Positions 1 to 64,000 of a stretch of DNA of 64,000 nt are shown here, in pieces. Where the stretch lies: IMG/VR virus record IMGVR_UViG_3300032770_000007, positions 1 through 64,000 of that record. One strand, written 5' to 3'. Both the position numbers and the translations under genes were made by a program. The number at the start of each line of letters is the position of its first letter. Position 1 is the first letter of the stretch. The notes beneath the pieces are model-generated. The model ran no database searches and was not told where the DNA came from. It saw only the letters and a list, made by a program, of their open reading frames with translations. The stretch is from a virus.

Positions 1-391
1 GGCCATTTAGAGGCTCACTAGTGAATGCTGTAAAGGCTGGTATTGTTAACAATGTGGTTGGATCTGTATTAAGCTTTGTGATTGCCACATTTACCAAAGC
101 CTTGGCTGCTGTCATTGATCTAGGAGTATATCCCATCAATTTGGCATGAGAAATAATATTTGGCAACAATACAGCCGTATCAATAAACATTTCATTAGCA
201 ACCATATTCAAATAGAATGCCAAATAATGTGTATTGTATGCTAATAGATTTACAAGCTGATTTAAAGCAGAACCAGTGAAATCATAATCTTGAAACTGAG
301 ATTGACTTTGAAGATAAGCAAGCAGATTAGTCTTAATGCTATCAAAATCTAGATCACTCACCACCAACTTACTATTATTTGATGCTGCCAT
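1..391 (-). CDS. gp6: Baseplate wedge subunit gp6 (N-terminal part, runs off window)
   Basis: Manual translation from ATG at 391: MAASNNSKLVVSDLDFDSIKTNL...QFQDYDFTGSALNQLVNLLAYNTHYLAFYLNMVANEMFIDTA, the typical gp6 N-terminus; follows gp25. Confidence 0.9.
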   Translation of the reverse strand, partial: MAASNNSKLVVSDLDFDSIKTNLLAYLQSQSQFQDYDFTGSALNQLVNLLAYNTHYLAFYLNMVANEMFIDTAVLLPNIISHAKLMGYTPRSMTAAKALVNVAITKLNTDPTTLLTIPAFTAFTSEPLNG

Positions 392-1048
392 TTATTTCTT
401 ACCTTTGGTATGTAATCTTCCTGGTACCAATTTGTTTTGTAATGCTTTTTCTGGTAGCATTCTATAATCATTATGCTCATCATTATACCATTTCAAACCT
501 TTACTTATTATACTTAAATGTTCACTAATTATTTTTGGATCCATTCTGCGAATGTATTTTGTACCTATAACTGAATTAACTCTTTTTTCAATACCAGATT
601 GAGGCAAAATCTTGCCTTTTGTACCTATACGTTGTTCTTGATGAAGACAAATAGCATTTGATCTTTTTTTATTTCTGGTTTCCTTTGAACATTCTCTACC
701 ACGAGCTATATTGCCTATTTTGATTTTAGTTGTTTCGGAATGATGATAACCAGATGGACCTTCGCCACCATTTGTAAGATTTAGCAACAATCCTTCATTT
801 TTGTCTTTACGTCCAATCAATCTAATCAATCCCATCTCAAGATCAAATGCTGCCTTTTCAGCAGAACATTCTATCTTAGTAATGATTGGTTGAATACCTT
901 CATTCAACATTTTCTGCAAACGTTGAACAAATGGATGTCTATCTTTACGCTTCAAGTGTCTATTGGCACGATTACCCGTACCTTTACCAATATAAAAGAT
1001 TTCGTCATTTTTTGATGGATCGAGATAAAGATATGTATAATAAATCAT
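392..1048 (-). CDS. Free-standing GIY-YIG-like homing endonuclease with NUMOD3-like region
   Basis: YTYLY..FYIGKG.G.R and LLNLTNGGEG motifs, HSETTKIKIG repeat; inserted between gp25 and gp6. Confidence 0.75.
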   Translation of the reverse strand: MIYYTYLYLDPSKNDEIFYIGKGTGNRANRHLKRKDRHPFVQRLQKMLNEGIQPIITKIECSAEKAAFDLEMGLIRLIGRKDKNEGLLLNLTNGGEGPSGYHHSETTKIKIGNIARGRECSKETRNKKRSNAICLHQEQRIGTKGKILPQSGIEKRVNSVIGTKYIRRMDPKIISEHLSIISKGLKWYNDEHNDYRMLPEKALQNKLVPGRLHTKGKK

Positions 1049-1443
1049 CGAATGCGTTCCAAAAAGAAGGAAATAGATAGTGGACTCGTTGAACCCAATA
1101 CCGTAAAGATTACTGTTACATCAAATCCATTATTGACTTCATCCCAAACCACATCCACATTTGTCAGCTGTGCTCTGGGTTCAAAATTGTTTATAACATC
1201 AGTGATTTCTTGACTTATTAAACCTGCTGTTGTAGGATCAGCCAATTCAAATAATAGTTTTCTTACATTGCCACCTATTTCTGGATGGAATGGTATGTCA
1301 TAGTGGTTCATCTGGACTAAATTAGTCACAGATTGTATAACACTTTGTGAACCTATTACCATAGCAACATCACCTGTAACTGGATGATTCTGAAAACTAT
1401 CAGCAAAATCTGAATATATTATTTGGTTTGTATTAGCAGCCAT
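1045..1443 (-). CDS. gp25: Baseplate wedge subunit gp25
   Basis: YSD..HPVTGD, QSVTNLV, PFHPEIG..LLFE, INNFEPR, C-terminal LERIR. Confidence 0.92.
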   Translation of the reverse strand: MAANTNQIIYSDFADSFQNHPVTGDVAMVIGSQSVIQSVTNLVQMNHYDIPFHPEIGGNVRKLLFELADPTTAGLISQEITDVINNFEPRAQLTNVDVVWDEVNNGFDVTVIFTVLGSTSPLSISFFLERIR

Positions 1444-1447
1444 TTAG

Positions 1448-1455
1448 TATTTATA
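1448..1455 (-). promoter_or_regulatory. T4-type late promoter TATAAATA
   Basis: Exact T4 gp55 consensus just upstream of the gp25 start. Confidence 0.75.
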
Positions 1456-1468
1456 AGAGTTCTCTAGG

Positions 1469-2035
1469 TTAGAAACGAGATTTGGTAGACCAAAATCTTT
1501 CAGATCTAATCCTTTTTATTGTATTCGAAACCTTTATACGATGTTCTATACTTGGCGGAGATCGATTAAGAGCGGCCAATCTCATATTAATGGTAGTAGA
1601 TTTGGGTTTCCTAAGAGTCTTTTTTCTCTCTTCAGAATAAGGTCCAAGTTTTCTACCTTTTAGGGCATTATTTGTATGACGATATCTTTCTTTCAAACCT
1701 CTTCCAATATTTTTATTCCATTGCTTATCTTCTAATCTATTCTTGTTCCATTTTTTCTTTAACCAACCATACAACTTATTACCTCTATATGAATGATCTA
1801 AAGATTCAACCGTCATCATTTTTGCTGCATAAACTAACTTTGGTTCATTAGGATATATTTTTACTAATAGTTGATGAGCTACATAGTGTTCTTCTGGTGT
1901 AAGATAAACAATGTTATTTTTATCTTTACCTCCCATACATTTAGGTAAAATATGATGACGTTCAAAATAACCAATTTTTGGTTTGGTCTTTGATGATCGA
2001 TTTATAAGAACATTATAATGTTTTTGGTAGTTCAT
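1469..2035 (-). CDS. HNH homing endonuclease (Mob-like)
   Basis: MNYQKHY..LI, ERHHILPKCMGG, LTPEEHYVAHQLLVKIYP. Confidence 0.85.
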   Translation of the reverse strand: MNYQKHYNVLINRSSKTKPKIGYFERHHILPKCMGGKDKNNIVYLTPEEHYVAHQLLVKIYPNEPKLVYAAKMMTVESLDHSYRGNKLYGWLKKKWNKNRLEDKQWNKNIGRGLKERYRHTNNALKGRKLGPYSEERKKTLRKPKSTTINMRLAALNRSPPSIEHRIKVSNTIKRIRSERFWSTKSRF

Positions 2036-3816
2036 TGTAAAAACTGTGCTTTTTCAGATTGTCTACGTGTTGTTAACCCAGCAACAACTGAACCCTGAGA
2101 GGTATTCCATAATAGCATTGCATTAGCTGCTGAACACCAGTTCTGTTGATTTAAATACTTTAGAACATTTGATGTAGAGAAGTTACCCACACCAATGTTA
2201 TACATCAAGCTCAACAAAGCATCCACCATATTCTGGGTTAGTTGAACAGTAACATACTGTTGAAGTTTTGGTAGAAAGATATTATTAATACTGTCATTAA
2301 TATATTGACTAGCAGTGGCTGGAGTTATAACTGTAGTTGGTGTAAGAGCTGCTGATGGGGGCAATACCACACTAGTTGTTCCATAACCAATGGTAAGAAG
2401 AGCAGGACCTATTACAGGATCTGGATAGGACTGAATATTTCCATTTGCTAGAAGCTTTGCCAATCCTTCTCTCTGTTGTAATAATAAAAGTCCGGCTGAA
2501 CTCATTTGCCAAGGTTGTGACATAAATGTATGAGTATTGATGTCAAAGCTACAGGTTACATTAGGTGCAGCAGCATCTCCACCACCGAACATAGCCTGCT
2601 TGGCTGCTGAGCCAGTGTAAGCATCCAAATATTGAGCATTCTGTGGCCAAGGAGTTGGTGTTGGTTCTTCTCCTGCTACTCCTTGATTTGGTGTGGTTGT
2701 TGCACCAGGTGATTTCAAAGAGTTGCCTGTGCCAGCCTGAGCACCAATCTGTGCATTAATATTCTCAGCAATCATATCTAAAGTTGTTGCAGCTACTAAC
2801 TCAAGTTGATCTGCTGCTGTAAGAAGAATATCTGAACCAGAAACTATAGTTGCTTCTTGTGATACATTCATATTGATAGATTGAGCAACTATATTCAATG
2901 CTCCACCAACAGCCACGCTCATGCTACCATTAGCTGTTACATTTAAATTATTATCACATTCAAGATTAACATCACCCAAAGCCTTAATATACACGCCTTG
3001 GCCCACCGTAACCAATGCTCTGCCCATTACATGGACATAATCATCACCCATAGTAATCGAATATTTGGATTTGGTGATCTTATCTACTCTACTTCCTGAT
3101 GGATATAGATCAATAAAAGAACCTGTCCTGTGAGTGAATGTAATACGTTCTGATCCTGGTGTATCATCAAACTCTATCATATGACCAGATTCAGTTTCTG
3201 TTGCCTTGTTATATGGATAAAGAGGATTATAGGCTGGATAGGGTTCAGACCAGGTTAGACCAGTTGCTGTTACCACACCTTTATCTAGATTATTCTTTCT
3301 TTGTTGAATAACCGTGTTTGCTATATCATATCTTGTAGCACCAGTTAATGTTGGTTTGTTTAGATTTTCTGCCAAAGGATAGAGACTGGCAGAAGTAGGA
3401 TTTGTTACTACTACTCCGGAGCCATCAGTCTTATAGGTAATAGACATTGGCTTTCTTGGAGCATCCTGTAAAGTAGCAGAAGTTCTTAAATCATTAAATC
3501 CTTGTCCCTGATTGGCCAATTGTGTTTGATAACCTGGTAGTTTGAAAAGAACCATGGGAACCTGGGCAGATCGTCCATCAGTCCAAATACCTAATACACA
3601 ATCTCCTTCCTTGATCCAGGGAGAACTATCATCATTAGAAGATTGAGCCACAATGGCCCAAGGTAGATCAGCTGTTGGAACATCCGCCAAGGAAGAAGAA
3701 TGCATAGCAAAGGCTCTAACTTGTACTCTACCTAAAGCTAGAGGATCCTGCCTTGATTCAACTATGCCAACAAACCAGCATAGTCCATCCAAACCCATCC
3801 AATTCTTTTCTATCAT
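2032..3816 (-). CDS. gp5: Baseplate hub spike gp5 with C-terminal GH24 lysozyme domain
   Basis: WFVGIVESRQDPLALGRVQVR OB-fold; YPYN..ETESGH..EFDDTPG.ER; C-terminal REG...YPD...TIGYG and GLTTRRQSE. Confidence 0.92.
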   Translation of the reverse strand: MIEKNWMGLDGLCWFVGIVESRQDPLALGRVQVRAFAMHSSSLADVPTADLPWAIVAQSSNDDSSPWIKEGDCVLGIWTDGRSAQVPMVLFKLPGYQTQLANQGQGFNDLRTSATLQDAPRKPMSITYKTDGSGVVVTNPTSASLYPLAENLNKPTLTGATRYDIANTVIQQRKNNLDKGVVTATGLTWSEPYPAYNPLYPYNKATETESGHMIEFDDTPGSERITFTHRTGSFIDLYPSGSRVDKITKSKYSITMGDDYVHVMGRALVTVGQGVYIKALGDVNLECDNNLNVTANGSMSVAVGGALNIVAQSINMNVSQEATIVSGSDILLTAADQLELVAATTLDMIAENINAQIGAQAGTGNSLKSPGATTTPNQGVAGEEPTPTPWPQNAQYLDAYTGSAAKQAMFGGGDAAAPNVTCSFDINTHTFMSQPWQMSSAGLLLLQQREGLAKLLANGNIQSYPDPVIGPALLTIGYGTTSVVLPPSAALTPTTVITPATASQYINDSINNIFLPKLQQYVTVQLTQNMVDALLSLMYNIGVGNFSTSNVLKYLNQQNWCSAANAMLLWNTSQGSVVAGLTTRRQSEKAQFLQ

Positions 3817-5129
3817 GACTGCTTTGCCGTCTTCAAACCTTGGCTCTGATTCTGTGCTGCATTCAGAGCCCCACTTACACTATCACTCAATAACTCAACA
3901 ACTGTGCTCATAACATCATTCATAAAGATATGATGAACAGCCGTAACTAGATATTTACTGGTTCTGAGAGTATTGATTTGTCCCTTTTGTGTTTGAGGGA
4001 CAGCCTGTGGTATCTCTACTTCTATAATATTACCCACCTTCATTAAAACATCACCAGGAATAGTTAACACCATTTTAAAACTATGCAACTGAGCCAAACG
4101 AGAAGATTTCTTTGTAAGCCAATTTTCAGGATGCGAATGATTAACTGTTGGATCTGATGTAGTAACTGGATAGAACTTAATAAAATAATCTGGATTGTTT
4201 ATCAAAGCATTACCAAAACGATTGATTGAATCATTAACAGGAATACTGCTATTTAATAATGGAAATTGTCCATATTGAAGATTTGTATTCTTCATAGTAT
4301 GATTGATCATGTCAAATGTTATCAGAGTAGAACTATAGGCACCATATCTACCACTCTCAATCAAATCAAAATCTTGAGGAATCTTAAGATAGTTTAGAGA
4401 GTTGATATTATTAGCAGCTGCTGTATCAGTCTTTGGTCTTTTGTAATAACTTTGATAGACTGGTTGAGCTATCAAAGATTCATAAGCACGAAAGTTATAT
4501 CCATCCCTGTTCTCATAAAATAAGAATAGAGAAGCATTAGCAGAATAGGCTCGAGAAGATAACCATTCAATGGCTTCTAGTGGTTGTAATCTAGGAACAA
4601 TAACATTGAAGACGCCTTGTGTGGTATCTATGGTTCCTACTCTTTTACTATTGGTTCCCAGTTTATTATTCAAAACATCTTTGATCATATCTGAAATAGT
4701 CATTCCACGATAAGACTTAGAAATATATTGCTGTGTTGATAAAATCATTTCTTCTGAACAAAAATGAATAGTATAATTTTGTAGAGCAGAAGATTTGAAC
4801 TCTCGATCACTGATCTTATAAATCCTAAACACCTTATTAATAGGATTATTCAAAGAAGGTTTGTCTATTGTCATAAGCAAATATTCATTACCATGAAACT
4901 TAAAGTTGGTCATTAGATCCATGGCATCACCAATCAGCAAACTACCACTCATACAAGGAGCAAAAATATCCTCATATAGATTTATTTCAACCATGGCAGA
5001 ACGTATATCTACAACTACTCCATCACTTGTTAAAATAGATAGAGTACGGATATGATAATCAGATGAATATATTAGACCTGATTGAGTTTGCGGATTATTT
5101 GATGGAACAACATTATTAGGATTTGTCAT
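3813..5129 (-). CDS. Baseplate hub protein (gp27-like)
   Basis: EINLYEDIF..MSGSLLIGD, FLFYENRDGYNF, IPGD....VG, KYLVTAVHH; synteny between gp53 and gp5. Confidence 0.7.
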   Translation of the reverse strand: MTNPNNVVPSNNPQTQSGLIYSSDYHIRTLSILTSDGVVVDIRSAMVEINLYEDIFAPCMSGSLLIGDAMDLMTNFKFHGNEYLLMTIDKPSLNNPINKVFRIYKISDREFKSSALQNYTIHFCSEEMILSTQQYISKSYRGMTISDMIKDVLNNKLGTNSKRVGTIDTTQGVFNVIVPRLQPLEAIEWLSSRAYSANASLFLFYENRDGYNFRAYESLIAQPVYQSYYKRPKTDTAAANNINSLNYLKIPQDFDLIESGRYGAYSSTLITFDMINHTMKNTNLQYGQFPLLNSSIPVNDSINRFGNALINNPDYFIKFYPVTTSDPTVNHSHPENWLTKKSSRLAQLHSFKMVLTIPGDVLMKVGNIIEVEIPQAVPQTQKGQINTLRTSKYLVTAVHHIFMNDVMSTVVELLSDSVSGALNAAQNQSQGLKTAKQS

Positions 5130-5800
5130 TGTGATAGAAGTTGTTGAAGTTCAATATCTATTTCATTAGCAAATTGGTTTTGAACCAATTGGATGTTTCT
5201 ATTTGCCTCATTTTGATTTATATATGCCTGATAGTTTGAGATAGCATACAACTGTACAGAAGTATCAACTATAGAACCATCAGGGAAAGAAACCATTGTA
5301 TTAGACCCAGTTTGTATCACTGGATTATCAATAGTTGGAAGCACCATGCTCCCATCTACTGCAATAACACTAGTATCTATTAAACTAACATATGTATTAA
5401 GAGATACCTGATAGTTCTTTGTTACGATAACATTGGTATGTTTTTCATAATGATGAATGGTTGCCTGAGCAGCAACTACAGAACCAAAATTACTAATTAG
5501 TTGTGCTTCTAGTTCATTCTGATCTATTGGCCAACCATAATATGGATCTATGATTTGATTAGCATACAATACCATCCAATGTCTTGTAGGATCATTATAG
5601 TATTTGGTTGCTATAATCTCAGGTGTATCTGAATTCTTTATATCATAGGTATAGAAGACACTTATATTATTAACAATAGAGTCAAGTAGTTTTGTGCGAG
5701 CAAATATATCTACAACCGTCTTGAAATCATTTTGCGCAATAGCATCAGGATTATCTGGATTGGCATAGAGTATACGGGGAAAATAGTCAAAAAATGGAAT
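5126..5800 (-). CDS. gp53: Baseplate wedge subunit gp53, probable ATT start at 5800 (ORF track truncates it at 5575)
   Basis: In-frame upstream extension IPFFDYFPRILY...FYTYDIKNSDTPEIIATKYYNDPTRHWMVLYANQIIDPYYGWP carries the LysM-like gp53 motif; GGAG SD 6 nt before ATT. Confidence 0.85.
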   Translation of the reverse strand: MPFFDYFPRILYANPDNPDAIAQNDFKTVVDIFARTKLLDSIVNNISVFYTYDIKNSDTPEIIATKYYNDPTRHWMVLYANQIIDPYYGWPIDQNELEAQLISNFGSVVAAQATIHHYEKHTNVIVTKNYQVSLNTYVSLIDTSVIAVDGSMVLPTIDNPVIQTGSNTMVSFPDGSIVDTSVQLYAISNYQAYINQNEANRNIQLVQNQFANEIDIELQQLLSQ

Positions 5801-5801
5801 G

Positions 5802-6368
5802 TTAGTCTCCTCCCTGTTTGGAAGAAAATCTTGGTGGTAAAATCTTATTTTCTAAAGCCCATTGTCTCTTCGCTTCTCTTTTTTCTATGGTCCATGCTGC
5901 TCTCATACGTTCTTTTGTTTGTTCTGTCTTTTTTCCTTCTTCTCCCCTTTTATATTTGCGATGTAATCTATTATATTCACTAACCCATGGTTTTTTCATC
6001 CCTTTGTGAGAGTTACTTATTTTTTCTTTATGCATATCTGTTTTAGGTTTTATAGCACCTCTTCTACAAGAATCAAAATCAAATGATTTATTGTTAGTCT
6101 TATTCAACCAAATATCTTTATTTTCTAATACTTTCATCCTTCTAAGAACTTTATTTTCCCAAGAAGCAGCTTGTTTATTTGATTTAAATGTTTTCCTAAT
6201 CTCAAATTCCCAACAATCATCACCAAATAATGTTCTTAATAGTTGAATTGTATTACTTGAAGTATAGTAAGTTTTCCAAAATTCGTCTGGGTAGCATCCT
6301 TTTTTCCAACGAACTCCATAATACCATTGGTTGGTTGGTTTAAAATGTAAAAGATAAGTATAATACAT
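5802..6368 (-). CDS. GIY-YIG-like homing endonuclease
   Basis: MYYTYLL..WYYGVR..YYTSS..FEIRKTF..WE.KVL; NUMOD3-like HKEKISNSHKG; likely start ATG 6368. Confidence 0.75.
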   Translation of the reverse strand: MYYTYLLHFKPTNQWYYGVRWKKGCYPDEFWKTYYTSSNTIQLLRTLFGDDCWEFEIRKTFKSNKQAASWENKVLRRMKVLENKDIWLNKTNNKSFDFDSCRRGAIKPKTDMHKEKISNSHKGMKKPWVSEYNRLHRKYKRGEEGKKTEQTKERMRAAWTIEKREAKRQWALENKILPPRFSSKQGGD

Positions 6369-6369
6369 T

Positions 6370-7602
6370 TTAGAATCCCTGTCCTTGATTCTGACCAGTA
6401 GGATCTGCCATGAGTTCTCTGTAAATGATTTCTGCTTCACGGAAACGTAACTGCATAGATATATCAGCTGGCGCACCATCAGTCATTGTTGTCCATTGTC
6501 CTGAACCTGACCAATTGATATCAATAGCTTCTAATACACAGGTACTAATTTGACTGATAAACTGATTATCAATATTACCAAACTTGAAAGTAATATCAAA
6601 CTGCCCTGGTACAATAAAATATCTACCACGACTGCCTTGTTGAATAGAAGGAGAAGAGAAATACTTAAATGTTTGAATAATATTCTTTATGGTTTGTGCT
6701 TCTTTGGCTGATCTAGGCTGAAATCTAAATTCAAATATGAATGATCTGTTTTGAGTTCCTCTATATAATAATTCAACCTGTGGATTGATAGCCAAACCAC
6801 CACTTCTTAAGGCTAGACCAGTAAAGTCTGAACCAACAAGTCCTGAACTCTCAGCCAAAGTACCTAATAGTTCTCTACCAGCTGGAGAACCAGCAAATCC
6901 TGCACCCATTTGTTGAAATATACCACCAGCTATCTTGGCATCCTTCTTTAGATCAAGACCCCAATCAGCATTCTTGAGCTTACTCCATGTAGAGTTCAAC
7001 GTGTGAGAAACTGCTCCACCAACAGCTGTTGCTAATCCTAACTGGCCCATGGCCTCTGTAGCACTTACAACACCATAGTCATGATTGAAAGAAGTCATGA
7101 CAGTATCAGGCATGTAGATAGCAACACTCTGATTAATCTTTCTAAGCTTTGGTTTTAAGCTAACAAGATCATTTCCAAAAGCAGAAATAGCTGTGGCTGT
7201 TAGACCAGTAGCAGCAGCCTGACCTAATCCTGAACCTGCTCTTTCTAATACACCACCATCAGTCTGAGCAAAACTAGTTAGACCAGCAATACCTGCTATA
7301 GTTGCCACACCTGTTCCAGTAGCACCCAAACTTTGTGGCTTACCAGCATTAGCTTTCAAATAATCACTATTATTTTGAGAACGACTTTGAACTTGCTGAG
7401 AACTTGCAAAATGTTGGACAGCATATTGATCTGTAGTAGGAACATAAATATTGAAAACTACGTAGCTTGGTACATCATTGCTACCAACTTCATTAGGATA
7501 TTTGAGAATATTCAAATCATATCCAGAAGAGTCTAAAGCACTCAATGGAGTAGATTTATTTGGTATTTGTTGAACAAAAGGATTTTGAATGGTGCTTGGC
7601 AT
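6370..7602 (-). CDS. gp48: Baseplate tail tube cap gp48
   Basis: LKYP, AIYMP, AINPQVELLYRG..NRSFIFEFRFQPRSAKEA..I..I, CVLEAIDIN, LRFREAEII. Confidence 0.9.
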   Translation of the reverse strand: MPSTIQNPFVQQIPNKSTPLSALDSSGYDLNILKYPNEVGSNDVPSYVVFNIYVPTTDQYAVQHFASSQQVQSRSQNNSDYLKANAGKPQSLGATGTGVATIAGIAGLTSFAQTDGGVLERAGSGLGQAAATGLTATAISAFGNDLVSLKPKLRKINQSVAIYMPDTVMTSFNHDYGVVSATEAMGQLGLATAVGGAVSHTLNSTWSKLKNADWGLDLKKDAKIAGGIFQQMGAGFAGSPAGRELLGTLAESSGLVGSDFTGLALRSGGLAINPQVELLYRGTQNRSFIFEFRFQPRSAKEAQTIKNIIQTFKYFSSPSIQQGSRGRYFIVPGQFDITFKFGNIDNQFISQISTCVLEAIDINWSGSGQWTTMTDGAPADISMQLRFREAEIIYRELMADPTGQNQGQGF

Positions 7603-7618
7603 TATAATCTCTTGAATA

Positions 7619-8056
7619 TCAACTATTATTTATTCCTATATCTGACTCAGTTATTACCTTGAATACCCAACCCATCTTATTAGCATACTCTGTAGCTGCT
7701 GAAAACTTGGCCTGGTTCTTCCCCCACTCAGCAACCTCTGTAATATACTTCTTGGTTATTCTCTTAGGCTTCTTAGGAGGAGTTAGAAATCTCTTAGGTT
7801 TCACCTCTATTAACATAATCTGGCCATCAGAGTTCTTAACCTTCATATCTACAAAGTATCTATGCACTTTCCCATCAATAGGACTAACATAAGGAATAAC
7901 TGTCTCTTCAGAACTCCATTCAATGATCTTAGGATCACTATCACAACGAATCATTACGCATAATTCATATGATGATCTATACCAAATATTTGATGGATCG
8001 CCTTGATACTTTTGCGGATTTTTTGGACTAAATCGTCCTTGCAGGTACTTTGCCAA
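7619..8056 (-). CDS. gp4: Head completion nuclease gp4
   Basis: GRFSPKNPQKYQGD..I.YRSS.E, WSSEE..IPY.SP.D...HRYFVD, IEVKP, NQAKF.AA. Confidence 0.92.
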   Translation of the reverse strand: MAKYLQGRFSPKNPQKYQGDPSNIWYRSSYELCVMIRCDSDPKIIEWSSEETVIPYVSPIDGKVHRYFVDMKVKNSDGQIMLIEVKPKRFLTPPKKPKRITKKYITEVAEWGKNQAKFSAATEYANKMGWVFKVITESDIGINNS

Positions 8057-8073
8057 AGAAACTCCAGATACAC

Positions 8074-8105
8074 ACTAAATATTGCCACCGATGTCTAATA
8101 TTTAG
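8074..8105. promoter_or_regulatory. Divergent pair of late-type promoters (ACTAAATA plus, CTAAATA minus) for gp2 and gp4
   Basis: Same CTAAATA motif recurs before many genes in this window. Confidence 0.55.
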
Positions 8106-8113
8106 CAGTATAA

Positions 8114-8554
8114 GTGTCATTTCAATCTCTTCAACAATATGGTTCTTTTGTCACAACTCCTACAGTTGGTAGATTGTATCATTATGTCTATGATGCTAAA
8201 CTAAAGGATGAACTACCCTATTGGGACAAGTTTCCTCTAGCTTTGATTGCAGATCCTTATCCGGATGGCTGGATCGGCTATAATTTTCATTATGTTCCTC
8301 AAAGAACTCGTAAGGTTATCTTGAATGAATTGTATAAGTACATGGAGTTTGATCCAGTGACTAGAGTTAGATCAAGTTATGGATTTTTGAAACAAATATC
8401 TATCTTCCCTGATATCAAACCTTGTATAAAGAGATATCTGACTTCACATATCAAAAGTAGATTATTTGAGATCAATCCAATAGCCTGGGATGAAATCATT
8501 AAGATGCCTACTGCTAGATGGCAGACTGGTGTGCCATATAGAGGCGCGAAGTAA
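8114..8554 (+). CDS. gp2: DNA end protector gp2
   Basis: GRLYHYVYDAKLKDELPYWDKFPL, GYNFHY, PCIKRYL.SH. Confidence 0.9.
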   Translation: MSFQSLQQYGSFVTTPTVGRLYHYVYDAKLKDELPYWDKFPLALIADPYPDGWIGYNFHYVPQRTRKVILNELYKYMEFDPVTRVRSSYGFLKQISIFPDIKPCIKRYLTSHIKSRLFEINPIAWDEIIKMPTARWQTGVPYRGAK

Positions 8555-8817
8555 TGGGAAAATTTCAAGGTAAAAGAGTTGAACTAATCCCACAATCAGG
8601 AGGTTTTCAACTTTTGAAACCCGGTGAATATGGAAAATGGACTGATGGAAAATGGTTTGGATGTACTCCAAATGATCATGGTTGTAATTTATCTGCGCAT
8701 GATATTATTGAACACTCTGATGGCACCATTACCGTTAGTCCTTCAATCCTTGTATCTGATAATCGTGATGCAGTGTGGCATGGATTTTTAGAACAAGGTA
8801 TTTGGCGAGAAGACTAA
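8554..8817 (+). CDS. Small hypothetical protein (possibly DUF6527-like)
   Basis: DGTITVSPSIL...WHGFLEQGIW; translationally coupled to gp2. Confidence 0.55.
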   Translation: MGKFQGKRVELIPQSGGFQLLKPGEYGKWTDGKWFGCTPNDHGCNLSAHDIIEHSDGTITVSPSILVSDNRDAVWHGFLEQGIWRED

Positions 8818-8836
8818 TCAAGAGGTATTTGCAACA

Positions 8837-9580
8837 ATTGCTTTCAATATAGATGATTTCAAAACAAACCTTGAGCAATACAATGAAGTAGCCAAGGCTG
8901 ATAAGTTTGATGTTGTTATTGCTTTGCCTGCTCCTCTACAATCAAGTTTTGGAACACAACAACTATCTCTAACCTGTGAAGCTTCTGAGTTGCCTGGTGT
9001 AGATATTACTCCAATAGAATATAGACATCATGCTTTCAAGAAATACATTCCTCATTATCTAAACTATAGTCCACTTGTTCTTACGTTCTATTGTACAGGA
9101 CAAATGATGGAAAAAAGATTCTTTGATTACTGGATCAATCAGTGTATTCCTAAATCGTCTGGTCTGGTGAATTATCGACTTGATAATAATGGTAGTCCTT
9201 TATATGAGGCTCAAATCAATATCAATCAATATGACCAGGCAGGCAATCTAACATATTTCGCTTTGGCTCAGGATGCCTTTCCAATATCCTTAAGCCCATT
9301 GAATCAAAACTGGGGAGATGATAGCATACATCGTCTCACAGTAACTTTTATCTTCACCAAGTGGCTAACTGGTGATGATGGTATTTCTGGTCTTCCAACT
9401 AGAATACCCCAGGTTCAGGCTCCATTTGTAACCAACTTTACAAATATATTGAATAATGCTTTGAATACAATAACTAATCCAGCAGCTCTAATAACTCCTG
9501 GTGGTATTCATTCTGCCATTAATGGTCTACAGGCTCAAGGCAATCAGATAGCTAAAAATCCATTTACATTGATTTACTAA
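8837..9580 (+). CDS. gp54: Tail tube initiator gp54-like, probable ATT start at 8837
   Basis: In-frame extension (I)AFNIDDFKTNLEQYNEVAKADKFDVVI upstream of the ORF-track TTG; CEASELPG, FFDYWIN, AFPISLSPL..W....HRLTVTF; GAGGT SD. Confidence 0.8.
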   Translation: MAFNIDDFKTNLEQYNEVAKADKFDVVIALPAPLQSSFGTQQLSLTCEASELPGVDITPIEYRHHAFKKYIPHYLNYSPLVLTFYCTGQMMEKRFFDYWINQCIPKSSGLVNYRLDNNGSPLYEAQININQYDQAGNLTYFALAQDAFPISLSPLNQNWGDDSIHRLTVTFIFTKWLTGDDGISGLPTRIPQVQAPFVTNFTNILNNALNTITNPAALITPGGIHSAINGLQAQGNQIAKNPFTLIY

Positions 9581-9595
9581 TACGAGATTTACATT

Positions 9596-10315
9596 ATGAC
9601 ATTTCCCAAAGTAGATTTACCTGTCTATAAGATCAATATTCTGTCTCAAAAAGATCCGGTGGCATTCTTGCCATTTACTGTTAAAGAACAGAAAATCCTA
9701 ATGATGGCAAAGGAAAGCCAGGATACCAAAACTATTATTGATGCTGTTAGACAAATCATCAACAACTGTCTATTAGACAAAAATATTGATGTTGATAAAC
9801 TACCCATGGTTGATCTAGAATGGCTCATGGTCAACATCCAGGCCAGATCGGCTGGTGAAAAAGTTCCTGTCTATTACAAGTGTAACAATATAGTAGAAGG
9901 TAACGTCTGTAATATGATCATGGATCTAGAAGTGGATCTATTGAAAACTGAAGTAGTCAATAAGGATGTAGATTTGAAGATAATGATAACCAGCAATATT
10001 GGTATTGTGATGAAACTGCCTACATTTGAAACTACTCAAAAACTAGTAACAGCCAATACAGAGAAACTTGATATCATCCTATCTTCTTTATGCATTGATT
10101 ATGTGTTTGATGAACAATCAGTAATGCCAGCTAAAGATGCCAAAGAAGAAGAGTTGATTGCCTTCATAGAAGGTCTTCCATCTGCTAAATATGAAGCAAT
10201 AGAACAGTTCTTTGATAACTGTCCTGTTATTAGATTAGATTTGGAGACAGATTGTCCTAAGTGTAAGTTTCATCATAAGATTACTCTGGAGGGACTAGAA
10301 GATTTTTTTACGTAA
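9596..10315 (+). CDS. gp26: Baseplate hub assembly chaperone gp26
   Basis: PKVDLPVY, PFTVKEQKILMMAKES, DLEWL...I.ARS.GE, CPKC, terminal EGLEDFF. Confidence 0.92.
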   Translation: MTFPKVDLPVYKINILSQKDPVAFLPFTVKEQKILMMAKESQDTKTIIDAVRQIINNCLLDKNIDVDKLPMVDLEWLMVNIQARSAGEKVPVYYKCNNIVEGNVCNMIMDLEVDLLKTEVVNKDVDLKIMITSNIGIVMKLPTFETTQKLVTANTEKLDIILSSLCIDYVFDEQSVMPAKDAKEEELIAFIEGLPSAKYEAIEQFFDNCPVIRLDLETDCPKCKFHHKITLEGLEDFFT

Positions 10316-10542
10316 GCCTTCCAGAAGAAGGCCTGAGACAACATTACCTAACGACATTTGTTCTTCTTTATCATCACAAGATGGATCCAAGGATATTTGA
10401 TGAAATGATACCCTGGGAAAAAGACATTATCTTGAATTTAATGATTAAAGAAGTTGAAGAAGAGAACTTGAAGAAAGAACTAGCGATGGCCAATAAAAGA
10501 GCACAAACTAAGAAAGCACCAATGAGAAAGAAGAATGGCTAA
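10303..10542 (+). CDS. gp51: gp51-like hub assembly catalyst, -1 frame continuation of gp26
   Basis: Translation FFYVSLPEEGLRQHYLTTFVLLYHHKMDPRIFDEMIPWEKDIILNLM matches the gp51 pattern (Y..F.L..HHK...MIPWE); no ATG/GTG/TTG ahead of the conserved block. Confidence 0.8.
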   Translation, partial: FFYVSLPEEGLRQHYLTTFVLLYHHKMDPRIFDEMIPWEKDIILNLMIKEVEEENLKKELAMANKRAQTKKAPMRKKNG

Positions 10543-12211
10543 GACACCAACTGGAGTTAAACTTGATGAACTGGTGAGTAGTTTGAGAACTCAGAATCTT
10601 CAGATTCCTGAAAATATTCAAAATTTGTTAACAGAACAACAAAAGGCCAAAGTAGAAAAACAACAGGCAAAGAAACTCAAGCATCCTGGTTCCATGGAAG
10701 AACAAATCAAACAGGCCATGGAAAAGACTGAAAAGGCTAAAGAAGACGAGACTGAAAAACCTAAAAATGAGACAGTCAAGAAAACTAAATCTAATAGGTT
10801 TGGCGCAGGCACCAGAACCTTTGCTTATCATTTTCTAAAAAATCTTGTTGGTAGAGATATTGCTGGTAAGTTGATCAAAAAAACAGATCAAGAGATTACT
10901 TCAGATACAAAACCAAAATCAAGTAGCACCCAAACTGATCTTAAACACATTAAGTTATTGGTTGAAGAGATCCATGACCATTTGTTGGGTAAAGGAAAAG
11001 GGATTCTTAGAACCAAAGGACCTTCAAGATATAAGACCTTCACTGGTTCATTTAAAAGAAACTTCCTGGGCCATTTTGGAGTAGCAACAAAAACCAAACC
11101 TAATGTTGAAAAGGCATATAAAGAAGTAACCCCAAAGTCTGCTGAAAAACTACCTGTGGCTAATATAAATGAAGACACGTTGGCTGCTGCAGATCAAAGT
11201 CATGCTGCTAAAACTAAGCTTGAAGTATCACAGGCCGCATCTCAAAAAGCCATTCAGGATAAACTAGAAAAAATCAAAGAGGATGTAGAGAAGATAAAAA
11301 AGAAATCTTCCTTGAGTATAGGAGCCATTGGTTTATTGTTAGCTGCTGCTTTGAAGAAACTATGGAGCAAGTTAGATAGTCTTTTACTCAAACCTCTTTG
11401 GAAATTATTGAAGGGTATGAGTTTGACACTAGCAGGATTAGCAACAAAAATCATTAGCAAAATTTGGCAACTAATGAAGAATGCAGCCAAAGGAGTGATT
11501 GGTGGAGCAAAAAATCTAATCAAGAAGGGAGCTGGTGCTGTTGAAAACTTCTTGGTTGATCATCCCATTATAGGAATGGGAGCCAGAGCATTAGGTGCTG
11601 CTGGTGCTACAGCTGCTACTTTCCTAGGAGTTCAGAAAGCAGCAGACTATGAATTGAACCAATCTCTTCAACAAGGTTGGCCAATGCTAAAGAAAGAATA
11701 TGGTCTAGAACCTATTGTAAGCAAACCTGGTCATTTCTTGTTGAAAGGCAAAGAAGTTACTCGTGATAATTTGCCAGATCAATACAAAACTTTGATTGAT
11801 GCTTACACAGGTGATACAAGAGGAGGAACTGCCAAGAAAGCTCAAATGGAAGTGAAACAGCATCAATCTGATTACGATGCTCTTAAGATTACTCCAAAAG
11901 TTGAAAACAAACCACAACCACAAGTTCAGAAACCAATTGCTCAGGTACAAAAACCCATGCCAGCACCTAAACAGGCTCCAGATAGATTGGCTGTTGCTTC
12001 ATCAACCAATGCTGATCTTAAGGATAAACAAAAATCTTCACCAGAAGTGATAGTGATAAAGGGTGGAAATAAAATTACCCAGGCACCAAAACAACAAGAT
12101 CAAACAGCAACAGTTACCGTGATTGCTCCAAGAAATCCTGAATCCTCATTTAGTCGTTTGTCTTCTATCACCTATGATGATCCAGGCTCTTACACTTCTC
12201 TGACCAAATAA
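10535..12211 (+). CDS. Probable tail tape measure / gp29-like hub protein
   Basis: 558 aa, helical, Ala/Gly/Lys-rich hydrophobic core, position directly after gp26/gp51. Confidence 0.6.
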   Translation: MAKTPTGVKLDELVSSLRTQNLQIPENIQNLLTEQQKAKVEKQQAKKLKHPGSMEEQIKQAMEKTEKAKEDETEKPKNETVKKTKSNRFGAGTRTFAYHFLKNLVGRDIAGKLIKKTDQEITSDTKPKSSSTQTDLKHIKLLVEEIHDHLLGKGKGILRTKGPSRYKTFTGSFKRNFLGHFGVATKTKPNVEKAYKEVTPKSAEKLPVANINEDTLAAADQSHAAKTKLEVSQAASQKAIQDKLEKIKEDVEKIKKKSSLSIGAIGLLLAAALKKLWSKLDSLLLKPLWKLLKGMSLTLAGLATKIISKIWQLMKNAAKGVIGGAKNLIKKGAGAVENFLVDHPIIGMGARALGAAGATAATFLGVQKAADYELNQSLQQGWPMLKKEYGLEPIVSKPGHFLLKGKEVTRDNLPDQYKTLIDAYTGDTRGGTAKKAQMEVKQHQSDYDALKITPKVENKPQPQVQKPIAQVQKPMPAPKQAPDRLAVASSTNADLKDKQKSSPEVIVIKGGNKITQAPKQQDQTATVTVIAPRNPESSFSRLSSITYDDPGSYTSLTK

Positions 12212-12801
12212 CATTTATGTTTTGCTATATTTGATACATTAGTTTCTTTTTTACAACTAATACAAGAACAACGTCTATAAAGTTGTATTTGACTAAGAGT
12301 TCTCTTAACTTCATCAGAATGATGTCTACCACGTTGATGATTATCTAATCCAGTCAATCCGGTATTCCATGGTTTATAACCTATCTTGGCTATACGCATC
12401 TTTTCGATTGATTCTAATGACATTGATTGTCCTTTATTCCATGGAATCTGCAATCCCTTAGTCCCTTTATTCCAAGGCGATTTCCCTTTCCTACATTTAC
12501 TCATTTCCAGAGAAAGTTTTCTCTTAACCCATCCATAAAGTTTATTATTGATACGTTGACCATTTTTATCAACCGTCATCATATAAGCTGCTCTGATCAA
12601 AGCAGTTTTCTTTGGATATATTTTTACTAATAGTTGATGAGCTACATAATGTTCTTCTGGTGTAAGAAATGCAATATTGTCTTTAGTATATTTGCCTCCC
12701 ATACAACCAGGAACTATTCTGTGTCTCTCTAAATAAAAATCGGGCACCTTTTGCTTCGGTGCCCGATCCATCAACTTCTTATAATGGTACATATAATTCA
12801 T
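12190..12801 (-). CDS. HNH homing endonuclease with PWNKG repeats
   Basis: ERHRIVPGCMGG, LTPEEHYVAHQLLVKIYP; paralog of 1469..2035; late promoter at 12807-12813. Confidence 0.85.
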   Translation of the reverse strand: MNYMYHYKKLMDRAPKQKVPDFYLERHRIVPGCMGGKYTKDNIAFLTPEEHYVAHQLLVKIYPKKTALIRAAYMMTVDKNGQRINNKLYGWVKRKLSLEMSKCRKGKSPWNKGTKGLQIPWNKGQSMSLESIEKMRIAKIGYKPWNTGLTGLDNHQRGRHHSDEVKRTLSQIQLYRRCSCISCKKETNVSNIAKHKCYLVREV

Positions 12802-12829
12802 GTACCTATTTAGTAAGTTGCCGCGTTTG

Positions 12830-13777
12830 CTAACCTAGGTCCCTTGCTAACTTCGCGAAAGTTTCGAATTCATCCTCATCAGTAGTTGCAACAGCTTTTG
12901 CTATTTCAGCATCAGCTTCCTGGGCTGTTGGGACATCCTCAGAACTATCCCCCGAAACGTCCTCTGCAGTCCTACGAGCCGCGATTGGACCTGACTCTCC
13001 TACCAACCCAAGCACTCTATCTAACTTCTCTTTAAGTTGTTCATATGTCTTGAATTTCTCAGGAGCCACCTCTGCTTTCAAAGAATAACACTGACGCCAG
13101 ATAGCCTCAATCTTCTTATCATCAGAGAATAGTGGTGATGACTTGTCATCAAAACGTGACTTATCATAGTTACGATAGCCTTCTACCTTACGAATGCTAA
13201 GTTTGAAGTTACCACCTTCCCAAAAGTTGAAAGGATTATAGACCTGATCTTCAGGATCACGATTAACCACATTGCCCTTCTCATCAACTTCCTGATCAAT
13301 AGCAGCCTTGTACTTAATCATGTCCATGATCTTCTTACCATAAGAATAAAGAAAGACCTTCCCTTCATTCTCTGGATGAGCTGCATCCTTCACAACAAGA
13401 ATGTTGCTAATATAACTCAGGCGTCTCTTCTGTTCACGAGCCTTGTCCTGATTGGCCTTGATATTGGTGTTCCATAGCTTGCTATTATACTCACTAACAG
13501 GATCACTCTTACCAAGAGTTGTCAAAGAGTTCTCAATGTAATATTGTCCTGTTGGTCCTTTGAAACCATGATTGAACAACACAACATAAGGTTGCGCATC
13601 ATCACCATCAACAGCAGGAGCATCGAGAAAACGGATAACAGCGAAACCATTACCTGCCTTGTCAACAGTTGGTTGCCAATATCTTTCATCTCTTTGGAAC
13701 TTGGTATTTTGTGCTTCTAGAGTTTTCTGAAGCTTTTCTATGGAAGAATTTTTTCTAAGTTTTGCGAAATCAGTCAT
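12830..13777 (-). CDS. gp32: Single-stranded DNA-binding protein gp32
   Basis: DERYWQPTVDKAGNGFAVIRFL, HGFKGPTGQYYIENSLTTLG..DPV, EGKVFLY.YGKKI, YRNYDKSRF, acidic tail. Confidence 0.97.
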   Translation of the reverse strand: MTDFAKLRKNSSIEKLQKTLEAQNTKFQRDERYWQPTVDKAGNGFAVIRFLDAPAVDGDDAQPYVVLFNHGFKGPTGQYYIENSLTTLGKSDPVSEYNSKLWNTNIKANQDKAREQKRRLSYISNILVVKDAAHPENEGKVFLYSYGKKIMDMIKYKAAIDQEVDEKGNVVNRDPEDQVYNPFNFWEGGNFKLSIRKVEGYRNYDKSRFDDKSSPLFSDDKKIEAIWRQCYSLKAEVAPEKFKTYEQLKEKLDRVLGLVGESGPIAARRTAEDVSGDSSEDVPTAQEADAEIAKAVATTDEDEFETFAKLARDLG

Positions 13778-13978
13778 TTGTATTACCTCGTATGTCGTAT
13801 GTCATGTATGTTTATTCACTTGTTTCATCATATCTTCTATTTAGCCAAAACCAACCCAACATCGCCAGGATTGCCCCAATAATAGAAGCCATTTCCCTAT
13901 GTTCTGTCCAACCAAAAAGTAGTCCAAAAGTGACAGAACCAATCAATGCTGCACAGGTGTATTCATAAAGAGTTCTAA

Positions 13979-14212
13979 TCATTTTGGATGTGGCTTACTG
14001 ATGGCCATACTGTGGCCATCAAAACAATAAACTGATTCTATGTTTTGCTGATAAAGAAGATAATAATCTACTCCTTCATGATCTTTACATGCATCCTGTG
14101 CTTCTTTATATTCTGTGTCAAAAATATAATGAGGAGAATAAGCAGCCGAACAACCCACCAGGTGTCCCACTATTAAAATCGCTACCAACAACCACAAATA
14201 TTTAATCAACAC
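13979..14212 (-). CDS. Small putative lipoprotein
   Basis: Hydrophobic N-terminus ending LVGC lipobox. Confidence 0.5.
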   Translation of the reverse strand: MLIKYLWLLVAILIVGHLVGCSAAYSPHYIFDTEYKEAQDACKDHEGVDYYLLYQQNIESVYCFDGHSMAISKPHPK

Positions 14213-15185
14213 TGAAGCCTACCTTGCGACGCATTTTACCACGAGCATCTTCGCCTGTAGGTCTGTTACCTACCATTGCCTTGATGCGCTCAATGGTCTC
14301 GCTAAAACTTTTGCCAAGACACTCAATAGATACCACAACTTCTTTAAGAGCAGCTATTGAGAAATCCTTGGTGTTGTTTACCCACCTATCTAGTTCTTCC
14401 TGATCAGCTGCCAATCTTGGATTCTTAACCTTGAGATATGCTTCTCTGGCCTGTGGACTTGGCATGTCAATCAAAAGAACTTCATCAAATCTGCTTGGTC
14501 TTCTTACAAATCTATCATCCAATTCATCTGGATAATTTGTAGTGGCGATGTACACCACATTATCAATCTGTAGTTCGCCATCCAGAAGAGCCAAGAGATC
14601 AGGCTCACCAAATCTCTGAATGACTGCATCAATATCCTCAATCAACACAACCACTGGACGATGTTTTTCAATACGTCTAAACACTCTCAAAGCCTCAGCA
14701 GTTACGGCTGGTGAGTTACAATAGACAGAAATACCGTCCTTTTCTATGATCTGCATTGATAGCTGCTGTAGCAAAGAGGTCTTACCAGAGCCAGGAGGAC
14801 CATATAGCAGCATACCTCTTTTCCAAAGAAAGTTGAACTGTCTAAAAAACTTTTCTCTTGACCAAAAATCATTGATAGAATTCAAAACATTCTGGCCTTG
14901 TGAATCAGGTAAAACCAACAACTCATCCAGGTTGACATCCTTCTTTACCAAATATACTCCTCTTTGTTCACTATACATTGGAATATATTGGCCAGCTGGC
15001 ACTCTCTTTTCTGCTTTATCACAAGGGAAATATGAGTCTCCATGAACAGACCACATTTTCTGATCACCAAAAAGTATCTGTTGTTTGATGCTTTCTTCAC
15101 TATCATTATCCATTCCATCACTTAAATCTCTACTGCGGAACAGTGTAGAAGTTGGAACTGCTGAGGTGACACTATTTCTACCCAT
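14202..15185 (-). CDS. AAA+ ATPase
   Basis: RGMLLYGPPGSGKT Walker A, LIEDID Walker B, ATTNYP..LD.RF.RRPSRFD. Confidence 0.9.
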   Translation of the reverse strand: MGRNSVTSAVPTSTLFRSRDLSDGMDNDSEESIKQQILFGDQKMWSVHGDSYFPCDKAEKRVPAGQYIPMYSEQRGVYLVKKDVNLDELLVLPDSQGQNVLNSINDFWSREKFFRQFNFLWKRGMLLYGPPGSGKTSLLQQLSMQIIEKDGISVYCNSPAVTAEALRVFRRIEKHRPVVVLIEDIDAVIQRFGEPDLLALLDGELQIDNVVYIATTNYPDELDDRFVRRPSRFDEVLLIDMPSPQAREAYLKVKNPRLAADQEELDRWVNNTKDFSIAALKEVVVSIECLGKSFSETIERIKAMVGNRPTGEDARGKMRRKVGFSVD

Positions 15186-15835
15186 TATATAACTCCTAAT
15201 ATTTCTTTAATAATTGCTTTGTATTTGTCTATATCAAAATATTTGTATTCATATATGAAAGGTCTAAAATTCAAATATTGTTTATAAAATGTTTGCCATA
15301 TGATGTCATTTTGTAGATTCTTGTTCCAACCTTCTGTTAGGTGCATGAAGTAATCTAAAATAATCAATGTCTCTAGATTAATCTGATTACCTTGTACCAT
15401 TTCAAAAAGTTTTGGATAAGCATTCTCTTCACAGACTATTAATGATTTAAAAGTATCTTTGATGGGTGTTAGTTGATCTGTTAGAAGTTGTTCTCTATTA
15501 TTTTGATCTTCTCTCCAGGCTATAAATCTATCCATTTGTTGTAAATCAAAGACATCATGAACCCAAATTTTAGGATTATGATAAAAACATAATGCAAGAA
15601 AATAAGTAGAATCTTCATTAACTATCATGTTATGCTGATCAAACAATCTACCTAGTTTTACAAAAGAGTACTTATCTGATCTCTTATTAAAAACTGCAAG
15701 AGTGCCTTCTACCTTACCACTATATTTGAAAAAATCATAATCAGTGTTAAAGTGCAACCATGTGGCCTTGAACAGTTTATAAGCAAAAAATCCCTTAAAA
15801 CCACCAATCAATTTTTCTAATCCTCTATCGGCCAT
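15185..15835 (-). CDS. gp59: Helicase loader gp59
   Basis: LHF..DYDFFKY.GK...F.KR.DKY.F.KL, INLETLIILD; synteny gp33-gp59-gp32. Confidence 0.88.
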   Translation of the reverse strand: MADRGLEKLIGGFKGFFAYKLFKATWLHFNTDYDFFKYSGKVEGTLAVFNKRSDKYSFVKLGRLFDQHNMIVNEDSTYFLALCFYHNPKIWVHDVFDLQQMDRFIAWREDQNNREQLLTDQLTPIKDTFKSLIVCEENAYPKLFEMVQGNQINLETLIILDYFMHLTEGWNKNLQNDIIWQTFYKQYLNFRPFIYEYKYFDIDKYKAIIKEILGVI

Positions 15836-16158
15836 CTTATGTGCATCAAAAATCCTGTTCTGCCATTTTTGCTGTGCCTAACAATAGCTGTTAGGTAATA
15901 TATTTTACTAACATTCTCTTTAAGAGTATATATCAATATCAATTCAACCTTTTGATTGGTACTAAAAACATAACCATTAGATTGAAGTAAAATCCCTTGC
16001 TGACAAATGTTAATAGATTTAAATTTAACTATCTTCCGTTTGTGCTCTTTATCTTCTATGATTAGAAATACATTATCTACTAAATCAAATCTCTTATAGA
16101 ACCGTTTCTCAACAAACTCATTATCTGTTGTTTGAATAGCCTGTTCTACATTCTCCAT
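15817..16158 (-). CDS. PilZ-like domain protein
   Basis: EKRFYKRF (RxxxR), NICQQG (N-x-S/C-x-x-G), A.VRH...G..G pattern. Confidence 0.55.
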   Translation of the reverse strand: MENVEQAIQTTDNEFVEKRFYKRFDLVDNVFLIIEDKEHKRKIVKFKSINICQQGILLQSNGYVFSTNQKVELILIYTLKENVSKIYYLTAIVRHSKNGRTGFLMHIRWPIED

Positions 16159-16164
16159 TCATTT

Positions 16165-16386
16165 TTACAGAGGGAGTTTAGCAGAATGTCCTGGCAACAT
16201 CCGTAATGCTTTAGCCTCTGCCTCTATCTTCTTTTTTAGTTGAGTATTTATCAAAGTCTTTACCATTTCAATCTCTAAACCAGTCTGTTCGCAATGATTA
16301 ATAATTGCCTCCATATGGGAACAGTTATCATCAATAGCCTTGCGTTCTATATACTGAGAAAACTTAGTCTTGTTATCAAGTCGCAT
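16165..16386 (-). CDS. gp33: Late transcription coactivator gp33
   Basis: FS..IE......SHMEAII.HCE..GLEIE....LI...LK.KIEAEA..L.ML......LPL. Confidence 0.9.
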   Translation of the reverse strand: MRLDNKTKFSQYIERKAIDDNCSHMEAIINHCEQTGLEIEMVKTLINTQLKKKIEAEAKALRMLPGHSAKLPL

Positions 16387-17428
16387 TCAGGCTACCATTT
16401 AGTTGATGATTGACTTTGATGAAATGAGGATCCTTCTGAAGTTCAGGAATGGTCCTGGCTCCAACATATAGCATGCCACTACGCAGGCCATTCAAATATC
16501 TTTGAACCGTATTTACTATAGACCCTCTATATCTTATTTTAACTTCTTTACCTTCTGATGATCTATAATCAGCCAGACCGCCATTATGAAGTTCCTGAGC
16601 CTTCTTGCTGGCCATGCCATGGAAAGGCAAACCACCATTAACAATATCCTTCAGTTCTGCTTCAGAATAGCCTTCCTTATGCCCCGCAAACTGTCCACCA
16701 ATCATGACAAAATCAGCACCACCAGCAAAAGCCTTGACCATGTCACCAGGACAGGTGATGCCTCCATCAGCGCAGATTTGGCCTTTTACTTTTCTGGCTG
16801 CTTCTACACATTCTAATAATGCAGAAAACTGAGGATATCCAACTCCTGTTTCTTGTCGAGTTGTACAAACAGAACCAGGACCAATACCAATCTTTACTAT
16901 ATCAACACCAACAGAAAACAACTGACTTACTCTTTGAGGAGTAACAACATTTCCGGCCATCAATACATAATGCCGATATCCTAGTGCCAACTTCTGTGCT
17001 ATTCTCAAAAAACTATCTGTATAAGCATTGGCCACATCCAAACATAAAGCACTTGGACCTTTGATATTTTCCTTGAGCAATGCATTTTCAAATGCCTGTA
17101 GTTTGTCTAAATCTGCCTGACCAGAACCCAAAGAATATATGGTATATCTGGCCACATCCTTATTCTCACGATAAAATCTTAGGAGTTCTTCTAAAGTGTA
17201 ATGCTTATTCAAACAAGTAAGAAGACTATACTTTGACAATACTTTTGCTATCTCAAATGTGCCTATATGATCCATGTTAGCAGCAATAATAGGCACAGTG
17301 TCTGTGAATTTGAAAAGATATTTGGTAAGTAATACTTCTTGTCTAGACTCTGGTCCATTGATTACTTGTTTTGGGACTAGCATGACATCAGCATAATCTA
17401 ACTTCACATCATTATCTATAACCACCAT
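16376..17428 (-). CDS. guaC: GMP reductase
   Basis: KLDYADVMLVPK, PIIAANMD, DVANAY, GIGPGSVCTTR..TGVGYPQ, ADGG, YRSSEGK; start probably ATG 17428. Confidence 0.9.
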   Translation of the reverse strand: MVVIDNDVKLDYADVMLVPKQVINGPESRQEVLLTKYLFKFTDTVPIIAANMDHIGTFEIAKVLSKYSLLTCLNKHYTLEELLRFYRENKDVARYTIYSLGSGQADLDKLQAFENALLKENIKGPSALCLDVANAYTDSFLRIAQKLALGYRHYVLMAGNVVTPQRVSQLFSVGVDIVKIGIGPGSVCTTRQETGVGYPQFSALLECVEAARKVKGQICADGGITCPGDMVKAFAGGADFVMIGGQFAGHKEGYSEAELKDIVNGGLPFHGMASKKAQELHNGGLADYRSSEGKEVKIRYRGSIVNTVQRYLNGLRSGMLYVGARTIPELQKDPHFIKVNHQLNGSLNAT

Positions 17429-17669
17429 TTCCACCATCTTTTCTTTATTGGACGAGGAGTATATGTACCCAAATTCACTATACACATCATCCTACAAAAG
17501 GGACAACGAAGAGTCACGTAATCAGGCACAGTTCTAGTAGCATTATGAAACTTGCCTTCAGTTCCATGAAAAGTAAACTCAGTAGCACAACAACGGCATT
17601 TACCACGATATTCGTGTTCCCAGGGCAACTTACCTTGTGTGATGATTTTCAAAAGAACTCCATAATAAA

Positions 17670-17920
17670 AGGTGGCGTATGAGTAACAGAGAACACCACC
17701 AGAAACTCTGGATTCAGCTTTAGGCTGCTAGTGCCATTTCTGGCAAATCGAATGCATCATCGTCGTTTGCATTTAACGTTTTGTGCTGCTTAGGGCAGTC
17801 ACCTGTCCGGTAGCCATTGATTTATTCCGCGCCCAATCGAAACCTGGTCATCCCCATATGGTGGAGATGTGGGGAATCGAACCCCAGTCTTGAACGATTT
17901 TAGTCAACAGTTATACTACC
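17670..17920 (-). ncRNA. ssrA: Two-piece (circularly permuted) tmRNA; tag ANDDDAFDLPEMALAA
   Basis: Acceptor piece (TGGGG-TTCGATT-CCCCA, CATCTCC-ACCA ending 17859) precedes the coding piece starting GGGGATG at 17855; G3:U70; tag at 17770-17720; outer ends approximate. Confidence 0.9.
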
Positions 17921-17951
17921 ATCAGAACTATTTAGTTTACTACAAATATCC

Positions 17952-18194
17952 TTAAAAGTCAATCATTTCCATGGTGTTTATCTCTTCCTCTTGTTGTTCG
18001 TACTTTTCATAAAGTTCTGCAAGTTGATTGAATGCCGAAGCCACGCATTTGGCTTGTTGTTCTGCTAATATTTCTTCATTAGATACATAATATCCAACTC
18101 CAGGAGAATAACGAGCAGGATCATATGGTTTCAAATAACCTTTAGCATACTCTCGTAAAACTTCAGAAAACTTGGGTCTCATATTTCTTTTCAT
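17952..18194 (-). CDS. Hypothetical protein
   Basis: ORF in operon orientation. Confidence 0.45.
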   Translation of the reverse strand: MKRNMRPKFSEVLREYAKGYLKPYDPARYSPGVGYYVSNEEILAEQQAKCVASAFNQLAELYEKYEQQEEEINTMEMIDF

Positions 18195-18317
18195 CCTCTG
18201 TTGAAGAAATAACTATTCTCAAACCATCAAACTCTTTGTAATATGGTATGAATAGTTCGGTTGTAGAATACCTTTGCAGATTTTCTACAACCTCTGCCAT
18301 TATAGTTTCAAAATTCT

Positions 18318-19022
18318 TCATAATGTTAGTAACTTATGCTTCATCAAATCACCACGTTCTCTAGCTGGAATAGGCATTGTGGCTACAGCCGTGACCTGAT
18401 TACCTATATCTGGTTCTAAAAATGACCAATACTTCAAACCACGATAATCCAAATCACCTTTCACAGCATTCAAAGCACTATCATCCCTCACGCCAATCAC
18501 CGTGAAATATAAACCATCAGGAGTAACATTCTTCAACTGCACCACATCATCCTTCTGAATGGTAGCTAGTTGATAGCCTGCTTTCAGAGCCACATGCGCC
18601 GCCTGAACTAACTGATAGGCTGGTGGGAGATCCTGTCTAACAAAAATATAAACATAATGTCTCTTGTAGTATTCCTCTACATCAAAATAACTATACACCA
18701 ACCAATGTACCAGTTCTTTGTATATACTTTGATACTTCTCATCCAATGCCTTGAATGGTGCATCAAGGATAGTGTTGAGTACACTAGTATTACAAATAGC
18801 AATGACCAAAGCACCAAAAGGTTTCAATCCATTATCTAACTTGATTTGTCGTTTGATGGGAGTAAATGCTTTTGCCAGGTACTGAACGATAATCTTCTTT
18901 GATTTCTCAATATCTCCATCAGTTGTTTCTAATGCTCTAAGAATAGCATACTGCACGACATGATGGGACTGGATCTGTTTTGTATTGGCCAGATGACGCC
19001 AAAGTTTTCTATAGTCTAACAT
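18318..19022 (-). CDS. Protein with C-terminal peptidyl-tRNA hydrolase 2 (Pth2)-like domain
   Basis: YVYIFVRQDL...QLVQAAHVA...FLEPDIGNQVTAVA; SD AGAGGA before ATG 19022 (ORF-track start 19115 is probably too long). Confidence 0.75.
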   Translation of the reverse strand: MLDYRKLWRHLANTKQIQSHHVVQYAILRALETTDGDIEKSKKIIVQYLAKAFTPIKRQIKLDNGLKPFGALVIAICNTSVLNTILDAPFKALDEKYQSIYKELVHWLVYSYFDVEEYYKRHYVYIFVRQDLPPAYQLVQAAHVALKAGYQLATIQKDDVVQLKNVTPDGLYFTVIGVRDDSALNAVKGDLDYRGLKYWSFLEPDIGNQVTAVATMPIPARERGDLMKHKLLTL

Positions 19023-19035
19023 TTTAGTTCCTCTT

Positions 19036-19137
19036 CTATATTTTGCTTGAAATACCTTCTGCAACATATGAAGAGGATGGAGGACCACGCGCATCATAAC
19101 AAACCTACGTATCAAGAACCTATAGACACAAACTCAT
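19036..19137 (-). promoter_or_regulatory. Leader peptide with two internal TAG codons and RGPP motif overlapping an RBS-sequestering hairpin
   Basis: GGAG-N6-ATG; MSLCL*VLDT*VCYDARGPPSSSYVAEGISSKI*; TCCTCTTC (19077-19070) pairs with GAAGAGGA (19036-19029). Confidence 0.7.
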
Positions 19138-19138
19138 T

Positions 19139-19666
19139 TTATTCTCCAGAATGACTATCATTATTTATATCCTTGTTGGGTAATAGTTCATGAGGATTAA
19201 CTCTTGGTTCTGCAAGAAACTGTTCTTGCGGTACTGATGAATGACCACCATTACCACCATTCAATAATTGACCATGACCAAACTTTCCAAATGTAGGAAT
19301 GCCTTGTTGTCTGGCTGCTTTGGCATCATCCAGTTCTTTGGCTAGTTCTGAAGAAAATGGGACAGAATAAAGTCTTGTTGATTTATCAGAACCTTTACCA
19401 GAAGACTTCATCCACATTTCAATATGCTTTCCTTGACCTTTTATATCAGATATCACGGCATGATCCAAATACTCTACTCTATCCTTGGGCCAATGAGGAT
19501 AGGCTCTACCCATGAGATCAGGGATAGAAAAAGACAAATACAATGCCAATATCAAAGTAAGAGGTATCATGAACCATTTGAGCCAATAACTAACAGGTGT
19601 TCTGATTACGAGATAACCAGCAAACAAAGCAAAACTAGTCAAAAGGATTAGAATAGTATAAATCAT
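19139..19666 (-). CDS. Membrane protein, third gene of a MotA/TolQ-type cassette
   Basis: Two N-terminal TM segments, RLYSVPFS.EL. Confidence 0.6.
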   Translation of the reverse strand: MIYTILILLTSFALFAGYLVIRTPVSYWLKWFMIPLTLILALYLSFSIPDLMGRAYPHWPKDRVEYLDHAVISDIKGQGKHIEMWMKSSGKGSDKSTRLYSVPFSSELAKELDDAKAARQQGIPTFGKFGHGQLLNGGNGGHSSVPQEQFLAEPRVNPHELLPNKDINNDSHSGE

Positions 19667-19667
19667 A

Positions 19668-20318
19668 TCAGAAATCTGTTGTTTGACCTGGTGGTGGTGA
19701 ACTATCTATGAATACAAATGGGTGAAAGTCTGTAGTAATGTTATCAATAGAGCCATCTGGTTCTATATCAAACTGAAAAGCAGTTGCTTCATTATTTGGT
19801 TCATTCAAGGTAACTACTCTGCTATAAACTGGTCTATAGTTAGGATCCAAATCGGTTAGTTGGACAGTAACTGGTACCGGATTCCTATCAACCTCATTAG
19901 TCAGAGTATCAGAATGCCTAGCATAAAACTCTACATTGACCACATATCTACCTGGTCTGCGTTGTCTTATTGAAACAACTTCCTGATTGATATAAAGCAC
20001 TCGAGGATTGCCATCAACCATGACGACATCATTTTGCTGTCCCAGATCATCATGGTCTAGAAATACATATCCATTTTCTCTTTTTCTATAACCTATAGCA
20101 TCATGCTCTGGAGTTAAAATCCATAGGTCTATATCATGAGCAGAGTGATCAGGCCAAGACATTATAACCTGTATTTCTGCTTTTGGATCTACTTTATGTT
20201 GATCTTTCTTGGTATTGATTAGAAGAAAACTCATAATAAACAAAACAAAAACAGCTGCTAGCATGGCAAACAGCATGTCAACATAACTCAATAATACAGA
20301 ATACTTTCCATTATTCAT
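19668..20318 (-). CDS. MotB/ExbD-like single-TM protein
   Basis: SYVDMLF TM helix with conserved Asp, then W.D.S.HDIDLW, LD.DDLG, PG.YVVNV domain. Confidence 0.6.
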   Translation of the reverse strand: MNNGKYSVLLSYVDMLFAMLAAVFVLFIMSFLLINTKKDQHKVDPKAEIQVIMSWPDHSAHDIDLWILTPEHDAIGYRKRENGYVFLDHDDLGQQNDVVMVDGNPRVLYINQEVVSIRQRRPGRYVVNVEFYARHSDTLTNEVDRNPVPVTVQLTDLDPNYRPVYSRVVTLNEPNNEATAFQFDIEPDGSIDNITTDFHPFVFIDSSPPPGQTTDF

Positions 20319-20796
20319 TATGTTCTAGGCCATGTTCTAGATTAACTAATTGCAACTTTGTTAATGTTGCTAGACCTATTCCAACCAATGTTGTTACAAT
20401 GCTGGTAGAAAATCCTTTGGTTAACTGAACTACAACAGTCTTAACAGTATCGACGTTCGTAGTATCAATGTGAGACATATTCTCAGAAAATATTAGCATG
20501 AAGCCTACCAGAGTTCCCATCATACCAATGGCCATCATACTATCTGCTGCAAACCAACAAGGTTTCAAGTGAACGAGATACCAAGGACGTTTTTCGACCA
20601 ATAGTTTATAATGAAGCCAACCTATAAAACTCGATACACCAATAAACAATCCTAGGTTAACCAAAGTTAATCTAGAATGATCTACTGTAAGCAAATATGG
20701 AAACAATAATCCGGTAAACTGAAGTAATAAGAACATAATAGCAATAGCATGAACTATTACATACCATCGCAACAGTGCTATTTTTTGAGTTGTCAT
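20311..20796 (-). CDS. MotA/TolQ/ExbB proton-channel family protein
   Basis: IGMMGTLVGF and G.STSIVTTLVGI motifs. Confidence 0.75.
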   Translation of the reverse strand: MTTQKIALLRWYVIVHAIAIMFLLLQFTGLLFPYLLTVDHSRLTLVNLGLFIGVSSFIGWLHYKLLVEKRPWYLVHLKPCWFAADSMMAIGMMGTLVGFMLIFSENMSHIDTTNVDTVKTVVVQLTKGFSTSIVTTLVGIGLATLTKLQLVNLEHGLEHNE

Positions 20797-21320
20797 TAAT
20801 GAAATCTCCAGCCTACCAAAATCACGTCTCGACCATAGTTAGGCAACTTTGAACCAGCATCAGAGAAATGAGTATATGTAAGAGTTATTGGCCATTTTCT
20901 AAATCTATAATCAATCTGAAGGTTGGCATTAATATTTCCGCCATTATAAGGTAGATAGTTGGTCATGTAGGCAATACCTATTCCTACATCAACAGGACCA
21001 AAACCATCACAAAACAAACCACGAAAAACTAAATTATTGTTATAATCTAATCCTTTGAATGTGCTTTCACCAATAGCTGTCATGCCAAACTGCCAGAAAG
21101 AATGAGGGACAATATTAGAAGGTTCCATAAATTGCAAATCTAGGACCTCTGTTGGTCCTCTGACTGCGGCGCCACCCAAAGAAAACTGTGCATATGGAAC
21201 ATCAAAAGGACTGGCAGCATGGCATTTATGAAGTGCCAAACCGGCCACAATGAGACCAATGAATACTAAAACTGCTATGGTGCCACTTAGACTAAGATTG
21301 AAAGGAAACTGTATTTTCAT
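20796..21320 (-). CDS. PagL-like lipid A deacylase / outer-membrane beta-barrel
   Basis: Signal peptide; C-terminal YTHFSDAG...PNYGRD.....WRF resembles the PagL H-x-S catalytic region. Confidence 0.6.
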   Translation of the reverse strand: MKIQFPFNLSLSGTIAVLVFIGLIVAGLALHKCHAASPFDVPYAQFSLGGAAVRGPTEVLDLQFMEPSNIVPHSFWQFGMTAIGESTFKGLDYNNNLVFRGLFCDGFGPVDVGIGIAYMTNYLPYNGGNINANLQIDYRFRKWPITLTYTHFSDAGSKLPNYGRDVILVGWRFH

Positions 21321-21552
21321 TCAAATAGTCTCCAAATAATATTACCTATTCCCAATCCAAGCAATGAAGAAAAACAGAATAGACTTATAACAAATGGACC
21401 ATAATACCAAGCATTAGGATTAGGATTGATTACGTGATATAATCCAAACATTGACCAACACCAAACTATGCAACCAGAAAATACCGCAAAAAGAAACTGA
21501 AGAAAATCTTTGAAATGTTTTTGCATTTGATCCTCCAATATATTTAGGATAG

Positions 21553-21624
21553 CGCGCGAGGCGGGATTTGAACCCGCAACCGTGATGTTTAGAGCACCCC
21601 GCTCTGACGTTGAGCTACACGCGC
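21553..21624 (-). tRNA. Amber suppressor tRNA (anticodon CTA), CCA not encoded
   Basis: Cloverleaf: GCTC/GAGC D-stem, loop CT-CTA-AA, GCGGG-TTCAAAT-CCCGC T-arm. Confidence 0.85.
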
Positions 21625-21625
21625 A

Positions 21626-22198
21626 TTATTCACCATACAGAAGCATAATAATATCAAAAGCCGCATCATGAACAGGATCATGCTTTATGACCTGATATTC
21701 ATCAAACTCAGGAATAACACAATAACCTCTGGCTGCTGTTTCTTTTGTCAAGGCCAGAGCTGTTCTGAAATCCATCCAATCCCAATAGTTACAAAGTAAA
21801 GGAATATTAAACTGACGACAAAGATTATCAATAATCATTTGATCCAAAGAACCTCTTTGCCAAAAGGTCTTATGACCATTACAATATTGAGTTAGTTGTT
21901 CTAAACCAGTTCTAACTGGCAAATCTGTATCTGTTCTACGAAGGCTTCTCTTGATAGGAATCTCTGCCTGCTTTTTCCACCACTCCAAGGCATCCTTCTC
22001 TACCTTTCTACCAACAGTAACCTGATTATCAGTATTGAATTTTACAAAACAAGAGTTGGTAAGATACTTCTGATATTTTTCATTGACTGTCAAATCAGCA
22101 TCACGTTCTTTATCAGACAAATCAAATGCTATAGCACCAACACTTAGCACCACAGCATTACTTTCTAATCCAAGAGTTTCAACATCAAAACTAATCAT
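21626..22198 (-). CDS. dexA: DEDDh 3'-5' exonuclease (DexA-like)
   Basis: FDVETLG, WQRGSLD, DFRT, HDPVHDAAFD. Confidence 0.8.
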   Translation of the reverse strand: MISFDVETLGLESNAVVLSVGAIAFDLSDKERDADLTVNEKYQKYLTNSCFVKFNTDNQVTVGRKVEKDALEWWKKQAEIPIKRSLRRTDTDLPVRTGLEQLTQYCNGHKTFWQRGSLDQMIIDNLCRQFNIPLLCNYWDWMDFRTALALTKETAARGYCVIPEFDEYQVIKHDPVHDAAFDIIMLLYGE

Positions 22199-22887
22199 TT
22201 TTTCCTGAACTCCAATAATTTATGAGCATACTCTTTCAACATTTGAAAACACTCATCAGAACTCTTTTGAAAGACTTGTGGAATATTACCATTCTCTATG
22301 GCTACTATAATCACACATTTCTGTGGTCGTTGACCAAACAGTTCCTCATACATTACAGAATAAGCACCTGCTTGACAATAATAACCAGTTATCCAATTTT
22401 CTTTCTTAAACTCTGTTGAAGTCTTGAAATCTATAACAGACAAACAATCACTATAATCAGCTATTACATCAGGAGTACCTGCTAATCGCAGTTTATGTGA
22501 ATATAAAGATTTTTCTATCAATCTAACATTATCTATTCCATTTATGGTTGTTAGAACCTGATTGAATAAATGTTTGGTTAGAGCATCCTGTGGTTCTTCT
22601 AGCTGATTCTGTATATAACCCTCAAGAGTAGAATGTAAAGATTTTCCTCTTTTTGTGGTTGCTCTGGATACAGCCTGAACCTTTTCAATGCCCATATTCT
22701 TTTTCCAGGCAGTAAGTGCCTTATTGGGCAATTCATGTAAAAAAGTAGTTACTGAAGAATAGCGTTGTCCTCCAGGAACCTGATATACTCTCTTGCCATC
22801 TGGAGCAGTAATCTGTTCAAGTTTTGGAACTGTAACAAACTGATGATTGAAAGTCTTATAACTCAAAACTCTCTCTTTGGAGACCAT
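22195..22887 (-). CDS. Cas4-like PD-(D/E)XK exonuclease
   Basis: YSSVTT.L, RG..LH, E..LYS....AG..D.I, IDFKTS, Y.Q..AY..M..E. Confidence 0.85.
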   Translation of the reverse strand: MVSKERVLSYKTFNHQFVTVPKLEQITAPDGKRVYQVPGGQRYSSVTTFLHELPNKALTAWKKNMGIEKVQAVSRATTKRGKSLHSTLEGYIQNQLEEPQDALTKHLFNQVLTTINGIDNVRLIEKSLYSHKLRLAGTPDVIADYSDCLSVIDFKTSTEFKKENWITGYYCQAGAYSVMYEELFGQRPQKCVIIVAIENGNIPQVFQKSSDECFQMLKEYAHKLLEFRKK

Positions 22888-23153
22888 TTAGCATTATCAA
22901 ACATATTCTGAGCACCAGGATAGTTATGCTTGATAGTGTTCAAACGTTCCATGAATCTACCATCAGGAGTTACAGTGCTAACAAACATATGAGCAGGAGC
23001 ATCAACGAAATATCTCTCCAGATAACCTTCATATTTGGCCTTGAACTCATCATAATCTCTAATAGGTAACTCTACCTCTATCACATGACCTTCAGGCCAT
23101 GGCACTGGAAACTCTGGGTGTTGTTTACGAACTATAAAAGTGTATGTAATCAT
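22863..23153 (-). CDS. Hypothetical protein (FmdB-like, usual neighbour of the exonuclease)
   Basis: M.TYTF N-terminus, F.E.L..IK..YPG C-terminus. Confidence 0.45.
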   Translation of the reverse strand: MITYTFIVRKQHPEFPVPWPEGHVIEVELPIRDYDEFKAKYEGYLERYFVDAPAHMFVSTVTPDGRFMERLNTIKHNYPGAQNMFDNAKWSPKREF

Positions 23154-23421
23154 AACTCAACCACTTTCTTTATGGTCAAATTTCCTATCCGTGCTAGATT
23201 GAAATATTTACCAAATGTATGAGGAAATATGTCCTCAACTTCGCATTTCCAATGTCTTGTTGACAATTCATTAGCAATATTGACTATTTCATTGAACTTA
23301 TTACGAAGAAGCATAGCTAAATCTTCATCTGATATTACTGAATATGAAGCCTTTTGACATTCCTTACAAGAGGCTAAATTTCCATGCCGACATACTCCAA
23401 TACCAGCTGCTGAAGCATTGC

Positions 23422-23817
23422 TCATTCAAAATCTCTTCTATAGGTATCAAGACCCAGGCTTTCCTTCACATCAGTTAAAGTCTTGTCATCCATTACAACC
23501 AAGTCATTGTCCTTATCCAGAACAGGGACAGCACCATTATCCAAAGACACTGTTGTAGTCTTAGCAACATACTGAGCATTGTTGCTACGATACATTGGTA
23601 CTTTGACCTTTTCACTATTTACTAGCTTATAGGCTGTTACCTTACGACCCGAACGAACAGACTGGACGTCTGCCTTATAGAGTTTCTTCAACTCATGAAT
23701 ATAAACAGGAACTGAATAATACTTGATTCCAAGTGTTTCAGCAATCTTCTGAACTTCTACTGCTTCCCCCGAAGACAACAGGGTCCATAGTTTATAACTT
23801 TGTATCACCTTTGGCAT
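23422..23817 (-). CDS. Putative winged-HTH DNA-binding protein
   Basis: IAETLGIKYYSVPVYIHELKK...RSGRKVTAYKLVN. Confidence 0.55.
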   Translation of the reverse strand: MPKVIQSYKLWTLLSSGEAVEVQKIAETLGIKYYSVPVYIHELKKLYKADVQSVRSGRKVTAYKLVNSEKVKVPMYRSNNAQYVAKTTTVSLDNGAVPVLDKDNDLVVMDDKTLTDVKESLGLDTYRRDFE

Positions 23818-24394
23818 AAATCAAAACTCCTCAAGAACAGTTAATCAATATTTCAAATATCATTATTGGCGCACTTTGTGCACTTATTATCTGCCTTAGC
23901 AGATGGAACACCAGGACAACCACATTTGGGGCAAATATAGGCCATATTGGTGGATAATATTGTCTTTGCCCAATCAATATCAAAGTTGGTAACTTTGCCT
24001 GGGGGGCAAAGTTCTTCCATAATAGCAACTTTCACATCATTAGCAAGCAATACATCATATGCTTCCCTTAGTAAGTTATGAGCACGTTCAAGACGTTCCT
24101 CAAGGTTTCTGATTTGTATATCACCCCAGCCGCTCAAATCATTTCTTCGACGCCAACTATTCATTCACGATCCTCACATTATTCATATGAATGCTATATT
24201 CCGTCTTGCCTCTAACAAAGAGGTAATAATCATCTAGAGTTCCTCTCAACTCCTTTTCCACAAACACATTGTCTGCTTCAGGAGAAGCAATCCAAGGAGC
24301 AAAAGAGGCTAACTTGGTCAGATCCCTGACCACTCCGGTAGAACCCGGATCTACTTTGAACAACTTCATTATTATACCTCCAATATCTGTAAGA

Positions 24395-24913
24395 CTAAAC
24401 ACGAGGATGAACAGGACACTCTAAATCTTCTCTGATCTCCTTACTATTACAAATACAATCAGGATGTTCTGGAACAATTTCTCCAACCGGTTCTTCTGGT
24501 TCTATTACAAATCCTGACACTTCACAATACCTATCCACAATCAAATCAATCAACTTTGGAGCCCTATATGCAAAATTATCTGGAATGTTTAGAACATAGA
24601 TAGGAACTTCTTTACCCTTGAACTCTTTCAATGCTTTCAAATCATAGGCTCTCTCCAAGATTTTCTTATGGGTCTGTTCCATGCATACGATTTCATCACA
24701 CCATTGCATTAAAACTTCATCAGTCCAGATCAATGCATAATCTTCAACAGCACCAGCAGCCCGAGTATTGAAGTTGAAAGGCGCATTACTCAATACCCAG
24801 GCTGCAGTTGGAGAGCGCAAAATACCACCAGAGCACACACAAAGAACTCTTTTATAATCTTCTGGATGTTGGTATTGATTATGACAAGTAGCTATTCTAT
24901 TCATCATTCCCAT
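24395..24913 (-). CDS. Low-molecular-weight phosphatase (CX5R) family protein
   Basis: VLCVCSGGILRSPTA; LNIPDNF. Confidence 0.8.
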   Translation of the reverse strand: MGMMNRIATCHNQYQHPEDYKRVLCVCSGGILRSPTAAWVLSNAPFNFNTRAAGAVEDYALIWTDEVLMQWCDEIVCMEQTHKKILERAYDLKALKEFKGKEVPIYVLNIPDNFAYRAPKLIDLIVDRYCEVSGFVIEPEEPVGEIVPEHPDCICNSKEIREDLECPVHPRV

Positions 24914-25494
24914 TATAAATCTCCCATTTTATCATGATGTGCACGCACTGGTCTCTGACTGAGAATAGCATCAACTTCTTCCCAGGTCCAGAGAGTCATG
25001 TCACTCTTTGGACGACTATCAATACCCACATCCATGCAACGACCTGGTATACCAGGATGCTGCAGATGCCCATATCTAGAATGAATATGACCATAGAGAT
25101 GATATGACCCATGATGGATCTTGTGCCATTCATACATTGGATAATGAAACAGTACAAGTCTCTTTCCATCAATATTGATTTCTCTATAATCAGCAACAGA
25201 CACAAACTTTGATCTGAGTGTGCTATTACTTTGGATTACCTTGTCATGATTTCCATAAACCAAAAACTTCTGGCCTGGCAGTCTATCCATGATGGCAATA
25301 GCTTCCTCTGCTCGGCAAAAGAACACATCACCAAGCATGTAAACAATATCTTCAGGCTCTACCTGAGATTGCCATTTCTGAATCATTAGAGCATTCATTT
25401 CTTCTACCGTTTCCCCTTGTCGAGTAGTTGGGCAGAACTTACGAATATTCTTATGCCAGAAATGGTTATCAGAAGTGAAATAAATCTTGGACAC
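24913..25494 (-). CDS. Calcineurin-like metallophosphoesterase
   Basis: FTSDNHF.H, LGD, GNHD, HYP, LYGHIH. Confidence 0.9.
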   Translation of the reverse strand: MSKIYFTSDNHFWHKNIRKFCPTTRQGETVEEMNALMIQKWQSQVEPEDIVYMLGDVFFCRAEEAIAIMDRLPGQKFLVYGNHDKVIQSNSTLRSKFVSVADYREINIDGKRLVLFHYPMYEWHKIHHGSYHLYGHIHSRYGHLQHPGIPGRCMDVGIDSRPKSDMTLWTWEEVDAILSQRPVRAHHDKMGDL

Positions 25495-26372
25495 TACTTG
25501 TAAAAATCTCTTATATACTGTAAACGATCTTGCTCATTCATACCAATGAAAAAGTCTTGATTAGTTTTGATATGATCTATCAATGGATAAAACTCTTCAT
25601 CAACTGTAGCTTTTGGATTGACACTATTTAACACATCAAAAAGATTAGTCTTGCGTGCCAAAAACTTAGACACTAGGTAAAAAGGAGACTTCATTTTCAA
25701 AGTCACATCATTACCATAAACAACAATGCCTTCCTTTTTATAGCTCTTCATCCTCTCTATCCAAAATCCAAAAGTCTCTGTATCATCCCATTCTGGTCTA
25801 TTAACCAAAAGCTTATCAGCAATATGATCCAAAGCCTCTTCACTCATCATTTGACCACTACTTAGTCTTCTACCACCAATCAAATATGCATCCTGAACTT
25901 CTGGAATAATATGAGGATCAGCGATATCACAAATCTCAAATATGAATGTATATCCTGGTTCTACTACAATATGATCTAAATGGTTTCTGGCCATCCCAAC
26001 ATATTCACTATCCAAAGAACCTGTGGTTGAAATAATCTGACGCCCATCCTCTAACTTTGTTAGACAGGCCATGAAACCATTAATCTTTGAAACAGCTATT
26101 ACCTTTTCCTTTGGATCTATAGTTGTGTTATTTTCCCCATGATTGAAAATCTTTGTAAAAGGCCACACAACAATGTTGTAATCTTTGTCTACAACCATAC
26201 CTCTCATTTCCATGAGCTCAGGACACCAAAGATTATCATAAAATACTTTGCGCTTGTACTTCAAAACATACAAGTCAGGATAAGTGGTAGATTGATGTCG
26301 AGAAACTAACTTTGGATTGGTTTCTACAAACTTTCTAAGCTCATCAGACGTAAACTTCATACTCTTTTGCAT
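25494..26372 (-). CDS. RNA ligase 1 (RnlA-like)
   Basis: PFTKIFN, KINGF adenylation motif, FIFEI, EGIV, LKMKSPFY. Confidence 0.85.
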   Translation of the reverse strand: MQKSMKFTSDELRKFVETNPKLVSRHQSTTYPDLYVLKYKRKVFYDNLWCPELMEMRGMVVDKDYNIVVWPFTKIFNHGENNTTIDPKEKVIAVSKINGFMACLTKLEDGRQIISTTGSLDSEYVGMARNHLDHIVVEPGYTFIFEICDIADPHIIPEVQDAYLIGGRRLSSGQMMSEEALDHIADKLLVNRPEWDDTETFGFWIERMKSYKKEGIVVYGNDVTLKMKSPFYLVSKFLARKTNLFDVLNSVNPKATVDEEFYPLIDHIKTNQDFFIGMNEQDRLQYIRDFYK

Positions 26373-26802
26373 TTCTATAAGTCACAGGACAATCATCAAT
26401 AAAAGCAGAAAGAACTTCATTTGTAGTGAATCTCTTTCTCATATTTTCTAATACTCTTTCTGGGACATTATGAATGTTACCATACTCTTCTAAACATTCA
26501 ATCATGACTACATCAATATTCAATGCAGCGGCCTTGAGCAAATAAGGTTTTAGTTCTGAATATCTAGTAAAGGTATTACTAACGATTACATCACTACCAT
26601 TTTCAAGTTCAGCATAAGTATTCTCTAGACACCAATCATGAGCCTGACCTATGAATTCCCCCACAAAATAATAGTTACCTTCAACATCAGTGAAGAACTG
26701 GTCTGCCTCAAAATGTTTAGCATTATATTCGTGTGCCAATCTTTTTGCTAATGTACTCTTTCCTGATCCTGGTAATCCTCTAACCAAATATAATGTCATC
26801 AC
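26344..26802 (-). CDS. Polynucleotide kinase-like P-loop protein
   Basis: RGLPGSGKST, EAD, AH.WC, VSNTF, HNVP. Confidence 0.85.
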   Translation of the reverse strand: MMTLYLVRGLPGSGKSTLAKRLAHEYNAKHFEADQFFTDVEGNYYFVGEFIGQAHDWCLENTYAELENGSDVIVSNTFTRYSELKPYLLKAAALNIDVVMIECLEEYGNIHNVPERVLENMRKRFTTNEVLSAFIDDCPVTYRNAKEYEVYV

Positions 26803-26811
26803 ACCACCATC

Positions 26812-27171
26812 CTAATTCAACTTGATTTTGCTATTTGCCAACTCTTCAATATGCTTACCCACACCAATCGGATCTACCTGATATTGTTTAATCAACAACA
26901 TCAGCTGTTCAATCTGCTTATCTTTCAGTTCTAGGGCACCAGTATAACTAGCAGAAAGTCTGTTGATCTTTTCCGCTAATTCATCTGGATCTACAGCGAA
27001 CTGCTTGAATCTACTCAGTTCATTAGTCATGTGCGCAATGTTTGGTACTGCTGTACGCCATTGCACTAATTCAGCAACCATTTCTACTGGAGAAAGTTTT
27101 GATACTTCTATCTTGATTGCTTCTGGTTCAAATAGATTTTCAATATTTGCCTGTTCAACTTCGGTGGTCAT
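26812..27171 (-). CDS. Hypothetical coiled-coil protein
   Basis: ORF in operon orientation. Confidence 0.5.
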   Translation of the reverse strand: MTTEVEQANIENLFEPEAIKIEVSKLSPVEMVAELVQWRTAVPNIAHMTNELSRFKQFAVDPDELAEKINRLSASYTGALELKDKQIEQLMLLIKQYQVDPIGVGKHIEELANSKIKLN

Positions 27172-28225
27172 CGTTCCTCTGAATGACGTATGTCATATAC
27201 GCTAAACTCTAAGATATTAATATTTAGACCTACCAAACCGAGCCTAAATCCAGGAGCATGATCTCCCTTGAGCATTAGCATGAAGTCAATATTGAAAAGA
27301 GTTATGAGACTCCAATCCCCAACAAAGGGATGGAATAGCACCAACTCAACAACCTTAAATGTTTTGGGTATTTTCCAGGACTTGATCATCCTTTGCTGCC
27401 TTCAACTTAGCCAAGAGCTTGGCTGTAGTGACCCTGTCTGTCAGTTGTCCAAAGTATCGAACTTGCAACCTGACAGAAATCCTATTTGGATTCCACCAAT
27501 AGGCTTTCAACTGTGGATAGTGTGTGATTGTCATAGTAATGTAATCGCCCAAAATAGCATGAATGCAACCAATACTGTTGTCAGCGAACTTGTGGCATCA
27601 GCCTTTCCTGCACTAATACCAGTAATAATATAACTCAAAAGAGTTGTGCTTGCTAACACAATATAGACCCATAAAAAAGCATGAACTGAGAACATCGTTA
27701 CCTCTTTCTTGAGCCTGGAAGTTTATAGCCACCCTGCTCCTTGCGTTGTTGAACCTTTGAATCAGAAGCTTTTGCCATGAGGTCACGAAAACCTTTCTGA
27801 CGTGCTTCCAATCGACGTTGAATCTTTTTGCCTGCTTTCAATCCAAACCTCCTTCAAGCATTATCAATAACCCACATTAAAAAAGAAACAAACAGAAAAA
27901 TAATCGGCACCGCCAAAACTATAGCAAGAGCATACTTCCAACCCACAATAGGTTCACAGACCAAAAACATGGCTGTCAAAAAAGCGATGCTAAGAAAACT
28001 TAGTGCTGTTCTTGCAATGAACTTTTTAGTCATTCTTTACCTTATACAGTTCTAACTCATCATCCGTATGAGGCTCTGGGTGACCTGGGAAATCATCCCA
28101 GGTCACATTATAGCATCCTTCACCACATGGTCCACAACTCACAATCCCCACAATCTTTCCAGGAGAGTTATAAATCCCCTTGTCCACATCATAGGAACTC
28201 AAAACACGATCACCAACCTTGAACT

Positions 28226-28996
28226 TCAAGGTGCAACCTTCCCATTCAGAACCCAATCACCCTCGGCGGTGAAAGGTGACTTCTCGCCCCAGGGCAGATG
28301 CCAGTGCTCAGCGCAGATCGGACCATAGCCCATGTTGAGGCTGCGTGGGTCACTCAGAGGCAAAGAACAGAAACAGCAGTTTCCGGTCAGCTTGCCATGA
28401 AGGATCGCAGTCTTCTCAGGCTCAGCACAGAACACCTTCAGAAGATCCATGAGCTCCGTCTTCGCATCATTTCCTGCCTGCCTCAGAACCAACTCATGGT
28501 TACCTATGTTGATCCAACCATAAGTCAGCCCATAAGTGTCCCCATTCATGTAGAGACGGCCACGAAACTCATTCAGAGAGAACCGAACCTTGCGAGCATG
28601 CCGGGAAACCGTGCCAGCCGCAAAGCCTGTTGGGTTGTCCAGAAGCAGAGTAATCTTGGGTCTCTTCAGGTGCTGGCGCGCATTAGAGAACATCGCCATC
28701 ACCTTGGTAATATCCACCGTCTCAACAGCCGGAGGGACTGCTACGGCTGCGTTCGTCTTGGCATGGTAGGCATGTGTCTGTGCGATAATCTTCTGCACGC
28801 AGGCCATCTGTTTCGGTGAAGGCTTCTTCACCCGAATCATGTCCTGAGAGAATGCCACCTGCTTAGAGTAGACCTTGGCAGTAAGCACCAACTCATAGAG
28901 TTCTGCCTGTTCTGGAGTAGCCAGGGACACATTCACGTCCTGAGTACCTGTGCTCACAACCACCATGTTACCCATTCTACTCTTGAAAGTCGCCAT
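28226..28996 (-). CDS. DUF6011-like early protein
   Basis: G.CCFC...L.D..S...GYGPICA..W.LPWG; SD GGAG; directly after an early promoter. Confidence 0.7.
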   Translation of the reverse strand: MATFKSRMGNMVVVSTGTQDVNVSLATPEQAELYELVLTAKVYSKQVAFSQDMIRVKKPSPKQMACVQKIIAQTHAYHAKTNAAVAVPPAVETVDITKVMAMFSNARQHLKRPKITLLLDNPTGFAAGTVSRHARKVRFSLNEFRGRLYMNGDTYGLTYGWINIGNHELVLRQAGNDAKTELMDLLKVFCAEPEKTAILHGKLTGNCCFCSLPLSDPRSLNMGYGPICAEHWHLPWGEKSPFTAEGDWVLNGKVAP

Positions 28997-29022
28997 TGTC
29001 TGTCTCCTATCCAAGTAAAGCC

Positions 29023-29051
29023 ATTATACTCTTACAAGGATCAGAAGTAAA
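29023..29051 (-). promoter_or_regulatory. Early sigma70-type promoter TTTACT-N17-TATAAT
   Basis: One of five copies of a conserved promoter box. Confidence 0.8.
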
Positions 29052-29079
29052 GCACTATAAACTGAATGAATACAACATG

Positions 29080-29382
29080 TTACTTCAGAGGAATTTCGAT
29101 CCCAGCTCTAGCATTGAATACTTCATGCCGACCATCCAATGGCTCCAGGGTCACTTCCTCACCAAGTTCAATGTAGAGTTTTGAACCTGGTCTTTTGGCT
29201 TCCCACTTTGCTAGAACACCCATTCCACTATAGCCATAGTTTGTGGGATGATCTGTGAATGGTTCATGCTGTGTCAGATGGGATGTGTGCTCACCTTCAA
29301 TCTTCAGATAATCTGGTGCGAGCACACATCCACTGAGCGCCAAAAAAGGAACTATAAGTAAAGTCTTAGTCAATGATCTCAT
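29080..29382 (-). CDS. Putative lipoprotein
   Basis: LALSGC lipobox. Confidence 0.55.
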   Translation of the reverse strand: MRSLTKTLLIVPFLALSGCVLAPDYLKIEGEHTSHLTQHEPFTDHPTNYGYSGMGVLAKWEAKRPGSKLYIELGEEVTLEPLDGRHEVFNARAGIEIPLK

Positions 29383-29585
29383 CCTTGCTCATAGTCATGT
29401 TTCTCATCCAGACAGCGGAGATCAACAAGATACACATTGGTTGCTGCCTCAACCACCACTGCAAAACCATCCACCTTCTCATAATATGAGAGAGCAGTGA
29501 CAGCCTCTGAGAGCGCTTTCACCACTTCATCATAAGTCGGCTTTTTGTGTAACTTTGCCATCGTCATTTCCTATCTAGTAGGGCC

Positions 29586-29614
29586 ATTATACTCGGTACT
29601 ATTACAGAAGTAAA
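29586..29614 (-). promoter_or_regulatory. Early promoter TTTACT-N17-TATAAT
   Basis: Matches copies at 29023, 38994, 48000, 53479. Confidence 0.8.
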
Positions 29615-29634
29615 GGACTATATTAGATGAATAT

Positions 29635-31008
29635 TCAATGACTTGCGGAGGCTCTGGCCTTTATTTCCTCAAAAGTCTGATTGATGAGTAGTTCTCCATT
29701 CAGATAAACAGTTTTCAAGGCTGAATTACCTACACAACCAGCAGGCAAAGTGTAGTATTTTCCATTGTCTTCTATCAAAGTAAACCGTCCCTTTTTGCTC
29801 TTCTTGTAAGGATCCTCAACTGGATCTTTATAGACATCATGCCATTCACCATTTATTCTAATAGCTGAACATTTCATAGCAAACTTCTGCGTATCCCTAT
29901 TCAATTGCTGGAGTAATGCTCCTCCCATTCCAAAGGAAACATTTTCTGTAGAATAGTTATCCAATGCTAGTCTGCCCAAAATCTGTTCAATAGAATCTTT
30001 ATTGACTCCATCACCCTGAATAATCCTAACATTATTCAGAACCTTGAAACCCTTTGAATTGATAGTTGAACCAAACTTCTTATCTAACAAAGCAGCAACA
30101 CGACAAACTACATCAGGAGGATTGCCAGAATCTGGTCTAATGACCACAATGGCACCACTATCAACAACTTTTTGCTTTAGTTGTTCTCCCCAAATGAATT
30201 CTACAGCATTGTAAATATCATAACTATCAGATACCACAGCAACCAAAGCACCTGGTCTGGCATATTTCTCCAACATATTGGCATAGGCTTTGGCCTCATT
30301 ATCTCTACCCCAGGAAGTAATAGTAGAATGTTCTGCTGCTGGAATAGAGAAACCAGGCATTTCAGAACTTCTATAATACTCAGCAACAGCCAAACAGGCT
30401 GGAATATTATCTGTTCCCTGAAAGTTAATCAAATGAGCCATGCCGCCCAACTCACAACTTTCTAGACTTGCTACTCCTCTAGAGCCAAAATCATTCAGTT
30501 TGAAATCAACATTCTCATTATCATCAGTCCTTTTTAGATATTTGAGAATAATCTTCTTGATTTCAGCGCTGATTGTTGCCACTGTGGTAGGATACCAGAT
30601 AGCTCTTAAAATAGAAGTTTCTATATATGAGGTTAGCCAATAACAATTTGGATCTGTGTTCTCTACTGTTACCAAGACATTCTTTGTAGGAATAACTGTT
30701 CCTTCAAGAACAGCATCAATCTTGAGAGGCAATTTGCCTCCATGATGATCTATGATGTACAACCAACCTTCTTCATTGAAAGGAACTCCATGGCGCTTAC
30801 AAAAGTATTTGGCTTCACTAACATCATCTCTAGTAATCCTCTTGACCAAATATTCCTTCAAATATGCCTGTAATCCAAAGAAAACAGTATTCGCATATTC
30901 ACCACCACGAGACTCGATATAAGAATAAACTATTTCTGTCCCTGGTGGATATTGAAGATAATGGGAAGCCTTATAACTATCAACATTCAAAATGATATTA
31001 CGTTTCAT
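29635..31008 (-). CDS. nadV: Nicotinamide phosphoribosyltransferase
   Basis: DSYKASH..QYP, YIESRGG, WYPTTVAT, DFGSRG, SIPAAEHST, VSDSYD, RPDSG, IQGDG, FGMGGALLQ. Confidence 0.95.
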   Translation of the reverse strand: MKRNIILNVDSYKASHYLQYPPGTEIVYSYIESRGGEYANTVFFGLQAYLKEYLVKRITRDDVSEAKYFCKRHGVPFNEEGWLYIIDHHGGKLPLKIDAVLEGTVIPTKNVLVTVENTDPNCYWLTSYIETSILRAIWYPTTVATISAEIKKIILKYLKRTDDNENVDFKLNDFGSRGVASLESCELGGMAHLINFQGTDNIPACLAVAEYYRSSEMPGFSIPAAEHSTITSWGRDNEAKAYANMLEKYARPGALVAVVSDSYDIYNAVEFIWGEQLKQKVVDSGAIVVIRPDSGNPPDVVCRVAALLDKKFGSTINSKGFKVLNNVRIIQGDGVNKDSIEQILGRLALDNYSTENVSFGMGGALLQQLNRDTQKFAMKCSAIRINGEWHDVYKDPVEDPYKKSKKGRFTLIEDNGKYYTLPAGCVGNSALKTVYLNGELLINQTFEEIKARASASH

Positions 31009-31010
31009 GG

Positions 31011-32087
31011 CTAACTCCTATTGATCATATACATGCCAATAGAATGATGATCTTCAAATAACTGTTCACTCATATTATAAAAGTCTGAAATAGGTACCCA
31101 TTTGGCAACTTCAGCATCATCAGATCCCTTGATATAAGGTAAATGTCCTGGACTCATTAGAAGAAACAAACCAGCATGAGTGATAGTACGACCACGTAAT
31201 GATCTACCAGGAGCATCAAAAACATGGGTACTCTTGAGACAAGATTCTAAAACTTCTTCTGAAGCAAGTTGAGTTTCTTCAACCAACTCTCGAATCATTG
31301 AATGTTCTATTGTCTCATTCTGTCCTAAGAAACCACCAGGTAGAGCCCAAAGACCTTTGCCTGGGTGAGAACGTCTTTTGACTAAGAGAATATGCCCATC
31401 ACAAATAACAACAGCATCTGTTGTCACAAAAATGGGAGGATATTTCAATGAAGCGAACTGTGATTTATAGTCATTCAGAAACTTCCATTCCTCACATAAT
31501 GACTTATAGATATCTGAAAATCTGTCTTTCCAGTCATTGATATACTGATTGACCAAAGGAGGAACCAGGTCATCAATAGAAGCTTGGCTATAAAACAGCT
31601 GCTGTCTTACTTCTGTTCCAGAGGTAAAATGAGCCTGCTTGATTTCATGGAAGTCATACTGTGGGAACATATTCAGATAATATGAACTTTCATCTTTATA
31701 ATGACCCACAATCACCACTCTGGCTTCTTGCTTAGTTTTAATGAATGGCCAGAGCTCTTTATTTATGGCCTGTTGAACTTCTGCTACCCAGCGCTGATCA
31801 TTGTACAGATCATCCACAATAGGAGCATAATGAAATACCTTATCCAAAGGAGTTACTGCTCGTTCAATCATAGCAACTCTTTCATCATATGAAAAAGGAT
31901 TTTTAATATCTCGAGCAATCCAAGAAGAACCAACTAAAATCAAACGATGTTTGGCTATCTTGCCTGCTGCTGTAAATAGTTTCATATGTCCTAAATGGAC
32001 AGGCTGAAACCGACCAATCACCACAGCAAGGTCTGCTTGTGGCAACTCAATAGTCTTATCTGACCAAGATTTTGATTTAGATTTCAT
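31011..32087 (-). CDS. nadM: Bifunctional NMN adenylyltransferase / Nudix hydrolase
   Basis: GRFQPVHLGH, NPF...ER, Nudix box PGGF...E.......REL.EET. Confidence 0.93.
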   Translation of the reverse strand: MKSKSKSWSDKTIELPQADLAVVIGRFQPVHLGHMKLFTAAGKIAKHRLILVGSSWIARDIKNPFSYDERVAMIERAVTPLDKVFHYAPIVDDLYNDQRWVAEVQQAINKELWPFIKTKQEARVVIVGHYKDESSYYLNMFPQYDFHEIKQAHFTSGTEVRQQLFYSQASIDDLVPPLVNQYINDWKDRFSDIYKSLCEEWKFLNDYKSQFASLKYPPIFVTTDAVVICDGHILLVKRRSHPGKGLWALPGGFLGQNETIEHSMIRELVEETQLASEEVLESCLKSTHVFDAPGRSLRGRTITHAGLFLLMSPGHLPYIKGSDDAEVAKWVPISDFYNMSEQLFEDHHSIGMYMINRS

Positions 32088-32390
32088 AGAGGTCTATCCT
32101 CCTAAGTTTTCAAGAACAAACAGTCTATCTGTTTCTGGCATTATTTAGTTTGGACGTTTTTTAGAATAATCCCATTCCCACACTTCATCATCACGTACAC
32201 TACTTGAATAAACATTATTACCACGACGATATATCTTTTCTAACCAACGCCAATCACCATATCCTAAATGAACAGGATACCAAGTAAAATATATGTGCCA
32301 TGTCTGAAGATAGATTCTACGGTTAGACTCTCTTTGAGCCGCAAACAATCTTCTTCTATCAGGATCACCAAATAGCCAACCTAGTTTCAT

Positions 32391-32531
32391 TTATTGCCAC
32401 CCATTAATACACCACATAACAAAAATGACTAGAAAAAGTGCAATAGCAAAAGCCTGAATGAAACCCAACAAATTCATAAAAAAATGATTAGTGGGTGTTT
32501 CTTGTTCAGGTTGTTTACCAAAGTAAATCAT
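32391..32531 (-). CDS. 46-aa membrane peptide whose SD and ATG lie within the RNase P P1 helix
   Basis: GGGAG-N5-ATG; MIYFGKQPEQETPTNHFFMNLLGFIQAFAIALFLVIFVMWCINGWQ. Confidence 0.5.
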   Translation of the reverse strand: MIYFGKQPEQETPTNHFFMNLLGFIQAFAIALFLVIFVMWCINGWQ

Positions 32532-32771
32532 TATTGCTCCCATTACCCGCGATTCTGGTCTATGCTATCATTTGTCTCAGTTATTTCTAACTGGCTTTTC
32601 AGCTGCCCCAACCCGTAATCTCGCCGAGTAAGGTCATCAATCACTGTTTGGGTTGCTGCCTCGGATGTTGTGGTCACTGACTTTCATCTCCCACAGAGCA
32701 TTTACCGTTACTCTAAGCAGTCGCGAAGTTCCTCGATGAATATTCACCGCGATAGCTCGGAGCAATAATGA
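32528..32771 (-). ncRNA. rnpB: Minimal RNase P RNA (catalytic domain, reduced S-domain)
   Basis: 13-bp P1; GAGGAA-CTTCGCGA pairs with AGAA-TCGCGGGT (P4, bulged U); P2 GCTATC/GATAGC; P5 CTGC/GCAG-CAA; L15 GGT; P18 GAAA hairpin; J18/2 AGACAAAT. Confidence 0.85.
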
Positions 32772-32774
32772 ATT

Positions 32775-33008
32775 TTAGTGTAACCTCCAATAACTCATTC
32801 CATAATGGTTTTCCATGCGGCCATACATTGAATGGCCATGATACCAATATGTGCCATAATAAGGACCAGGAACCCATACGCCATTATACCAATAGCCATC
32901 CATGCCCATGATAACTCCTGGTGGAAATACAACCTCTGATCTAACCATGGGTGGAGCAACCACACAACCAGATAAAATCAGAACCAATAAACCAAGCAAC
33001 AGTCTCAT
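32775..33008 (-). CDS. Small lipoprotein with YXWGXW-like repeats
   Basis: LSGC lipobox; GYWYNGVWVPG. Confidence 0.55.
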   Translation of the reverse strand: MRLLLGLLVLILSGCVVAPPMVRSEVVFPPGVIMGMDGYWYNGVWVPGPYYGTYWYHGHSMYGRMENHYGMSYWRLH

Positions 33009-33311
33009 TTGAGCTCCTTAATGTTCATATCTAACATTTCCTTCAAATACTTCATAGCCAAGTCCAAATATCTATGTTGTTCTCTTGTCAGCATTATATT
33101 TGAGGCATCAATTTGTTCAATATAGTTTTGTACATTGCGCAACCTGTCTCTAAACTGTCCAGAATCTTTTATGAGTTCTTCTGCCCAGGCCTGAACTTTT
33201 TTCTTAAAATCATTTTCCATAATGTCTCCTGGTGCCAGTACACAGACTTGCACTGTGATTTCTTGCTTACGAAACAAGTGTTCTGCTACTTGAACCATAC
33301 TGGCCAATATT

Positions 33312-33396
33312 TGGTGCTCGTGACAGGATTTGAACCTGCAAGACCGAAGTCAGTGGTTTTTAAGACCACCATGTATACCCATTCCACCACACGAGC
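33312..33396 (-). tRNA. tRNA-Leu(TAA)
   Basis: Cloverleaf with long V-arm, loop CT-TAA-AA, encoded CCA. Confidence 0.9.
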
Positions 33397-33400
33397 ATTG

Positions 33401-33991
33401 TTAATCTAGCTTAATCTTACCATCCACAAACAATCTTGAAGTTTTTGGAATCTTTGACTCCAAAAAGTCCATTTGATCTGCTAAAATATTTCTATTCTTC
33501 AAAACATACTTTTCAGCCAAAGTTGGAACATAAGGAACATACAGCAGCATCATACCTGCTTCTTCAGGAGTTCTATCAGCCTTTTTGTGATTGCATCCCT
33601 TACAAGCAGTGACTGTATTCATCCAAATATTTTTACCACCTCTTGAACGAGGAAGTACATGGTCAATAGTAAGTTTGTGATTATGAAACTTATTCCCACA
33701 AAAGGCGCAAAGATATCTATCACGCGCATAAAGAATGTCCCTTTCAGTGTAGGCAGTTGTCTTTGACAACCACTTTTCACCAACCAATGGACCAGTAACA
33801 CCAATCACTGGATTGATGTTGATGCGTGAGATTTCTCCATCCTTATTCTTACCACCAGTAAATGTCTTAACAGTATCTCCTACTGTCCAGACCACCTTGT
33901 CTCTGGCATAGTAACAACAGGCCACTTCGAATCCCTGCCATTCGCGAGGATTACCCGCCGCATCAGTTATCAATATTTGTACCGGCAACAC
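33401..33991 (-). CDS. HNH endonuclease (McrA-like)
   Basis: RDRYLCAFCG, TIDHVLPRSRGG...W.N.V.AC..CN..K. Confidence 0.85.
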   Translation of the reverse strand: MLPVQILITDAAGNPREWQGFEVACCYYARDKVVWTVGDTVKTFTGGKNKDGEISRININPVIGVTGPLVGEKWLSKTTAYTERDILYARDRYLCAFCGNKFHNHKLTIDHVLPRSRGGKNIWMNTVTACKGCNHKKADRTPEEAGMMLLYVPYVPTLAEKYVLKNRNILADQMDFLESKIPKTSRLFVDGKIKLD

Positions 33992-34556
33992 TTTCTTTTC
34001 TCCTTTTCCAAATCTCTTTCATCATTTTGCTTTTGTTTATACGATACTCTTCTGATCTAATACAACCTTTAGCATTCTGATTTCCTAACTTAGTCAAAGA
34101 TAACTTTGCTCTAACCTCTAATCTTTTATTAGGACTATCTTCTCCCCTCAAAATGGGTAATCTATTTCCCCAACCTTCTTCAATAGCCTTTGTTCTTATA
34201 TAGGCTTTATGAGTTTCAGTATGCTTTCTTCCTCTATTCCTTTCACCAACTTTACGTTTCATTATCTCGGTACGTTTTTTGCCTTTATTTCCTTTGCTTA
34301 TCTTCTTTTTACTTTCTTCTGTATGTTTAATCAATTTTCTGGCTTCTTCTAACTGCCTCAAAATAACTTCTTCGTGCCCAATCATGCCAGCTAAACCTTT
34401 CCAAGCTATTTCATCTTGCCATCTTCCATATTTTTCAAATAACACCTTATGAGCATCAGCATGATCTTTTACAGACACTTCTATTAAATTAGAAGTGTCA
34501 TCTGATCCTCCCATATGTTTCGGAACAATATGATGTTTATGTTTGACAGTATTCAT
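33963..34556 (-). CDS. HNH homing endonuclease with NUMOD3 repeats
   Basis: HKHHIVPKHMGGSDD.SNL, H..AH; HTEESKKKIS; late promoter at 34561. Confidence 0.8.
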   Translation of the reverse strand: MNTVKHKHHIVPKHMGGSDDTSNLIEVSVKDHADAHKVLFEKYGRWQDEIAWKGLAGMIGHEEVILRQLEEARKLIKHTEESKKKISKGNKGKKRTEIMKRKVGERNRGRKHTETHKAYIRTKAIEEGWGNRLPILRGEDSPNKRLEVRAKLSLTKLGNQNAKGCIRSEEYRINKSKMMKEIWKRRKESVAGTNIDN

Positions 34557-34632
34557 AGTTTATTTAGCACAAAACCATTATAAACTGAATATCTGTAAGA
34601 GTATTATCTAAATGAGTATGTGGCTGATCTCA

Positions 34633-34902
34633 TTAGATAAAACCCAAGATATTGTTATCTTCAATCATGATTTCATCTGATGCTAAACCTGGCATGCCTG
34701 GATGCAAAGCACCATTCTTCAAATAGGTCACCTTGACACCTTTGGCGAAGTTATGAAATACTTTATCTTCTCTCTTACCTGCTGTAGGACCAACCTCTAC
34801 AACCTCTCCAACTCCATAAACAGGATGCTCACTAATCAATACACGACCTGGAGCCTTCTGTTCAACCACTCTCAAAATCACTCTATTATATGTAGGAAAC
34901 AT
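34633..34902 (-). CDS. GroES-like co-chaperonin
   Basis: P.YNRVILR, GEVVEVGP, G.KV.Y, MIEDNNILG. Confidence 0.65.
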   Translation of the reverse strand: MFPTYNRVILRVVEQKAPGRVLISEHPVYGVGEVVEVGPTAGKREDKVFHNFAKGVKVTYLKNGALHPGMPGLASDEIMIEDNNILGFI

Positions 34903-35079
34903 AATCTAAACTCCCCTTATAAAAACCATTCTGTCTCTGTCAAAAGCTGTCTGCCCTCATTCATTGTTTTCTTGCTACGAACCCATGTCTCAAAAGATGG
35001 AGGAGTACCAGCATAGTTCATAAATGCTATACGATATTCTTCAGCATATTTCTCATATTCTTCTGTCGTCAAAACTATG

Positions 35080-35421
35080 TCAGGTTCTTGTGCTATCTTG
35101 ATTGTCATTTTCAACTCCTGCTTGATCTAAATCAAAATCTGCTAATGAAGGTATGTATTTCTTTAGTTTGGTTATCTTCTTACGGACAGCAGCATCCAAA
35201 ATCTTTTCATTCAAAATTTCTGGATATTTATTACTAATGATTATCACTGTCGCAATGACATCACCAACTTCTTGTTGAAAACTTTCTAACTTTGTTTTGC
35301 CATTGATGTAAATAGTATCCCAACCAAATTGGTCTGCTTTGAAATATGCCTGAATGACTTCAGCACATTCCTCGCAAAGTTTCTTCAACAAAAGTTTCTG
35401 TTCATCATTCATGGGATACAT
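35080..35421 (-). CDS. MazG-like nucleotide pyrophosphohydrolase
   Basis: EECAEVIQA..K...FG; QEVGDV. Confidence 0.7.
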   Translation of the reverse strand: MYPMNDEQKLLLKKLCEECAEVIQAYFKADQFGWDTIYINGKTKLESFQQEVGDVIATVIIISNKYPEILNEKILDAAVRKKITKLKKYIPSLADFDLDQAGVENDNQDSTRT

Positions 35422-36192
35422 GCTCCACCATAACTAAAAAAGGCTGCATAATTTGTGTTAATATTGGCTGTTGTATTTGCTTCTGGTTGTTTTACAAAAC
35501 CAGAATTTTTGTAATGATAATCTGTTAAAAATGTGAGCAAACAATAGTCATGATATACATTCTCACGATAAGTTACTGCAGTGGCTCGGTCATAGTATAA
35601 TGACTTTTTACAAACTGGACAACTTTTCCTAAGAACTTCAAGATTGTTCTCATAATGCCAATAAACTTCTGGCTCACTATTTGTGTTATCCATTAAGCCT
35701 CCCTATTATATTTAGCAACTAGTTTAGCTTTGGATCTCCCACACTTTCATAATAATATTTGCCTTCACATAATGCTACATAAATCTCGCCCAAATCTTCT
35801 TGAGCAGCCTTTATAACTTCATCCTTGTTAAACCCATTGGTCTGAGATAGTTCATGAAGTTGAACACCCAAAGTATTCAACAATGCCCAAACTGTGACCC
35901 CAGCATGCTGTTCTTGATCACAAACAACTTCAATCTTAGATTGAAGTTCATCAGCCTTTTCATAGAACTCCTCAGACTCAGCTTCTGATATTTCCAAATC
36001 TTCCTTACTATATGTATTCATATTACTCCTCAAATTTATCTGGACCTGTTAAGGTACTTAGCTGTTCTCTTGTAATGTACCAATGCCAATAAAGAGAACC
36101 ACACTTAGGACAACCTGGTCCATAATATTGTCCAAACTGGCCCACACCATCAAACCAGCGATGATAACATTTATAACAAATCATCATACAAG

Positions 36193-36633
36193 TCATATAA
36201 CAATCAACTTCGTTCTCTTACCTAATGATGCAGCATACTTCATAGTCCAACAACCACCTGACTTAATGTGATCTGAAGTGTGACAATGGTAGCAAGAAGA
36301 AAATCTCATGTCATTGTAACCAGGTGGATATTCTTTCACAGTTATACAAACAACCAAATCAGATGCCTTAGCAATCTGAATATTGCGTTGCTTGTAACCA
36401 CCTTCCCATCTTTCAATCTTTGGTGGAAACTCTCTGGTTGAAATACCAAGACTCTTGGCCTCTTCTATGGCCCAAATATCTATCCCTCCTCTTGGACAAG
36501 CACCAGAAACCACTTCACCCAAAGCATAACTAACCAGTTCCTCGTTACAGATTTGCCGGATTGCTGCTCTGGCCTTTGCTTCTGTTTCTGGAGTAAACTT
36601 TATGGATTCACTGCCAACAATGCCTATGATCAT
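36193..36633 (-). CDS. SLOG/YspA-like nucleotide-binding protein
   Basis: IGIVGS, VVSGA..GG.D..A, RN..IA...D, SGG..T..YA. Confidence 0.6.
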   Translation of the reverse strand: MIIGIVGSESIKFTPETEAKARAAIRQICNEELVSYALGEVVSGACPRGGIDIWAIEEAKSLGISTREFPPKIERWEGGYKQRNIQIAKASDLVVCITVKEYPPGYNDMRFSSCYHCHTSDHIKSGGCWTMKYAASLGKRTKLIVI

Positions 36634-36998
36634 AATATATCTTTCAAAACTGCAGCTACATGCTCAGCATATAGAATTTTGTTTCTAATCTTGCCTCGAG
36701 CAGCTGGATGAATAATCTTCAAATGAGGTATCTTTGCTCTGGTAAGTCTCTTTGATGCCTTTGCTCCCATGGCTACAATTGGTCCTTTGTGGTTTCTTAT
36801 TCTTGTAATGGCGCCGCGTTCAAAAGCATTATCAAATATCCTTGGTCCTCTGAAGCCAATCATTTCAAATGCATCAAATAACTGTTTGGCTGCTAGTCTG
36901 CCATTTTCCCAACGGACATTCATCCGGATAGCGGTTTTTGATCTCTTTTCGCCTACAAATAAAATAATGTTCATTCTAATATCGCAATTCGTTTCCAT
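36630..36998 (-). CDS. Uracil-DNA glycosylase-fold-like protein
   Basis: LFVGE, IVAMG..A, HPAAR motifs. Confidence 0.4.
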   Translation of the reverse strand: METNCDIRMNIILFVGEKRSKTAIRMNVRWENGRLAAKQLFDAFEMIGFRGPRIFDNAFERGAITRIRNHKGPIVAMGAKASKRLTRAKIPHLKIIHPAARGKIRNKILYAEHVAAVLKDIL

Positions 36999-37418
36999 TC
37001 ACCACAATATTCATCCAATGGTACTGGTGGATGCTCCCATTGAGTATAGGGCGATCCGCTGGCATGTGCATAAATAACAGGTATAAGCGGATAGCGATGA
37101 CATCGTTTTGGAGCATCAGGAAAATCATCTGGAAATATTAATGACTTATCTTTCCTAGCAAAATGACAGTTTCCGCAACACCTAGACATTAGAATATATC
37201 AATGATAAGAAGAGTGATCTATGAACCTCGAACATTTACTTTATCCATCATATGAACTAAAGCACGAATGGTTTCTTCTGCTGAAAGATCAGTTTGCTTA
37301 ACCTGGTTTTCAACCAAGATAGTATAGACGTCGGGTCCATGCTCTTGTTCAAAATGAGTAGGACTAGAAATCACCCTAATCTTTCGGTCTGATGTTTCGG
37401 CGACTAGCATTCTTATCC

Positions 37419-38333
37419 TTACATATCAATCTTGTCACGGAATCCCTGAAACACTGGGAACCGAGGCAAATCCTTTACACCAACTTCAAAATAGCGGTAC
37501 TTGATAAACTTGCCATTCAAAGCAGATCGATGACGCCAATATTTCTTTCTCTCATCAGCATCAAAACCAGTGCCAACATTGAACCGGACACCAGTCTTCA
37601 AATCCTCAACAATGAAAGAGCCCAGAGTACCTTTACCAACCATGCCATCCTTTTTGCTGGAACGTTCTGTGTGACCAAAAACATCCAGAGTGGCCTCATT
37701 AGTATTCTCTAACTCCTCCACTGCTCCTACAATCACTGCCTCACTATCCTTAAATCGGCGGACCTTCAGCATGAATCCCTCATTGGCTGTAGAGCGGCCG
37801 AACTTATAGGGTGAATCCAGACTACGCAGAATCAGTCCCTCATAACCAAGCTGAAGGACCTTCTCCTCATAGGCACGCAGAGCAGTATCATCATTGATCT
37901 GAACCTGCTGCAAAATCACTACACGATGTGGTAGTTCTTTACAAGTAGGATAACCAGATCGCCATTTGCCCTGAAGCAATCTCTGATTGCGCTGAACAAA
38001 GGTCTCATTTGGAAAATTTACCATGTCAAAAACATAAAACATAAAGTCTGGCTGTCCTTCAATGGACATCACCGCACTATTGGTGACACGGTAGACATCC
38101 TTAGCATTCGGTGAACCAACAATCAGTTCACCATCCAGACCTTCAAGTTCAGGATACTGAGAAAACCATAGCTCAACAAATTTGTTTGGAAACAGTTTTC
38201 CTGACCTGGAAAAGATTTGGGCGACTCCATTCACCTTTTCTACAATCCCACGGACACCATCCAGTTTGGCACTAGCCATAACTGGATATCTAATAACCTC
38301 TGGAGCCTCAACAGCAAGCATGGGCTTTTTCAT
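37419..38333 (-). CDS. ATP-dependent DNA ligase
   Basis: KPMLA, KLDGVR, LDGEL, VFD, EGLILR, GRST, VGTGF, PRFPVF. Confidence 0.93.
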   Translation of the reverse strand: MKKPMLAVEAPEVIRYPVMASAKLDGVRGIVEKVNGVAQIFSRSGKLFPNKFVELWFSQYPELEGLDGELIVGSPNAKDVYRVTNSAVMSIEGQPDFMFYVFDMVNFPNETFVQRNQRLLQGKWRSGYPTCKELPHRVVILQQVQINDDTALRAYEEKVLQLGYEGLILRSLDSPYKFGRSTANEGFMLKVRRFKDSEAVIVGAVEELENTNEATLDVFGHTERSSKKDGMVGKGTLGSFIVEDLKTGVRFNVGTGFDADERKKYWRHRSALNGKFIKYRYFEVGVKDLPRFPVFQGFRDKIDM

Positions 38334-38993
38334 GTGTAAATCACCGCGTCATCATTCTCATTAATAAAATCAATACAGGCTCGATTCAGTGCGGCCGCAA
38401 AGCGATCTGCTACTTCCTTTGAAAGGCATGAGCCTATGGTAAAGTCAGTGTTGTGAGTTTTAATCTCCCAAAACTCCTCTGGATTCACATTCGGATTAGC
38501 ATCCGCTAATACTACTCCAGGGACGGGCACTACATGAAAAGGATGCCAGTACTTAGCCATGATGAGACACCTTCGCCAAATATTGGGCAATAGTATTATG
38601 AACTACAGAAGACAAATTACCAAGTGATACATCGCTGAAACTAGGACCATAGTTATTCAAACGACCATGCTTTTCAGCCTCAACGATAGTTTGTAAAAGA
38701 GTCAACAACTCATCTCGTTCCTTACGAGCAACATCACGCTGACGTGTCAGATTTGTTATGATGTGTTGGTAATCTGAAGGAGATACAGTCTTCATATCAC
38801 CAGATCATACACACTTACGTAAAATTCACCAGGTTCGCCATTGAGATGAGTAAGCTGGCCCACTAATACAGTATCACCATCAATTTCGAGGACTTCAACA
38901 TACTCAGCAACTGACCCCAAAACGGCATTAGCCTTTAGGGTAACTATCTGACCAACCTCTAAGCTCATTATTGTCTCCTACCTAATGAAGACC

Positions 38994-39022
38994 ATTATAC
39001 TCTTACAGAGATAGGAAGTAAA
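38994..39022 (-). promoter_or_regulatory. Early promoter TTTACT-N17-TATAAT
   Basis: Near-identical over ~35 bp to the copy at 53479. Confidence 0.8.
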
Positions 39023-39050
39023 GCACTATAAATGATTGTAAATCAATATG

Positions 39051-39476
39051 TTAGGATGGATTATCTGGAAGAATGGCATCTTTTTGAATTTCTTGCCACA
39101 AATCTTCATCATTTTTGACTTCAACCTTGATGTTTTGAAGTTCTCTTTGGACCTTTTCATCAATAGCAGCCTGCTGTCCGGAACGACGGCGAAACTCCAT
39201 TTGTCTCCAGTCCTCAAACTCTTTAGTCTTAGTCATGCGCACAAAGGCCATTTGTCTGTTCTGTCTTTGAGAACGTGTGTCCTCAGCATAACCACGAGCA
39301 CCTGAAGGAGGATGCTTGCAATGCACTGCTGATGATGTTTTATTTTTCGCCTGACCACCATGGCCAGTCCCTCTTGTATAAGACCACTCACAATCTTTGG
39401 CTGTGACTGAAAACAGAAGTCTACGGGATTCAACTATATTACCTGGCTTTAAATTTTTTATGTTTATTGAGCTCAT
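39051..39476 (-). CDS. GGQ peptidyl-tRNA hydrolysis domain protein (RF-1/ArfB-like)
   Basis: RGTGHGGQAKNKTSSAVHCKH.PSG......RSQ.QNR..AF. Confidence 0.85.
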   Translation of the reverse strand: MSSINIKNLKPGNIVESRRLLFSVTAKDCEWSYTRGTGHGGQAKNKTSSAVHCKHPPSGARGYAEDTRSQRQNRQMAFVRMTKTKEFEDWRQMEFRRRSGQQAAIDEKVQRELQNIKVEVKNDEDLWQEIQKDAILPDNPS

Positions 39477-40045
39477 AGGCTAAACAGATTGTTCGTTTTT
39501 TAGTGAAATAATTTCTGGACCACTTTAACCAAGTCACAGGATATTTAGCATTGAAAGCAGAAGGATGAACTAGTTTGAATCGTATATAAGGCTCATACCA
39601 ACCAGTAAAGGTGTGATCAATCATGAATCTAGAACAGTCAGGAGGATCCCAACGACTATGTCTTCTTTTTTTCATTAACTATTTGCATCAACTGATTGGT
39701 AATAATCGTGGCCTTGACTATTTCTTCTTGTGGCCGTTCATCATATCCATAACAGTTTTCAACCATATATATATGGTTGAATTCAACCATATAACCTGCT
39801 TCTCTAGCAGCAATATGTAATTCATCAATGGTATTGTCCCAAAGACAACGAACTTTTTGATTATTATATGTTAGAGTAACCATAGTATAAACCATAGTAT
39901 ACCAGGTATAGGCGCTGGTGCAATTGACCATCATATCTGTAAAAGTACGATGAGTTATAACCTCTAGTATATCTCTAAGTTCATCCTCATATATTTTGAT
40001 ATTATCATTTGACATAATATTTCCTGAAAACAGAAGCATTTATAT

Positions 40046-40121
40046 TGGAACCCCCGACAGGACTCAAACCTGCATTTACCTGGTTCGTAGCCAGGGCCGT
40101 ATTCATTCCGGTCACGAGGGC
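40046..40121 (-). tRNA. tRNA-Arg(ACG)
   Basis: Loop CT-ACG-AA, CCA encoded. Confidence 0.9.
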
Positions 40122-40126
40122 AAAAC

Positions 40127-40202
40127 TGGATCCATCACTGGGACTCAAACCCAGATTTGTGCCTTACCAAAGCACTGTCCTAATCACTTGGACGATGACG
40201 GA
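40127..40202 (-). tRNA. tRNA with GGT (Thr) anticodon
   Basis: Loop TT-GGT-AA; U1-A72/U73 body resembles the Gln tRNAs. Confidence 0.8.
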
Positions 40203-40704
40203 AAATATTTCCTATGATCCTACCTGAAGGCAAATGAATCCATTGACTAATGCCTTCTATGGTAATAACTCTTATATCTCTACCTGTATCATGAACCTTA
40301 TCTATCTTAGGATCAAACTCATGAACATCGCCGGTGCATTCATCAAGAATGAATGTAGGAACACCAAAGTAATAAGGAGACACCAAATCCTGTTGTGAAA
40401 AATATTGCGAATAGTAATCATTTGAACAAGGATGGGTGTGATATAGACCTTTCAACGTTGCTCCTGGTAAAAGAAGCCTAGTCACATCAACAGTTACTGC
40501 TGCTACATTCTTATTAGTAACAGGAAACATAGAATATTGATATTGACCTTTATAAAGGACAATGATGCCACCATATTCCCACTTCTTGGCATCGTCTATT
40601 TTATTGATATATTTCAAAGCATGAATAGCTGTAGTCTCTAGTTCATTTGACATTGATATCATGGGAACTAATAAAAAGAGACTAAGGAAGATAGCTTTGA
40701 GCAT
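40180..40704 (-). CDS. Secreted JAB/DUF4329-like protein
   Basis: Signal peptide; EYGG.I, YHTHP, FS..D. Confidence 0.55.
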   Translation of the reverse strand: MLKAIFLSLFLLVPMISMSNELETTAIHALKYINKIDDAKKWEYGGIIVLYKGQYQYSMFPVTNKNVAAVTVDVTRLLLPGATLKGLYHTHPCSNDYYSQYFSQQDLVSPYYFGVPTFILDECTGDVHEFDPKIDKVHDTGRDIRVITIEGISQWIHLPSGRIIGNIFRHRPSD

Positions 40705-40814
40705 TCAATATTTAGGGTTTCAAACTACCTCTTGTTCAATGAGGATCGCCTGCCAGCGACTATACAACACATAGGTGGCAGCCAGGATAAGTTGTATTAG
40801 AGTTTGAAACATTC

Positions 40815-40888
40815 TGGTAGTGAAGGATGGTTATGCTCCATCGTCTATGGCTTATGAAACCACCGCTCTCCTATTGAGCTACTTCACC
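40815..40888 (-). tRNA. tRNA-Met/Ile2(CAT), elongator type
   Basis: Loop TT-CAT-AA; T-loop AGCATAA. Confidence 0.85.
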
Positions 40889-40893
40889 AAATT

Positions 40894-40970
40894 TGGTGCC
40901 TCCACCAGGATTTGAACCCGGACCCTACCGCTTAAAAGGCGGAGCTCTATCACACTTGAGTTATGGAGGC
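40894..40970 (-). tRNA. tRNA-Lys(TTT)
   Basis: Loop CT-TTT-AA, CCA. Confidence 0.9.
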
Positions 40971-40976
40971 ATGAAT

Positions 40977-41052
40977 TGGTAGGTCCAGTCGGAACTGCCC
41001 CGACATCCAACACTTTAAGAGAGTGAGCTCTATCTGATTGAGTTATGGACCT
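40977..41052 (-). tRNA. tRNA-Lys(CTT)
   Basis: Loop CT-CTT-AA, CCA. Confidence 0.85.
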
Positions 41053-41057
41053 GAAAA

Positions 41058-41136
41058 TGGTGCGCGGATGTGGAATCGAACCACATTCTCAACTTCTTCA
41101 GAGTTGCGCTGATGTCACCAGACTAGCTCTCCACGC
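41058..41136 (-). tRNA. tRNA-Phe(GAA)
   Basis: Loop CT-GAA-GA, CCA. Confidence 0.85.
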
Positions 41137-41747
41137 ATGAATTTTTCATAATCTTCTTTTTCTAAAATGATTAGTTTTCGTTCAGGATAGGTGGCAAGAA
41201 TAATATTCATTTTCTTTCGGTCATTACCCCACCAATAACCTTTTATCTCTAACCAAATATCCAACATCGGAAGATAAAAATCTGGCGCATATGATTTCCA
41301 TTGGCCATCCATTTGATATTTCCAAACATCATTATTTGTTGATGGTTTATTCCATTGAATATTAAGTTCATTTAGTTTAGTAGCTATATCGCGTTCCCAA
41401 GTACCTTGAACTTTTATTCCAGAAACTTCATACCATTTGGATTTACCACCACGATTGTGTAAGGACTGTTCAATACTCAATCGTTGTCTTGCTTCAAGAC
41501 ACATAGGTGGAGGTTTCCAACCCTTATTCACTCTATCTCGAAGTTCTATAGCAACATTTGCCGCATATGCAGCTACTCTGTTATCAGTTTCTTTTGATAG
41601 ACCTCTGTTCCAAGCCTTTCTGGGTTGTTTAGGAAGTATACTAGTGCTAATATTAGCACAACCTTTCTTAGTATGCCAATATAATCCACTAGTAGTTGTT
41701 TCCTTATGACAACTTATACAAGAACACCTAAGTTTATATTTGTCCAT
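41115..41747 (-). CDS. PD-(D/E)XK homing endonuclease
   Basis: GTWE..IA..L, Y.PDFYLP....LEIKGYW; PRKAWNRGL. Confidence 0.8.
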   Translation of the reverse strand: MDKYKLRCSCISCHKETTTSGLYWHTKKGCANISTSILPKQPRKAWNRGLSKETDNRVAAYAANVAIELRDRVNKGWKPPPMCLEARQRLSIEQSLHNRGGKSKWYEVSGIKVQGTWERDIATKLNELNIQWNKPSTNNDVWKYQMDGQWKSYAPDFYLPMLDIWLEIKGYWWGNDRKKMNIILATYPERKLIILEKEDYEKFMRGELVW

Positions 41748-41798
41748 ATGAATTTATTTAGTACAGGGACGTGCTAATCTGTCTCAGCTAAGAACGCT

Positions 41799-41875
41799 TG
41801 GTGCCCCCGACAGGAGTCGAACCTGTAAAACCTTGTTTTTGAAACAAGTACGTATACCATTTCCGTCACAAGGGC
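41799..41875 (-). tRNA. tRNA-Leu(CAA), short variable loop
   Basis: Loop TT-CAA-AA, A73, CCA. Confidence 0.85.
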
Positions 41876-41879
41876 ATAT

Positions 41880-41955
41880 TGGACTCCCTGACTGTCAGTT
41901 CAGTCTCAGCTGCAGCTGGCAAACTTCGCGTTCTAGAAAGGCAAAGTGCAGGGAG
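41880..41955 (-). ncRNA. CCA-terminated tRNA-like RNA without a recognisable anticodon arm
   Basis: CTCCCTG/CAGGGAG-T-CCA terminal stem with adjacent ACTG/CAGT hairpin. Confidence 0.55.
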
Positions 41956-42029
41956 ATAAAAAATGGTGGAGTTATAGACCTGTAATAAGGCGTGATAGCT
42001 TTCAAACCCCATGCTATCAACTTATCAGC

Positions 42030-42121
42030 TGGCGGAGCATATAGGATTCGAACCTATGTGATGAGTTTAATCATCAAGTTGTTTAGCAAACAACCGTCAT
42101 CAGCCTCTCGACCAATGCTCC
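42030..42121 (-). tRNA. tRNA-Ser(GCT)
   Basis: Loop TT-GCT-AA, long V-arm, CCA. Confidence 0.9.
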
Positions 42122-42127
42122 TTAGAA

Positions 42128-42218
42128 TGGAGGAAGGCTGAGGTATCGCGCCCCAAGTGATTCTTCACCACTCCCATCGCTTTCAAGGCGAGTTCTATGC
42201 TTCATAGATTAACCTTCC
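42128..42218 (-). tRNA. tRNA-Ser(TGA)
   Basis: Loop CT-TGA-AA, long V-arm, CCA. Confidence 0.85.
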
Positions 42219-42286
42219 AAATATTCCGAAATGCGAGGCTCGGAATAACACCATCACAGGCTATCGCAATATGTCCTGTGTCTGAT

Positions 42287-42361
42287 TGGTAGGTGACCAC
42301 GGTACTGCCCCGCGTTCTCACAGTAATCGGCTGTGGGTTTTGCTATCTAAACTAGTCACCC
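42287..42361 (-). tRNA. tRNA-Ile(GAT)
   Basis: Loop CC-GAT-TA (atypical), CCA. Confidence 0.8.
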
Positions 42362-42367
42362 ATAAAA

Positions 42368-42550
42368 TCATTCAATTGATGCGAAAGCCTTTGCTGCCTG
42401 AAGATCATTTGGATAGTTCTTCATATGACGACGGAGCTTGCGCTTTTTGTTCCTCAATTCAGTGGCCAGAGCCTTGTATGATGTGCAAAAGTTTTGATTG
42501 CGACCATACTTACGGTTTTTCTTTCCACCTTTCTTGTGGGCTGTTTTCAT
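42368..42550 (-). CDS. 60-aa highly basic peptide
   Basis: GAGGT SD; MKTAHKKGGKKNRKYGRN. Confidence 0.6.
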   Translation of the reverse strand: MKTAHKKGGKKNRKYGRNQNFCTSYKALATELRNKKRKLRRHMKNYPNDLQAAKAFASIE

Positions 42551-42620
42551 GACACATTACCTCTTCGGTTTAACTACATGTCATAAAAACCTCCTATTAA
42601 GTTGAATGTTACTATTTATT

Positions 42621-42694
42621 TGGATCATCCCCTTGGTTCCGCCCCAAGATTGCCGATTTCAGAGACCGGAGTACTACTATTGTACTAGGGATGA
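42621..42694 (-). tRNA. tRNA-Gln(CTG)
   Basis: Loop CT-CTG-AA, CCA. Confidence 0.85.
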
Positions 42695-42699
42695 ATAAC

Positions 42700-42773
42700 T
42701 GGATCACCGACTTGGATTCGCACCAAGATTAGATGGGTCAAAGCCACCGGTCCTGCTATTAGACGATCAGTGA
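42700..42773 (-). tRNA. tRNA-Gln(TTG)
   Basis: Loop CT-TTG-AC, CCA. Confidence 0.85.
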
Positions 42774-42780
42774 ATAAAAA

Positions 42781-42857
42781 TGGTGCTTCCATCCAGTGCT
42801 GCCCTGGATATTCCTGATTGAGAATCAGGTGACATAGCTAACGTTGTCTATGGAAGC
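42781..42857 (-). tRNA. tRNA-Glu(CTC)
   Basis: Loop TT-CTC-AA, CCA. Confidence 0.85.
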
Positions 42858-42904
42858 AAATTGCTGATATACCCTGGTATAGGAGATTACCAAATAAGCC
42901 AAGT

Positions 42905-42976
42905 ATGTTAGTGGTTGTATCGAGCAACCTTCTCCTTGTTCAAAGCAAGGTGATCTGCCATTTAATCTAACTAATT
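42905..42976 (-). pseudogene. Degenerate tRNA (TTG anticodon)
   Basis: Intact anticodon arm CCTTG-CTTTGAA-CAAGG and T-arm; weak acceptor stem, no CCA. Confidence 0.55.
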
Positions 42977-43030
42977 AGTAAACTTTGCTTACTTTTTATC
43001 CATCACAGGACTGCGATCAGCAAACGCAGA

Positions 43031-43115
43031 AGGAGCGACTGGATGGAATCAAACCACCTACCTTCCAAAGGACTAACTAAAGCCAATGGCTGCTCTATCA
43101 TTGAGCTACAATCGC
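43031..43115 (-). tRNA. Atypical tRNA with expanded anticodon arm
   Basis: Normal acceptor, D and T arms; about 10 extra nt in anticodon arm; ends TCCT. Confidence 0.6.
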
Positions 43116-43120
43116 AGAAA

Positions 43121-43195
43121 TGGAGCCTTGTAGGAGATTCTAACTCCTGTCTCTGACTTGGAAGGCCAGGGCCCGAACAACTAGACCAACAAGGC
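43121..43195 (-). tRNA. tRNA-Gly(TCC)
   Basis: Loop CT-TCC-AA, U73, CCA. Confidence 0.88.
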
Positions 43196-43201
43196 ATGAA
43201 A

Positions 43202-43287
43202 TGGTACCCTTGGCAGGACTTGCACCCGCACACCTTTACGGCGACTGGTTCTAAGCCAGTTACGTCTTCTAATTCCGTCACAAGGGC
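43202..43287 (-). tRNA. tRNA-Leu(TAG)
   Basis: Loop CT-TAG-AA, long V-arm. Confidence 0.88.
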
Positions 43288-43794
43288 AAAAGCTGGGTTG
43301 GATTTATCAAATAGCCCTGACATTATCGTGGCCATAGCCCTGATAAATCAGTCTATTTGAAACGAGAGTCCCAGCACTCCGTATAGGATGCCTCACAAAT
43401 GTAACGTTGAGTATTTTATCGACTTATTACCATGTAGCCTAGTTAGATAAGCTTTGGCAGGTCCACGAACAGGCCGCGCTCTAATCTCGCTTCAACTTCA
43501 GAACTGCACTGACATTTATGAGACATATTTTAACTTGAAACTGTTTTTTCTATGGCTATCTTTGCTGCTTCTAATGTTCGGTAGTAACCATACACTTTGT
43601 ACTCTAGACTTGTCTTTACTTCTACTAATGAAGCCACCCATATACTTCCATATGGTTGAACCAACCCAATAAGTTTTTCATTTGAATCAAAATATTCTAA
43701 AGAAACTTCTGATAATAGATTCTTATTACCTTTAGCATCTTTCCAATCAGGCTTTACCCAAACACCACCACTCATATTATAAACTCCTATGAAT

Positions 43795-43870
43795 TGGAAT
43801 CCCCAGCCAGACTTGCACTGGCAACCTGCTCCTTAGGAGAGAGCCATTCTTTCTATTGAACTATGGGGAC
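43795..43870 (-). tRNA. tRNA-Arg(CCT)
   Basis: Loop CT-CCT-AA, CCA. Confidence 0.88.
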
Positions 43871-44566
43871 TTACTTGACTGATAAATCTTTGACGAGAGC
43901 CTTACGCATTTTCTGCCTAATAGCATCCATGTAACCATTTTTACGAATGTGCTTATAGGCCAGATTGGTTTCATCAAACTCTGAATCACCCTTGGCGCAA
44001 ATCTCTGCTCTCTTATCTTTGATAGAATCTTTCAGTTTATCTAACTGCTGATAGCTTGCTTTGGGATCTCTTACAAGATCAACTATTTTCTTGCGCCATC
44101 TGTCAGCAATCCCAGCTACCTTGTCTTCATCAAAATCTGGTATCTGATATTCTGGTTGAGTAACCCATTTGTTGTCTTTGATAGAATACTCTCCATCAGA
44201 GCCAGCCTTGCTGTCTAGATCACAAATGGTCATTTCCATGGGAATACCATAGATACGAATATCATGATCACGTTTGAATAGTTTCTTCTTTGTTTCAAAG
44301 AAGTTCTCTAAGAGGTCTTTGTTGGCTTTCTTGAAATCAGCCATGTCAACATAGATATTAATGTCTATATCTGACTTGGCTGTCCAAGTATAATTTGCCA
44401 TGGAACCAACTAGTCTGATGTCTTTTGTATCAATAGGAACACCACAAAAATCAATGAAGGTATTCACAATAGCCAGGAGACCCTTACGGACCTCTGGTTT
44501 CATTTCCATGCCATCCCAAATCTTAGGACAGAGGGTTTTGTGATATTCAACTTTGATGTCTGCCAT
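43871..44566 (-). CDS. Pol-beta-superfamily nucleotidyltransferase
   Basis: LVGSMANYTW..KSDIDINI (GS-x-DxD); start ATG 44566 after CATAAATA promoter (ORF-track extension is inside tRNA-Glu). Confidence 0.8.
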   Translation of the reverse strand: MADIKVEYHKTLCPKIWDGMEMKPEVRKGLLAIVNTFIDFCGVPIDTKDIRLVGSMANYTWTAKSDIDINIYVDMADFKKANKDLLENFFETKKKLFKRDHDIRIYGIPMEMTICDLDSKAGSDGEYSIKDNKWVTQPEYQIPDFDEDKVAGIADRWRKKIVDLVRDPKASYQQLDKLKDSIKDKRAEICAKGDSEFDETNLAYKHIRKNGYMDAIRQKMRKALVKDLSVK

Positions 44567-44583
44567 GAGACTATTTATGGATT

Positions 44584-44660
44584 TGGTAGACCATGAGAGT
44601 GCTGCCCTCTCTATTTCGCCTTGAAAGGGCGATGACATAGCTAACGTTGTCTAATGGTCC
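44584..44660 (-). tRNA. tRNA-Glu(TTC)
   Basis: Loop CT-TTC-AA; D-arm identical to Glu(CTC). Confidence 0.88.
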
Positions 44661-44784
44661 GAATAAGCGTGGGCGTAATAGCCTTTATACGAAAATCGCG
44701 TGCCATAAACACTTGCATTGAATGGGTGGCCAACCTATTCAATGGTCTGCTGGAATCGAACCAGCATTTCCCACTACGAAAAAT

Positions 44785-44860
44785 TGGAGTATCAGGTCAG
44801 AATCGAACTGACACATAACAGTTTTGCAGACTGCTCCCTTAGCCATTTGGGTACTGACAC
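44785..44860 (-). tRNA. tRNA-Cys(GCA)
   Basis: Loop CT-GCA-AA, U73. Confidence 0.9.
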
Positions 44861-44866
44861 ATAATA

Positions 44867-44943
44867 TGGAGGGAAGAATGGGATTTGAACCCATACATAC
44901 GACATTCACAGTGTCGGGACTTAGCCAGTTTGTCAATCTTCCC
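44867..44943 (-). tRNA. tRNA-His(GTG)
   Basis: Loop CT-GTG-AA; no G-1, U73. Confidence 0.88.
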
Positions 44944-44949
44944 AAAATT

Positions 44950-45023
44950 TGGCGCCTGAGACGGGACTTGAACCCGCATTTACTTGCGTGACAAGCAAGT
45001 GTCCTACATTAAACGACTCAGGC
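44950..45023 (-). tRNA. tRNA-Asp(GTC)
   Basis: Loop TT-GTC-AC, G73. Confidence 0.9.
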
Positions 45024-45029
45024 ATGAAA

Positions 45030-45106
45030 TGGTGCGCGTACAGGGATTTTAACCCTGGTCTCAACCTTGGCAAGGTCGCATACTAAACAGGCTGTACTAT
45101 ACACGC
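45030..45106 (-). tRNA. tRNA-Gly(GCC)
   Basis: Loop TT-GCC-AA. Confidence 0.85.
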
Positions 45107-45108
45107 AT

Positions 45109-45183
45109 TGGCGACCCCAGATGGATTTGAACCACCACACGCAGTTTTGGAGACTGCAGTCCTGCCAGTTAGACGATGGAGCC
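45109..45183 (-). tRNA. tRNA-Trp(CCA)
   Basis: Loop CT-CCA-AA, G73. Confidence 0.9.
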
Positions 45184-45262
45184 ATTGAATTGATGTCAGC
45201 CGCAAGACTGACGGGGCAAACTCGGACATTTGAACCCAAACAAGGATTTGCGCCTTGTGATT

Positions 45263-45337
45263 TGGTAGCGGGTCTGTGATTTGCACACAGGATCTTGTGG
45301 TTATGAGCCACACGAGTTGCTACTTCTCCAACCCGCA
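45263..45337 (-). tRNA. tRNA-fMet(CAT), initiator-like
   Basis: 1:72 mismatch, loop CT-CAT-AA. Confidence 0.8.
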
Positions 45338-45411
45338 ATATCCTTACAATCTGGTTGTCAATTCAACCCCAGGATTCTAGACCAGAGCACGGTTGCGGCT
45401 CAGATTGTATT

Positions 45412-45506
45412 TGGTATCCCTACTAGGACTCGAACCTAGATTGTGCTCTAATCTGGAGCCAAGGACGGTTTATAAGGCCGTTGTTTTGCCATTAAACTAT
45501 AGGGAC
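45412..45506 (-). tRNA. tRNA-Ile(TAT) with long variable arm
   Basis: Loop CT-TAT-AA; GCTC/GAGC V-arm hairpin. Confidence 0.85.
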
Positions 45507-45511
45507 AAATT

Positions 45512-45587
45512 TGGTCGGAGTGGCAGGACTCGCACCTGCGATAACCGAGTTCCAGGCTCGGGAAGATTGCTGCTACTTTACACTCCG
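45512..45587 (-). tRNA. tRNA-Pro(TGG), divergent
   Basis: C1-G72, loop CC-TGG-AA. Confidence 0.8.
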
Positions 45588-46145
45588 AAAATTTATCAAA
45601 TACGTATCTATCCTTGATTGTATTTGATCTCTAAATCTACTATGAATATACTGATGATGAGTTGGGCATAATGGAACCAAATTTTCTGGTCTGTTATCTT
45701 CATGATTTTCATTTACATGGTGAGCGGCAACTATATTTTGCTCGCTACAGATCAAACATTTTTTGCCATGATGCCTAAAACAAATCGTTCGATAGGTCAA
45801 CGATTCTTCATTTTGAGAAGAACCTCTTGGCTTCAAAAGATTAGAACATTTATAAGAACAAGTTACATTTTGTGCATAGTTCTTTATAGGAACATGACAT
45901 ATAGGACATAACTTTGTATTCAATGGATTTAGATAACAAAATGATTTATGTCTCATTATCATGGATCTTGAATATAATTTATTACAATAATCGCAGTTCT
46001 CTTTTATTGTAGTAACATTTACACCATTCTTCATCAAGTTGTTGACATTTACAATCCGTTCTGGATTTTGCTTACAACGAATTTGATGTTGTACTTGCTG
46101 TTTTCTATTCTTATTTGTTCGATTACAAAACTTACATTCTAACAT
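45573..46145 (-). CDS. HNH endonuclease with zinc-finger repeats
   Basis: CxxC/H repeats, HH.NENH.DN..ENL.PLCPTHH..IH; late promoter at 46173. Confidence 0.8.
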   Translation of the reverse strand: MLECKFCNRTNKNRKQQVQHQIRCKQNPERIVNVNNLMKNGVNVTTIKENCDYCNKLYSRSMIMRHKSFCYLNPLNTKLCPICHVPIKNYAQNVTCSYKCSNLLKPRGSSQNEESLTYRTICFRHHGKKCLICSEQNIVAAHHVNENHEDNRPENLVPLCPTHHQYIHSRFRDQIQSRIDTYLINFRSVK

Positions 46146-46180
46146 ACATCATCCATTTTAGTCAGGCTGATGTATTTAGT

Positions 46181-46256
46181 TGGTCAGGATGAGAGGACTC
46201 GAACCTCCGATTACGTGCGCCCAAGGCACGGGCCATAGCCACTAGGCGACATCCTG
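46181..46256 (-). tRNA. tRNA-Pro(TGG)
   Basis: C1-G72, loop CT-TGG-GC. Confidence 0.88.
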
Positions 46257-46272
46257 GGCAAAAGATTAAAAT

Positions 46273-46349
46273 TGGTACACGCGACTGGACTTGCGCCAGT
46301 ATATCCCTGCTTGTAGGGCAGGTCCGCACCTATTTCCGGACACGCGTGC
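46273..46349 (-). tRNA. tRNA-Val(TAC)
   Basis: Loop CC-TAC-AA. Confidence 0.85.
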
Positions 46350-46422
46350 GCTGAAAATAATTGGCCCTCTTATCCTAAAGGGCAAAGGTTCAACTGAACT
46401 CTGACATTCTGTTGAATGTAGT

Positions 46423-46497
46423 TGGTGGACCGTAGCGGTAACGCTCCGCTTTCTCCGCGGTGCAAACGCGGCATAATACCTTCTATACTAACAGCCC
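46423..46497 (-). tRNA. tRNA-Ala(TGC)
   Basis: G3:U70, loop TT-TGC-AC. Confidence 0.9.
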
Positions 46498-46502
46498 AAA
46501 TT

Positions 46503-46802
46503 TGGCGCGGCGGTATTGACTTACATCAATGCACTTATCGTCCAAAGCCTGCTTGTTCAGGCAGGATGGCCGCATATATGGAGCGGCGGCACTGATAAAT
46601 CAGTACACTTACCTTCCTAGAGCACGAAACAAGTTTCGCGCTGTCAGCGTAGGATGGCCGCATATATGGCGTGGTGTGAGGAGTGTATGCCCCAACTTAC
46701 CAACCATCTCCTGATGGTTGACCACATAAAATGGCGTGGCGTTGCTACTTATTCCTAGCAAACTTACCGACTGAAGGCAACATAAGCTACCTAGTAGGCC
46801 AC
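46503..46802 (-). ncRNA. Array of four related CCA-ended non-cloverleaf small RNAs
   Basis: Units 46503-46573, 46579-46661, 46667-46725, 46732-46802: GYGGY..stem..RTAAGT..hairpin..C-RCCRC-N-CCA. Confidence 0.8.
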
Positions 46803-46810
46803 ATATAAAA

Positions 46811-46897
46811 TGGTGAGTGTCGTAGGAATCGAACCTACTCAGTCATAAGACAGCAAGGTTACAGCTTGCTGCGCCTCTCCAACTGCGCCGGACACTC
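46811..46897 (-). tRNA. tRNA-Tyr(GTA)
   Basis: Loop CT-GTA-AC, long V-arm. Confidence 0.9.
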
Positions 46898-47276
46898 GAT
46901 ATTCGTTCCATTTGTTACCAACAACTATTGATGATCTAACACCAATCAAAGCACTTTTTGGTATCAAATATTCTTCCCCAGATTTTGTAATCACATAAAG
47001 AATATCATAATCCAACTCATTAGCATATTTTTGAACTTTATCGCCCAAAGATCCACCAATCAATCTCAGTTCAACTATATAAGTTGATTTTGTTCTACCT
47101 ATCTGTGATGTAGTCTTAACTTGAACCTTTTTCAAGGTTCCATTATCATCAATAATCAAATCATAATCCTGACTATCCGTCAAAGGAATAGCAACTGTAT
47201 AACTACGACGTGTAAAATACGCGATAGCTGACCCTAGACCATAATCACCTTGCTTTTTACTATTTTTGAAATTCAA
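46839..47276 (-). CDS. PD-(D/E)XK endonuclease (PDDEXK_5-like homing endonuclease)
   Basis: K.QGD.G, P......YDLIID...L.KVQVKT, YLIP; TTG start after GGAGGT. Confidence 0.8.
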   Translation of the reverse strand: MNFKNSKKQGDYGLGSAIAYFTRRSYTVAIPLTDSQDYDLIIDDNGTLKKVQVKTTSQIGRTKSTYIVELRLIGGSLGDKVQKYANELDYDILYVITKSGEEYLIPKSALIGVRSSIVVGNKWNEYRVSGAVGEAQQAVTLLSYD

Positions 47277-47342
47277 AATACCTCCCGAAAATGAACGGTC
47301 TTTGAACACCTAAGTTCGGGAAGGACCGTGAGCCCATGTATT

Positions 47343-47420
47343 TGGAACCCCCGACAGGACTCGAACCTGCATGTATCTGGGTAGAAACCAGAGCCGTTAT
47401 TCCATTCCGGTCACGAGGGC
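47343..47420 (-). tRNA. tRNA-Arg(TCT)
   Basis: Loop TT-TCT-AC; body nearly identical to Arg(ACG). Confidence 0.88.
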
Positions 47421-47425
47421 AAATT

Positions 47426-47501
47426 TGGCTGCTTTGGTAGGACTCGCACCCACAACCTCCTGATTAACAGTCAGGGGCATCTACTTTGATACTACAAAGC
47501 A
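47426..47501 (-). tRNA. tRNA-Asn(GTT)
   Basis: Loop CT-GTT-AA, G73. Confidence 0.9.
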
Positions 47502-47503
47502 AT

Positions 47504-47578
47504 TGGTGCCTCATCTCAGACTTGCGCTGAGTTCTGCGGCTTACAAAACCGCTGCATCGCTATCTATGCTTATGAGGC
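47504..47578 (-). tRNA. tRNA-Thr(TGT)
   Basis: Loop TT-TGT-AA. Confidence 0.9.
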
Positions 47579-47582
47579 GAAA

Positions 47583-47992
47583 TAGTGCGGTAGCAATCCA
47601 TGGGGCACAACCACTTCTAACGCTACCGGAATCTGTGCCATCTACCATTATAACTAATAATCAACAATGTATAATCATAGACTGTGAGTTTCCTGCCTGA
47701 CTCGGACATTCGGCAAGTCATGGAGTTATTTCCACTTATACACGCGACTATGGGAAAAACATTTTTTTTCAAATCAACTGCTAGGAGATACATTTTTCCA
47801 ATAACCTCGGCAGTCAATGGTCTCCATGAAAAAAGGTAGAGACCAACCCCAAAATGCTTCTGTTTTCAGTGGAGCACTAATAGGCTTACCCACGTGGCTG
47901 GCACAACAGGTTGCTACCTCTGTTGTGAGTTCCATGCTGGCTTCCGGTTTCGGTTGATGTCCCTAGTGCGGTTGAACCAACATCCCAATCAA
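47583..47992 (-). ncRNA. Unassigned ~410-nt structured RNA heading the tRNA operon
   Basis: Consecutive hairpins, two loop-complementary pairings, no credible ORF, directly after an early promoter. Confidence 0.55.
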
Positions 47993-47999
47993 GAGACCT

Positions 48000-48028
48000 A
48001 TTATAGGTCTAATCATTCAAAAAGTAAA
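48000..48028 (-). promoter_or_regulatory. Early promoter TTTACT-N17-TATAAT for the ncRNA/tRNA operon (tandem N16 copy at 48064-48091)
   Basis: Same -35/-10 as the other copies. Confidence 0.7.
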
Positions 48029-48274
48029 GTATAATATTGTCTCCTTCAACTTCAAGAAGGCATATTATACGTCAAAAATCTACTAAGTAAAGCTTATTTA
48101 GCCCAACAATATCAATCAGTTATACAATATCAAAACAAGTTATTGATTTTCAATCAAATATAGTCTGCTGCTGTTTCGGCCATCTGGATTTTATGGCCTT
48201 GCGATAAGTTCAAAGTATCGCAACTCTTGAAAGCGAGAGGCACGCAGCAACTCCTTGGTGTTTATTTAGCTGGC

Positions 48275-48967
48275 TTAACATGGATTTTTGATAACAACAC
48301 AATCTTTGTAACCAGGAACATGACCAAATCCGCAATCACAACAAAATACTTCTCGAAGACAACCTTCCATTATTTTATTATGACTAAAGCCACACTGTGG
48401 ACAAAAACTTTCTTTCAACTGTTCAGATTTTTCATGAAACGGATTTCTTGCCTTAGATTTCGTAACAGTTTTTCTAGTGCGTCGTTTGATAGACGTGCTG
48501 CGCCTTTTGGACTTACGTGTATTTCGCTCCCTGACTTTGTTAACATAACGTTCCTCAAGTTTCTTGAAATTTGTTTGTATAATCTCTTTGAGAGGGATCT
48601 CATACCTATTAGCAAGCTTGACAATATAGTATAATACATCGCCCATTTCCTCTTTCAACTTTTCTTTGTCTAAAATGTTTTTCTTTGGATCTCTGGCATG
48701 CTTCTTTAGCAATTCAAGAACTTCACCACATTCACCAGCCAGACCCATGGCCATGATATAATCATTTCTCCAGGACTTCCTACTATACTTTCCATATCCC
48801 CAGATATGTTCTACCCAGGCACTGAAAGCCTTTAGAAATGCTTCATCGCTATAGTTCAAATAACTATGAAAGGATACCCTAAGTTTGATATCTTCAATAT
48901 CCTGCATCAGATAACCCTCAATGAAACCAATACTATTGTCAGGAAGCCCATCAATACCAAAATCCAA
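48275..48967 (-). CDS. MazG-like nucleotide pyrophosphohydrolase
   Basis: MGLAGECGEVLE..KK..RD, EEMGDVLYY, N..KL..RY. Confidence 0.85.
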   Translation of the reverse strand: MDFGIDGLPDNSIGFIEGYLMQDIEDIKLRVSFHSYLNYSDEAFLKAFSAWVEHIWGYGKYSRKSWRNDYIMAMGLAGECGEVLELLKKHARDPKKNILDKEKLKEEMGDVLYYIVKLANRYEIPLKEIIQTNFKKLEERYVNKVRERNTRKSKRRSTSIKRRTRKTVTKSKARNPFHEKSEQLKESFCPQCGFSHNKIMEGCLREVFCCDCGFGHVPGYKDCVVIKNPC

Positions 48968-48986
48968 CCCACTCTTACAAATTTAA

Positions 48987-49256
48987 TCACTTTATTTCCT
49001 TCATTTGTTTAGCAATATCAGCATAGGCTACAGGCATTCTTGGAATGGTATAACCTTCTGTTTCAATCCAAAGTTTGGCACCACAAGAAAGAGGATTGTC
49101 TGGTTGATAGACCAAAGAACAAGGACCAACCATGTCTATGGCCATGCAATAGATTACTTCCTTCGTTTCTGTATCTTCTATACGGATAGGAGGAAGCTTG
49201 TTACCATATTTCTTGTTATGACGGATGACCTGTTGATTAACGTGTATTCTTTTCAT
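48987..49256 (-). CDS. Conserved T4-like phage hypothetical protein
   Basis: MKRIHVNQ..IR.N.K, GP..LVY.PD.PLSCGA..WIET. Confidence 0.65.
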   Translation of the reverse strand: MKRIHVNQQVIRHNKKYGNKLPPIRIEDTETKEVIYCMAIDMVGPCSLVYQPDNPLSCGAKLWIETEGYTIPRMPVAYADIAKQMKEIK

Positions 49257-50971
49257 GCTTATAATAGTCTGGTAATATAAGTTGTTTCATTTCATTAGAC
49301 CAGTTCTTGGTCATCATATAATAAGCTTCCATTTCCTTCTTGGAAGGGACTTGGTCTTTCTTCTTGAATGGTATCACATTAGCCATGATAGTTCTTCCAT
49401 TTTTTTGGAATATCCTCACACATCATATAAATCATACCAACCACCAAAGGTAGAGCCAATAAGGACCAAAGATTGATACGTGCTGCCAAAATCAACAAAC
49501 CTATTGCTGATAAACCCCACCATATAGTGAATATTATATCTAAAAGCCAAAACTCCCAAGCACTCTTTTTCATAACTATACCTTTTCTATAAAACCTTTT
49601 CTATAAACTCTACCTGTGCCCAAGGCACCAAATCTGATTTGTAAACAGTCAATGCACGAAGTTCTACATACCCACCAGTGATGGCCATGATCTTGCGTTC
49701 ACCAGTAATCACTCCCATGCGAACTTTCCAAACCTCTCCAACTTTAATAGATTGATCAGTCATTATCTTGCTCCAATTCGCGTGCTTCTGTACGTGCTTC
49801 ATCCCGTTCGCGCTTCTCCGGTCCGGCGAGAGCGGCGCGCGCAATGTCGATAGCGTTCTGGATATTAGCCATCAAACGATCTTTGGTTGCGATACTGCCG
49901 CATTGATTGAGCTTCGCGCCGATCTGCTCCAGCGCTGCGCGCAAGTGCTCATTTTCCTTTGCCAAATCAGCAACGATAGTCATCATTTTGTGTTTTGAAT
50001 CTTTCTTTGTTTCTACCTCGCGTTCCAAGCGGTCTATATCATGACATGCAGCATCCCAATTAGCACGCATATTCTTACAATCTGATTCAAGAGAAGCAAT
50101 CTTCCTATCCTGTATCTCAATTACACTAGCAGCCTGATCAACCTCTTCATCAGTAGTAAAACTACTACAAGGACAAGTAGGACCACACCTACAACCTTCT
50201 GGACGACTACAACCACCAGAATAACAACCACAACGGCATTCACCGCGTAGACGTTCAATCAATTCATCATTTGTACTCATCGTGTAAACCACCAAATAAG
50301 TAATGCGACTGCTCCTGCACTATAAGCAAGAGCAACACCACGAACATATCCGCGCCAAAAAGGAGTTAGTCGTTTCACTTTAAATTCTCTGTATAGAATG
50401 AAAGTAAATAAACAATACCTTCACCAGATACTTTATAAAAGATTTGGAGTCTGCATCCTCATGGATACTTACAACTTTAACTTTCTTTCCATTGACTTTG
50501 CGATCCTTAGACGCAATCTCCAAAACCTGACCAACTGTAAAGGTATTCATTAGTCCTCTGGAATCAGTTCAAGCACATCACTACGAACCCAGATTGTTTC
50601 ACCAAGCAAAGAACGACGAACACCCACAAACTTTTCGCCATCAACATATTTAACCTGGTTCTTGGAAATGATATATTCCAAACCATTCAATTTGTTTCGA
50701 TAGCGTCTAATACTAGCAGCTGCTGATTTCATATTTTGTTCTTCCAACCAAAGTATATCTTGATCAGTAAAATCTATAGTAAATTTCTTGAATTTTTTAT
50801 TCATCAAATCCTTCATTTGGATTCCAACGCCATTTTTCCTTCTTGCCTACCTTATGAATCCTCTTTCCACCATCACCAGCATGGCGATCATTCTTTCTTT
50901 TCTTCTTGCGCTTTTCCTTCTGTTCAAAATGATCACTGATAAAACCTTCTGGATCTTTATCTTCTACTTCA

Positions 50972-51472
50972 TCAATCATGGCGTTCATGATCCTTCCAAT
51001 GCTCCTTAAATCGTTCTATTAAATGTTGTTGACGACCAAATGCTTCAATCTCTTCTGGACTTTCATAGTATCCATCAGAGTCCCCAGGTTTGGGTTCTTC
51101 AAATATTTCGCCTTTGTAACAATAACGTGTATCATCAATCTCAACCAACTCACCAGATAAATATTGTTTGACATGGACCAATTCATGAAAAAGATATTCT
51201 AATATAAGTTGCGTTCTTTTTAACTGGTTTTTTACTTCTGGTTTAAAAAATTCTTTGTTCACCCAAATATAGCATCTTTTTCTTTTACCAGTACCATCAT
51301 AATGACATGTTCCAGCATTGTCCTTGTCTTCTTCAGATGGCATGCTAAAATTGATTATAATAGAACAATTTTTCTTATATAGATCATCCAACAGATAATC
51401 TAAAGTGAATTTGGTAGCATAACGTATCAGTGTCCTATCACTTTTAGAGAAGTGCCCACGTATGAGGATCAT
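50972..51472 (-). CDS. Zinc metallopeptidase-like protein
   Basis: HELVHVKQY, Y...P.EIEA. Confidence 0.75.
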   Translation of the reverse strand: MILIRGHFSKSDRTLIRYATKFTLDYLLDDLYKKNCSIIINFSMPSEEDKDNAGTCHYDGTGKRKRCYIWVNKEFFKPEVKNQLKRTQLILEYLFHELVHVKQYLSGELVEIDDTRYCYKGEIFEEPKPGDSDGYYESPEEIEAFGRQQHLIERFKEHWKDHERHD

Positions 51473-52023
51473 GTGCCATAAAGCCTCCTAACTGGATGCA
51501 TTATTTAGCACAACACCATATTTTAGACAGCATTCTCCTCATTCCATGACTTAATAACATCACTCCAAAGCCAACGCATGAAGAGAACTCCAAGACCAAA
51601 TCCACCAAGAAGACCAAGCAAAAACATATTAAACATCATAAAGTTACCTTGAATTCTCTGTTTTAGGTTGCCAAATCAATTCACCATTCTGATCTTTCAA
51701 CTCATCCCAAGAAGTCTTGTGATTGAGTGGACGATCATTATAGTAGATACTTTGATATGCAAATGGATCATTTTCTTCAGCTGAATAGAAATCTTCATCA
51801 GCTGTTGGTTCTATTTTCTGTAACCAGGCTACAGGACAGGCACCCAATGTTCCATCAATATCAACTTCAACAAAAAGTATATTCTTATGCACACCATGAA
51901 TACCAAAATCTAGCTGGCCTGTTTCAATGCCTGACTTCACTATGGCTATAACACCATACAACTTTTGTGCTGATGTCTTACAATACCACTCAGGTGGCAC
52001 ATAGTAACAAAGGTCTCCTTTCT

Positions 52024-53004
52024 TTAACATTTGTCTACCTTCAAAAGGATTGTATGTTTATTTATTCTACCACTAGTCTTGGTAGGCTTTGTGCTCAAAG
52101 CATCAACAATCTTTCTGGCCTGACGGGATGTCATGTCCAGGACCTTGGGCAATACTTCCAAAGGTTTCCTGAGCATTTTGGTTGTAGAGGTAGAGGTATC
52201 AAAGTTCTGAATAGTAGTACTCTTGACTGTCAGTCCTTCACCTTCCCTAGCCATATAATGCGTCAGGTATCTGTACTGTGTATTGAATGTCCACAAACTC
52301 TTAGCACCAATCAAGGAAGTAGGATCAATGGACTCAACCTTGAACTGGTCTGACTTCTTCATGTAGTTCAAGGCACCCACAACTTTCTCAGGCTTGAGTA
52401 CCTTTTGCTTCCTGGGTGCACGGATAGCATTCTTGTTTTTACGAATGCGCTCCAGGTCAGTCAGTACCTGTTCATATACCTCTGGCTTTTCCAACTGTGT
52501 TTGGATAAGCTTGATTTCCTCAACCATGTAACCTACATGGAGAGGCTTTACACCAAGACTATTAGCAAACTCATACCAGTTAGCATCACCAGCCGTGTTA
52601 GCATCCATGCGACTTTCAATCGCACCAACATAGTCCAAAGCTTTGGCTTTGGTAGCAGCCTGGATGTCAAACTTTGGCTTCTCTGCTTGCTTTACTTCAA
52701 GCTTGGCTGTATGCTCCTTGAACAGTGACTTCATCTCAAGATAAGTCTTCTGTTCCTTTTCTGGAAATAGGAAGCCTCGACTGAGCAATCGCTCAGCCCA
52801 GGCTAGTGTCTGGAACCGCGTAGCAGTCACGACATCGGTATCCAGATATTCTGATGCCTTCTTGTCTGAAGCATTATCATTGTACCAACGGAAGGCCTGT
52901 ATAAGACCTGCTGTAGTCAAAGTTGTCGGTGTGTTGGCTAGTGGCTCAGATAGAAAAGGAGGTGTGGGTAGTTCCAACGCATATGAACGTGCCATTTTAG
53001 ACAA
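52024..53004 (-). CDS. Conserved T4-like phage hypothetical protein
   Basis: SIDP...IGA..LW.FNT.YR.L..Y, K.LRKP...L, GRIN...ILLKV. Confidence 0.7.
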   Translation of the reverse strand: MSKMARSYALELPTPPFLSEPLANTPTTLTTAGLIQAFRWYNDNASDKKASEYLDTDVVTATRFQTLAWAERLLSRGFLFPEKEQKTYLEMKSLFKEHTAKLEVKQAEKPKFDIQAATKAKALDYVGAIESRMDANTAGDANWYEFANSLGVKPLHVGYMVEEIKLIQTQLEKPEVYEQVLTDLERIRKNKNAIRAPRKQKVLKPEKVVGALNYMKKSDQFKVESIDPTSLIGAKSLWTFNTQYRYLTHYMAREGEGLTVKSTTIQNFDTSTSTTKMLRKPLEVLPKVLDMTSRQARKIVDALSTKPTKTSGRINKHTILLKVDKC

Positions 53005-53478
53005 TCTCCGTCTCGCGCTCTTCTATGGTGATCGTATCACCCAACTCAAGTTCAATAGTTGACCAAAGTGCTGGCAGGCAATCATGACCAAAGCCTGCTG
53101 GTGACTTCCGTAATGAGATCCGATCTAACTCACAACCAAGGCTATTTCGTAAAACAGCCTCACGGATGGTCCTGAACTCACTCATCGTACTTCTCCTGGC
53201 GGACGAGGAGAGACCAACGCACGCCTATTTCGACACCAGTCGCAACCACCATCACTTTCTGGGTCAGAAGTGTCATCAGAGGTGCAATCCGGACACAGAG
53301 CTTCTTGCAGTGCCGCGCGCAGCTGGTCGCGCTCCTCCCAAAGCTTCTCGATGGCTTCGCGTGCCTCGGTGCTCAATTCATCTGGCGTGTCATCCTCATT
53401 GAAGACTTCGGCCAGTCGGTTACACAACCCATGTAAATCACGTTTAGTGTTCATGGTTATCTCCTACTTGAGGTAATC

Positions 53479-53507
53479 ATTATACTCTTACAGAGACAGG
53501 AAGTAAA
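53479..53507 (-). promoter_or_regulatory. Early promoter TTTACT-N17-TATAAT
   Basis: Conserved repeat. Confidence 0.8.
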
Positions 53508-53531
53508 GCACTATAACTTGTGTAATATCAA

Positions 53532-53810
53532 TCAGTTGTGATCTACTTGAATTTCGAGTTCAGTCTTTCTTCTTGGACTGGTATGAATGATAACGTCCTT
53601 GACTCTATCTACCCTGAATGATCTCCAGTCTTCCTTATCCAAATCCCACACACTTATTTTTTCTCTGTTGGTACTGACAATGTCTTCAAACATTTCATAG
53701 AGAGTACAATTCATTACTCTTTCCTCACCATTCATTTTGGTAAAGGTCACGGTAACTTCGGGATAGGCATGAAGAATATTCATCAAACTATCATAATCAA
53801 ACTCACTCAT
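53532..53810 (-). CDS. WYL-like / SH3-fold protein (DUF2693-like)
   Basis: VTFTK.NGEERVM.CTL, VWDLDK..WRSFR.DRV. Confidence 0.75.
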   Translation of the reverse strand: MSEFDYDSLMNILHAYPEVTVTFTKMNGEERVMNCTLYEMFEDIVSTNREKISVWDLDKEDWRSFRVDRVKDVIIHTSPRRKTELEIQVDHN

Positions 53811-54461
53811 ACCTCTTCAACCTCATCCCAAGATTTGAAAGCACAAGAAAGACGAAAGTCCTCTATATCATCCTTCTCTGGTTGCTCATAAAACTCTAAA
53901 ACTCCGGCATCATTTACTTCCATGTGATTAGCCTTGAGTCTCTTCTTTGTTTTCTTGATAGTAACTTCATATGTTTTCATAATGATTCACTCACAATATT
54001 GTTTGCTTTGACTGCACTAAAAATCAAACAACCTGCATTATAACGCATTTCTCGATGCTTTCTATCTGAAATCAACTTATCTTTCTTCTCTTTTAGAAGT
54101 TTGAAATACTCTAATGCTTTATGTGGAAATCTTTCAGCAGTCATGTAATAGATTTCAATATCCTGACACACCAAAGCAGCCACCTGCCTATATTGATCTG
54201 GATCATTATCCTGAATATCATCACTCATGATTTTCACTAATCCCCTTCAGACCAAATTTAATGATTTCAATAAGTCCCTGACGATTCAACACAACTGGTC
54301 TAGAAGTATCTGTCAGCTGATCTCTGAAGATAAAGGTCAAACCACCACCGGTGTTCAAGTTGATATCTACCAACTCTTCCTTTGGATTATCAAAATACAA
54401 ATTCAAAGCATCCTTGGCTCTTTCATGACCAATGGAACACTGATATACAACTTTCTTTTCT

Positions 54462-55424
54462 TTAGCCATTCAATCTACTCCTAAAATAATGAACTGTCTT
54501 CTCTAAGCCTTCATCCAAAGAAACTTTTGGTGACCAGCCTAACTCATTGATTGCTGATATGTCTGGACGACGACGTTCTGGATCATCTTCAGGCAATGGC
54601 TGATATACTATATTACTGGTAGATTTTGTAATAGTCAATATTTTCTCTGCCAATTCATTCATGGTTATCTCTTGTGGATTACCCAGATTGACTGGCGTCT
54701 TGGTATTACTAATCATCAAAGTCAAAATAGCCTGTATCAAATCATCAATATAACACATAGAACGTGTTTGATTTCCAGAACCACAGATAGTCAATGACTC
54801 TCCTCTAAGTGCCTGTACTATTAGATTACTTACTACCCGACCATCATTTATGGCCATGTTGGGTCCATAGGTATTGAAAATCCTACCTATGCGAATATCA
54901 ACCATGTCCTTGAAAATATAGCAAAGAGTTTCTCCTACTCGTTTACCTTCATCATAACAGGCTCTAGGACCATAGGGATTGACATTGCCCCAATAAGATT
55001 CAGGTTGTGGATGCACACTCGGATTGCCATATACTTCAGAAGTAGATGCCTGAAAATATCTTGCTCTGGTTATAGAGGCTATTTCCAAAGCATTAGTTGT
55101 GCCCTGAGTACAGGTCAATACCGTGCCATAAGGATCACTCTGGTAATGTACCGGAGAGGCTGGACAGGCAAGATTGAACACTACATTGATATGATCTTCT
55201 TTATACTGGCCATATTTCTCAAGAAAATATTGATCTGTAATGTCTATTTTATGAAACTTCAATCTTTCATTATAATGCTGGTCCCAAATATCTTCAATAT
55301 TTGATAGACTGCCTGTCTGGAGATTATCAACTATTTCTATCTCATTATACTGAGAACTATTAATCAAATATTTACTTAGATTAGAACCAATGAAACCACA
55401 TCCACCCAAAATCAAATAACGCAT
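54462..55424 (-). CDS. UDP-glucuronate decarboxylase-like NAD-dependent epimerase/dehydratase
   Basis: GGCGFIG, LACPASP.HYQ, STSEVYG, RACYDEGKR, RIFNTYGP, DDP..R.PDI. Confidence 0.9.
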   Translation of the reverse strand: MRYLILGGCGFIGSNLSKYLINSSQYNEIEIVDNLQTGSLSNIEDIWDQHYNERLKFHKIDITDQYFLEKYGQYKEDHINVVFNLACPASPVHYQSDPYGTVLTCTQGTTNALEIASITRARYFQASTSEVYGNPSVHPQPESYWGNVNPYGPRACYDEGKRVGETLCYIFKDMVDIRIGRIFNTYGPNMAINDGRVVSNLIVQALRGESLTICGSGNQTRSMCYIDDLIQAILTLMISNTKTPVNLGNPQEITMNELAEKILTITKSTSNIVYQPLPEDDPERRRPDISAINELGWSPKVSLDEGLEKTVHYFRSRLNG

Positions 55425-55433
55425 TATATAACC

Positions 55434-55868
55434 TCAAGTATATTGAAACTCAAATGCTCCCTTATCAAACTTTAGCTGATCATCAATAAGAGTAACCTTC
55501 AAACTCTTCAACATGTCTAGAATGATTTGAAATCCTGAAAGAGATTTCTTAATAACAATGCCTTGACTACCAGAAGAAATTTGATTTTTCACAAAGGTCA
55601 AAGGATCACCAAGGTAAGTCTGAAAATAAACAATGTTCCAAACTTCCTTTTCATTCTCTAACTCACTCTCAAACAATACAACCAACCAGCGATCCATGTC
55701 CAGTTCTTCATTGTGTTCATATTTATGGCCATCCCCGAGATGGATAAAATGATACTTATAGACATTCGTCTCAGGCTTGATATCCTTTTTGAAATAGATA
55801 CCATCAACTGTCTTGCCATTGAAAATGTCTGAAACTTTCACAGAAGTTGCAAATTTAATAGTATCCAT
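55434..55868 (-). CDS. Hypothetical protein
   Basis: ORF after late-type CATAAATA promoter and GAGGT SD. Confidence 0.55.
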   Translation of the reverse strand: MDTIKFATSVKVSDIFNGKTVDGIYFKKDIKPETNVYKYHFIHLGDGHKYEHNEELDMDRWLVVLFESELENEKEVWNIVYFQTYLGDPLTFVKNQISSGSQGIVIKKSLSGFQIILDMLKSLKVTLIDDQLKFDKGAFEFQYT

Positions 55869-55929
55869 AGATCCGTGATACCTCTTTCTGCTCTTTGGTA
55901 TTTATGGTCACTGTCATTATAGTTTGCGG

Positions 55930-56234
55930 ATGGAATGGTCTGTCTAAGACTGCCCCTCGGTTGTAAATCCGATTATACAGTCTTAGACAGTATTGCAGTA
56001 TTTGCGGCCGGTGCCATAGATCTGCTATTTGGTTCAGGACAACCTGAGAAATTCATCTCAGGATATTCACTCATTTGCTTCTTGTGGGCATTCAATGAGT
56101 AAATAACTTTCTCACTCGGTTCAGGTTTTATTGTCCTGTCTGCCCCACTTGTAGTGTCCGTGAGGGCTCACTAATGACTACCAACCAAATAGCAGTCTTA
56201 GTCTCTGGTTTTTGCAGAGGATCTCTTATTCCAT
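55930..56234. ncRNA. Unassigned ~300-nt multibranch structured element
   Basis: Two perfect 13-bp stems and nested 7-12-bp stems in a 530-bp intergenic gap. Confidence 0.6.
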
Positions 56235-56401
56235 GAATATTTCAATGCCAGTAGGCATGTTTTGTAATATTATGTATTCTTGTATGTCGTGTAATAGTTG
56301 TGTGTATAAGTATTCGCATTTGTCACAACATTCCCAGGGAGGGCAATGGCATTCCATGGCTCTCTCGCCAACGGATATGCTCTCTATGAGATTATTGTTT
56401 G

Positions 56402-56971
56402 TCATATATGGGATTGTGTATATTGTCCGTATTTTGCTATGAAATAACTGTCTATAATGTCTGAAATAGGACTAGATATTTTGGTTCTCTTAGGGTAGAA
56501 TATTTTATTAATATCTGGATTGTTTTGTTTAAGAAATGCATCATACATCATTTGTTTGTCTGCATTGCCTTTGTCAGTTGCAAACTTTTTGATTACAGTA
56601 GGAGGGATGGTATTCAATAGCCAGCCTTTTTGATGTACCTTATGTTTGAATAGACCAGTGGCCTCTGCGATATTGAAGACTCTACCCTTGGAACCTAAAG
56701 AGTAATCTTCTAGATAGATAGTTGGTTTGGTATTTGGTTCATAATGATAAGAATAATCTGTAATGAATTGTATCAAAGTATTACTAATATTATCATAGCG
56801 TTCTTCTGCAGATTTGTATAAGAGATGCCTTGAAGGTCTTATCCAGGTATCTGACATAAAATCAAATGGAGTTGATGAATCAGCAATAAATTTGAAATGA
56901 GATAGTTTGAAAGTGTCTCTTAGTACACAAATACAAGGACAGGTGATGCTGAAATCAACTCCAATTATCAT
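56402..56971 (-). CDS. RuvC-like Holliday junction resolvase
   Basis: MIIGVDFSITCP, YLEDYS.GS.G.VF.IAE..G, PT.IKKFAT.KGNADK, DIIDSY. Confidence 0.85.
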   Translation of the reverse strand: MIIGVDFSITCPCICVLRDTFKLSHFKFIADSSTPFDFMSDTWIRPSRHLLYKSAEERYDNISNTLIQFITDYSYHYEPNTKPTIYLEDYSLGSKGRVFNIAEATGLFKHKVHQKGWLLNTIPPTVIKKFATDKGNADKQMMYDAFLKQNNPDINKIFYPKRTKISSPISDIIDSYFIAKYGQYTQSHI

Positions 56972-57146
56972 TAGTTTCACTTGCCTCATCGTCATCACTT
57001 TCTAATAGATCGCCATCATCCTCATCAATAACTTCTCCACAGAAAGGGCAATAGGATGGGGTCATTTTAGTGTTTTCCTCTGAGAACTTGATTGTGAAAT
57101 CTACATCACAAGGAAAACAAAATAATATCACAGATTTCTTACTCAT
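56955..57146 (-). CDS. Small zinc-ribbon protein with acidic tail
   Basis: CFPC...YCPFCG; start probably ATG 57146. Confidence 0.6.
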   Translation of the reverse strand: MSKKSVILFCFPCDVDFTIKFSEENTKMTPSYCPFCGEVIDEDDGDLLESDDDEASETNDNWS

Positions 57147-57308
57147 AACTCTTTTTGCCTCTACGTCCAGTTCGTTTAAATGTCCAACCACTTGGTGGTT
57201 TACGATGAAGGTTTTGCCAAGTTGCGGCACAACTTTTATTACAAAATATATTGATACGATTATGTGCGGTATTTGGCTTAATCTCTTCTTTACCACATTG
57301 TTTACATA

Positions 57309-59183
57309 TTATATCTCACATACCCCAGAAACGCATGCAAGAGTATGACTATTTTTAGTTGTATCAGTTTCCTCTTTGAAGTTGGTCCAATCAATATCAA
57401 CATTCATTTCTTTTACAAAACTTTCATATTCTTCTTTTGTAATCTCTGTATAAGGTGCTTGACGATAAGAGCCATTATCTCTGGGCAAGAAACTAACACC
57501 AGATAGTATCTGAATGTTCTTATAGCACCAGGTTCCCACCTCTAACCATTCATCCTCACCGACGTATATAGTGATACTTGGTTTGTGTTCACACCAATGT
57601 TCTTGATAAACCTTCCAGAGTTCTAGTTGTTGAATGGCAGAACGATCATTTCTTGTGATTGCTCCATTAGGCGCCTTGATTGGAAATGAGAACACCCAAT
57701 TGGTTTTTTGATAGAAATCTTCTTCAGCCTTGAAGCCAGATTTGATCATGTAATCAGCCAAAGGATCCTTCTTATCCATCCTCACTCTGCGTATATAGTA
57801 AGCTGAGTATCTAGGATGGATCCCAGAGGCACTATCTACCAATTGTGATACTGTTCCTGATGGTTTGATGCAGGTAATGGCTGCTGATGGATTGATACCC
57901 ATGTAACCAGCAAATTCTTTATTGGTTGATACTGCTACTTCTCGCATTTCATCTAATATATTTGGATTTACTCCAGAATTCAATAGAGAGTTATCCATGA
58001 TCCCTGTAAGACTAACACCAAGCAATCTTTCTTCTTCAGTATTTGTTTTCCATTTCTTATTGAGATAACGAAAATCTGAAAGAGTTGATTGAAGGGTTCC
58101 TAATATAGAAGCCAATCTAATTTTTTTCTTAATATCATTCAAAGTATCTTCTGCTCTAATGACTACTTCTGAAAGATTACAGAACTGATAAGGACGTAGA
58201 ATGATTTCAGAACAAGGATTGGTACCATATTCTATTTCAACATCACGTCTACCATATTTTGCGGCTTGTTGCTGAGAAGCCTTTCTACTAAAGATCCCTC
58301 TTTCACCAGAATGACTTTCAAACAGACTGAGCCATTCTTTCATAAAGATACCTATTTCGGGTTTCTGTTCATAGACGGCCGAATTATTTGAAAGAGCTCT
58401 GTGAGCATTCTTATTCCACCATTCACCAAACTTAGCCAATCTCATATGATCATCATTCAGATCACTAAGAGATATGAGAGCAGAACGTCTGACTCCTCCA
58501 CTGACAACCACATCAGCAACTTTACAAACCAAATCATGGCATTCTATTGTTGTTAGTTTTCTACCTTTGGCTCTGGCAAATAGATCAATGGTATAATTGA
58601 GTAGATCAACTAGTGGTTCTGGACCTGATGATCTACCACCAAAAGTTTTCAATCTTGCACCAGCTGGTCTAAGTTTTGATACATCCCACTTAGGAACCTT
58701 ACCAGAATACAATAAAGAAAGAAACTCTCTATAACCTGATGCCCAACCAATACGACTATCCTTAAAAATAATAGTGGTATCAGTAGGATGAAACTCATCA
58801 GGAACTTCTGGAAGTTTATTTGTGTATCGACTTTCAATAGAAAATCCTACACCAGTCCCGCACATTAAGATATACATTATTTCATCAAATGCTTTTACAT
58901 TGTCTATTGTTACATAAGAACAATTATATCCAGCGCATTGATCTATATCAAGAGCATCACCAGCAGTCATTAGTGCTCTCATTGAAGGCATGACTTCAAG
59001 ATTCAAAATGGCCGCATGAAGTTCATCCCAAGGGATCTTCCTTGATCCGGCGGAAATTCTATTCTTGAAGTATTTGATATATCTCGTTATTGTTTCTTCC
59101 CAAGTTTCTCTTCTTCCCAAGTCATCATAAAATCGTGCATATTTGGATACATGTATCCAACTTTGATAGGAGGTTGGTAGCAT
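57309..59183 (-). CDS. nrdJ: Class II (adenosylcobalamin-dependent) ribonucleotide reductase
   Basis: RRETWEET..RY, PSMRALM, YNC, GTGVG, GGVRRSA, TNPCSEI, KPSGTVSQL, C-terminal ACVSGVCE; no beta subunit adjacent. Confidence 0.92.
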   Translation of the reverse strand: MLPTSYQSWIHVSKYARFYDDLGRRETWEETITRYIKYFKNRISAGSRKIPWDELHAAILNLEVMPSMRALMTAGDALDIDQCAGYNCSYVTIDNVKAFDEIMYILMCGTGVGFSIESRYTNKLPEVPDEFHPTDTTIIFKDSRIGWASGYREFLSLLYSGKVPKWDVSKLRPAGARLKTFGGRSSGPEPLVDLLNYTIDLFARAKGRKLTTIECHDLVCKVADVVVSGGVRRSALISLSDLNDDHMRLAKFGEWWNKNAHRALSNNSAVYEQKPEIGIFMKEWLSLFESHSGERGIFSRKASQQQAAKYGRRDVEIEYGTNPCSEIILRPYQFCNLSEVVIRAEDTLNDIKKKIRLASILGTLQSTLSDFRYLNKKWKTNTEEERLLGVSLTGIMDNSLLNSGVNPNILDEMREVAVSTNKEFAGYMGINPSAAITCIKPSGTVSQLVDSASGIHPRYSAYYIRRVRMDKKDPLADYMIKSGFKAEEDFYQKTNWVFSFPIKAPNGAITRNDRSAIQQLELWKVYQEHWCEHKPSITIYVGEDEWLEVGTWCYKNIQILSGVSFLPRDNGSYRQAPYTEITKEEYESFVKEMNVDIDWTNFKEETDTTKNSHTLACVSGVCEI

Positions 59184-59242
59184 TATTTGCCTTTTTATTT
59201 CGAAGGGTTTTTGTTATGTGATATACTTAGTAAAACTAAGTC

Positions 59243-59923
59243 TTAGTTTTCAATAAAAGCTTTGACTGCTCTAGGCACAATAGGAGTTATCAAATCAATC
59301 ATAGCCTTAGCATAAACTCTTATTTCCATTTGAGCATGCTCATGTAGTCTTAGTTTCAAAAAATGAAATAAATTATGTAGATCAACTGTAGCAAACATTC
59401 TACTATAAGTTGATAATGGTAATACAGTCCTGGCTAGTTCTCTAGGACAATTGGATTCAATCAACCTCTTATAGACTTTGAAAGAATCTTTACAACTAAG
59501 TTCTATTGATTTACCTAGAATCTGAGAAAAAGGATGCTCTTCAGTAGTCCTCATTTGTTTATTTGAAGAACTTTGAGTTGTTATATTCTTGAGATCAGGA
59601 ACATAAAATCCTTCATCAAGTTCAGTATATCTGCCACTGATTTCATTATAGGACCAGGTGCGATGTCTATGCCACTGTCTGAATACAAATATGGGTGCCT
59701 TGACTTCAAAGGTAAATATTACACTTTCAAATGGGGAAGTATGTTTATTCTTCCAAAGATATTGTATTAGTTTTTCATCCTTCTTTTCATCACCTTCTCT
59801 CCAATCAGCATTGTAAGATACTCTTGCTGAACGAACAATACTCAAATCATCTCCCATGCTATCAACTAATCTAACAAAACCAGGCTCACCATCAACACAA
59901 GGCAACACATCAATCTTTTCCAT
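59243..59923 (-). CDS. thyX: Flavin-dependent thymidylate synthase
   Basis: H.SPFE, RQWHRHRTWSYNEISGRY, ELAR.VLP, HAQ.EIR. Confidence 0.95.
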   Translation of the reverse strand: MEKIDVLPCVDGEPGFVRLVDSMGDDLSIVRSARVSYNADWREGDEKKDEKLIQYLWKNKHTSPFESVIFTFEVKAPIFVFRQWHRHRTWSYNEISGRYTELDEGFYVPDLKNITTQSSSNKQMRTTEEHPFSQILGKSIELSCKDSFKVYKRLIESNCPRELARTVLPLSTYSRMFATVDLHNLFHFLKLRLHEHAQMEIRVYAKAMIDLITPIVPRAVKAFIEN

Positions 59924-60671
59924 TCATTTTACTCCAAAATATAAGTTCCCATCTACCATCCAGGTGTTCAACTAATGCTGAACAAGATTCAACCCAATCA
60001 CCTGTATTCATATAGGTGAAAGTATCTTCTATGATAATGGGTTTGTGGATATGACCACAAATCACTCCATTGTAATCTCTCTTTTCAGCATAATGGCGCA
60101 GGTGTTCTTCAAATTTATTAATGAATTGAACTGCCTCTTTAACCTTATGCTTTAAAAACAGACTCAATGACCAATAATCTTTTCCTAATAAATTTCTAAA
60201 CCAATTGAACTTGTCATTGATTATAAGTAATATTTCATATGCCCAATCTCCAAGGTGACTCAACCAACCCAACTTCATGAAATGATCAAACAAATCACCA
60301 TGGATAACCAAATACTTTTTACCATTTATTCCTGTATATACAAACTGATTATCAATATGTACATTACCAAAGTTCAAAGAATGTTTGATGAAAGGTCTAA
60401 CAAATTCATCATGGTTTCCAATAGCCCAATAGACTTTGGTTCCTTCTTTGGCTTTTTTCAAAATATGATGTATTACATTTACATGCGTCTGAGGAAAATA
60501 CCAACGACGATGAAGAGCCCATCCATCAATGATATCTCCAATCAGATACAAATTTTCACAATCATGAAAGCTTAAAAAATTATCTAGTAAGGTACTCTTA
60601 CAACCTCTGGTTCCTAAATGGGTATCACTAATAAAGATAGATTTATATTTGATCTTAGCTGGTACCTTCAT
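59910..60671 (-). CDS. LpxH-like metallophosphoesterase
   Basis: FISDTHLG, GDIIDGW, GNHD, HGD.FD, CGHIH, N.GDWVESC. Confidence 0.8.
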   Translation of the reverse strand: MKVPAKIKYKSIFISDTHLGTRGCKSTLLDNFLSFHDCENLYLIGDIIDGWALHRRWYFPQTHVNVIHHILKKAKEGTKVYWAIGNHDEFVRPFIKHSLNFGNVHIDNQFVYTGINGKKYLVIHGDLFDHFMKLGWLSHLGDWAYEILLIINDKFNWFRNLLGKDYWSLSLFLKHKVKEAVQFINKFEEHLRHYAEKRDYNGVICGHIHKPIIIEDTFTYMNTGDWVESCSALVEHLDGRWELIFWSKMNGKD

Positions 60672-60700
60672 TGCATACTCGTTTTGTCCTTGTCATCTAT

Positions 60701-61765
60701 TTACCACCTTTTCCAGCAATCAAAATAGATTTGAGCCATAGTTCCTTGATAAGTATGCGTTTTCATAATAGAATGTATTTCTGGAATAGAAATACCATTA
60801 ATAACCATCTCATTAATATCTTTACCATTAATGTCATCTGGCCAAATAACTACAAAATGACCAGCCGCAATGCTATCTTGAATGTGTCTAACGATTTCCT
60901 TATTCCTGGGTTCATTATCATAAACCAGAATCAAATCACCACAATCAGGATAAGCCTGTTTAAAATCTCTTGCTAACAGATCCAGACTGGCATCACCAGA
61001 AGCAATAGCATTATCTAAAAACATGCTATCTATTTCACCTTCAGTAATATAGATTGGTCCTGGGTGAATATCTTTCAAACCGAACAACTTGCGACTATTC
61101 TCTTCACCAGCAATCCTGGTCTTTATATAGCGCAACTTATTTCCGGCTGCCAGACCTCTACCACAAACATGGGTAATATTACCATTCAAATCAGTTAGGA
61201 ACCAAACTAATCTAGGATCCTTTTCTACTAACTCTTTCTTATGCTGGGGATAAAAGTTATCCATGTATTTCTTGAAGTCATTGGTATAATATAAATCTGG
61301 CCAATGTTCTTTTGGTATCTTACGATTTACCACATACCAACGCGCATAATGTTCTTCTGGTAATTTATCAATAGGTTGAATAGAGTTATCATCGAGTTCT
61401 ATTAGTCGTTGTCTAAGTTTGTCAGGCGTAATATCTTTTTTGATAATAGTATTTTCTGTCTTTTTTGGGTTCCAATCATTTCTTTTTTTTCTATTGACAA
61501 ACTTCTCTAAGACATATTCTCTATGATAAACTGGATCTATATTCTTTAACAAAAAACTGAAAGTGGCTGAAGTACCACAATTGTGGCAATGATATCTAAG
61601 ATTATTATCAGCCTCATAGACATAGCCTCTTGCCTTCAGATTATTAATCTGACTATCCCCACAGATAGGACAAGAAAAGTTGAATAGATTAGTGCGCTTC
61701 TCTTTGAAGTTGCGCAATCTATTAGAAATAAGTAAAAGATATTTTCTATCTATCCAAAGACCCAT
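60701..61765 (-). CDS. gp61: DNA primase gp61
   Basis: CPICGDS....KARG, CHNCG, ITEGEIDSMFL.N, DNEPRN, KDINEM. Confidence 0.95.
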   Translation of the reverse strand: MGLWIDRKYLLLISNRLRNFKEKRTNLFNFSCPICGDSQINNLKARGYVYEADNNLRYHCHNCGTSATFSFLLKNIDPVYHREYVLEKFVNRKKRNDWNPKKTENTIIKKDITPDKLRQRLIELDDNSIQPIDKLPEEHYARWYVVNRKIPKEHWPDLYYTNDFKKYMDNFYPQHKKELVEKDPRLVWFLTDLNGNITHVCGRGLAAGNKLRYIKTRIAGEENSRKLFGLKDIHPGPIYITEGEIDSMFLDNAIASGDASLDLLARDFKQAYPDCGDLILVYDNEPRNKEIVRHIQDSIAAGHFVVIWPDDINGKDINEMVINGISIPEIHSIMKTHTYQGTMAQIYFDCWKRW

Positions 61766-62327
61766 GATATCTTCTCAATGCAGCTATTCGTAACTTTTCT
61801 TTATGTTCTGGAGATTTGGGTTTGCCTTTCAACGCTAAACTATGTTTTTGTTTAGATTCTTCACTAAGTGTCCAAGTTTTTCCAAGACAAGAATGATGAC
61901 CTTTGCCGAACTGATTTCCCATCATTTGAATTCTACGTTTTTCACGTATATCTAATCGTTGATTCATTTTAGCAGTTTGGGGTTTAGGTAATCCTTTATG
62001 ACCCATACCAATTTTACGTTTATGTTCTTCACTTTTAGGACCAGAAGTACCTTCTCCGCCATTAGTATGATTCAACAAAGGCCCTTGATCTAAATCTCTT
62101 CGCCCAAATATTGCTATTAGATCCTGTTCAAACCAAAAAGCATCTGATTCAGAATCTACATAAGCGATTTCTATTAAATGATGTAATCCCATTTCATTTA
62201 GTATTCTAATACGACCTTGAACAAATTTATTATGCGAACCAAGATCATATATCCGTTTACCTTGACCTTTACCAACATAAAAAGGAAGACGTGTTCTTGG
62301 ATCAATGTATAGATACGTATAGAACAT
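61746..62327 (-). CDS. GIY-YIG-like homing endonuclease with NUMOD3 repeats
   Basis: YTYLY.DP...FYVGKG.G.R, LLNHTNGGEG; paralog of 392..1048. Confidence 0.78.
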   Translation of the reverse strand: MFYTYLYIDPRTRLPFYVGKGQGKRIYDLGSHNKFVQGRIRILNEMGLHHLIEIAYVDSESDAFWFEQDLIAIFGRRDLDQGPLLNHTNGGEGTSGPKSEEHKRKIGMGHKGLPKPQTAKMNQRLDIREKRRIQMMGNQFGKGHHSCLGKTWTLSEESKQKHSLALKGKPKSPEHKEKLRIAALRRYHGSLDR

Positions 62328-62351
62328 TATATACTGAATATGTGAAAGAGT

Positions 62352-62728
62352 TTAGGCTTTGAGTTTGCTTTCTGCTTCGAGAGCTCTTTGACGCCAGTAA
62401 TCTCTTCTTCTATAGGCCATTGCTATCATTTGCTCAACACAGCTGGTGCCATCACCAGGCCAAGCAGGCACACTACCTTGATGTAATAAAGCATCTAGAA
62501 TAGCAATCATGCAATCAGCACTATTATATTCTATATCATAATCAGCTACCCAACAATCACCATTCCATCCTCTCCAAAGTGCCTGATACATTCCATGCTT
62601 ATAATCATATTTTTCTTTAAACAACGCATCAAAGTTCTTACTAATTTTTCCCTCAGCCACAGCCTTATCATAGGCTGCTTCAATCTCAGGATTATATGTC
62701 TTTTTATAGTTTTCTAGAGTATCACTCA
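62352..62728 (-). CDS. Hypothetical protein
   Basis: ORF coupled to the o-spanin stop, likely start MSDTLENY. Confidence 0.5.
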
Positions 62729-63001
62729 TTTGCCACCCTTGGTAATATTTTTGGCAGTGTTTATTATCCATTGCTGGAGATTGGTAAGTTCTGTAGCATT
62801 TTCCTTGGCTATTTCATTGTTCTTTGTAGCTATAGATAATGCTGTCTTAGCATCAGTTCCAGCATCCCCAGGTATGGTTAATAGAGGCTTAGCAGGAACC
62901 ATTATTTCTGCTGGAGGAGTGGGCATGTATGGAGTTTGTACTTCTACTCTGGTAGTGGTACAGCCAACCAATAATAGAGACAATAATATAAGTAATCTCA
63001 T
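62726..63001 (-). CDS. o-spanin (Rz1-like lipoprotein)
   Basis: LLVGC lipobox, Pro-rich, NN......L..LQ.WI. Confidence 0.75.
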   Translation of the reverse strand: MRLLILLSLLLVGCTTTRVEVQTPYMPTPPAEIMVPAKPLLTIPGDAGTDAKTALSIATKNNEIAKENATELTNLQQWIINTAKNITKGGK

Positions 63002-63390
63002 TTGGTTGCTCCTGTTACTGATTGATTATACAAGTCTACCCATTCTTGACTTAGAGCACAAGAAGTAGTTCCATTTTGATTTGTAAGTATAGTCAATGAA
63101 TTTGCTGCTATCTCAGCCAACTTCTTTTGAATAGCAGCATTTGAATCTTGTAAGGTTTTGATTTGACCTTGTAACTGATTCACTGAAGTCGCATCAACGA
63201 CAGTCTGCGTTTTTTGAATATCAATAGTCTTGTTCTGATCTTTGATTATTTGAGCAGCCTGTTTAGCTTCTTCATGCTGTTCACCTTTTATCCAACCACC
63301 ACAAAATGCTCCTCCTACGATCAGGATTATTAGTCCTACTCGTATCAAAAGAGCATAAGGTTCTGGTATTAAACTTTCAATGAGATTCAT
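62998..63390 (-). CDS. i-spanin (Rz-like)
   Basis: N-terminal TM, coiled coil, C.L...WV.LYN. Confidence 0.7.
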   Translation of the reverse strand: MNLIESLIPEPYALLIRVGLIILIVGGAFCGGWIKGEQHEEAKQAAQIIKDQNKTIDIQKTQTVVDATSVNQLQGQIKTLQDSNAAIQKKLAEIAANSLTILTNQNGTTSCALSQEWVDLYNQSVTGATK

Positions 63391-63405
63391 AATAAAAACT
63401 CCATA

Positions 63406-63693
63406 TTAGCCATTCTGGCTTGATGTATTTTGTCCTGGCTCTGTATCCTGCTTAAGTTTGATAGTTACTCCAGCTGCACCCATGATCGTACCAAAACCAA
63501 TAGACCAATTTATATAGTCAAATGGTAGACCCTTATGAAGGACATTCCAGGCTGTCATTGCTAGGTAAAATATTGAACCAAAGAACCAAGATACTCTGGC
63601 TAGATCATATGTCTGTCCATCAATACCAGTCAAACAATGCTTGATTAAAGTATCAAGCAACTTAGGAAGTTTAGGAAATTTTATTCTTCTCAT
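63406..63693 (-). CDS. Putative holin-like two-TM protein
   Basis: Two TM helices between the endolysin-like gene and the spanins. Confidence 0.5.
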   Translation of the reverse strand: MRRIKFPKLPKLLDTLIKHCLTGIDGQTYDLARVSWFFGSIFYLAMTAWNVLHKGLPFDYINWSIGFGTIMGAAGVTIKLKQDTEPGQNTSSQNG

Positions 63694-64000
63694 ATAGCCT
63701 GCCCATCAGTTACCCAATATTTGTAGTTGTGAAAAAACTGTCCCTGTGTTGCTGCTCCAAGAGGAGTGTTATAATATTCCTTGTAATAGTTCCAAAGACC
63801 ATTCAAATCAGTGGCAGAAGGTAATGTACCAGGTTTTCTGGCATAATGTACTCTGGCCATTGCGATGGCATATGGATCATTATTTATGAGAACTTCTGCG
63901 GTATTGTTTCCGCCTGCCAAATCTTTGATTTGTCCTGATAGATCATCATGATATTTGAGATAATTTGTCCAGATATCATCATGGTCCTCTTTTTCCATTT
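63690..64000 (-). CDS. Endolysin/transglycosylase-like protein (C-terminal part)
   Basis: YAIAMARVHY.R.P..LP, YYK.YYNT..G; upstream of holin and spanins. Confidence 0.6.
   Translation of the reverse strand, partial: MEKEDHDDIWTNYLKYHDDLSGQIKDLAGGNNTAEVLINNDPYAIAMARVHYARKPGTLPSATDLNGLWNYYKEYYNTPLGAATQGQFFHNYKYWVTDGQAI

Follow-up and report, generated by a model that had tools for sequence, protein, structure and literature searches.

RNase P RNA is the ribozyme that removes the 5' leader from newly made tRNAs, and to our knowledge it is considered universal among cells. Its specificity domain is made up of P7-P14 with the CR-II/CR-III module, which reads the T-loop; the type B form is without P6 and P16/17 and has P5.1/P15.1 in their place. 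Reduced forms are known from archaea, where the type T RNA of Thermoproteaceae (Pyrobaculum) has kept the catalytic domain and lost most of the specificity domain (PMC3579882), and from the laboratory, where the bacterial C-domain alone cleaves substrates with reduced efficiency (PMC5839562). Among viruses, an RNase P-like RNA of camelpox and other orthopoxviruses has been described, and it is reported to lack pre-tRNA processing activity in vitro (PMC3001073). A search of CC-licensed PMC papers and bioRxiv, which could miss subscription papers, did not turn up any account of an RNase P RNA encoded by a phage.

The gene considered here lies in a window (the whole stretch of DNA analysed, 64,000 nucleotides) that is the first 64 kb of an IMG/VR virus record of 125,827 bases from a large uncultured phage, with a CheckV completeness of 69%. 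According to ARAGORN, this phage encodes 28 tRNAs along with a permuted tmRNA. A preliminary description had proposed a minimal RNase P RNA on the minus strand, and this identity has held up: the locus is probably a phage gene for the RNase P RNA subunit, descended from bacterial type A, whose specificity domain has been lost. The evidence consists of matches to the RNase P clan of models, covariation, the bulged U of P4, the placement of the family in tRNA arrays and the CCA-ended tRNAs of the phage. The gene is present once in the 125,827-base record, and its RNA is about two-thirds the size of a standard RNase P RNA (244 nt against a 367-position model). RNA position p is window coordinate 32772-p, and the gene is made up as follows:

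32528..32771, minus strand: whole RNA gene, 244 nt, delimited by the 13-bp P1; the covariance models R1 and R2 (see below) match its full length
32759..32771 with 32528-32540, minus strand: P1 (RNA 1-13/232-244), 13 bp with zero mismatches
32751..32756 with 32564-32569, minus strand: P2 (RNA 16-21/203-208), GCTATC/GATAGC
32734..32749, minus strand: P3 hairpin (RNA 23-38; strands 23-28/33-38), 6 bp with loop AUAU
32721..32733, minus strand: J3/4 AGGA and the P4 5' strand ACU[U]CGCGA (RNA 39-51), with bulged U46 at 32726
32715..32720 with 32656-32661, minus strand: P5 (RNA 52-57/111-116), directly after P4
32708..32713 with 32626-32631, minus strand: P6 pseudoknot (RNA 59-64/141-146), GAGUAA with the P17 loop UUACUC
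32670..32694, minus strand: stub in place of the specificity domain (RNA 78-102), GUGG/CCAC enclosing GAU-GAAA-GUC
32607..32655, minus strand: J5/15 CAA, P15 (CCC/GGG), P16/P17 hairpin and the L15 3' strand (RNA 117-165)
32594..32603, minus strand: small extra hairpin GCU-GAAA-AGC (RNA 169-178), preceding P18
32570..32593, minus strand: P18 with GAAA loop (RNA 179-194) and J18/2 AGACAAAU (RNA 195-202)
32545..32563, minus strand: J2/4 AUAGACCAGAA (RNA 209-219) and the P4 3' strand UCGCGGGU (RNA 220-227)

The elements named in the preliminary description (P1, P2, P3, P4, P5, L15, P18 and J18/2) are all found on the minus strand where it had placed them; the P6 pseudoknot (59-64/141-146) and the small hairpin at 169-178 were absent from its drawing. 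The motif GAGGAA (RNA 38-43) overlaps the end of P3 and the start of P4, and P4 then runs through A43-U227, C44-G226 and U45-G225, the bulged U46, and five pairs from C47-G224 to A51-U220. The helix is flanked by AGGA and CAGAA, and U46 is the bulged U that had been recognised at the catalytic position despite the altered pairs around it. The J5/15 adenosines, the L15 GGU and J18/2 are present as well, with the L15 sequence GGGUU at RNA 158-162 on the 3' side of the internal loop enclosed by P15, and the GAGUAA of P6 is exactly complementary to the P17 hexaloop UUACUC. The distance between the P5 strands is only 53-57 nt. P10-P14 are thus absent, as had been claimed, and the accompanying comparison with archaeal type T stands for this absence and not for descent, the outcome alone being alike. 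The minimum free energy of the RNA is -77.9 kcal/mol, compared with -60.1 +/- 4.5 for shuffled versions (n=200; z -3.95; 0/200 as stable). One further 6-bp hairpin can be drawn at RNA 58-77 but finds little support in the family; it competes with P6, 74% of its cells are paired and it is gapped in 31-41 of 80 rows of the large alignment.

Relatives of the RNA were recovered by several routes. Distant-mode blastn with the window RNA and with one relative (L123) gave no match among GenBank phages, one early motif pattern gave zero matches, and two loci taken from an early motif pattern besides the L001 record (L002 and L003) were chance matches in coding sequence. The IMG/VR locus L001 was reached through the NMN adenylyltransferase/Nudix gene that neighbours the RNA in the window, and the homologue was spotted by eye in the upstream gap of L001. 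MAFFT misaligned the 5' half of the window RNA and L001, so model-based alignments were used: model R1 was built from the window RNA with its structure, and model R2 from the window RNA together with L006, L001 and L011, which R1 matches at 95, 77 and 67 bits in a search of 81 sources. A pattern with the P4 of this clade fixed returned nine viral stretches, and R2 matches 8/8 of the new ones. Applied to whole related viral records, R2 matched 16/50, including five of the eight that are at least 90% complete, and 5 of the 16 had been reached without any motif pattern. A covariance model from phage homologues, which the preliminary description had proposed as a check, has in this way been built (R1, R2) and has recovered full-length relatives.

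A P4-independent pattern (GAGGAA, GCAA....AACAG, CGGGTTG) extended the family much further. It matched at least 119 viral stretches, and among the matches listed 76 of the 78 new viral loci contain a full-length R2 match (E<=1.5e-9). In prokaryote genomes (596 Gb) the same pattern matched 109 stretches, and the match is genuine in 3/80 among the matches listed, all three on MAG contigs (2.3, 3.1 and 15 kb). These two proportions indicate that the family is essentially viral. Judged by these searches it would amount to over a hundred phage genes, with members of 187-336 nt (median 230). One of them is in a cultured phage: Stenotrophomonas phage vB_SmaS-DLP_6 (KU682439.2) carries a 254-nt member at 105771-106024 (139 bits, E 6e-39). 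No annotated feature lies under this member, and its end is 1 nt from the following tRNA-Arg(CCG) within the tRNA cluster of the phage. A term search of the main text of the DLP6 paper found no mention of RNase P or of a ribozyme (PMC5349666).

The large alignment holds 88 sequences, 80 of them distinct. Among the distinct sequences 91.6% of pair cells are paired, against 58.8% when shuffled and 33-41% in slid controls, and 0/500 shuffles reach any of five measures, although for the nested helices these counts are biased towards structure, since the model that guided the alignment already contained them. A 12-sequence alignment gives 93.7% paired against 65.5% shuffled. Covariation is found in P1, P2, P3, P4, P5, P15, P16 and P18, and also in P6; its presence in P4, P2 and P5 among homologues, on which the preliminary description had staked its reading, is seen for all three in the 80 distinct relatives. 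With the same bias in mind for the nested helices, P1 has double changes at 13/13 pairs (88.5% of cells paired), P2 compensatory changes at 6/6 (99.1%), and P3 double changes at 6/6 (95.1%) together with wide variation in loop length. P5 has double changes at five of its six pairs, the inner four being firm and the outer two frequently unpaired, while P15 covaries at 3/3 pairs (98.8%) and P16 at its first four. The 25-nt stub is itself conserved as a structure, its outer stem paired in 97.0% of cells and its inner 3-bp stem in 99.5%, the latter with double changes, and some relatives have long insertions in it. The two remaining hairpins are less widely distributed: the small extra hairpin is paired in 100% of cells where present and gapped in 42-45/80 sequences, and P18 covaries at 6/6 pairs (97.1% of cells paired where present) and is missing in 42-51/80.

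P4 and P6 carry particular weight in the comparison. P4 lies outside the model structure, and most of the sequences were selected regardless of P4. Its two segments are paired in 96.5% and 96.7% of cells, with double changes at 6/8 pairs; one pair is CG in 42 sequences, GC in 29 and AU in 3, and across the family the strands occur as CGCGA/UCGCG, CAGGA/UCCUG, CGGGA/UCCCG, CGCGG/CCGCG, CAGCC/GGCUG and CACCC/GGGUG, besides a near-canonical form. The bulged U is present in 79/80 sequences. For P6, at least five contiguous Watson-Crick pairs join a sequence's own J5/7 to its own P17 loop in 73/80, compared with 13.9% of cross-pairings, and the pairing is built from many distinct sequences across the family. 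The single-stranded elements J3/4, J5/15, L15 GGGUU, J18/2 (as AGAnAAAUG) and J2/4 are all conserved. The pattern fixed GAGGAA, GCAA....AACAG and CGGGTTG, so conservation is free of ascertainment only for J18/2, J2/4, the bulged U and the P4 pairs; CGGGUUG is invariant, though the pattern itself required it, and it is also found in the five relatives reached without the pattern. The region of J2/4 and the P4 3' strand has the family consensus AUAGAACAGAA, in which the A of most relatives is replaced by C in the window RNA and in L001. This C, and the lack of P18 in about half of the family, count against the identification. Taken at the level of sequence comparison, the alignment shows that the predicted catalytic-domain fold is complete (P1-P6, P15-P17 and P18) and that compensatory changes maintain it across about 80 phage relatives.

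Among the Rfam models, RF00011 (class B) matches 32538-32764 on the minus strand with 32.4 bits and covers model positions 1-365, with the specificity-domain blocks of the model deleted from the alignment. The E-value of 2.9e-7 comes from cmscan in E-value mode on 501 bases with all 4227 families counted, and rescaled by arithmetic to the 64-kb window it is about 4e-5. The gathering cut-off is 97 bits; at gathering thresholds Rfam reports no RNase P RNA at the locus, and the gene is therefore overlooked by routine annotation. When the whole record was searched with RF00011 and RF00010, neither model matched at E<=1. This is taken as limited sensitivity of the first-pass search step, yet these misses weigh against the finding, as does the score far below gathering. 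The search with these two models that had been suggested as a check thus succeeded for RF00011 on the 501 bases and failed on the whole record. The accompanying warning that standard models may miss the RNA proved apt, given the sub-threshold score, the null whole-record searches and the homologue at L001, which escaped Rfam both when 13 kb and when the whole record was searched. When 15 relatives were excised, seven matched an RNase P clan model and eight had no match at E<=1; clan competition in cmscan displays the best model alone.

The assignment to a type rests on architecture as well as on scores. The RNase P matches of the relatives go to RF00010 or RF00373, and L123, which has a near-canonical P4, reaches 86 bits on RF00010 (E 8e-26; gathering 100). 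This score, together with P6 and the layout of P15, L15 and P16/17, points to type-A ancestry. A type-B reading is ruled out by P6 and P16/17, which are present and covary, and the best Rfam match of the window RNA, to the class B model, is read here as spurious and brought about by its short extra hairpin. In five bacterial genomes, for each of which 150 of 470-719 candidates were scored, R2 matched none (0/5), and RF00010 located rnpB in 5/5. On the excised rnpB genes R2 gave local matches to P15-P18 only, in 3/5 (13.7, 10.0 and 9.9 bits; E 5e-4 to 6e-3). This weak reverse comparison speaks against the identification, and so do the eight relatives that matched no RNase P model.

The family is closely associated with tRNA genes. 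A same-strand tRNA lies within 1.5 kb in 65/87 family loci, within 100 nt in 47/87 and within 10 nt in 41/87; several of the RNAs occupy the gap between two tRNAs exactly. Ten of the 87 loci have no tRNA, and wherever a tRNA is found it is co-oriented with the RNA. The closest tRNAs in the window (Thr, Leu) share the strand of the RNA and are located 458 nt upstream, separated from it by small ORFs, and NAD-salvage genes follow downstream, the neighbour being an NMN adenylyltransferase/Nudix gene. A scan for promoter-like and terminator-like sites gave no usable signal (3 against 5.2 expected, and 1 against 0.7). An encoded CCA terminates 25/27 of the minus-strand tRNA predictions of this phage, which is consistent with the L15 GGU being kept. 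The T-loops of these tRNAs are deviant, with TTCRA in 13 of the 25 that end in CCA (14/28 by ARAGORN T-loop calls). The idea that loss of the elbow reader is tied to remodelled tRNA elbows was rejected for the family, as T-loops are canonical in 723/800 distinct tRNAs of family loci and in 34/37 controls, the controls being related phage loci in records without the RNA. A gene for RnpA (PF00825) was found in none of 18 phage records (the record of the window, 16 others that bear the RNA, five of them at least 90% complete, and the complete DLP6 genome). A holoenzyme would thus depend on a predicted cross-reaction with the host protein.

These elements suggest how the RNA could work. It may be transcribed from the minus strand jointly with the upstream tRNA genes. 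The metal-binding active site would be made of P4 with its bulged U together with J3/4 and lined by the J5/15 adenosines, J18/2 and J2/4, and P6 would lock P15-17 in position. The encoded 3' CCA of phage pre-tRNAs would base-pair with L15 and their acceptor stem would dock on P4/J18/2; the 5' leaders of these pre-tRNAs, possibly also of the permuted tmRNA and, as the preliminary description proposed, of other CCA-ended RNAs, would then be cut off. With the elbow-reading module gone, the RNA would have to bind its substrates through the acceptor end and RnpA, which, being absent from this record and from 17 other RNA-carrying phage records, is most likely borrowed from the host; the grip of RnpA on the 5' leader could compensate for the lost module. 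The likely benefit to the phage is that its set of 28 tRNA genes could mature independently of the host rnpB RNA during infection. Whether the members are active ribozymes, so that a widespread elbow-blind phage RNase P RNA and captured host RnpA form a hybrid enzyme for phage tRNAs and tmRNA, with the ends of the RNA freed from the tRNA-array transcript by the tRNA-processing pathway as well, is a question on which our judgement is evenly balanced.

The host protein also figures in the strongest of the other explanations. In it the RNA is a non-catalytic decoy or regulator that retains an RnpA-binding surface and sequesters or diverts the RnpA of the host, throttling the maturation of host tRNAs or shifting it towards phage transcripts. 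The lack of phage rnpA in the 18 records means that the protein partner must be the host's, the specificity domain needed for efficient substrate reading is gone, and the camelpox RNase P-like RNA has been suggested to act as a decoy (PMC3001073). Conservation, however, is strongest at the elements of the active site and of the substrate end (the bulged U in 79/80, the P4 geometry maintained despite frequent sequence change, the L15 GGU, the J5/15 adenosines and P6), and a block of RNase P would hurt a phage with 28 tRNA genes, which makes a decoy unlikely. Less probable again is a non-enzymatic element acting in cis on the processing or folding of a tRNA-array transcript, as a structured spacer or as a substrate mimic for host nucleases. 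Such a role would fit the 41/87 members with a tRNA within 10 nt and the several that fill an inter-tRNA gap exactly, but the nearest tRNA in the window is 458 nt off with ORFs between, 10/87 loci are tRNA-free, and a conserved P4 bulged U, P6, L15 and likeness to RNase P models would be superfluous for a spacer. That the RNA is functionless, a bacterial rnpB that was captured and is decaying or a chance look-alike, is disfavoured and very improbable: the low Rfam score and the loss of half of the molecule speak for it, but compensatory changes preserve the fold in about 80 distinct full-length relatives, the family is near-exclusively viral (76/78 viral against 3/80 prokaryote loci among the matches listed), and the gene is present in 5/8 related records at least 90% complete.

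If the phage gene does encode a working RNase P RNA, it would be the first virus-carried ribozyme of the translation apparatus known, and catalytic RNA would join the translation components brought by big phages. It would also offer a natural answer to how minimal an RNase P RNA can be in vivo, would explain tRNA processing in phages with dozens of tRNA genes, and would show that Rfam annotation at gathering thresholds overlooks a whole family. Stenotrophomonas phage DLP6, as a cultured carrier, makes these questions accessible to experiment.

Set beside the described systems, the phage RNA most resembles bacterial type A (RF00010), with which it shares P1-P5, the P6 pseudoknot, the P15 GGU loop, P16/17, P18 with a GNRA loop, J18/2 and J2/4, and a P4 of 3 bp, bulged U and 5 bp following AGGA. 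It differs from type A in being without P10-P14 and CR-II/CR-III, which a 25-nt stub replaces, in its P4 (CGCGA/UCGCG against the model consensus CCGGg/CCCGG), in the small extra hairpin before P18, and in being phage-encoded with rnpA not alongside. Type B (RF00011) supplies the top Rfam model for the window RNA, and the small hairpin after P15 aligns with a hairpin of that model; the phage RNA, in contrast, has P6 and P16/17, and its P5.1-like candidate hairpin is 74% paired and gapped in 31-41/80. Archaeal type T and the phage RNA are both natural RNAs that have lost the specificity domain, a likeness of outcome only, since type T belongs to another lineage with other protein partners and the phage RNAs bear bacterial type-A hallmarks. 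Engineered C-domain-only RNAs are alike in outline of architecture, but they are laboratory truncations, whereas the phage RNAs appear as a natural gene family under selection that has retained a conserved stub. The camelpox RNA is likewise virus-encoded and RNase P RNA-like, though from a eukaryotic virus, and its reported inactivity in vitro counts against an active phage RNA, for which it is the nearest viral precedent. The phage family, unlike the camelpox RNA, keeps the full catalytic core and is located among tRNA genes. Going by its sequence, the molecule belongs to the RNase P RNAs in architecture and descent, yet it falls under the Rfam threshold and does without a specificity domain.

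The 3′ end of the mini RNase P RNA gene, the 244-nt RNA that keeps the catalytic domain and has lost the specificity domain, overlaps the start of a small ORF, and NAD salvage genes follow it. The features of the window that bear on its surroundings and on its possible substrates are:

29635-32087, minus strand: NAD salvage genes, directly downstream of the mini RNase P RNA (Pfam matches)
32391-32543, minus strand: 50-aa ORF with a hydrophobic tail (ORF reading)
17629-17969, minus strand: permuted (two-piece) tmRNA gene (Rfam RF04321 and RF01850; ARAGORN)
21552-21624, minus strand: tRNA with anticodon CUA (amber suppressor; labelled Pyl by ARAGORN)

The 50-aa ORF, which has no Pfam match, starts within the 3′ strand of helix P1 and has a further in-frame ATG 4 nt before the end of the RNA, so the 3′ end of the RNA and the start of the ORF overlap. 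The salvage genes comprise a NAMPT-like gene (PF04095, PF18127) and an NMN adenylyltransferase (NMNAT)/Nudix gene (PF01467, PF00293). The mini RNase P RNA precedes the NMNAT/Nudix gene in the window and in three related IMG/VR loci (L001, L006 and L011); among the 80 NMNAT loci searched, only 3 had the RNA upstream.

The tmRNA gene scored 142 bits with RF04321 and 104 bits with RF01850, ARAGORN reads its tag as ANDDDAFDLPEMALAA, and we infer that its permuted product is likely a further RNase P substrate. About half of the phage's tRNAs (33230-47501, minus strand) have non-canonical T-loops in which TGC, TTT, TTA or GGC replaces TTC: the loop is canonical in 13 of the 25 CCA-ending tRNAs, and in 14 of 28 when ARAGORN's T-loop assignments are used. 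Because 723 of 800 tRNAs in other phages with a mini RNase P RNA are canonical, the deviant T-loops are a peculiarity of this phage. The CUA tRNA is well separated from the main tRNA array and has no encoded CCA.

The family of homologues also varies in structure. Both P18 and the extra hairpin that precedes it are wholly absent from loci L112, L116 and L119-L122 and from about half of the 88 aligned sequences (80 distinct), and in these P15 leads directly to J18/2. Other members have insertions of 50-110 nt in the stub that replaces the specificity domain.

Three members (L249, L257 and L261) lie on contigs of 2.3-15 kb from MAGs labelled Roizmanbacteria, Actinomycetes and Patescibacteria; these could be prophages or phage contigs assigned to the wrong bin. 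A further member is found in a cultured phage, Stenotrophomonas phage DLP6 (KU682439.2 105771-106024; L240 2458-2711), where it is unannotated and belongs to the phage's tRNA cluster, its end lying 1 nt ahead of tRNA-Arg(CCG).

Follow-up and report, generated by a model that had tools for sequence, protein, structure and literature searches.

Four tandem units of 59-83 nt, located between tRNA-Tyr and tRNA-Ala in a phage genome, carry the ends and spacers of tRNA genes but not the cloverleaf, and share a common three-way junction. We think the chances somewhat better than even that these units are non-decoding small RNAs with a tRNA-like maturation, that is, RNAs of the same kind as RNAC and RNAD of phage T4.

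Four units with tRNA-type punctuation lie between tRNA-Tyr and tRNA-Ala

The array comes from a virus record of 125.8 kb, estimated to be 69% complete and obtained from a wetland metagenome, which encodes a T4-type capsid protein 56% identical to cyanophage capsid proteins. The stretch of this record that was analysed, 64,000 nt in length, is referred to below as the window. About 33 tRNA genes, in which the CCA is encoded, lie in this 64-kb window, which also contains a permuted tmRNA and, besides endonuclease ORFs, a small nucleotidyltransferase gene among the tRNAs. The array of four units occupies positions 46503-46802 of the minus strand. It is listed here with its surroundings from upstream to downstream (P1, terminal helix; P2 and P3, first and second hairpin).

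48000-48091, minus strand: two promoter-like sites, TTTACT-(16 or 17 nt)-TATAAT, upstream of the operon
46839-47309, minus strand: PD-(D/E)XK endonuclease ORF (Pfam PDDEXK_5), just upstream, its end overlapping tRNA-Tyr
46811-46897, minus strand: tRNA-Tyr(GTA) with encoded CCA, upstream neighbour of unit 1
46803-46810, minus strand: A/T spacer UUUUAUAU, 8 nt, from the tRNA-Tyr CCA to unit 1
46732-46802, minus strand: unit 1, 71 nt; P1 GUGGC/GCCAC, discriminator G, CCA; RUAAGU twice (linker and P3 loop)
46726-46731, minus strand: spacer after unit 1, 6 nt
46667-46725, minus strand: unit 2, 59 nt; P1 GUGGU/ACCAC, discriminator G, CCA; shortest P2, an 8-bp hairpin
46662-46666, minus strand: spacer after unit 2, 5 nt
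46579-46661, minus strand: unit 3, 83 nt; P1 GCGGC/GCCGC, discriminator U, CCA; longest P2
46574-46578, minus strand: spacer after unit 3, 5 nt
46503-46573, minus strand: unit 4, 71 nt; P1 GCGGC/GCCGC, discriminator G, CCA; linker AUAAGU, with GUAAGU in the P3 loop
46498-46502, minus strand: spacer after unit 4, 5 nt
46423-46497 including CCA, minus strand: tRNA-Ala(TGC), downstream neighbour of unit 4; matched by Rfam, missed by ARAGORN
46364-46383, minus strand: weak terminator-like hairpin with a U-rich tail, after tRNA-Ala (3 such sites found, 2.1 expected)

Read from the 5' side, every unit shows a U at -1, a G at +1, the 5-bp GC-rich P1, a C, and a variable P2 whose final G pairs with that C; this C:G pair closes P2 in 4 of 4 units. 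The 3' half is composed of an unpaired G-RUAAGU, the P3 hairpin (5-7 pairs across the units), a lone C, the 3' strand of P1, a free base and CCA. The hairpin loops are 4-8 nt long and not conserved in sequence. Conservation across the units is seen in their ends and in the core of the junction; the tips of the two hairpins vary freely. Pairwise identity among the four copies is 49-65%, the GC content of the units is 0.49-0.55 (versus 0.377 for the genome), and a 19-nt exact repeat spans both the unit 2/3 and the unit 3/4 joints.

Most of these elements had been named in the original prediction, namely the terminal stems (GTGGC/GCCAC, GTGGT/ACCAC and, twice, GCGGC/GCCGC), the N-CCA, the C that opens P2, three GTAAGT linkers and one ATAAGT, a second hairpin and a single C, and all of them are present as described. 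Two ranges had to be corrected: spacers of 5-6 nt are right for four of the five (6, 5, 5 and 5 nt) but not for the first, which measures 8 nt, and the second hairpin, said to have 5-8 bp, is found in every unit but with 5-7 pairs.

The units and the neighbouring tRNA genes share their punctuation (T-1, G+1, CCA, A/T spacers), just as the resemblance to tRNA genes in spacing and ends had been noted at the outset. A T at -1 is found in 4/4 units and 22/28 tabulated tRNA-type genes, and a CCA end, with an A/T-rich spacer following, in 4/4 and 26/28, respectively; all five A/T spacers of the array terminate in U ahead of G+1. As the punctuation is shared, and promoter-like sites lie upstream of the operon while none was found on the minus strand within the array, the units look like members of a polycistronic tRNA transcript. 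The other flanking ORF is weakly HNH-like.

Several further observations concern the tRNA region as a whole. A 255-aa ORF among the tRNA genes (43871-44638, minus strand) gives a weak NTP_transf_2 nucleotidyltransferase match (22.9 bits; cut-off 21), and its product, judged by this match, could act on RNA 3' ends. The tmRNA is a circularly permuted, two-piece one (window positions 17629-17969, minus strand; RF04321 at 142 bits). Four Rfam tRNAs were missed by ARAGORN (46426-46497, 47507-47578, 40818-40888 and 40980-41052, minus strand), the tRNA-Phe that ARAGORN places at 40770-40851 on the plus strand is doubtful, and many tRNAs of this and related phages have unusual T-loops. Between tRNA-Ala and tRNA-Pro there is a 79-nt CCA-ended cloverleaf-like RNA (46273-46351, minus strand) with a 7-bp end stem and a 4-bp middle arm with a 6-nt loop, called neither by ARAGORN nor by Rfam. 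Finally, a 76-nt CCA-ended non-cloverleaf unit (41880-41955, minus strand) stands directly ahead of tRNA-Leu(CAA); it came up in the census of CCA-ended units described below.

The units match no Rfam family

A match to a known Rfam family had been named beforehand as an outcome that would speak against the original prediction. When the whole window was searched at the gathering score, no family was matched by the units. An additional scan of positions 46100-47000 at E<=10 returned from RF00005 only the three flanking tRNAs, again leaving the units unmatched by that family, and the sole sub-threshold match over the units was Yfr1 with an E of 7.5. An RNase P RNA was recovered neither in the window as a whole at the gathering score nor in 47500-48300 at E<=10, and for positions 47583-47992 (minus strand) the Rfam search at E<=10 gave two noise hits only. 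Membership in RF00005 was defined as a cloverleaf of at least 29 bits with the Rfam model. ARAGORN, run in the standard, -mt, -mtx and relaxed modes, called no tRNA in the units either, and hence the proposed non-cloverleaf nature is borne out by both approaches.

On one hand, the likeness to tRNAs (RF00005) is considerable: it comprises G+1, a terminal helix, a discriminator, an encoded CCA, A/T spacers and the position in a tRNA operon. On the other hand, the end stem of the units has 5 bp instead of the 7 bp of tRNA, and they have no D, T or anticodon loops and no 7-nt loop at all. Armless mitochondrial tRNAs differ as well, in that the units remain uncalled even in the mitochondrial modes of ARAGORN. 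Covariance models of Y RNA/YrlA, of the tRNA-like domain of tmRNA and of other tRNA mimics in Rfam gave no match in 46100-47000.

Two other readings were considered and ruled out. RNAs of ToxI-like type III toxin-antitoxin systems are near-identical short tandem repeats beside a gene for a ToxN-type endoribonuclease; here, the units are 49-65% identical, the neighbours are PD-(D/E)XK and weakly HNH-like, and no ToxN-type gene is found next to the units. A protein-coding role was discarded because the ORFs that overlap the units do not exceed 61 aa. The literature searched, which was without supplements and most of the subscription papers on T4 RNAC/RNAD, contained no description of RNAs of this kind.

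The family appears confined to one genome in the collections searched

We searched for relatives with two covariance models. The first, built from the four units, scores them at 60-81 bits. The second, a sensitivity control built from three units, recovers the fourth one (31.3 bits, E 8e-6) and nothing else in the window, and therefore members as diverged as these paralogues should be detectable. The four-unit model yielded nothing credible in 103 other viral records or in 83 + 51 loci (about 1.29 Mb, T4 included). It matched 0/5 records in one set, 0/50 in a further one and none of the 83 loci (768,072 bases); the 51 loci (520,063 bases, T4 included) gave one match (E 9.3, 10.5 bits). Among 49 records, searched with locus L137 left out, three were matched at E<=1, namely the own genome and two weak matches of 16.1 and 14.5 bits. 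Both of the latter were rejected on reading, since one starts at the ATG of what looks like an ORF and its counterpart is devoid of a CCA end. The covariance-model search of phages and Rfam suggested together with the original prediction thus brings back the four units, but neither a credible relative nor an Rfam family.

Other search strategies led to a similar picture. In blastn of positions 46100-47600 against 50,697 phage records, matches were confined to the tRNA-Tyr and tRNA-Pro parts; phage Moby shares the tRNA-Tyr (83%), with tRNA-Phe directly after it. The 25-base 3' end of tRNA-Tyr is not repeated exactly anywhere else in the viral collection. Searches for relatives with the capsid protein provided 34 loci, and those with the MazG and nucleotidyltransferase proteins none. 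Two core patterns were found in 28 and 8 viral stretches, a number in the range of chance level by rough arithmetic; all 36 were folded and read, and each of them lacked both the A/T spacers and the layout of P2 and P3; most lay in GC-rich DNA. The pattern TAAGT...C-6N-CCA-spacer-tRNA-Ala occurred in 2 viral and 9 metagenome stretches, and 11/11 proved on reading to lie outside a tRNA context, while the tRNA-Ala pattern covered at least 120 stretches. A census of CCA-ended units near tRNAs that ARAGORN does not call gave, among the matches listed, mostly odd tRNAs.

The closest complete relative (G001; 76% capsid identity) has the same tRNA order. The slot between its tRNA-Tyr and tRNA-Ala (L074, 2696-2961) is occupied by another kind of branched RNA, which is about 190 nt long, lacks a CCA end, is closed by GUGGUAU/AUACCAC, has a fold z-score of -2.6 and matches nothing in Rfam; smaller hairpins come after it. 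The absence of the units from this syntenic slot means that the family is not conserved even at short range, and the slot seems to take different RNA modules in different phages. With no relative found by model, pattern or blastn, the family is, as judged from these comparisons, an orphan within the collections searched, present in one genome only.

Two groups of elements met during these searches deserve mention in their own right. The first is a conserved element of about 45 nt, located directly 5' of the same tRNA-Ala in six distinct contexts (L077, L078/L188, L140, L146, L149 and L168). It reads CGCC-TTGACTNN-GGCG-TAYAATGAG-ATAAGTA, then RTAAGT or ATCAGT, with covariation between GACTK and MAGTC. 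The element, which has the ATAAGT string in common with the units, may represent either a promoter (TTGACT, 17 nt, TAAGTA) or a small RNA with a pseudoknot. The second group comprises CCA-ended units of 65-69 nt (L085, 7544-7609; L146, minus strand; L166, 502-567; L120, 4571-4637; L119, 4588-4656) whose end stem has 6-7 bp and whose D arm is nearly absent; they also show a 7-nt loop resembling an anticodon loop, and their discriminator is U. Not called by ARAGORN, these units may be D-arm-reduced tRNAs, Gly-like.

That the four units are missing in G001 is what would be expected if they were dispensable. One could regard them as decayed tRNA relics which are kept, similarly to t-elements, as punctuation guiding RNase P and RNase E, with the excised RNA being inert. 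The tRNA-type flanks and ends of the units fit this explanation, as does the site, which has a tRNA on either side and an mRNA-like ORF upstream; moreover, t-elements are known tRNA-like processing signals according to the available part of a report on them (PMC1920247). However, the two flanking tRNAs already supply cut sites, to which four tandem copies add nothing, and no residual tRNA similarity is left in the units (no RF00005 match at E<=10). In addition, the G-RUAAGU, the C:G pair and the lone C are invariant at 49-65% identity and a second RUAAGU occurs in two P3 loops, which argues for selection on more than the ends. We consider the relic explanation unlikely.

RUAAGU is single-stranded in all predicted unit folds

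The most conspicuous internal element of the units is RUAAGU, found at the following positions.

46762-46767, minus strand: linker of unit 1
46695-46700, minus strand: linker of unit 2
46607-46612, minus strand: linker of unit 3
46533-46538, minus strand: linker of unit 4
46747-46752, minus strand: second copy, P3 loop of unit 1
46519-46524, minus strand: second copy, P3 loop of unit 4

These are six occurrences of RTAAGT in 300 nt, while about 0.19 would be predicted from the genome rate of 0.00063 per nt. The motif had been counted once per unit, four times in total, and this count turned out to be too low due to the P3-loop copies in units 1 and 4, in which the last U begins the 3' strand of the stem. 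As RUAAGU is single-stranded wherever it is found in the predicted unit folds, it is the best candidate for a contact site, and on this modelling the likely contact for a putative partner. A promoter reading of RTAAGT in the units was rejected, there being no -35-like element at a fixed distance (judged by eye).

A more specific idea is that the units are look-alikes of tRNA-Tyr, in which RUAAGU copies the U-GUA-A of the anticodon loop and draws off nucleases directed at this tRNA. The units do follow tRNA-Tyr directly, and its anticodon loop, CUGUAAC, can be compared with the UGUAAG of the P3 loop in unit 4. The string in common is, however, only 4-5 nt long, the linker of unit 4 has AUA and not GUA, the linkers are junction strands rather than 7-nt loops, and the discriminators are G or U while the phage tRNA-Tyr has A. 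As regards known defence systems, the accessible text on Retron-Eco7 reports that its PtuAB destroys tRNA-Tyr and that phages answer with extra tRNA-Tyr (PMC11555353). Septu is a second system that destroys tRNA-Tyr and is countered by additional tRNA-Tyr; the part of the source at hand describes escape via an amplification for which a homing endonuclease of the tRNA cluster is responsible, but also cutting in the variable loop and not in the anticodon (PMC13096335). An endonuclease ORF adjoins our array too, yet its copies are old paralogues and not the product of recent amplification. Taken together, we find the tRNA-Tyr look-alike improbable. We would give a similarly small chance to a new anti-defence decoy, in which the tRNA-matured scaffold with its RUAAGU would soak up a nuclease or toxin attacking tRNA-Tyr or tRNA 3' ends. 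If the decoy reading were true, part of the phage tRNA array would be bait, not spare parts.

Compensatory changes preserve a common three-way junction

Folded singly, all four units adopt the three-way junction, either as the minimum-free-energy or as the centroid fold, with modest z-scores (-1.3 to -2.9). In the model-fitted alignment of the four units, 57 of the 58 pair cells (98.3%) hold standard pairs and 9 of the 15 pairs are changed on both sides, so the covariation of the copies claimed in the original prediction is borne out. The compensatory changes preserve strand-specific pairing, G:U pairs included, and P3 keeps its pairing in all units in spite of a wholly different sequence from one unit to another. 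Pairing falls to 28-59% when partner columns are slid by 1-3, and the covariation score was equalled by 0/500 column shuffles; these controls lean toward structure, since the structure was derived from the same four sequences. A descriptor of the whole architecture found exactly these four matches in the own genome (125,827 bp) and two, AU-rich and unconvincing, in other phage loci (1,744,159 bases). As no homologue was found, conservation of the fold rests on four paralogues in one metagenomic contig.

The fold also bears on whether the units might be chargeable, minihelix-like adaptors, with a synthetase aminoacylating the CCA end and the amino acid being used outside the ribosome. A free N-CCA on a GC-rich helix would suit such a role. 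P1 plus P3, with about 10-12 stacked pairs, would come to roughly the length of the acceptor/T-arm helix. Nevertheless, the bulged C breaks the P1/P3 stack, and there is no aminoacyl-transferase gene among the ten ORFs scanned. Acceptor-stem identity rules are exemplified by G3:U70, and neither this nor any other known identity set was recognised in the units. Such adaptors are therefore very improbable in our opinion. An equally poor prospect is the absence of any RNA function, with the array being a DNA-level repeat (a recombination or homing-endonuclease substrate) or chance hairpins: the region is indeed flanked by endonuclease ORFs and has the 19-nt repeat at two joints, but the compensatory changes maintain strand-specific pairing down to G:U, the descriptor finds practically nothing in 1.74 Mb of control DNA, and the punctuation is that of transcribed tRNA genes.

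Non-decoding tRNA-end mimics are the favoured reading

Returning to the small RNAs with tRNA-like maturation, an undescribed and probably processed family is the best reading of the array, because the units are non-cloverleaf, match no Rfam family, covary and share tRNA punctuation. The proposal of an undescribed processed small-RNA class thus holds as to the family being undescribed and, on the sequence features, as to processing being probable, but "class" is too strong a word for a family found in one genome only.

The following scenario can be proposed. The array would consist of four old paralogous small-RNA genes embedded in the polycistronic tRNA operon of the phage, keeping only those tRNA features that serve end maturation, i.e. 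U-1, G+1, a GC-rich helix, discriminator-CCA and an A/U trailer. Host RNase P would cut at G+1, and RNase E together with exonucleases would trim the 3' side to CCA. For E. coli, the available part of the source states that RNase E cuts A/U-rich sequence just past the encoded CCA and that RNase P makes the 5' end (PMC2190699). By analogy, we infer a 5' G and a 3' CCA as ends of the released units. Efficient recognition by RNase P is an assumption here, given that P1 has 5 bp and the tRNA stem 7 bp. The presumed transcription, processing and stability would give stable RNAs of 59-83 nt unable to decode.

The RUAAGU, in one or two copies per unit, would then contact a partner, and the units would, as their most probable role, act as a multi-copy mimic of the tRNA acceptor end that titrates a protein; this could be a phage factor, or else a defence enzyme or toxin of the host that is directed at tRNAs. 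That the ends and the junction core are conserved fits maturation of the tRNA type followed by recognition via the acceptor-like end and RUAAGU; the variable hairpin tips are at odds with an RNA acting by base pairing of its loops. At least four putative binding sites in tandem suggest titration, and we infer from this a protein-sponge role. It is the combination of conserved ends and core with tandem sites that makes us favour non-decoding tRNA-end mimics that would sponge a protein.

Clusters of tRNA genes in phages are now viewed as counter-defence loci, and the non-tRNA RNAs inside them are unexplained. The array described here is a compact and tractable case, as it offers four natural variants with a minimal conserved core and the rest variable; the core (5-bp stem, C:G pair, RUAAGU, lone C and N-CCA) marks what must be recognised. 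If the units are processed and bound by a partner, then phages build non-decoding mimics of tRNA ends, and the array gives a handle on how such RNAs act. Should they serve as punctuation only, they would mark the minimum of tRNA features with which the maturation enzymes can work.

Relation to T4 RNAC and RNAD and to t-elements

RNAC and RNAD of phage T4 have been known for decades without a function. As the parts of two sources available to us state, the T4 tRNA cluster yields two small stable RNAs whose role is unknown (PMC3014915, PMC9697503). Like our units, RNAC (species 1) and RNAD (species 2) are small non-tRNA RNAs in the tRNA cluster of a T4-type phage, lie on the tRNA strand a few bases from tRNAs and are adjoined by a homing endonuclease gene (segB); RNAD, moreover, ends in ...CACC(A). 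They differ in being 139 and 119 nt long, single-copy and otherwise folded, and the four-unit model gave no match in the T4 locus (L214), so no homology to RNAC or RNAD was seen. A side observation is that RNAD (L214, 3054-3172, minus strand) has GGTAAGT directly after its first hairpin, near the 5' end. This 7-mer is also present in units 1-3, but that of RNAD is not placed between two junction hairpins, and the coincidence may be due to chance.

The t-elements of plant mitochondria are tRNA-like processing signals and, as far as the accessible portion of their description goes, tRNA-like structures that do not decode and are presumably cleaved by the enzymes of tRNA maturation (PMC1920247), in which they resemble the units. 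However, t-elements mark the ends of mRNAs, whereas the units stand four in tandem between two real tRNAs and carry a conserved internal motif. The general kind of RNA to which we assign the units, that of T4 RNAC and RNAD, is long known; the fold they share is undescribed.
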